A stretch of DNA of 23,673 nt from an uncultured delta proteobacterium (GTDB lineage: Bacteria > Desulfobacterota > Syntrophobacteria > BM002): positions 1-23,673 of the forward strand of contig CAVQGX010000028.1 in assembly GCA_963712115.1 (NCBI GenBank). The letters are read 5' to 3'. Below the pieces are notes generated by a model. The model was not told where the DNA came from, did no database searches, and worked only from the letters and a program-made list of their open reading frames with translations. Shown here one piece after another: positions 1 to 23,673 of the stretch; within the stretch, counting starts at the first letter, position 1, and the number at the start of each line of letters is the position of its first letter. The translations under genes and the position numbers were made by a program.

Positions 1-318
1 GATATGTGTAAAGACTTCTACCCTAACGATCCCCTGGTACGAATTGGGTTTGCTGCAGTGACATGCGGTCTATTCGCCCTTGGAGGGTTGTGGTGGAGGA
101 GGTTTGGTCTTTTGAACAAAATTGCAGGTACCCTTCTTATCTTGATCTCTCCCCTAGTGATTCTGGCACACGGAGTCAGCAACAATCTGAACCAGGGATT
201 GTCCATTGCATTGGGTAGTGTAACAACCCAAAGTTGGATAGCCCTTGGCGGGCTTATAGCTATTTTGCTTTTGACTGCTCTTCTGGCATTTACTTTAGGA
301 GAAGAGATAGGACCGTAA
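1..318 (+). CDS. Hypothetical multi-pass membrane protein, probably 5'-partial
   Basis: Frame is open from base 1 and has three hydrophobic segments. The TAA stop lies inside the GTAAAG left end of the downstream element. Confidence 0.55.
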   Translation, partial: DMCKDFYPNDPLVRIGFAAVTCGLFALGGLWWRRFGLLNKIAGTLLILISPLVILAHGVSNNLNQGLSIALGSVTTQSWIALGGLIAILLLTALLAFTLGEEIGP

Positions 319-648
319 AGCTTACCCAAGGCAGAACAAATCAGGTCAGATCCCAATGGTTTTGCCCGTAAAGATAAGCGAGCTTTTTTGGAGTACCGGA
401 GCATCAGAAATTCCAAATCACAAATCACAAATATCAAACAAATCACAATGACCAAAATTCAAAATTCCAAACCTGTTTCGGTCATTTGGTATTGGAATTT
501 GAGATTTGTTTGTAATTTGGTGCTTGGAGTTTGGGATTTCATTATTCCATCACTCCATCATTCCAGCAGACTTCCTCATCAAGGAAAGACCCTAGAAGCC
601 CCCCTGGGGGCGGACCAAATCCGGATCCTCAGGGCCCGGACTCTTTAC
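315..648. mobile_element. Non-coding MITE-like element with short terminal inverted repeats
   Basis: GTAAAG at 315-320 and CTTTAC at 643-648. Contains a heptamer inverted array, octamer-like GGAGTA/ATTCCATC repeats and GC-rich hairpin sequence near the right end. No target-site duplication seen. Confidence 0.4.
407..540. repeat. Heptamer-periodic imperfect inverted repeat with 66-bp arms
   Basis: Left arm 407-472 (AAATCAC-type units) and right arm 475-540 (reverse complement AAACTCC/AAATCTC-type units), 2-nt spacer. Confidence 0.85.
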
Positions 649-748
649 CTCCACTGCCATATTCATGGTCTCGCCCCTTTGTTTCCATTAGTTCTTAATA
701 GCTGATCAACCCACCGAAAAAAATGGGGAAACGCCTGTAACAATACTC

Positions 749-777
749 TTGCCCTAAGTTAATCAATTGTGTAATCT
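749..777 (+). promoter_or_regulatory. Candidate sigma70 promoter for the small HTH gene
   Basis: TTGCCC-17 bp-TAATCT, about 70 nt upstream of ATG 848. Confidence 0.4.
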
Positions 778-847
778 GATCGTATATTGATGGTGGATCT
801 CGAATAGCAAATCCACCCCAGTTAGCTATTTAGAAGGAGGCTAAGCC

Positions 848-1024
848 ATGGATCCCGCTGAAAAGATAGCGCTAAAGGAAAAACTGGCCGAGAAGGGAAT
901 TGGTTTCGACAAGGCAGCCGAAGAGCTTAAGGTGACAGCATCGCTTTTGGCCCTTTATTTGAAGGACGACTCGAATCCCGTCCCCAAAAGAATTATTGAT
1001 GGGCTCAACAAAATGCTTGAATGA
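848..1024 (+). CDS. 58-aa Cro/XRE-like helix-turn-helix protein (absent from the ORF track)
   Basis: Strong RBS AAGGAGG. Translation MDPAEKIALKEKLAEKGIGFDKAAEELKVTASLLALYLKDDSNPVPKRIIDGLNKMLE fits the XRE pattern L-x2-KG-x4-AA-x2-L-x-V-x3-L. Confidence 0.72.
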   Translation: MDPAEKIALKEKLAEKGIGFDKAAEELKVTASLLALYLKDDSNPVPKRIIDGLNKMLE

Positions 1025-1036
1025 TGACCTGCGGAG

Positions 1037-1360
1037 CTACATCAATTTCCCCGCCAGCCAGAAAAGCAGCATACCGGCAACAACTGTTCCTCCTAACGAT
1101 CTGGTTTTCAGGGCAAGAATAAAGGTGGGCACAGCCACGATAAACTGGGGTCGCAAAAGATCTAAGTAGCGAGGGCTACCGCCGGTTACAAGCTCTGGAA
1201 AGACCAGAGCGCTGAGGATGGCTACCGGTATGAAATCCAACCACTCGGCGAACCATCGGGGCAGCTGTCGCCGCGACAGAAAAAGAATAGGAACCCACCG
1301 TGGGATGTAGGTGACCAACCCCATACCAAGTACCAACAACAGATACTCAGATTTAATCAT
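1037..1360 (-). CDS. azlD: AzlD-family branched-chain amino acid export subunit
   Basis: GMGLVTYIPRWVP and WLDFIPVAILSALVFP motifs; overlaps the stop of azlC. Confidence 0.9.
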   Translation of the reverse strand: MIKSEYLLLVLGMGLVTYIPRWVPILFLSRRQLPRWFAEWLDFIPVAILSALVFPELVTGGSPRYLDLLRPQFIVAVPTFILALKTRSLGGTVVAGMLLFWLAGKLM

Positions 1361-2075
1361 TGAGAATATCCTTCCGTCGACAGACTACCCCGATAAAGGC
1401 AGCCAAAACTGAGGCCAGAACAATATAACTGTTTCCTGGAACCAAAAGTGCGAGAAATACTGCCAATACTCCAGCGATGATAGCGGTAAGAACATACAGT
1501 CGCCCTCTGAGTTGAAATACCAAAAGACAGAGAAACATGGCGATGAGCGCATAATCGATACCGAATGCTCCTGCCGGAATGAACTGGCCGCTATAGGCCC
1601 CCACAATGCTGCTGGCGATCCACGCCACATTAGCAGTCTGGTTTACCACCAAAGCCTGACGCCAATCCCAATTACTATCTCGAAACCTGGTCAGATTGAC
1701 GGCAAAGCTCTCATCGGTAACGCCGTAAGCAAAAAGGGCAGTCCAGCTCTTGTTCACAGACCGCAGATAGAGGGCCAGGGAGGAACTCATTAATAAGTGC
1801 CTAAGATTGATAACAAAAGTGGTAAGTACTATGGACAGTGCCGAGGCCCCTCCACTGAGCATTGAAACTGCTACGAACTGAGAACTTCCCGCAAAAACCA
1901 GCAAAGACATAAGGCCGATTTCAACAGGGTGGAGCCCAGCCTTCTGGGCCAGTACGCCAAATGCCAATCCTATGGGGAAATAGCCCAAGCAGATTGGCCA
2001 GCCAGCCTTTATGCCTTCTTTACATATGAACGTGGTAGCAAGGTGCTCTCCCGCAGGATCTGAAGTATTGACCAT
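1353..2075 (-). CDS. azlC: AzlC-family branched-chain amino acid export permease
   Basis: PICLGYFPIGLAFG, MSLLVFAGSSQF, INLRHLLMS and TDESFA motifs. Start moved to ATG 2075, which has a GGAG RBS. Confidence 0.92.
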   Translation of the reverse strand: MVNTSDPAGEHLATTFICKEGIKAGWPICLGYFPIGLAFGVLAQKAGLHPVEIGLMSLLVFAGSSQFVAVSMLSGGASALSIVLTTFVINLRHLLMSSSLALYLRSVNKSWTALFAYGVTDESFAVNLTRFRDSNWDWRQALVVNQTANVAWIASSIVGAYSGQFIPAGAFGIDYALIAMFLCLLVFQLRGRLYVLTAIIAGVLAVFLALLVPGNSYIVLASVLAAFIGVVCRRKDILND

Positions 2076-2264
2076 ATGCGCTCCAGCTGATGGCATTAAT
2101 GCGAATCAAATACTTTACTATTTCCCTTCCACATAGGGCAAGTGGCTGGGCTAAACTTTTTTGCACCTCCTATTATCCCCACCATTTTTCCCACCTGTCC
2201 CCAAAATACTTCTGTAGAAAATAAGCCGAAAAATAATTGAAAACAATTACCTACACAAATATTT

Positions 2265-2280
2265 CGGCACGATCATTGCT
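2265..2280 (+). promoter_or_regulatory. Sigma54 (-24/-12) promoter
   Basis: CGGCACGATCATTGCT: GG-N10-GC, close to the consensus TGGCACG-N4-TTGCW. Confidence 0.7.
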
Positions 2281-2340
2281 CTTTGAGAGGGAGATGCTGG
2301 TTTAGTCTGCAACAGGCCATTGGCAGTTTTTGGAGTTAAT

Positions 2341-3705
2341 ATGTTGATACCAAAGCAATTTACCAGAATATTTCCATATCTTTTTGTACTTTTTTTTGTA
2401 CTTATTGTCTTTCTGCCGAAGAATATATTGGCGCAAGATATTCAAAAAGATACGCAATTAATTCATCGAGTTTCCCCTGGGGAGTCACTTCACAAGATCG
2501 CCCGGCAGTATCTGCCACTGACTGAGGAATTAACCGTCGATGACTTGGTCGAAAAGATCAAAGTGCTGAGTGGCGTAGAGGGGTCTTTGATCCGGCCCAA
2601 CCAATGGTTACTCATACCTCTGGTTCGCTCGCGCCCTGTGGCAGCCAAGACTGTTCCTAAGCAGACAGATTTTGAGGCCAAAGGTATATATATTAATCGC
2701 TACACCATGGCCAGCCAAAGAATTAAGAGACTTATAGATGAGTTGGTGGCGGTGGGGGGTAATACAGTTATTCTTGACGGCAAAGACATGTCTGGAAATC
2801 TGTCCTATCCTTCCCGAGTCAATCTAGCTCAAGAGATTGGAGCAAATGCTAGACCGGTGACCAGGGATTTGGCGAAAATGATTCATTATCTCCACGAGAG
2901 AGGAATACATGTTGGGGTGAGACTGGTTCTTTTCTACGATCAACTTTTGGCAGAGCAGAAACCCGACCTGGCCCTGAGAGATGGCCTCACAGGAAATCTT
3001 TTATTGGAAAATGGCATATCAGCGTGGGTTGATCCATCTCATCCAGTGGTGCAGGATTATAACTTGGCCATTGCCAGGGAATTGGCAGAAATGGGGGTAG
3101 ATGAAATCCAATTTGACTACATAAGATTTCCTACGAAAGAAAATGTCCAATACGGTGAATCCGGCCTTTATGGGAAAACAGTTCCTAGATACAGGATAAT
3201 TACTGACTTTCTTGCCCGGGCTCGGAGAGAGCTGGCTGCACACCAGGTCCTATTATCCATTGATGTATTTGGGATTATTGCCTGGGGCAGGTCCAAAGAT
3301 ATCGAGATGACCGGTCAGAAGATAGAAGAATTGGCCGGACACTGTGACGTGATCTCGCCAATGATCTATCCTTCTCATTTTCATAACCCCTTTCGAGGTA
3401 TTGCCGATCCCGGCGAACGCCCTTACTTACTCGTCTCGGAGACATGTAAGAGATTCTCACGGCTGCTGAAAAACTCACAAGCAACCCTCCGGCCCTGGAT
3501 TCAGGCCTTTCCCCTTGGGACTGACCATTTTGACGAAGAATATGTTTTCGAGCAACTTAAGGCGCTGGATGAGTCCGAAGTCCGAGGATGGCTGCTCTGG
3601 AGTGCGGGGAACAAATACGATGTCGCCTGGAAGGCTTTAGCTGAACTTAATGATGATTCCTTTGGAGAAAGGATCCTAGGGGCAAATTTGTTTTTGGGTG
3701 ATTAA
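2341..3705 (+). CDS. Exported LysM-domain plus DUF4015-like putative glycoside hydrolase
   Basis: Signal peptide; LysM-like HRVSPGESLHKIARQY...LIRPNQWLLIP; KGIY, WVDPSH, GVDEIQFDYIRFP, ISPMIYPSHF and LRPWIQAF motifs. GGAG RBS before ATG 2341. Confidence 0.85.
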   Translation: MLIPKQFTRIFPYLFVLFFVLIVFLPKNILAQDIQKDTQLIHRVSPGESLHKIARQYLPLTEELTVDDLVEKIKVLSGVEGSLIRPNQWLLIPLVRSRPVAAKTVPKQTDFEAKGIYINRYTMASQRIKRLIDELVAVGGNTVILDGKDMSGNLSYPSRVNLAQEIGANARPVTRDLAKMIHYLHERGIHVGVRLVLFYDQLLAEQKPDLALRDGLTGNLLLENGISAWVDPSHPVVQDYNLAIARELAEMGVDEIQFDYIRFPTKENVQYGESGLYGKTVPRYRIITDFLARARRELAAHQVLLSIDVFGIIAWGRSKDIEMTGQKIEELAGHCDVISPMIYPSHFHNPFRGIADPGERPYLLVSETCKRFSRLLKNSQATLRPWIQAFPLGTDHFDEEYVFEQLKALDESEVRGWLLWSAGNKYDVAWKALAELNDDSFGERILGANLFLGD

Positions 3706-3728
3706 AAAGAAGGTGAGAGGAATTAGGA

Positions 3729-4013
3729 TTAAGACCAGATGAAGCGGACGCCCATTCCGGCTGGCTCATTTTTTTTGTCCGAGGATGAGTTGCTGGCCCA
3801 AACGACTTGAGCCATAACCTGCATGGAAGCTGCTGGAGCCTTAACAGACAACACGAACCTTTCTGAGAGAGGAAGGGGCTTATCGCAATAAATAAATGCC
3901 CCTTGCATGCTAATATCTCTAGTTTCTCCCTGCATTGAACCTTCAGAGGTCAACATTGTAACAGGCCACCTGACCTCCACTCTAGGTTGCAACCTTCTTT
4001 CTCTACCGTCCAT
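3729..4013 (-). CDS. Single-domain PilZ protein (c-di-GMP receptor)
   Basis: RxxxR (RRLQPR), DxSxxG (DISMQG), VVW and GMGVRF. Start set at ATG 4013. Confidence 0.88.
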   Translation of the reverse strand: MDGRERRLQPRVEVRWPVTMLTSEGSMQGETRDISMQGAFIYCDKPLPLSERFVLSVKAPAASMQVMAQVVWASNSSSDKKNEPAGMGVRFIWS

Positions 4014-4269
4014 CCTTATATCCCTTTCTTGTGGGATAACTTTAGCAAAAAACCGGATATCGGTCCACTGCTCAAATAGCACCTGCAAAATTTCTAGCAG
4101 AATACGGCTAATGGAGGTCGAGCGTAATCAGAATTGAGCAGCGGTACACAAGATTGTCGATGGAGCAAGGAATCAACAAGGATACTCGACGCCTTACCAG
4201 TTTGATCAAGCATGCTGAGGACAGGTTACGGAAAAGGAGGGAAAGTTGCAAGACCTTTCTTAACCCTAG

Positions 4270-4800
4270 TTAAGCAACAACTCCTGAAAAAAGACCAATT
4301 ATAGCACTGGCAAAGGCACCGATAATGAAGGTAATGTAAGCCAGCCTCAGGAAACGATACTTCTTTTTGGCAAGAAACATCCCTAAGGTATAAAGTTCCT
4401 TTACTTGTACTTCATAGGTGAAGCTGGGATTATTCATGACCTCTTCCATACTCGTTTCAAACTCTTCATAGGTTAGTCGGACGAAATCGGCAAAAAAGAG
4501 CAAGTTGAATCCCGGAGATTTAATTGATTCCCTCGTCTCTCTTTTAAAAAAAAACGGTATTTTTGGCATTACAGCGTATGTTGCCAGACCAATGGTCATC
4601 AAGCAAAAGGCAATTAATACAACTATAGCCCACTTTAGATGGGGTTGGGTGATGTAGCCGACGGATAGGGTTATAACTACTGAGGTAATGGTCAGAAGCA
4701 TGTTGGCTTTCATGTCTGCCATTGAACTAAGCTGCGTGTGATGCATCCGTGTCTGACGCACGAGATGGTCTAGATGTGACCCCGCCTGTTTGATTTCCAT
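4270..4800 (-). CDS. Pycsar effector-like (DUF5706/PycTM) membrane protein
   Basis: SSMADMKANMLL motif, two TM helices, AVMP, NLLFF, KKKYRFLRLAY and a final TM helix. GGAGG RBS before ATG 4800. Confidence 0.8.
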   Translation of the reverse strand: MEIKQAGSHLDHLVRQTRMHHTQLSSMADMKANMLLTITSVVITLSVGYITQPHLKWAIVVLIAFCLMTIGLATYAVMPKIPFFFKRETRESIKSPGFNLLFFADFVRLTYEEFETSMEEVMNNPSFTYEVQVKELYTLGMFLAKKKYRFLRLAYITFIIGAFASAIIGLFSGVVA

Positions 4801-4950
4801 CAGACTTCCTCCCATAGGTGGTGTTGCATGGTTAATGACAAGGAGAGCTAGCACTAGATACTAATACTGTCAAGGTTAGAATTTCTCATGGCGTTTCCTG
4901 AGATAACGGTTTAATATAATTCATTCGCCTGTCATAAAGAGGTATTCACC

Positions 4951-5502
4951 ATGACACTCAGAACCAAAATGTTGATGTCAGCGGTGTCGTTACTTTTTCT
5001 GGTTATCGGTGCGGGAACAGTATACCTTATCAGTCATAAGATTCTCTCTATGGAGTTTCGAGCCGCTAATGACGCTCTACATAGACAAGAAGCTCCAATA
5101 ACGCTCGACTTCCTAATCCCAGCTGGGACTTATGTTGACGCGACAATGACCATAGGAGAAGTAGTAAAGATTCGCATTCAAAAACCAAAGAAAAAATTCA
5201 ATAGTTTTCTTCGGAAATTCTCAGAAAGTATACCGCGCAAATACCTCCTTTTGGGGACCATGATCCTCTATCTATTTTGGACATTCCTTTTTCTTGTTTT
5301 TTTTAGAATATTCACCTGGATAGGCTACAGTGTTGCCCTCAGTATCAGCTTTCTTGCTGGATCTTTAGTCTATTTTTTTATGCCTGATTTGATGTTTGGC
5401 AGAATAGATGACGTGATATTTTTGGGTTGGGCGGTAGCTTTCACGGTGGCTTGCAGGTTGTATTCTAAGCGGAGGAGGTTGAAACACTCATACTCTAGAT
5501 AA
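4951..5502 (+). CDS. Hypothetical membrane protein
   Basis: GAGG RBS, N-terminal TM helix, three C-terminal TM helices, basic tail. Confidence 0.7.
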   Translation: MTLRTKMLMSAVSLLFLVIGAGTVYLISHKILSMEFRAANDALHRQEAPITLDFLIPAGTYVDATMTIGEVVKIRIQKPKKKFNSFLRKFSESIPRKYLLLGTMILYLFWTFLFLVFFRIFTWIGYSVALSISFLAGSLVYFFMPDLMFGRIDDVIFLGWAVAFTVACRLYSKRRRLKHSYSR

Positions 5503-5546
5503 TTAAAGCATCTCAATTCGTGAGTTGTCTAGGCCAACTCAGTTTA

Positions 5547-5960
5547 TCATTGAACTATTCCTCTGGCTTTTCTGTCATAGTATATAAATTTCTTTTTATA
5601 AAGTTCGTTTTCAGGATAAAGAGTAACCAGCTCGGAATAAATATCTCTATTCAGCTTTGTTTCCTTGGTAGGAACTTTCTTGACAATCTCGTAAAGTATT
5701 TCTTCAATCCTCTCGTTGCATCTTACATCCTCATGTGATGCGTGACCAAGGTATCTGTCTGCGTCAAAGTATAGTGATTTTATCTCCGGATCAAGAGTAT
5801 CAATCGCTGCGAGTCTAGCTCCTTCAAAGTTAGAATCACTAATAAGAATACGTATTCTCTTTATAGTATCTAGATTTGTTTGATCTTTACTTTCTTCAAA
5901 ACAACTAATAACAAGAATCAAAGAAAAACCTACGATAGAGATAATAGCCAGTCTCTTCAT
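5547..5960 (-). CDS. Hypothetical lipoprotein
   Basis: GAGG RBS; MKRLAIISIVGFSLILVISC signal with a lipobox-like Cys; AT-rich gene. Confidence 0.65.
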   Translation of the reverse strand: MKRLAIISIVGFSLILVISCFEESKDQTNLDTIKRIRILISDSNFEGARLAAIDTLDPEIKSLYFDADRYLGHASHEDVRCNERIEEILYEIVKKVPTKETKLNRDIYSELVTLYPENELYKKKFIYYDRKARGIVQ

Positions 5961-6045
5961 TTTCTTTGCCTCTCTGATAAATAGCTTCCGTTCTCGAGGC
6001 CTGTAAAAATTAAGCCAAAAAACTTCTTCATTAACGGATGGTATT

Positions 6046-6074
6046 TAACCCGGATTCATGAAACATCCGGGTTA
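6046..6074. repeat. Perfect 10-bp inverted repeat related to the TIRs of the 17136-17581 MITE
   Basis: TAACCCGGAT-tcatgaaac-ATCCGGGTTA. Confidence 0.75.
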
Positions 6075-6319
6075 GTCGCCGCGCTCAGCAAAATCTATTG
6101 TCAGGCAGGACCAACAAGCTCTTTATATGCACTTTGCGTACCAAGAGACATGGTTTAGCGGCCATGGGATTTGGAATATATATTTGGTCCTCCGGATAAA
6201 AACCCTCATACTTGCAGAACTGTTGGGAATACAAATTTAGACAATAAATTAATAATTCCATATACTTGCAATGCACAAATTTGAACAACAGTAATTACTC
6301 CAAATATATCAAATAGTTG

Positions 6320-6348
6320 TTGACAACTAATTTAATTTACCTTATGTT
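6320..6348 (+). promoter_or_regulatory. Sigma70 promoter of mucR with an overlapping palindrome
   Basis: TTGACA-17 bp-TATGTT. Palindrome TAGTTGT-tg-ACAACTA at 6314-6329 covers the -35 box. Confidence 0.6.
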
Positions 6349-6406
6349 GTATGAGTTTGCAACTTTGCCAACAATACGGCCACAATGACGAAAGGAGGAC
6401 AATGAT

Positions 6407-6928
6407 ATGGCGAAGACTTTGACGGAAATGGCAGCCGAAATTGTAGCTGCGCAGGCTTCACATGCGGTGATGGCGTCTGACGATATGGTGGGAGCACTGA
6501 AAAAGACGTTTGAAGCCCTCAAAAATATCAAAACAATCGAAGAGGGCGGGCCGGAAGGAGAGGCTCCTCCAGTAGATCCTAAAAAATCTATTCAGAGAAA
6601 CTACATCATTAATCTTGAAGATGGCAAGAAGTACAAGCAGCTTACTGCAAGGACTCTTGCAAAATTCGGCATTACACCGGCAGAATATCGTAAGAAGTGG
6701 GGCTTTTCTCCTAGACAGCCGTTAGCGGCCAAGTCTCTTAGCGCCAAACGTAGAAAAACTGCCAAAGCTCTTGGCCTCGGGGAGAAATTACAGTTGGCAA
6801 GAAAGGCGAAGGCTGCTACAAAGGCTGGGGCGAAGCCAAAGGCTGCGGCGAAGGCGAAGCCTCCAAAGAAGGCAAAAGCCGCACCCAAGAAGAAGAAAAA
6901 AGCTGCAAGGAAAAAGAAAAAGGCATAA
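6407..6928 (+). CDS. mucR: MucR/Ros-family regulator with a Lys/Ala-rich C-terminal tail
   Basis: AAEIVAA N-terminus, VDPKKSI, LEDGKKYK and TPAEYRKKWG...PLAA...S.KRR..AK.LGLG motifs; AAGGAGG RBS. Confidence 0.9.
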   Translation: MAKTLTEMAAEIVAAQASHAVMASDDMVGALKKTFEALKNIKTIEEGGPEGEAPPVDPKKSIQRNYIINLEDGKKYKQLTARTLAKFGITPAEYRKKWGFSPRQPLAAKSLSAKRRKTAKALGLGEKLQLARKAKAATKAGAKPKAAAKAKPPKKAKAAPKKKKKAARKKKKA

Positions 6929-6952
6929 GGAAGTTGGCTGGTAAAATAAAGG

Positions 6953-6980
6953 AAAAGTCTGCCAATAGGCGGGCTTTTTT
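6953..6980 (+). terminator. Rho-independent terminator of mucR
   Basis: AAAAGTCTGCC-aata-GGCGGGCTTTTTT. Confidence 0.8.
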
Positions 6981-7008
6981 ATTTATATAAAGAGTTAGTG
7001 ATCTACAG

Positions 7009-7142
7009 GATGTAGATTTGAGATTTAGGATTGTACATTTTGAACCAATATATATCTCTTTAAATTATCGATCTTCAATCTGCCGTAAGGAATTTGATGT
7101 AGTCAATCTTAAATCTACAATCTAGAATCTGCAATCTAAATA
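7009..7142. repeat. Heptamer-periodic inverted array
   Basis: Left GATGTAG ATTTGAG ATTTAGG ATTGTAC ATTTTGA; right CAATCTT AAATCTA CAATCTA GAATCTG CAATCTA. Confidence 0.75.
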
Positions 7143-7144
7143 AG

Positions 7145-7405
7145 TTACTCCTTCAATGACTCAAGGTAAGATCTCAGAGAGTCAAAATCTGGATATTTTT
7201 TAAGTTCATCCCCAGACCTGAGGTCGTAGACAACCACGGCAACAGGCTCATCCAGCAATTGGGGCAGGCCCTCCCCCTCTTTGTCCATTACGGTTATGTA
7301 GGCGCGTCTTCCATTATAACTAATAAATTTTGTGTACCACGCTTGTCCGGCGCAACTTGCAGAAATACGGAATCCGTGATCTTTCATAATCTCTTCTACG
7401 CTCAT
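7145..7405 (-). CDS. Hypothetical protein (86 aa)
   Basis: GAGGTGG RBS, globular composition, co-oriented directly after the MCE gene. Confidence 0.7.
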   Translation of the reverse strand: MSVEEIMKDHGFRISASCAGQAWYTKFISYNGRRAYITVMDKEGEGLPQLLDEPVAVVVYDLRSGDELKKYPDFDSLRSYLESLKE

Positions 7406-7444
7406 ACTTGCCCACCTCTACTGCTGGAGTGAAAGCGAGATAAA

Positions 7445-8125
7445 TCAAATGCTCTTAAGTTTATCCAACTTTACCTCTAAAGTCTCTACCTCTTTCTCCT
7501 TGCCCAACTGCCGCAGACGTTTTCTCAACTCTCGTAGCGCCTCTTCCAGTCGGGGTAACACCTCTTCCTTGAAATATTCACGTGTCTCGACCCCGGCTTG
7601 CCCCAATTTGTTTAACCAATAATCCATCTCACGTTCCAACTCCTTATACCATTCCCTTTCAGGAAGTTGACTCATCTCCTCTTCCCAGCGTTCAAGCTCT
7701 CGCTCAAGCTGCTTCCTCCAAGCCTCGAGTCCTCTTTCGGTTTTTTCCAACTGGAGGGAAAGATAGGTACTGCCCTCTACGGCAGTTCCGGTTGGGAGAG
7801 GATTTCCCTCCTCAGAGAGGTTGACCATGTTGACAAGGCTTTGCCCTTGCCTCTGGGGATCGGTTTGAATGAGGAATCGGCTTTCATTCGTGACTTTATC
7901 CGAGAAATCTTTCCTTATTTGCAATTGCACCGAGGCTTGACCTTGAACATTTTGTTTCACCGACTGGACCTTACCGATTTTTTGTTCATTCCATAATACC
8001 GGGTCATTTTGCTTTAGTCCCTCGGTCCTGTCGTACAAGACAGTAAGTTGCAGGCTACCAACACAGGCAGCAGCCAGTACATAGACGAAGATTAACGGCA
8101 AGATCCAGAAACTGTTATTTCTCAT
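7445..8125 (-). CDS. MlaD/MCE-domain protein with a coiled-coil C-terminus
   Basis: N-terminal hydrophobic segment ending in a lipobox-like AAAC; GLKQNDPVLWNEQKIGKV matches the MCE pattern GL-x-x-G-x-x-V-x-x-x-G-x-x-IG-x-V; helical E/K/R-rich tail. Confidence 0.8.
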   Translation of the reverse strand: MRNNSFWILPLIFVYVLAAACVGSLQLTVLYDRTEGLKQNDPVLWNEQKIGKVQSVKQNVQGQASVQLQIRKDFSDKVTNESRFLIQTDPQRQGQSLVNMVNLSEEGNPLPTGTAVEGSTYLSLQLEKTERGLEAWRKQLERELERWEEEMSQLPEREWYKELEREMDYWLNKLGQAGVETREYFKEEVLPRLEEALRELRKRLRQLGKEKEVETLEVKLDKLKSI

Positions 8126-8205
8126 CTTTTTCCCCCGGTTGGAGAACTTGACTGCATACTGTATATCTAAGTTAACAATAATGTCATATTGGCTGGGAAC
8201 AGTAA

Positions 8206-8577
8206 AGGAGGGAAGACATAAAGGTATCCCAATATCTTCCCTTTTTCCGGCACGTGAAGGGAATCAAAGGTTGTAGGGCTGGGGAAGGGTTCGGCGAGAG
8301 GTACTTTTATAAATGGTGGGGAAAAGCCTGCAAGAGCCTGGGTATAGAAGGAGTGGATTTATATGGCGGGACTCGTCATAGCTCGGCGATTGCACTGAGG
8401 CAATATAGGACGCCCGAAGAAATCAGGCGAGTAACAATGCATAGCACGAATAAGGCATTCGAGAGGTATTTTAGGATCGAATCAGATGATCTCCGGTCAA
8501 TCTACCAAGATACAGTAATGAGAAACGAGAAAGCTGGCAAAGTCATTACCTTTCCAAGGGAGACAGGTCAAAAATGA
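8206..8577 (+). pseudogene. C-terminal remnant of a tyrosine recombinase/integrase
   Basis: WWGKACKSLGIEGVDLYGGTRHSSA (box II-like), MHST and catalytic RYF. The N-terminal domains and first catalytic Arg are absent; in-frame stop at 8203-8205. Confidence 0.78.
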
Positions 8578-8687
8578 CTAGTTTCGTGAGTCCTTTAATG
8601 GATAACCACTATATGTGGTGAGTCCTTCTGGAAGCGTATAGTTTAGATTAAAGTATATAAACTTTGAGTAAATTCGTCCTCTGATTC

Positions 8688-8846
8688 CTACATGAGAGTC
8701 GGCACCCGCTTCGGTCGACCATTCTCATCTGGCACCAAGTAGGTGAGATATACCGAAACTGTGTGCCGAACCTCACCATTGGAAAGGTCCTCCGTCTCAG
8801 CTCGGAAACCAATCTCCATTGAGGTGTTCCCAGCCATATAAATGTT
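8688..8846 (-). pseudogene. Fragment of a HotDog acyl-CoA thioesterase (YciA-like)
   Basis: GNTSMEIGFRAETEDLSNGEVRHTVSVYLTYLVPDENGRPKRVP matches the C-terminal half; the N-terminal half is missing. Confidence 0.75.
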
Positions 8847-8897
8847 CGTCGCAGGTCTCTGGCCTGCGTATGGTGCCACTACATCTATTTGCGATGA

Positions 8898-9104
8898 TTA
8901 AGAGACCTTCGATCTCCCGCGGGAAAAGGTTCCGAAAAGTAAACCCGCTATGAGCCCCACACCCATTGACCCAAGTATCATCAGTGCCCGGGGAAGTGAA
9001 AGTTGCCAGAGCAAGAACTTCACCGTCACGGTCTCAGCATTTTGCAGGGCAACCACTGCCACCAGACCCAGCAATATCAATCCGATTACAAGTTTTATTT
9101 TCAT
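8898..9104 (-). CDS. LapA-family (DUF1049) small membrane protein
   Basis: TM-LQNAETVTVKFLLWQLSLP-TM pattern; AAGGAG RBS. Confidence 0.85.
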   Translation of the reverse strand: MKIKLVIGLILLGLVAVVALQNAETVTVKFLLWQLSLPRALMILGSMGVGLIAGLLFGTFSRGRSKVS

Positions 9105-9403
9105 TTAGTTCTCCTTCTGCAGGATTTCATCTAGGTTACCTGACACACCAGGGCCGACAAAAGAACTAATCAGCTCAGCTCGAGAACAATTTCTTGATTG
9201 ATTTTCGGATCATCCACCCGCTTGATGACTTGCGATTTGATAACGGGATGGTCAAGATGTTCTCTCTGTTTCAATTTGATTTTTCATGTCTTCACAAACT
9301 GATTTGCCTTGGTCTCGATCCCATCGCTGACGACGCATTCCGCAGACTTATTAGTCAGTCCACAATTGACTAGAAACTGGAGACTATAAATGATTTACCT
9401 GAA

Positions 9404-9649
9404 CTAAGCTTTCTTGATCAGGCGCAACAGAAATAAAAGGACGACGGCACCAATCACCGCGACGATCAAACTGCCGAGCAACCCACCTCCGATGGACACG
9501 CCTAGAGTGCGGAAGAGAAAACCGCCAAGCAACGCGCCAATCACGCCGACCACGATGTCTCCCACGACGCCAAACCCGCCGCCTTTCATCAACTGCCCCG
9601 CCAGCCATCCGGCAGTTAGGCCAATCAAGATAAACCAAAGAAATTCCAT
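9404..9649 (-). CDS. GlsB/YeaQ/YmgE (transglycosylase-associated) stress membrane protein
   Basis: IGLTAGWLAG...GDIVVGVIGALLGG...AVIGAVVLL; AAGGAGGAG RBS. Confidence 0.93.
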   Translation of the reverse strand: MEFLWFILIGLTAGWLAGQLMKGGGFGVVGDIVVGVIGALLGGFLFRTLGVSIGGGLLGSLIVAVIGAVVLLFLLRLIKKA

Positions 9650-9829
9650 GTCGTCTCCTCCTTCTTAACTCAGATAAAGACACCACACTTTCAGAATCTG
9701 CCCATGTTGCAGAAATGGAAGAACGTTTCTCGAGGAGGTCCTGTTACCCATCTGTGAAAACCAATCCCCATGATAACGTGCAATGATGGTAGGAGTAGTA
9801 GAAATCTTTAGTATTTGTAAAACGGGCGC

Positions 9830-9979
9830 TCAATAATGCAAGCTGATCGTCAGCTCCATGTCTTGCCCGTCGTAGGGGAAGCTGGTTGCAGGAAACGAAG
9901 GCGGGCCGAGCATGGCTTTTGCGTCGTTTGAAAAACCATAGCCTTCCGTTGGGATCCCCAACCAGTTGGTGTCAAGCTT
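9830..9979 (-). pseudogene. C-terminal fragment of a DUF2141 protein
   Basis: KLDTNWLGIPTEGYGFSN...GPPSF...LHY signature; no signal peptide or N-terminal half upstream. Confidence 0.75.
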
Positions 9980-10088
9980 CGCCCGGATTCCAGTTCCACC
10001 AAAGATTTTCCACCAGCTCCTCCAAGCCTGCAAGACGTTCGGGCAAATGGGGAAACAGAGGTTTCACGGGATTCATTTTTTCCATATT

Positions 10089-11297
10089 TTATATTCTCCC
10101 AGGTGGTGAAGTCGCGATTTCGGATGTTGATATGGACTCTTTCCCCGGGGCATACCCCGCCATTCCTATCATGAATCGCACCAACCCATAACTTAGCCAA
10201 CTCGCCAGACGCACCCGGATGGGCTGGGTTCTCCAGCTATTCTCAAATATCCGTCGCGCCCCCATTTTGATAGCCTGCTCCAGACTATGCTTTAATTTTT
10301 TGGCAAAGTTTTCATCGTCAACAACGACATTTGCCTCAAGAGCAAGCAGCAGACTGAAAGGGTCAAGATTTGAGGATCCCACCGTAGCCCAATGTTCATC
10401 AATCACAGCAACTTTGGCGTGCATAAGGCTCTTGTGGTATTCGTAGATCTCCATCCCTGCATCGAGAAAACTACCATATAGGGCATGCGAGGCATAATGC
10501 AGCAGTCGATATTCCACCCTTCCTTGCAACAGCAAAATCACCCGGACACCGCGCCCGGCTGCATCCAAAAGCGCATGACGAAAATTCAATCCAGGCAAAA
10601 AATAGGCATTTGCAAGAATGATTTCAAATTGCGCCTGGTCAATCGCCTGCAGATAGGCATCTTCAATATCGCGGCGATGGCGGATGTTATCCCGTACCAA
10701 AAAAGCTGAACGCATACGGCCCCTGTGTTCGGTTGAAGGAGCTTGTCTGTAGTTGTCCCGGCCCCAGCCAGGACGCAAGCGGGTCCAGGCCACTCGCGAC
10801 CACACCCGGCGGCTGGAATCATGAATTTCTTTCACCAGCGGCCCTTCCACACTTACAGCGTAGTCATAACGAGGCGATGTTTGACCAGGCATATCCATAT
10901 CATCAATAATATTGATGCCTCCGACAAATGCAATCTCCTGGTCCACGACCACAATTTTCCGGTGCAAGCGACGCAACCTCTGGCGCCGCAGCGTCCAGGG
11001 CGATATCTTGGGCCGGAACTTCAGCACCATTACTCCAGCCGTAACAAGGTAGTCGACCATGGTTTTCGGCAAACTTTTCGAACCGAATCCATCGATCAGC
11101 ACGTGGGTTTTTACGCCACGAAAGGCCGCCCGCCTGAGCGCTTCCGCAATGCGTCGTCCGGTATTGTCATTTTCGAAAATATAGCTTTCCAGATAAATTT
11201 CATGCACCGCCCGGTCCAACGCCGCTTCGATCGTCGGGAAATAAGCTTCGCCGTTTTGCAACAGGGTAATCTGATTGTGTGGAATAATTCGGGTCAC
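10089..11297 (-). CDS. clsB: Cardiolipin synthase B (phospholipase D family)
   Basis: Two HKD motifs (HRKIVVVD, HAKVAVID), GGINI, ANAYFLPG, GSSNLDPFS and no N-terminal TM. Start set at GTG 11297; the frame is open to 11375. Confidence 0.92.
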   Translation of the reverse strand: MTRIIPHNQITLLQNGEAYFPTIEAALDRAVHEIYLESYIFENDNTGRRIAEALRRAAFRGVKTHVLIDGFGSKSLPKTMVDYLVTAGVMVLKFRPKISPWTLRRQRLRRLHRKIVVVDQEIAFVGGINIIDDMDMPGQTSPRYDYAVSVEGPLVKEIHDSSRRVWSRVAWTRLRPGWGRDNYRQAPSTEHRGRMRSAFLVRDNIRHRRDIEDAYLQAIDQAQFEIILANAYFLPGLNFRHALLDAAGRGVRVILLLQGRVEYRLLHYASHALYGSFLDAGMEIYEYHKSLMHAKVAVIDEHWATVGSSNLDPFSLLLALEANVVVDDENFAKKLKHSLEQAIKMGARRIFENSWRTQPIRVRLASWLSYGLVRFMIGMAGYAPGKESISTSEIATSPPGRI

Positions 11298-11477
11298 AGC
11301 AGGGTTGACCTCTTTCTCAGCTTTCAGTTGGCGTTTGCTAAGTCCATCGATGAAACGGTGTTCGGCATGCTCCACACCCCATCACGATTCGGGCTGGAAT
11401 ATTAAGGTAAAAGCGTCTTAAAAAACAATTAAGTTTGATTGAGCGTCCGACGGTTATTCAAAAGCTTTTGATGACAA

Positions 11478-11756
11478 TCAGAAAAACTTGTTTTTCAAGT
11501 CGTGCATGGCCTTCACAATATCTAGGATCGCCTCATGCATGCCCTCAGGGCGGGAGCTTATTTCCGATGTTCCTTTCTTCTCGATCTTGGCCTGAACCTC
11601 GGATTTAATCTTTTTCAAGTTTTGAGCGTGTTTTTCAAACTGCAGGCGATGCTCTTCTTTCATGTCTTCGATGGCATCGGAATTGATCTGTTGGATGAGT
11701 TCATCGGCCTCAGCCAGTAATTGCTCGATACTCTTGGATTCTAAGTTCTTTGACAT
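11478..11756 (-). CDS. Hypothetical helical protein (92 aa)
   Basis: GGAAAGGA RBS; amphipathic helical composition. Confidence 0.7.
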   Translation of the reverse strand: MSKNLESKSIEQLLAEADELIQQINSDAIEDMKEEHRLQFEKHAQNLKKIKSEVQAKIEKKGTSEISSRPEGMHEAILDIVKAMHDLKNKFF

Positions 11757-12520
11757 AATGTTTCCTTTCCTATGGGTTCTTGCCCGTCATTGCATGAAAT
11801 ACGTGAGGCGGAGACTCTCCTCACAATCACCACTGTCATTTTCCCCCGGAAACCGTGTTAACGCCCAGCATTTCCTGCGTATGGCGCAGGCCCTCGTGAA
11901 ACTGGAAAGGACGATGATTGCCGTTTGTATAGAGCCCAAAGCAACTCCTCTATAGCTTGCGGCTACGACCACATATTTTTTGAATTGGTAGGAAACTGAA
12001 GGTTTGTGAGCCCAAACTTCAATATCCTGCTCTCCATACGCACCCCAATAGAGTGTGATTGCTTGAACCTGCCATCAGCCTATGACTGCTTGCCATAGTC
12101 CTCGCCTTCGACCTTTTTAGAATTCTAAAGGTATTCTTCAATATTGGCAATGTGTGAACTTCATGGATATTCAAGATATGAGAAGAAGATGTGACTTTGA
12201 TTAAGATCGAGAAATGTGAAATTTCCCAGTGAATCAGTCTGACTTAATATAACATCCCTTAATTCACACTATTGGCTCTAAAGACCCTAGCACAGAATGT
12301 GGTACGTGCCCCCGAAGGGGCAAAGTGTAGATTAAAGTATGTAATCCACATTTCGCTCCCACCCTCTATGCATTCCACCACAAATTCCCCCTAGTATTAA
12401 TTGTGTTACAGGGGTAGCAAAGAAAAAATCATGCATTCTTCGTATTCACTTAATCTATTGCACTATTTACACTATGATGAACCCAATGAGGGCTCAGCGA
12501 GATCGAATAGGAGACGATTT

Positions 12521-12595
12521 ATGGATTCGTTTATAGTTGAACTGACCCTTTTTTGCGCTGTTGCTATTGCATTAGCTGCCATACACAGAAAATGA
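12521..12595 (+). CDS. Putative 24-aa single-TM peptide
   Basis: AGGAG-7 nt-ATG; MDSFIVELTLFCAVAIALAAIHRK; an 8-bp hairpin overlaps the stop. Confidence 0.4.
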   Translation: MDSFIVELTLFCAVAIALAAIHRK

Positions 12596-12811
12596 GTCCA
12601 CTCTGGACTCACTCTACTTCTTTCGCATATAATTACAGACATCTTTTAAGTCTGTATGCCTAGAAGCTAAATCCCAGATTACTCTCTAAGTCTAGAAACT
12701 CTCTCAAGATCGCATTCTCGTATCCCTTAGCAATAGGCAGCAATTTAGAGAATCAGATGATTCTTAATGCGTGACGATTTACTAGCCAGTTGAGTGGAAC
12801 CAACTGAGTAC

Positions 12812-14140
12812 ATGATGACCACGAGAAGATTTTTTACAACCATCCTCTTTCTTATATTCCTTCAGACTCTTCTAGTCACCCAGGCTTTTGCGAAGGCTAA
12901 CGCCGGACCGGATCAAAGGGTGAATGAAGGAGACAAGGTATCCCTGGATGGTTCGAAGTCCAAGCCTAAGGGTCACGATACGATCCAAAGTTACTTATGG
13001 AAACAGGTTGAAGTTGAAGGAAATCCCGTCACAATAAAGGATGCAGACGAAGTTATAGCGAGTTTTATCGCCCCACAGGTTTCAAAGAACACGAAACTTA
13101 CCTTTAAGCTGATAGTCAGATTTGCTTCTGGCAAAGAAGATAATGATGATACGAAAGTCTACGTATTAGATCGAGATGATGATGAAGATGATGATGATAG
13201 AGATGCTAATGATCCACCCAAGGCAGACGCCGGACCTGATCAGACGGTGCCTGAGAAAACTATAGTCACCTTAGACGGGTCAAATTCATCTGATCCTGAT
13301 GACGGCATTAAGTCTTATCTCTGGAAACAGACTTCAGGACCGTCAGTTAGTTTATCTAATCCTAGGGCGATTAAACCCACCTTTACGAGCCCCAGTGTTG
13401 CATTCAGCAAATCAAAATCACTTAAATTTGAGTTAACGGTTACTGATCATGGTGGTTTGAAAGATACCGATACCACTGTTGTCAATGTGACCGGGGAAAA
13501 TGATCCGCCCAGGGCAGATGCAGGACCTAACCAAAATGTGGACGAGGAAACTATAGTCACCTTAGACGGGTCAAATTCATATGATCCTGATGATGGCATC
13601 GCATCATATCAGTGGATACAAATAGCAGGACCGTCAGTAAGTTTATCTAATCCCGAGGCAGTTCAACCCACCTTTTCAGCACCGACTGTAGGAACGGATG
13701 GTGTTTCGTTGACCTTTGAGTTAACAGTGACCGATTACGACAGTTTGCAATCAGCGGATAATATAATTGTAAATGTGATCTGGCTCAACGATCCTCCTAC
13801 AGCAAATGCTGGAGTTGATCAGACAGTGCTTGAGAAAAGTACAGTCACCTTGGACGGGTCAAATTCATCTGATCCTGATGATGGCATTGTGACATATCAG
13901 TGGAAACAGGTAGCAGGACAGTCAGTCTTCCTTTCCGATCCCACAGATGATCAACCGATTTTTGAGGCTCCAAGTTTTGATGACATTGGTGACAAATCGC
14001 TCATCTTCGAGTTGATAGTTACAGATGAAGGCGGTTTGCAATCTAGTGATGAAACAAACGTTACTGTCTCAAATTTTGAGAAAGATAACCCAGGCGCATC
14101 AGGAGGAGGTTGTTTTATCACAGCTGCAGCGGATGGCTAG
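12812..14140 (+). CDS. Secreted protein with four PKD/K319L-like Ig repeats and a C-terminal GGGCFI motif
   Basis: Signal peptide ending AFA; four A[ND]AG.[DN]Q.V.E...V.LDGS.S...Y.W.Q..G repeats, with repeats 2-4 also similar at DNA level; Asp-rich linker; ends GGGCFITAAADG. Confidence 0.88.
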   Translation: MMTTRRFFTTILFLIFLQTLLVTQAFAKANAGPDQRVNEGDKVSLDGSKSKPKGHDTIQSYLWKQVEVEGNPVTIKDADEVIASFIAPQVSKNTKLTFKLIVRFASGKEDNDDTKVYVLDRDDDEDDDDRDANDPPKADAGPDQTVPEKTIVTLDGSNSSDPDDGIKSYLWKQTSGPSVSLSNPRAIKPTFTSPSVAFSKSKSLKFELTVTDHGGLKDTDTTVVNVTGENDPPRADAGPNQNVDEETIVTLDGSNSYDPDDGIASYQWIQIAGPSVSLSNPEAVQPTFSAPTVGTDGVSLTFELTVTDYDSLQSADNIIVNVIWLNDPPTANAGVDQTVLEKSTVTLDGSNSSDPDDGIVTYQWKQVAGQSVFLSDPTDDQPIFEAPSFDDIGDKSLIFELIVTDEGGLQSSDETNVTVSNFEKDNPGASGGGCFITAAADG

Positions 14141-14169
14141 ATTGCATTTAATTACTTTCGTCTTTCAGG

Positions 14170-14194
14170 GCGGAGCTTCGGCTCCGCTTTTTTT
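14170..14194 (+). terminator. Rho-independent terminator with a UUCG loop
   Basis: GCGGAGC-TTCG-GCTCCGC-T7. Confidence 0.88.
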
Positions 14195-14513
14195 ATGCTC
14201 CATTCAGACTCTGGCACTGTGAATAACATACTTAAATCCACACTTCTGCCATTTTGGACTAGCCACTACATTTTGTGCCAGGTTCTTGGGGGATGAAGTG
14301 TGAATTAAGGGATGTAATCTTAAATTATTTCATTCCGAGAACTCGCATTTTTATCCACCCTTCCATGTTGCCCATCCTATCTAAACTTCTTCTGACAAAT
14401 GGCACTTTTATTCCAGTTTATGTAACTGATTTACTTACAACTTCTAATCTGGTTTCCATCAGCAAATGAGCTAACCATTTGAAAATCGATAGAAAGTTAG
14501 CGCGACACCTCAC

Positions 14514-14529
14514 TGGCATGGATTTTGGT
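14514..14529 (+). promoter_or_regulatory. Sigma54-like promoter with a variant -12 box
   Basis: TGGCATGGATTTTGGT; upstream TGGCA-N6-TTCCA at 14400. Confidence 0.45.
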
Positions 14530-14678
14530 ATGCTTAACCGCTAGGGCTTCTGGTCTAATGCCCCCAAACACCCCATTAGATTTCGGTGGAGACTAGTAGT
14601 GAGCTTCGCCCAAGTCCCATCTCCTCGACAGATAATTGCCAAAAGCCCTCACACTCCGTCATGGGAGGTTTCCCTGCG

Positions 14679-14864
14679 ATGACCCATACATGCCCTCGCT
14701 GCAATAGAAAGTTCGTCGGGGATAAACCCCCGATGTTTATCGCTGGCGGTAAAGGAATTTATTTTTTCTGTAGCATTAGATGCCGAGACAAATGGGTATA
14801 TCCCCGTGATTCAAGATTGAATTTGGAGCAGAAGCCATCTGGCCTTCAGCGGGATTTTTCGTAA
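14679..14864 (+). CDS. Small TRASH/YHS-like Cys-rich metal-binding protein (61 aa)
   Basis: GGAGG RBS; CPRC...GIYFFCSIRCRDKW. Confidence 0.6.
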   Translation: MTHTCPRCNRKFVGDKPPMFIAGGKGIYFFCSIRCRDKWVYPRDSRLNLEQKPSGLQRDFS

Positions 14865-14893
14865 TTCACAGTGGTTGTTTCGTAGGTGAAGTT

Positions 14894-15136
14894 ATGCATC
14901 AACCCCCGAGTGACAGATGTGTAGATTGTGTCTGGTGGTATGAAGGGCCTATATTGTGCGAGGGTTGCCCTAACAATCCAGAATCAGAGGCAATGAAAAT
15001 GCCTTGTTCTCAGTGTAAGAAGATTCTATCTGTAAGCGATTTTTGTGAGATACACTATGAAGAGGACGGCCTTCACTTGCTCTGTACCAAGAAGTGCAAA
15101 AACGAGTGGGAGGGACTTCGGACCACGAATGAGTAG
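14894..15136 (+). CDS. Small Cys-rich protein with a CxxC/CxxC module and a TRASH-like module
   Basis: AGGTGA RBS; CVDC..CEGC, then CSQC...LCTKKCKNEW. Confidence 0.6.
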   Translation: MHQPPSDRCVDCVWWYEGPILCEGCPNNPESEAMKMPCSQCKKILSVSDFCEIHYEEDGLHLLCTKKCKNEWEGLRTTNE

Positions 15137-15189
15137 TTGGGCAACCACCAATAGCCCAAAACGAGATATTATTCATTTTCAAGGGCCAT

Positions 15190-15213
15190 GCGGAGCTTCG
15201 GTTTCGCTTTTTT
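15190..15213 (+). terminator. Rho-independent terminator with a UUCG loop
   Basis: GCGGAGC-TTCG-GTTTCGC-T6, with two G-U pairs. Confidence 0.75.
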
Positions 15214-15451
15214 ATTGTGGTATCCACCTTGGCCGTGGAAATAGTAATTTTCGTATTCATCTATTAAGGATATTGGTGTATGTTTAAAACGAGTGTCCTC
15301 TTTTTGCCGAGGGCAGATGCCCCGAACAAAATCTCGTTGAAAAATGTGTTCAATTCCTCGGTTCGCAACCGCTGGAGAATATGAGAGGGTACGTGATAGT
15401 CGATGCTGCCTAAAAGACCTGATTGGCTTTGATGATTCTGGAGAAATCTAC

Positions 15452-15814
15452 GTGGATCAGCAGACCAGACGAAAAACCACCAGAGTTCCTGTGTTCTGCA
15501 TTGTTCATCTCCTGCAGACCGATCTCAATAAGGTTGGAGGCAAAATGTACAACTTAAGCATTGGAGGTTTCGGGCTTAAAACCAATTATCCTATTTCCAT
15601 CGCAGAACAGCTCACAGTGGCCTTCCAACTGCCGAAGACAATCGGCCTTGTATCTGGTCTGGGTCAAGTGGTCTGGCGTCAATTCCACGGTGATACACCT
15701 GGACATGAGAAGACTTTGTTCACCGCAGGAATAGAGTTTTTGAGCCTCAGCAAACCCTCCAGAAAAGCTGTTCGCGATTGCGTCAGAATGTTAGCCTCTC
15801 CACCAATCGAATAG
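15452..15814 (+). CDS. Single-domain PilZ protein
   Basis: RRKTTR, NLSIGG, GQVVW and AGIEF. GGAG RBS before GTG 15452. Confidence 0.85.
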   Translation: MDQQTRRKTTRVPVFCIVHLLQTDLNKVGGKMYNLSIGGFGLKTNYPISIAEQLTVAFQLPKTIGLVSGLGQVVWRQFHGDTPGHEKTLFTAGIEFLSLSKPSRKAVRDCVRMLASPPIE

Positions 15815-15889
15815 CCTTCACCCCTCCCCCTGTCAGCAACCGCAATGATTACGGTAACTGAAGCGGTTCAATCGCTGACTGCCTGATTA

Positions 15890-16582
15890 CTATTTAATTA
15901 GCGTGAGGTTTTTGGGAGCAGCAGGTAGGGCGTCCACACCGCCGACAATGATAGTCACCGTTTCAGAAGCACTCAGCGGTGGTGTACCAGTGTCATTTAC
16001 AGTGAAGAGAACGCCATAGTTTCCGGCATCTCCATTAGTGGGCGTCCACCAGAAAGTGCGGTTAGCAGAGTCAAAATTAGCGCCTGCCGGGAGATGGCTA
16101 ACTGAATAGCTCAAAGCGTCACCGTCAGGGTCAGTTGCCATTACAGTAAACTGAAGCAATTGGCCCTCAACAGTAGTCTTTTTACCTATGGGATTTAATA
16201 CCGGTGAGTTGTTGACTGAGCCATAGGACACTTCATTAGAATAATCACTTTCATTTCCGTAGATATCATAAGCAGTAGCTGCAAAGTAGTAGGGCTCAGT
16301 GTCGATAAGGTCTGTTATCGTGCAACTAGTCTGGTTGCCCACGTCTGTGGTAACATCGTAGTTACGGCTGGAATTGCCATAATATATTTTGTAGCCAGCA
16401 AGATCTGGGTGGGTAACCGGATCCCATATCAACGTTACTTGTGCTGGATAAGCATTCGAGGTGAGAATAAGTATGCATACAGCAGCCAGGATAAATACCA
16501 GAGCAGTGCGAGATAATAAGGAAAGATCTGATCGAAGACCCCGGTACCCAATAAAGCTCGGCGAAGTTTTGAATGGTGACAC
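15890..16582 (-). CDS. Secreted fibronectin type III plus Ig-like (He_PIG/cadherin-like) protein
   Basis: GGAGG RBS before GTG 16582; signal peptide; VTLIWDP..AGYKIYYG..YYFAATAYD..GNESDYSNEV; N.SPVL...ATDPDGD.L..LP.GA.FD..WTP. Confidence 0.85.
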   Translation of the reverse strand: MSPFKTSPSFIGYRGLRSDLSLLSRTALVFILAAVCILILTSNAYPAQVTLIWDPVTHPDLAGYKIYYGNSSRNYDVTTDVGNQTSCTITDLIDTEPYYFAATAYDIYGNESDYSNEVSYGSVNNSPVLNPIGKKTTVEGQLLQFTVMATDPDGDALSYSVSHLPAGANFDSANRTFWWTPTNGDAGNYGVLFTVNDTGTPPLSASETVTIIVGGVDALPAAPKNLTLIK

Positions 16583-16642
16583 AGCGCACCTCCCTCCCCG
16601 CAGCTTAAGGCCTACAGGCATTGAGAAACTGACTTTTACATA

Positions 16643-16658
16643 GGCAAGACTGGTGCCG
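16643..16658 (-). promoter_or_regulatory. Sigma54 promoter for the FN3 gene
   Basis: Minus strand reads CGGCACCAGTCTTGCC: GG-N10-GC. Confidence 0.65.
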
Positions 16659-16949
16659 GGAAGAAGGAACGAATCTTTTTTTTATGTAAAGAATTAAAAT
16701 GTCTTGTTTGGCTGATAAGTTACAATGCACTCATAAGAAGACTCCTGCTCTAGTGGAGATACCTGCAGTGGCAAAAACCGTGCAATTTGTAATACATCAG
16801 GCAAGAAATCGGTATGCCAGCGGATAACCGTTTTGCGGCACTTGTTGACGAAATTTGGCAGCCCTATGCCCACTATCTATATCATAGTTGAGCAATCGAT
16901 TTTGCTTAAATATTTATAATTAATAATAAATAACTCTTATTATTCAATC

Positions 16950-16965
16950 TGGCACGATCTTTTCA
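16950..16965 (+). promoter_or_regulatory. Sigma54-like promoter with a variant -12 box (TTTC)
   Basis: TGGCACGATCTTTTCA preceded by an AT-rich tract and TGGCA-N6-TGCCC at 16856. Confidence 0.5.
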
Positions 16966-16975
16966 TTGTGTGGAT

Positions 16976-17038
16976 TTACACTGCGTCACCTTAAGCCCCA
17001 TCGGCTTTTTCAGGTCGAGTCGATGGGGCATTTCTTTT
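16976..17038 (+). ncRNA. Candidate small RNA
   Basis: ORF-less unit between the sigma54-like promoter and a 12-bp terminator-like stem (16995-17029) followed by ATTTCTTTT. Confidence 0.35.
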
Positions 17039-17135
17039 CCAATCTTCCTTGCTGCTCATCCACCGCAGCAGATAGATGTTATTTCTTTGAAGTAAGTTGC
17101 TATTTAACAAACTCTTGCGCGTTGTTGCAACCTTA

Positions 17136-17581
17136 GCCCGGATATTTCATGAATTCACGCCCTGGCGTGACTGCGACCACTTCAAGATCTCAGATTTCAG
17201 ATTTTAGATTTCAGACTGATGGGTGTCTGATGCAAACCGGTTATTTGAGTAAAACAAGAATACAACTTTAACTTCCACCGTCTGCCTTGTCTTACTCGGT
17301 CTTGCGCAATCTCAAATCCGCAATCTGCAATCCATAATCGTCCTTCTTGGCGTCCTCTGGTGTTCCTTCGACAGGCTCCCCGCGACGACGCTCGGGACGG
17401 GCAGGACAAGCTCACCCTGCGACGCGCCGTTCGGGAACCAACACCCCGCCGTTGCCAGGTGGCCCGTCCATCCTCTTCGCGCTCGCTTCGCTCGGCTCAA
17501 GCCCTTACCGCAAGCGGTATCTGCGACAAGCGGGTTCCCAATTACGCGGTCTCGCGACAGCAATTCATGAAATATCCGGGC
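17136..17581. mobile_element. MITE with 20-bp perfect TIRs and TA on both flanks
   Basis: TA|GCCCGGATATTTCATGAATT ... AATTCATGAAATATCCGGGC|TA; no transposase inside. Confidence 0.85.
17185..17339. repeat. Heptamer-periodic inverted array inside the MITE
   Basis: AGATCTC AGATTTC AGATTTT AGATTTC ... CAATCTC AAATCCG CAATCTG CAATCCA TAATC. Confidence 0.75.
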
Positions 17582-17713
17582 TAGGTCACCAGTTGGCCTG
17601 TACGTTTGGTTGTTGGGGTCTTGCATTTGTGGTAAGCTGGGAAGTCGTCACGGCATCGACCTGGTAGAGGAGAAATCCTCCGAGAAATAGTCTTTTAACT
17701 GCGAGTTGCTTCT

Positions 17714-18313
17714 ATGGAAAAAGAAAGAAGGCGACATTTGAGAGCCAGACTCGATTGGCCTGTCAGTATTCATATCGGAGAAGAGTCCTTGGAACGGGTA
17801 ACATTCGACATCGGCCCGAGTGGTGCGTTTGTCCACGGCTTGTCCCTCATAGAGCTGTATGAAGTCTTTGATATGACCGTTATTGGACCTGACCGTCCAA
17901 TGACGACCAAAGCAAGGGTGGTCTGGTCGAGAAATGAAGTGGTTCCAGGACTGGAACAGGATATGCCGCGTGGCATGGGTGTCGAGTTCATCAAGATCTC
18001 TGATGAAGACCGGAAATTCGTTTCCTCTTTCATTTCAGGTCTTGATTTTGCCGTGTACTTGGAATCCAAGGCTGCACATGAAGTTGAGGACGGGTTGATA
18101 GAGGAACATCTGATAGAGAAGCAGAAGGAAGAAGACAAGATTAACCCTGCTCAAAAATCACCCAAAAAATGCCCCCGAGGCCACAAACATGTGTCCTGGT
18201 CTGCCGATGAAGACTATCTTTTCTGTTGGGACTGCAATGCATGGTATGGTCTCGCTGAGTGTGTTAATCCGAAGAATGGTGATTCCTCAAGTGGTACTGA
18301 TTCAGAGGGCTAA
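17714..18313 (+). CDS. PilZ-domain protein with a C-terminal putative zinc ribbon
   Basis: RRRHLR, DIGPSG, VVW and GMGVEF; then CPRGH...CWDC. Confidence 0.85.
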   Translation: MEKERRRHLRARLDWPVSIHIGEESLERVTFDIGPSGAFVHGLSLIELYEVFDMTVIGPDRPMTTKARVVWSRNEVVPGLEQDMPRGMGVEFIKISDEDRKFVSSFISGLDFAVYLESKAAHEVEDGLIEEHLIEKQKEEDKINPAQKSPKKCPRGHKHVSWSADEDYLFCWDCNAWYGLAECVNPKNGDSSSGTDSEG

Positions 18314-18575
18314 TTTCTTTGGCTGACCAGATCAAACCAGTCAAAGTCTACAGGGTCAAGCGGTCCGATTGCAGGGCGGCTTGATGGTTAAACCAGAAGA
18401 TAAAGTGTGTCATGGGTTTCGGCCCTCTTCCCATGAGCACGCCGATTTATATCAAATTGGTGGTTTTACATATTGAGTGAATCCCGCGCCGTGCACTATG
18501 ACAAGCAGCGGGCAGTGGCAGAAGTTACAAAAATATGCAGCAATTTGAATGGTCCTAATCATGAGGCGATTCCTA

Positions 18576-19184
18576 TTACCTCACCTTCAACTTTAATTTC
18601 TTAATTATCAATTTCTGCTTTTTCTCAAGGTTTTGATAATCCTCACGTAGCTTATCTACCTGAGCTTTAATACTTGGCAACTCTTGTACAGATTCCGAAA
18701 ACAAAGATATTGAATCGGGAATAGAGCTAACCGCTTGTGACAGATTGTTCAGAGCAGCTAACTGTCTTTCCGAAACCTCCGAGAATCTGTCAACTACCGC
18801 TACTTGATCTTTCGAATCCTTCCAGCTCAAGTAGCTAACCCCGACATAGGCTATCGTTATTAGGAATAAGGCCACTGTGAAAGCAGCAAGTATCCTCATA
18901 GGCCAAATCAATTTCTGCTGCTGCTGAATCAAATTACTGGCGTAATAGGTGCTCTCACGCTGATATTCAGCCAGGTTTTTTGTGTACGAAAGGCTCTCTT
19001 GTTGTTGCGCTACAAGATGCTGATGGAGTTCGACGATTCTCTTCTGTCGCTCGATTGACTCCAAGGCAGATTTAATCTCGAATGCAGCTCGTGCTAGTTG
19101 ATAGCCAGTTCTGCCGGGATGAGAAGAATGCAATATCAATTGATCCTGGATTTTTTCCCAATCATCTTCGTATCTAACTTGCAT
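18576..19184 (-). CDS. Hypothetical single-TM coiled-coil protein
   Basis: GAGGTGA RBS; Gln-rich helix, central TM helix, helical tail. Confidence 0.7.
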   Translation of the reverse strand: MQVRYEDDWEKIQDQLILHSSHPGRTGYQLARAAFEIKSALESIERQKRIVELHQHLVAQQQESLSYTKNLAEYQRESTYYASNLIQQQQKLIWPMRILAAFTVALFLITIAYVGVSYLSWKDSKDQVAVVDRFSEVSERQLAALNNLSQAVSSIPDSISLFSESVQELPSIKAQVDKLREDYQNLEKKQKLIIKKLKLKVR

Positions 19185-19580
19185 GAATCACCTCGCTCTC
19201 TATTCGTTGGGAATTCCTCAACGTCCTTGGTACTTTGGCCGGGGACCTTATCACCTCGCTTTCTCCGGTTGTCTTCTTTGTGCAACTTACCGTGGATTAA
19301 TTTTCCGTTATATTTCCACAGCCATCTTTTCCGGTAGGAATCCACTCCTCATGGTTGGATTTCTCTCTTAAGGCTGATTAGACCCCCCCTTTGTCAAGCA
19401 GTAAATCCATTTGGGATAGCAACTTCTGTTTCCACTTACACGGAGCTTCGGTGTTGATGAGAACTGGGAGGTTAAATCTTAGACTTATGTCAAAAGATGG
19501 TCCACCCTTGATCTACTCCAAGATTTTCTGCCGGGCCTTGTCACGCTGATAAATGATAAACTAGATAAGATGTAAAGTTT

Positions 19581-19772
19581 ATCCTAATGTTGCAGACCCA
19601 TTCCGAGGAAAAACGCGCAAAAACGCGCCAGATGTGGCTGCGCACAGGCTCGGACAGGTCGAGGCGTACTTGACCCTACGTGAAGTCCTGTCCGAGGTGA
19701 GCACAGCCTCAGATGGCGTGCTATCGCGCGAGCGCAGCGGTCTTTGCCGGTTTGGGTTTGCAACATTAGGGT
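19581..19772. mobile_element. 192-bp MITE with ~20-bp TIRs and an internal hairpin
   Basis: ATCCTAATGTTGCAGACCCA ... TGGGTTTGCAACATTAGGGT; internal CTCGGACAGG/CCTGTCCGAG stem; a second copy begins at 23602. Confidence 0.85.
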
Positions 19773-19896
19773 TTACTATGAGTTCGGTTAGAACTTCACG
19801 TTTTCTGTCAGAGGTTGATTTCCTTACTTTTTGTCCAGGTTTCAACATTAGTCATTATACGTTGCATTGCCAGGTGGCGGAGTAAGTTTTTTTCAC

Positions 19897-19927
19897 TTGA
19901 CAAGGGCGAAAATATTCATGGTATAGT
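19897..19927 (+). promoter_or_regulatory. Sigma70 promoter (extended -10) upstream of the carboxypeptidase gene
   Basis: TTGACA-19 bp-TATAGT with a TGn extension. Confidence 0.5.
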
Positions 19928-20094
19928 TACCACGCTGCTCTGTCCATGCTTTCATTCGCTGGGTTTTCCCCAGTGCCTACTGTAGTCCAGATTGTCTTCC
20001 CACTGTAAAGTCAAAAATATTGGGCTCAGATTTAGGGCGCTCTAGTGCGATCTGTTTTGGCCCCACAACTTGAGATAAGAACAAGGAGTTCTCA

Positions 20095-21375
20095 ATGCAG
20101 CGAAGACTGAGAAAAAGAGCGTCGCACCTTATCTTTTGGCTCACTCTCACCATTTATATGGGCTCACCTAAAGTCATTTGGGCAAGAGATATTTTGCCAC
20201 ATCCTTTTGACGTAGATGTTCGCAGTGCAGTGCTTTTGGACGCCAAATCTGGCGAGTTTGTCTATGGGAAGAATCCTGAGGAGAGGATCAAACCTGCAAG
20301 CCTTGTAAAAATCCTCACACTCTTCCTGGTATTCGACGCAGTTGAGAATGGTCAGGTCAGTCTAGAGGACAACGTACTGGTCAGCAAAAAGGCTTGGCGG
20401 ACTAGAGGTTCTAAAATGTTTATCGAAGTTGGCACTCAAGTGCCACTTGTTGAACTTGTTAAAGGTATTGCAGTGGTCTCAGGAAATGATGCGTGTGTAG
20501 CCGTTGGCGAGTTTCTCCAAGGCAGCGAGCAGGCTTTTGTAGAGAAGATGAATGAAAAACTGGACGATCTCGGGATGCGAGATACCAGAGTTCAGACTAC
20601 AAATGGCTTGCCAGCTTCGGATCAATACACTACTGCTGCAGATATGGCCTTGTTGGCAAGGGCCTATGTTCGGACACATCCCGAGGCGCTTCAGTACCAC
20701 AAATTAACAAAGTTTACCAGTGAAGGTGTCAGCCAGCGCAATCGAAATGGACTTCTCTGGCTTGATCCCTCGGTGGACGGTCTCAAAACAGGATATATCT
20801 CTCGAGCAGGCTACCACCTCGTAGCCACTGCCCGCAGAGAAGATCAGCGTTTCATTGCTGTGGTTATGGGTGCAAAGAATCCAAAGGTTAGAGAGCGTGA
20901 GGCCTTGCGCCTACTAAACTATGGCTTCAGAAATTATGTCTCGGTGCCTCTCTTCGAAAAAGGCCAGGTGCTGCTGCAACTTCCAATCTGGAAAGGAACA
21001 GCCGAGAAGGTGGGATTGGTGGTCGCCAAAAGCGAGGTGATCACTGTTCCCATTCCCCTAAGAAATTTTGTTTCGCGGCAGTTTGAGGCTCCTGAACAGC
21101 TCTTAGCGCCGATTCGGAGAGGTCAGCACCTCGGACAAGTATTGATTACTGCTAACCATAAGGTGCTTAAGTCGATAGCACTTGTCGCTGATCGGGAAGT
21201 GGTTCAGGGCGGCTTACTCAAAAGGACTGTGGATACTATAGCTCTCCAGTGCAAGGCTCATAATATGCGCCTAATATCTGTCATTATTCTTTCCGCTGTC
21301 GTACCTTCGTTTCTGTGGTGCAAGAGTCGGAGACGACAGAACCGCAGAAGACGAACCCGATATCTATCTGTCTAA
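20095..21375 (+). CDS. dacA: D-alanyl-D-alanine carboxypeptidase (peptidase S11, PBP5/6-type)
   Basis: SxxK (PASLVK), SxN (SGNDA) and KTG motifs; GSKMF; PBP5 C-terminal domain; C-terminal TM anchor; AAGGAG RBS. Confidence 0.92.
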   Translation: MQRRLRKRASHLIFWLTLTIYMGSPKVIWARDILPHPFDVDVRSAVLLDAKSGEFVYGKNPEERIKPASLVKILTLFLVFDAVENGQVSLEDNVLVSKKAWRTRGSKMFIEVGTQVPLVELVKGIAVVSGNDACVAVGEFLQGSEQAFVEKMNEKLDDLGMRDTRVQTTNGLPASDQYTTAADMALLARAYVRTHPEALQYHKLTKFTSEGVSQRNRNGLLWLDPSVDGLKTGYISRAGYHLVATARREDQRFIAVVMGAKNPKVREREALRLLNYGFRNYVSVPLFEKGQVLLQLPIWKGTAEKVGLVVAKSEVITVPIPLRNFVSRQFEAPEQLLAPIRRGQHLGQVLITANHKVLKSIALVADREVVQGGLLKRTVDTIALQCKAHNMRLISVIILSAVVPSFLWCKSRRRQNRRRRTRYLSV

Positions 21376-21609
21376 AAGGGATTTGTCTTTCTCACTTTCC
21401 CGCTTACGACAACCGGCTTTATACCAAACGGAGCAACACCGGTCGCTAGGATGTTCCAACCCCTCATGCTTCCCACCTGCCTGCCCATATGTGATTTTAC
21501 CTTTTGTCATAAGGATTGGCATATATTTTCCATATTCTTTGAGTAGATTTCTTAAAGTAATGTTGGTTAAGCAACTAAAATGTAAAGAAAAATTCTCTTC
21601 TATTTAAGT

Positions 21610-21625
21610 TGGCGCAATTCTTTCA
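21610..21625 (+). promoter_or_regulatory. Sigma54-like promoter homologous to the 16950 module
   Basis: TGGCGCAATTCTTTCA; upstream TGGCA-N6-TTCCA at 21517. Confidence 0.45.
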
Positions 21626-21921
21626 AAGTGTGGTATAGTTCTATTACCACTTTTCCGAGGGAACAACAATTGAGTCACCCAAGTCGAGAGCTGGAGATTT
21701 CTTTGTAGTAGCCGTCCTGATGATACTCGCAACACTGCTGATTGCGAACCTTATTTCCAACGCATCCTGCTTATCTGTTAGCATAGCGTGCGGTGCAATT
21801 TATCCACCTCCTGGATGCTGCACCACCCAATTCGGCAGGTGAGCAGAATGGGGGGCTTTTGTAGATTCGCCTGGCATTGAATGCAGCAGATGGAATTATC
21901 ATTCGGGCAGGAGATAAAACT

Positions 21922-22185
21922 ATGAAAATCTTTTTAGTTCTTCTGCTATTTCTTTTTCTCGGATGCACATCATCTCCACCTCCCACGTGGAACCATCCTG
22001 ACAAGACAGACAAGGAGTTTAGAGAAGATGTGGAAGAATGCCGTTTTTTGTCGACCAAATCCGATGGCACGGGGATGGGAGGCTCAAAAGTCACGGATCA
22101 ATCAAGGCTTTTTGAGCAGTGCATGAAAATGCGGGGTTACCATCTGGGGCAGAAGGAGGCAAAGGAATCTGAACCAAAGAGATAG
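21922..22185 (+). CDS. Small lipoprotein
   Basis: AGGAG RBS; MKIFLVLLLFLFLGC lipobox; W..PDKT..EF.ED..EC and FEQCM..RGY Cys pair. Confidence 0.8.
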   Translation: MKIFLVLLLFLFLGCTSSPPPTWNHPDKTDKEFREDVEECRFLSTKSDGTGMGGSKVTDQSRLFEQCMKMRGYHLGQKEAKESEPKR

Positions 22186-22319
22186 AAGACACGCCTAAAC
22201 TCTCCTTGTCTGCCTCATTGCATTTCTCTTCCATCCCTCACCTCCATTGTGTCAGGTGCCCAGCAGTAGGCTCGGAGCGAAGGCTCAACTTTCACCAGAT
22301 CCCTGCTTAGCCCAGGCCG

Positions 22320-22922
22320 CTATGGTGCTTGCCAGATGACATTGCCTTTTTCGTTGAATAAGATCAATGATGAAAGAGGCCGCTTGTCGATTACTCCGGT
22401 TTGAGTATGTTTCAGATCAGCGAATCCAAGAACGACACGATTATTACCTTTGGCGTTTTTCAATGCCAGATGTGGTCTCCCTTCTATGTCTAATGCCAAG
22501 ATAGCTCTTTCAACTCCTTTCTTGTCCATCAAGAGTATAGCGGGCCATTCGTCCTCTGTACTCATTAGCCTCGTTAAGCCAATCTGTAACCGGAGACCGC
22601 TTTTATCTCGCATAGTAAGAGCTGGCGTTCCCTGACCGACTGAAAAACCAGCCCTATAACGGCCGTTCTCATCGTAGTAATGAAGTCCGGGTTCACCATT
22701 TTGATCTACCGCCAACTTGATACGGGGTTTGCGGTCCAAACCTAATAGAATTATCTCCCTTGCCATAATAACTCTAAGTTCAGGAGATATTTCTGCGATC
22801 TTCTTGGTTGCTTCCCTGGCAAACACAAGTTGATTACTGAAGAACCAACTTGATACCATCCCACCTGCTAGGCCAGCCGCCAAGGCCAGCAATGCCAGCG
22901 AAATGTATTGTTTCCTGCTCAT
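22320..22922 (-). CDS. Hypothetical exported protein with repeated beta-hairpin motifs
   Basis: GAGGAGG RBS; N-terminal TM helix; repeated P-x-L-x3-D-x2-G-x2-R units. Confidence 0.78.
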   Translation of the reverse strand: MSRKQYISLALLALAAGLAGGMVSSWFFSNQLVFAREATKKIAEISPELRVIMAREIILLGLDRKPRIKLAVDQNGEPGLHYYDENGRYRAGFSVGQGTPALTMRDKSGLRLQIGLTRLMSTEDEWPAILLMDKKGVERAILALDIEGRPHLALKNAKGNNRVVLGFADLKHTQTGVIDKRPLSSLILFNEKGNVIWQAP

Positions 22923-23601
22923 CTCTTCCTCCTCATTTGTACCGCCGAAGTGTTTGATTCAACTCCTCCGTGCCAACTCTGTCGCAAAAAACGACTACGC
23001 TATTGATCTTTGAAAATAAAGGTGCGCTCTACGAGCAGTATCTAGTGCAGGTTAAGAGAACTACTTACAGCTTACAAAAAGGCTGGATTGCTTGCAATAA
23101 TAATCGCTGCCTACGTGCGCTTAGCCGAGCAAAATGGTGGTTTTCCCGGTTGACAGGGACAACCTCACCCACGATATAAGACATGGGCGTGGTAATGAGG
23201 TCATTGCTTGCTTCAAGTTTTTTGCCCCAAACACGAGCTCCCATTGGCCCTGACTGGACTGGTCGATGGGGGTATATTTTGTTGACTGCCCACAGCACTC
23301 TGTGCCACATTCAATCCCACCCGATTGTAAATTAAGGGATGTGAAGTTTCGAAGTCGATCGCTAGTATGCCATATAACTCGATCAAACGAAGTGACTCTC
23401 TCTTTCTGACCCGGGTTAGCCGAGGCGCAATGGTATTTTTTCTATTGACACATTGAGCACCAGTTGTGATAGAGTGAAATTGCTGCGCTGTAAGGCTTTT
23501 GGACCCTACTTCCAGATGCCCCATCCATCTCTCGTTTTTTGCCCACCTGATTCCCAGACTTATATGCCATTTTGAACAGGAAAGTTATATTACTTGTCTT
23601 T

Positions 23602-23673
23602 ACCCTAATGTTGCATACCTACACCGGTAAAAACCTCTGCGCTCGCGCGATAGTCCCGCCTATAATTGTGCGC
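23602..23673. mobile_element. Partial second copy (inverted) of the 19581-19772 MITE
   Basis: ACCCTAATGTTGCATACCTACACCGGTAAAAACCTCTGCGCTCGCGCGATAG aligns to the reverse complement of the right end of the first copy. Confidence 0.8.

What the first reader, a model, noticed from the sequence alone, without database searches (positions are those of the whole stretch)
15890..16582. FN3 protein that lacks strand A at its N-terminus but ends in an FN3 strand-A sequence: candidate donor-strand polymerising subunit
Seen: after the signal peptide the protein starts AQVTLIWDP, and after an intervening Ig-like domain it ends LPAAPKNLTLIK-stop. Established: FN3 domains begin with a P-x-x-P-x-N-L-x-V strand A before the V-x-W strand B. 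Inference: the C-terminal peptide completes the N-terminal FN3 fold, either in cis (circular permutation around the Ig insert) or in trans, giving head-to-tail filaments or docking onto partner proteins, as in pilus donor-strand exchange. The gene has its own sigma54 promoter and lies among PilZ genes, which fits a biofilm or surface role.
Basis: partly seen in the sequence, partly recalled or inferred. Interest (0 to 1): 0.72.

Follow-up and report, generated by a model that had tools for sequence, protein, structure and literature searches.

The report
Secreted protein with orphan FN3 strand
A small secreted bacterial protein starts with a fibronectin-type domain that lacks its first strand and ends in exactly such a strand; the same loose end turns out to be a common, conserved tail on many secreted enzymes and may be a plug that docks proteins onto one another, though the docking itself is untested.

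Summary
The gene (15890-16582, minus strand, 230 aa from GTG) encodes a signal peptide, an FN3 domain that Pfam matches only from profile position 13, a complete He_PIG Ig-like domain, and a 17-residue tail GGVDALPAAPKNLTLIK-stop.

In tandem arrays of the same FN3 subfamily, the tail corresponds to the linker plus strand A of a following FN3. It stops just before the A-B turn.

The donor-strand idea is only partly supported.
- AF2 models the strand-A-less FN3 confidently as a six-stranded domain and leaves the tail as coil (pLDDT 64-69), so closure within one chain is not supported.
- The complex predictor was unavailable, so insertion into another chain is untested.
- The signal-peptide-plus-A-less FN3 is a general N-terminal module. 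Most of its carriers have no tail.

The new result is that orphan strand-A tails are widespread and conserved. About 40 of 92 diverse secreted enzymes sharing one C-terminal module end ...DTTPPxxPxGLxIxQ-stop. At that position other homologues carry T9SS-type ends, dockerin-like ends or membrane anchors.

My best reading (confidence about 0.38) is a docking peptide that completes A-less FN3 domains in trans, with this protein acting as an adaptor or chain former.

The parts
15890..16582 (-). Coding sequence, 230 aa plus stop (GTG start). An upstream in-frame ATG at 16621 would give 243 aa but has no ribosome-binding site.
16451..16582 (-). N-terminal signal peptide (residues 1-44: basic n-region, hydrophobic TALVFILAAVCILILT, then SNA|YPA). 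The cleavage site is inferred by the -3/-1 rule and was not predicted by a tool.
   Evidence: sequence; inference
16223..16450 (-). FN3 domain that begins at strand B (QVTLIWD) and has no strand A.
   Evidence: Pfam fn3 matches profile positions 13-81 of 84. AF2 gives six strands at pLDDT 85-95.
15944..16204 (-). Complete He_PIG / cadherin-like Ig domain.
   Evidence: Pfam He_PIG 1.2e-14, profile positions 2-95 of 96. SraP and cadherin matches. AF2 pLDDT 90-96.
15893..15943 (-). C-terminal tail GGVDALPAAPKNLTLIK: a Pro-rich linker plus an orphan FN3 strand A, ending where the A-B turn would begin.
16589..16599 (-). Ribosome-binding site GGGGAGGGAGG, 6 nt before the GTG.
16644..16658 (-). Sigma-54-type promoter-like motif CGGCACcagtcTTGC (one mismatch to TGGCAC-N5-TTGC).

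Best explanation
The protein is exported by a Sec signal peptide. Its last 12-17 residues form a functional docking peptide: an FN3 strand A presented on a short Pro-rich linker. I propose that this peptide binds in trans, by beta-strand addition, to the open strand-B edge and groove of a strand-A-less FN3 domain on another molecule.

Because this protein carries both an acceptor (its N-terminal A-less FN3) and a donor (the tail), it would act as an adaptor or a chain-forming unit. It could link head-to-tail with copies of itself. It could also bridge tail-bearing enzymes, such as the genome's 689-aa glycosidase-like protein, to the genome's A-less FN3 proteins, five of which carry a CFI-box type C-terminal anchor motif.

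Shown:
- the domain anatomy;
- the tail's homology to linker plus strand A;
- its conservation;
- its wide recurrence as a C-terminal module that alternates with sorting and docking modules.

Inferred:
- that the tail binds anything;
- that the partner is an A-less FN3;
- that chains form.
For: 1. The tail is the linker plus strand A of an FN3 and ends just before the A-B turn. The spacing to the Trp of strand B is canonical if tail and mature N-terminus are juxtaposed.
2. In seven orthologues the positions N-L-T-L-I-K have mean pairwise identities of 0.9, 0.9, 0.3, 0.7, 0.1 and 0.9. This is the alternating pattern of a strand with one buried face.
3. The He_PIG-plus-tail cassette recurs, at 61% identity, on a 573-aa glycosidase-like protein with no FN3 of this subfamily, ending LPSAPTHLRISYR-stop (P0195).
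4. Among homologues of the C-terminal module of own-genome protein C14_689 (ending PPAAPTGLTILEVK-stop), 40 of the 92 in which the module's end was recognised stop 2-8 residues after P-x-[GN]-L, for example DTTPPLPPTGLTIQ-stop. Of the rest, 11 end at the module and 40 carry longer ends (T9SS-type, dockerin-like, Cys/Asp repeats, membrane anchors or a complete FN3-like domain), while one short ending (P0419) is neither. 120 proteins were examined.
5. 27 of the 40 have a Met start and a hydrophobic N-terminus, so they are probably exported.
6. Proteins carrying both an A-less N-terminal FN3 and a tail recur in different architectures: P0014, P0015, P0028, P0092, P0078, L056, the phage proteins L109, L113, L119 and L120, and an 818-aa protein in genome G022.
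7. In L109, L113, L119 and P0014 only 6-10 residues separate strand G from the tail strand. By FN3 geometry, which is recalled, this is too short to reach back across the domain, so any pairing there must be between chains.
8. In type V pili a C-terminal donor strand replaces an N-terminal strand that is removed by proteolysis (PMC13655056, passages read).
Against: 1. No prediction or experiment shows binding. The complex predictor was unavailable.
2. AF2 models the A-less FN3 as a confident six-stranded domain and leaves the tail as coil, so the domain does not look as if it needs a donor. In the minimal protein L056 the tail gets only a 3-residue strand, at pLDDT about 55.
3. 132 of 150 proteins with a signal peptide plus A-less FN3 have no tail-like ending.
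4. Twelve of 21 related genomes hold matches to this protein, and none of the matches covers its full architecture. The loci I read there hold small A-less FN3 proteins. Neither donor cassette was found in these genomes with my two queries.
5. Internal FN3 repeats without strand A exist (P0315, P0332).
6. In the enzyme family, tail and N-terminal A-less FN3 are nearly exclusive within one protein: 0 of 40 by the database sequences against 27 of 79. The count becomes 1 of 40 once the G022 ORF is read from its upstream ATG. This fits a two-component system but could equally reflect lineage.
7. dN/dS of the tail against L031 is 0.72, compared with 0.26 for FN3 and 0.39 for He_PIG, on only 12 codons.
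Confidence: 0.38

Rival explanations
1. The tail is functional but its partner is not an A-less FN3. It would be a short C-terminal sorting, retention or recognition signal read by some other receptor or enzyme, and it merely derives from an FN3 linker plus strand A.
For: The tail is strongly conserved and occupies the same position as T9SS-type ends, dockerin-like ends and membrane anchors in the enzyme family. Tail-bearing enzymes almost never carry an A-less FN3 themselves. Acceptor-like proteins occur in genomes where no donor was found.
Against: No known sorting-signal model matches it (NCBIfam and Pfam scans). It has no hydrophobic or basic anchor segment. The exact coincidence between its end and the A-B turn, and the abundance of A-less FN3 domains in the same genomes, would be unexplained.
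Confidence: 0.22
2. The tail is an evolutionary leftover. Domain shuffling in this family happens at the highly conserved strand B/C segment (VTLxWDPNTEPDLAGYKIYYG). Cassettes therefore start at strand B and end after the next strand A, which leaves a harmless, disordered stub.
For: The first FN3 after the signal peptide lacks strand A in proteins of every architecture, whereas internal copies have it. The tail is coil in AF2. The tail's dN/dS is 0.72 and its conservation lies in the lowest 13% of 12-column windows. P0014 looks like a recent in-frame deletion of the He_PIG domain.
Against: A neutral stub should not keep its length, its stop position and its P-x-[GN]-L-x-[ILV] pattern across about 40 enzymes at 34-65% identity, nor across the 61%-identical He_PIG cassette of P0195. 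The alternating conservation pattern also argues against it.
Confidence: 0.2
3. Completion within one chain. The tail folds back and becomes strand A of the protein's own N-terminal FN3, a circular permutation around the He_PIG insert, giving a closed monomer.
For: The spacing of tail plus mature N-terminus matches a canonical FN3. Several proteins carry both parts. In L056 AF2 gives residues 98-100 of the tail a strand state.
Against: AF2 with a 33-sequence alignment leaves the tail unpaired, with no strand state after residue 170 and pLDDT 64-69. Foldseek matches the model to two-domain tandem Ig-like and cadherin structures. The L056 tail has pLDDT about 55, and residues 88-93 are below 50. 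Linkers of 6-10 residues in L109, L113, L119 and P0014 cannot span the domain. Tail-bearing enzymes have no acceptor in the same chain.
Confidence: 0.1

Closest known systems
Type V pili of Bacteroidia (FimA, Mfa1)
   Same: A C-terminal donor strand of one subunit fills the place of an N-terminal strand that is removed by proteolysis, giving non-covalent head-to-tail polymers without a chaperone-usher machine (PMC13655056, passages read). In the window protein the signal peptide stands where strand A would be, and the spare strand is C-terminal.
   Different: Type V pilins are lipoproteins with two transthyretin-like domains and are cleaved by gingipains. This protein has no lipobox cysteine, has an FN3 plus a He_PIG domain, and has no evidence of polymerisation.
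Chaperone-usher pili and other donor-strand polymers (Pap/Fim, Caf1, TasA, archaeal cannulae, CPR Pam pili)
   Same: An Ig-like fold that lacks one strand is completed by a terminal extension of the neighbouring subunit (PMC13278184, passages read; the others were seen only in search listings, or are recalled).
   Different: In those systems the missing strand is the C-terminal G strand, the donor is N-terminal, and dedicated chaperone and usher genes lie in the operon. None is among the neighbours scanned here. AF2 sees the A-less FN3 as stable on its own.
Cohesin-dockerin assembly of cellulosomes
   Same: A short C-terminal module on many different secreted enzymes. Some homologues carry a real dockerin-like end (PF00404) at the same position. 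There are proteins with both receptor and plug (adaptors) and small anchored proteins with a receptor only.
   Different: A dockerin is a calcium-binding domain of about 70 residues (recalled). This tail is a 12-25 residue linker plus one beta strand, with no Pfam dockerin match. The receptor is hypothetical.
Long tandem FN3 / He_PIG / cadherin-like surface proteins (tandem-95 repeat proteins, SraP-type adhesins)
   Same: The same domain families and the same linker plus strand A between domains. A head-to-tail chain of this protein would copy such an array non-covalently.
   Different: Those proteins are single polypeptides of 1000-6000 residues. This one is a 186-residue mature unit cut at the A-B turn at both ends.
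CFI-box-CTERM proteins (NCBIfam NF041770)
   Same: Paralogues in the same genome share the signal peptide plus A-less FN3 module.
   Different: They end in GGGCFIATAAYG plus a hydrophobic segment instead of He_PIG plus tail. The window protein has no CFI box.

Membership tests
Pfam fn3 (PF00041) | Score above the gathering threshold | tested here: met
   28.1 bits against a cut-off of 25, E 2.4e-6
Pfam fn3 (PF00041) | All seven strands present, including strand A (profile positions 1-12) | tested here: not met
   The match starts at profile position 13. AF2 shows six strands in residues 3-76 of the mature protein.
Pfam He_PIG (PF05345) | Full-length match above threshold | tested here: met
   54.9 bits against a cut-off of 24, profile positions 2-95 of 96
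Donor-strand-complemented polymers (generic) | A terminal extension that is the strand missing from the subunit's own Ig-like fold | tested here: met
   The tail aligns with the linker plus strand A of the next FN3 in tandem arrays, and the spacing is canonical.
Donor-strand-complemented polymers (generic) | An incomplete fold with an open groove that needs a donor strand | tested here: inconclusive
   AF2 models the A-less FN3 at pLDDT 85-95 without a donor, and A-less internal repeats exist.
Donor-strand-complemented polymers (generic) | [quoted passage not shown] | not testable with these tools
Chaperone-usher pili | Periplasmic chaperone and outer-membrane usher genes in the locus | tested here: not met
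   The 17 window ORFs scanned with Pfam gave PilZ, PKD, PLD, PBP5 and other families, with no chaperone or usher family.
Type V pilins | Lipoprotein signal with a conserved Cys, and two transthyretin-like domains | tested here: not met
   There is no Cys after the hydrophobic segment (...LTSNAYPAQ). The domains are FN3 and He_PIG.
Dockerin (PF00404) | Pfam dockerin match in the C-terminal module | tested here: not met
   No dockerin match in the window protein or in C14_689. There is only positional equivalence with dockerin-like ends in homologues.
Circularly permuted FN3 | The C-terminal strand pairs with strand B of the same chain | tested here: not met
   There is no strand state in residues 171-186 of the AF2 model, and pLDDT there is 64-69.
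CFI-box-CTERM (NF041770) | C-terminal CFI-box match | tested here: not met
   There is no such match for the window protein, whereas the paralogue C66_241 matches at 4.8e-12.

The most novel reading that the evidence does not exclude
Orphan FN3 strand-A tails and strand-A-less N-terminal FN3 domains are the two halves of a split-FN3 docking system. The system would be analogous to cohesin-dockerin but would work by beta-strand complementation. Secreted enzymes would carry the plug. Small membrane-anchored or very long surface proteins would carry the socket. Proteins with both, such as this one, would be adaptors or self-polymerising stalks. Phages would encode minimal socket-plus-plug proteins next to their endolysins.
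Probability: 0.3. Interest if true: 0.85.

Novelty: new variant of a known kind. Interest (0 to 1): 0.62.

Why it matters
If the tail really plugs into A-less FN3 domains, this would be a new, minimal way for bacteria to assemble extracellular enzymes and adhesins on their surface, using a tag of about 12 residues. It would extend donor-strand logic to the FN3 fold and would work without chaperone or usher. It would also give a function to hundreds of unexplained endings of the type ...DTTPPxxPxGLxIxQ in environmental genomes, including MAG records titled Candidatus Scalinduaceae. A natural peptide-and-domain pair of this kind would also be of use in protein engineering. Even if docking is wrong, the conserved orphan tail is an unannotated C-terminal motif that deserves a family model.

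Tried and rejected
No result exists.
3. Simple truncation. The orthologues do not continue into a second FN3, and two stop codons (TAG TAA) follow the tail, so read-through is unlikely.
4. The tail as the start of a next He_PIG domain. I rejected this by eye because the tail lacks the conserved P-V-L-x-P-I-G motif and has the FN3 pattern P-x-x-P-x-N-L.
5. A second genomic copy. C66:1587-2276 is 99% identical, but C28:14307-23673 matches C66:1-9368 at 99.65% over 9.4 kb, so it is probably a strain-variant contig rather than a paralogue.
6. Recent DNA exchange between the two tails in the genome. Only 13 nt (the PAAP codons) align.
7. Co-occurrence of donors and acceptors across genomes. The enzyme module is in 5 of 92 genomes of G022's order. 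Acceptor status needs each locus to be read, so I made no usable table.
8. PHROGs gave only generic FN3-in-tail-fibre matches. Rfam found nothing in the window. The ESM Atlas gave only generic He_PIG/fn3 clusters and holds no model of this protein.
9. Earlier findings of this scan returned nothing.
10. Literature. Six searches found no paper on an FN3 with a C-terminal strand A, on orphan strand-A tails or on the CFI box. Subscription journals are not covered, and I opened no supplements.

Full report
**1. The object**

The ORF lies on the minus strand at 15890..16621. The likely start is the GTG at 16582. It is preceded by GGGGAGGGAGG and matches the 230-aa database gene call P0002.

Pfam finds two domains in the 243-aa reading.
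- fn3 covers residues 59-131 against profile positions 13-81 of 84 (28.1 bits, cut-off 25).
- He_PIG covers residues 140-226 against profile positions 2-95 of 96 (54.9 bits, cut-off 24).

The FN3 match therefore begins at strand B, directly after the hydrophobic signal segment (...LTSNAYPA|QVTLIWDP). The He_PIG domain is complete. Seventeen residues remain: GGVDALPAAPKNLTLIK, followed by TAG TAA.

The motif CGGCACcagtcTTGC, which resembles a sigma-54 promoter, lies 76 nt upstream of the GTG. PilZ-domain genes flank the gene on both sides.

**2. What the tail is**

Tandem arrays of the same FN3 subfamily (P0224, P0225, P0232 and others) have a Trp-to-Trp period that peaks at 94-96 residues. In them every internal domain is preceded by G strand, linker, P-x-x-P-x-N-L-x-x-x-x, a turn (for example GNQQ) and then VTLTW.

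The window tail corresponds to the linker plus strand A and stops just before the A-B turn. The tail (NLTLIK) followed by the mature N-terminus (YPAQVTLIW) gives 13, assuming cleavage after SNA. That cleavage site is inferred from the -3/-1 rule and was not predicted by a tool.

The gene is therefore a unit cut at the A-B turn at both ends.

**3. Conservation in orthologues**

The homology search found 204 proteins at E <= 0.001 and listed 120. P0003-P0011 form the orthologous group (75-97% identity; some are fragments). All nine end in the tail, with the stop within one codon...NLTLIK, NLTLSKP, NLSLVK, NLTLRKP, NLRLSKP, NLTIIK, KLSLVK.

Across seven orthologues, the mean pairwise identities of N-L-T-L-I-K are 0.9, 0.9, 0.3, 0.7, 0.1 and 0.9, an alternating pattern. 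The tail as a whole (0.72) is less conserved than FN3 (0.88) or He_PIG (0.77), and it falls in the lowest 13% of 12-column windows.

Against L031 (75% identical), dN/dS is 0.26 for FN3, 0.39 for He_PIG and 0.72 for the 12 tail codons. The tail has four non-synonymous changes, three of which are conservative by eye. At this shallow depth the orthologues alone cannot separate weak constraint from none.

No other species genome of the same order has the full architecture. Thirteen of 22 genomes match, counting G000, and only G000 matches over residues 1-230.

**4. The A-less FN3 is a general module**

A signal peptide followed directly by [AG]-x-V-T-L-x-W-D-P-N-T-E-P-D-L-A-G-Y-K-I-Y-Y-G opens proteins of many architectures. 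These include PKD, lectin and SLH proteins and giant tandem arrays with T9SS-type ends.

- Of the 150 proteins in my FN3-selected sets that a regular expression classed as signal peptide plus A-less first FN3, 132 have no tail-like ending.
- Of the 18 flagged, I judge 12 real, belonging to five families, and 6 false.
- P0315 and P0332 contain internal repeats of this subfamily, joined by linkers of only about 10-14 residues with no strand A.

A phmmer search with the FN3 over 28,932 ORFs of the window's own genome found these proteins:
- six further complete proteins with the A-less N-terminal FN3 (C66_241, C42_179, C15_190, C37_517, C37_677, C14_817) and one fragment;
- one protein with six canonical FN3 repeats (C30_684).

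Five of the six carry a GGCFI[AD]TAA motif near the C-terminus. NCBIfam CFI_box_CTERM matched C66_241 at 4.8e-12, and C42_179 gave no match. The loci I read in related genomes of the same genus hold similar small proteins.

**5. Structure prediction**

AF2 on the mature protein with a 33-sequence alignment gave mean pLDDT 89.5 and pTM 0.57.
- The FN3 has six strands (3-8, 17-25, 33-38, 42-48, 54-62, 74-76) at pLDDT 85-95.
- He_PIG has pLDDT 90-96.
- Residues 171-186 have no strand state, and pLDDT there is 64-69.

Foldseek matches the model to two-domain tandem Ig-like and cadherin structures such as SraP and cadherin EC1-2. Closure within one chain is therefore not predicted.

The second job folded the minimal protein L056, which is an FN3, 18 linker residues and a tail. 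It gave a confident FN3 (pLDDT 85-96). The tail had pLDDT about 55, with residues 88-93 below 50 and a three-residue strand state at 98-100. That is weak, and I could not see which strand it pairs with because model files are not exposed.

**6. The tail recurs far beyond this protein**

*Small proteins with both parts.*
- P0014 (135 aa) is an FN3 followed directly by IPATPNNLTIIK. It looks like a recent He_PIG deletion of the P0008 type.
- P0078, P0092, P0015 and P0028 also combine an A-less N-terminal FN3 with a tail.

*Phage contigs.* Fifteen loci were fetched. They encode small proteins with a signal peptide, an A-less FN3, P-x-A-P-x-x-[FLI]-[RK]-I and a further beta-prone stretch.
- The tail-bearing examples are L109, L113/L114, L119 and L120; L112 carries its tail after a second domain.
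- L110/L111 and L118 have no such tail.
- In L056 and L109 the gene lies next to an endolysin.
- The linkers of 6-7 residues in L109, L113 and L119 cannot reach back across an FN3. This follows from FN3 geometry with termini at opposite poles, which is recalled.

*The He_PIG-plus-tail cassette on an enzyme.* The cassette occurs at 61% identity at the end of P0195. This is a 573-aa glycosidase-like protein in which no strand-B motif of this FN3 subfamily was detected, and it ends LPSAPTHLRISYR.

*The window's own genome.* A loose tail pattern hit 61 of 28,932 ORFs. By inspection only four are real-looking genes:
- this gene;
- its 99%-identical copy on C66;
- a RimO-like cytoplasmic protein, which I take as a chance match;
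- C14_689, a secreted glycosidase-like protein with one canonical FN3 that ends TDPTPPAAPTGLTILEVK-stop.

*Homologues of C14_689.* The search used its last 260 residues. It found 244 proteins at E <= 0.001 and listed 120, at 34-65% identity.

| Outcome among the 120 examined | Number |
|---|---|
| End of the ...GGN...MYTVIIV module not recognised by my pattern | 28 |
| Module end recognised | 92 |
| - orphan tail, counting P0382 and P0385 (AAPTGLRKE) | 40 |
| - ends at the module | 11 |
| - longer end (T9SS-type, dockerin-like, Cys/Asp repeats, membrane anchors or a complete FN3-like domain) | 40 |
| - other short end (P0419) | 1 |

Examples of the tails are PDTTPPLPPTGLTIQ, PDTTPPTTPTGLTVIQ, LPPKAPSNLRIIN and PPAAPTGLIIEKMD. 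In 47 tails measured (the 40 plus 7 others from this report), the stop comes 2-8 residues after the Leu, most often 3-4. Twenty-seven of the 40 have a Met start and a hydrophobic N-terminus, and several of the rest look like fragments.

A stub with no function would not keep its length, its stop and its pattern over such divergence and across so many N-terminal catalytic contexts. Its alternation with sorting and docking modules points to a role in localisation or attachment.

**7. Donor and acceptor inventory**

In the enzyme set, no tail-bearing protein (0 of 40) has an N-terminal A-less FN3 by the database sequences, against 27 of 79 without a tail (Fisher p = 3.5e-6). With the G022 ORF counted (1 of 40), p = 5e-5. 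Relatives are not independent, and the split may follow lineage, since T9SS-type ends go with the A-less FN3.

In G022, whose record title is a Candidatus Scalinduaceae MAG, I found:
- five proteins carrying the module, with matches that reach the tail region;
- two FN3 domains of this subfamily.

One 818-aa ORF has both a signal peptide plus A-less FN3 at the start and ...DTTPPTPPQGIVLTVQ-stop at the end.

The window's genome has one donor-only protein (C14_689), one protein with both parts (this gene), and six acceptor-only proteins, five of which carry a CFI-box type motif.

Against the docking idea, 12 of 21 related genomes have matches to this protein, and the loci read there hold acceptor-like small proteins. 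Neither donor cassette was found in them with my two queries.

**8. Reading**

The anatomy, the homology and the recurrence are shown. Binding is inferred.

| Reading | Confidence |
|---|---|
| Trans docking: the tail completes A-less FN3 domains of other molecules, and this protein is an adaptor or chain former | 0.38 |
| The tail is functional but has another partner | 0.22 |
| Leftover of shuffling at the conserved B/C segment | 0.20 |
| Closure within one chain | 0.10 |

Type V pili are the nearest mechanistic precedent (PMC13655056, passages read). The cohesin-dockerin system is the nearest organisational one. Six literature searches found nothing on such FN3 tails.

The finding is an ordinary-looking FN3/Ig protein that exposes an unannotated, widespread C-terminal motif.

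Noticed in passing
window 14307-23673 and 1-8222: These stretches are 99.65% identical to contig C66:1-9368 and about 98.4% identical to contig C47. The assembly (contamination 5.99%) seems to hold strain-variant copies of this region, so the 'second copy' of the gene is probably not a paralogue.
   Followed up: partly
window 19583-19772: A repeat of about 190 bp has some 15 further copies (82-95% identity) on many contigs of the genome, possibly a small mobile or REP-like element.
   Followed up: no
window 16644-16658, 2265-2279, 14400-14414, 16771-16785, 16950-16964; own-genome paralogues: TGGCAC-N5-TTGC with one mismatch occurs 5 times in the window against 1.46 expected. A relaxed form lies within 400 nt upstream of 5 of the 8 distinct genes scanned (7 with an A-less FN3, plus C14_689, which has none). 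The genome background is 0.04 per kb per strand. The A-less FN3 paralogues may be a sigma-54 regulon.
   Followed up: partly
own genome: C66:14731-15453, C42:19200-19736, C15:13396-13965, C37:175638-177188, C14:63300-65750: A paralogous family with a signal peptide, an A-less FN3, a Gly-rich linker and GGCFI[AD]TAA (NCBIfam CFI_box_CTERM matched C66_241). Similar proteins of 112-209 aa occur in related genomes. I found no paper on the CFI box.
   Followed up: partly
L056:3376-3741 and L109:3001-3366 (phage-like contigs): Small proteins with a signal peptide, an A-less FN3 and a strand-A tail lie next to endolysin genes and small membrane proteins, so they sit within or beside lysis cassettes. 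The tails of L109, L119 and L120 continue as long Val/Thr-alternating stretches.
   Followed up: partly
proteins P0370-P0488 (homologues of own-genome C14:14134-16200): One C-terminal module (...TLGGNEGGGNSMYTVIIV) ends many different secreted enzymes. It is followed by an orphan FN3 strand-A tail, a T9SS-type domain, dockerin-like repeats, Cys/Asp-rich PF11617 repeats, a membrane anchor, or nothing. Tail and N-terminal A-less FN3 are nearly mutually exclusive.
   Followed up: yes
window 4270-4854 (-): This ORF matches the Pycsar effector transmembrane domain PycTM (1e-21), a sign of a cyclic-nucleotide anti-phage defence gene. I did not look for a partner cyclase.
   Followed up: no
window 12794-14140 (+): A 448-aa protein with four K319L-like PKD domains has about 91% DNA identity to a stretch of contig C3 and 79-87% identity to contig C39, so it belongs to a family of recently duplicated surface-protein genes.
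   Followed up: no
window 14586-14864 and 14894-15136 (+): Two small Cys-rich (CxxC) ORFs with no significant family match have paralogous DNA on contigs C3 and C14 at 83-88% identity.
   Followed up: no
window 16659-17713: About 1 kb has no convincing ORF between the FN3 gene's promoter and the next PilZ gene. Rfam finds nothing there at gathering thresholds.
   Followed up: partly
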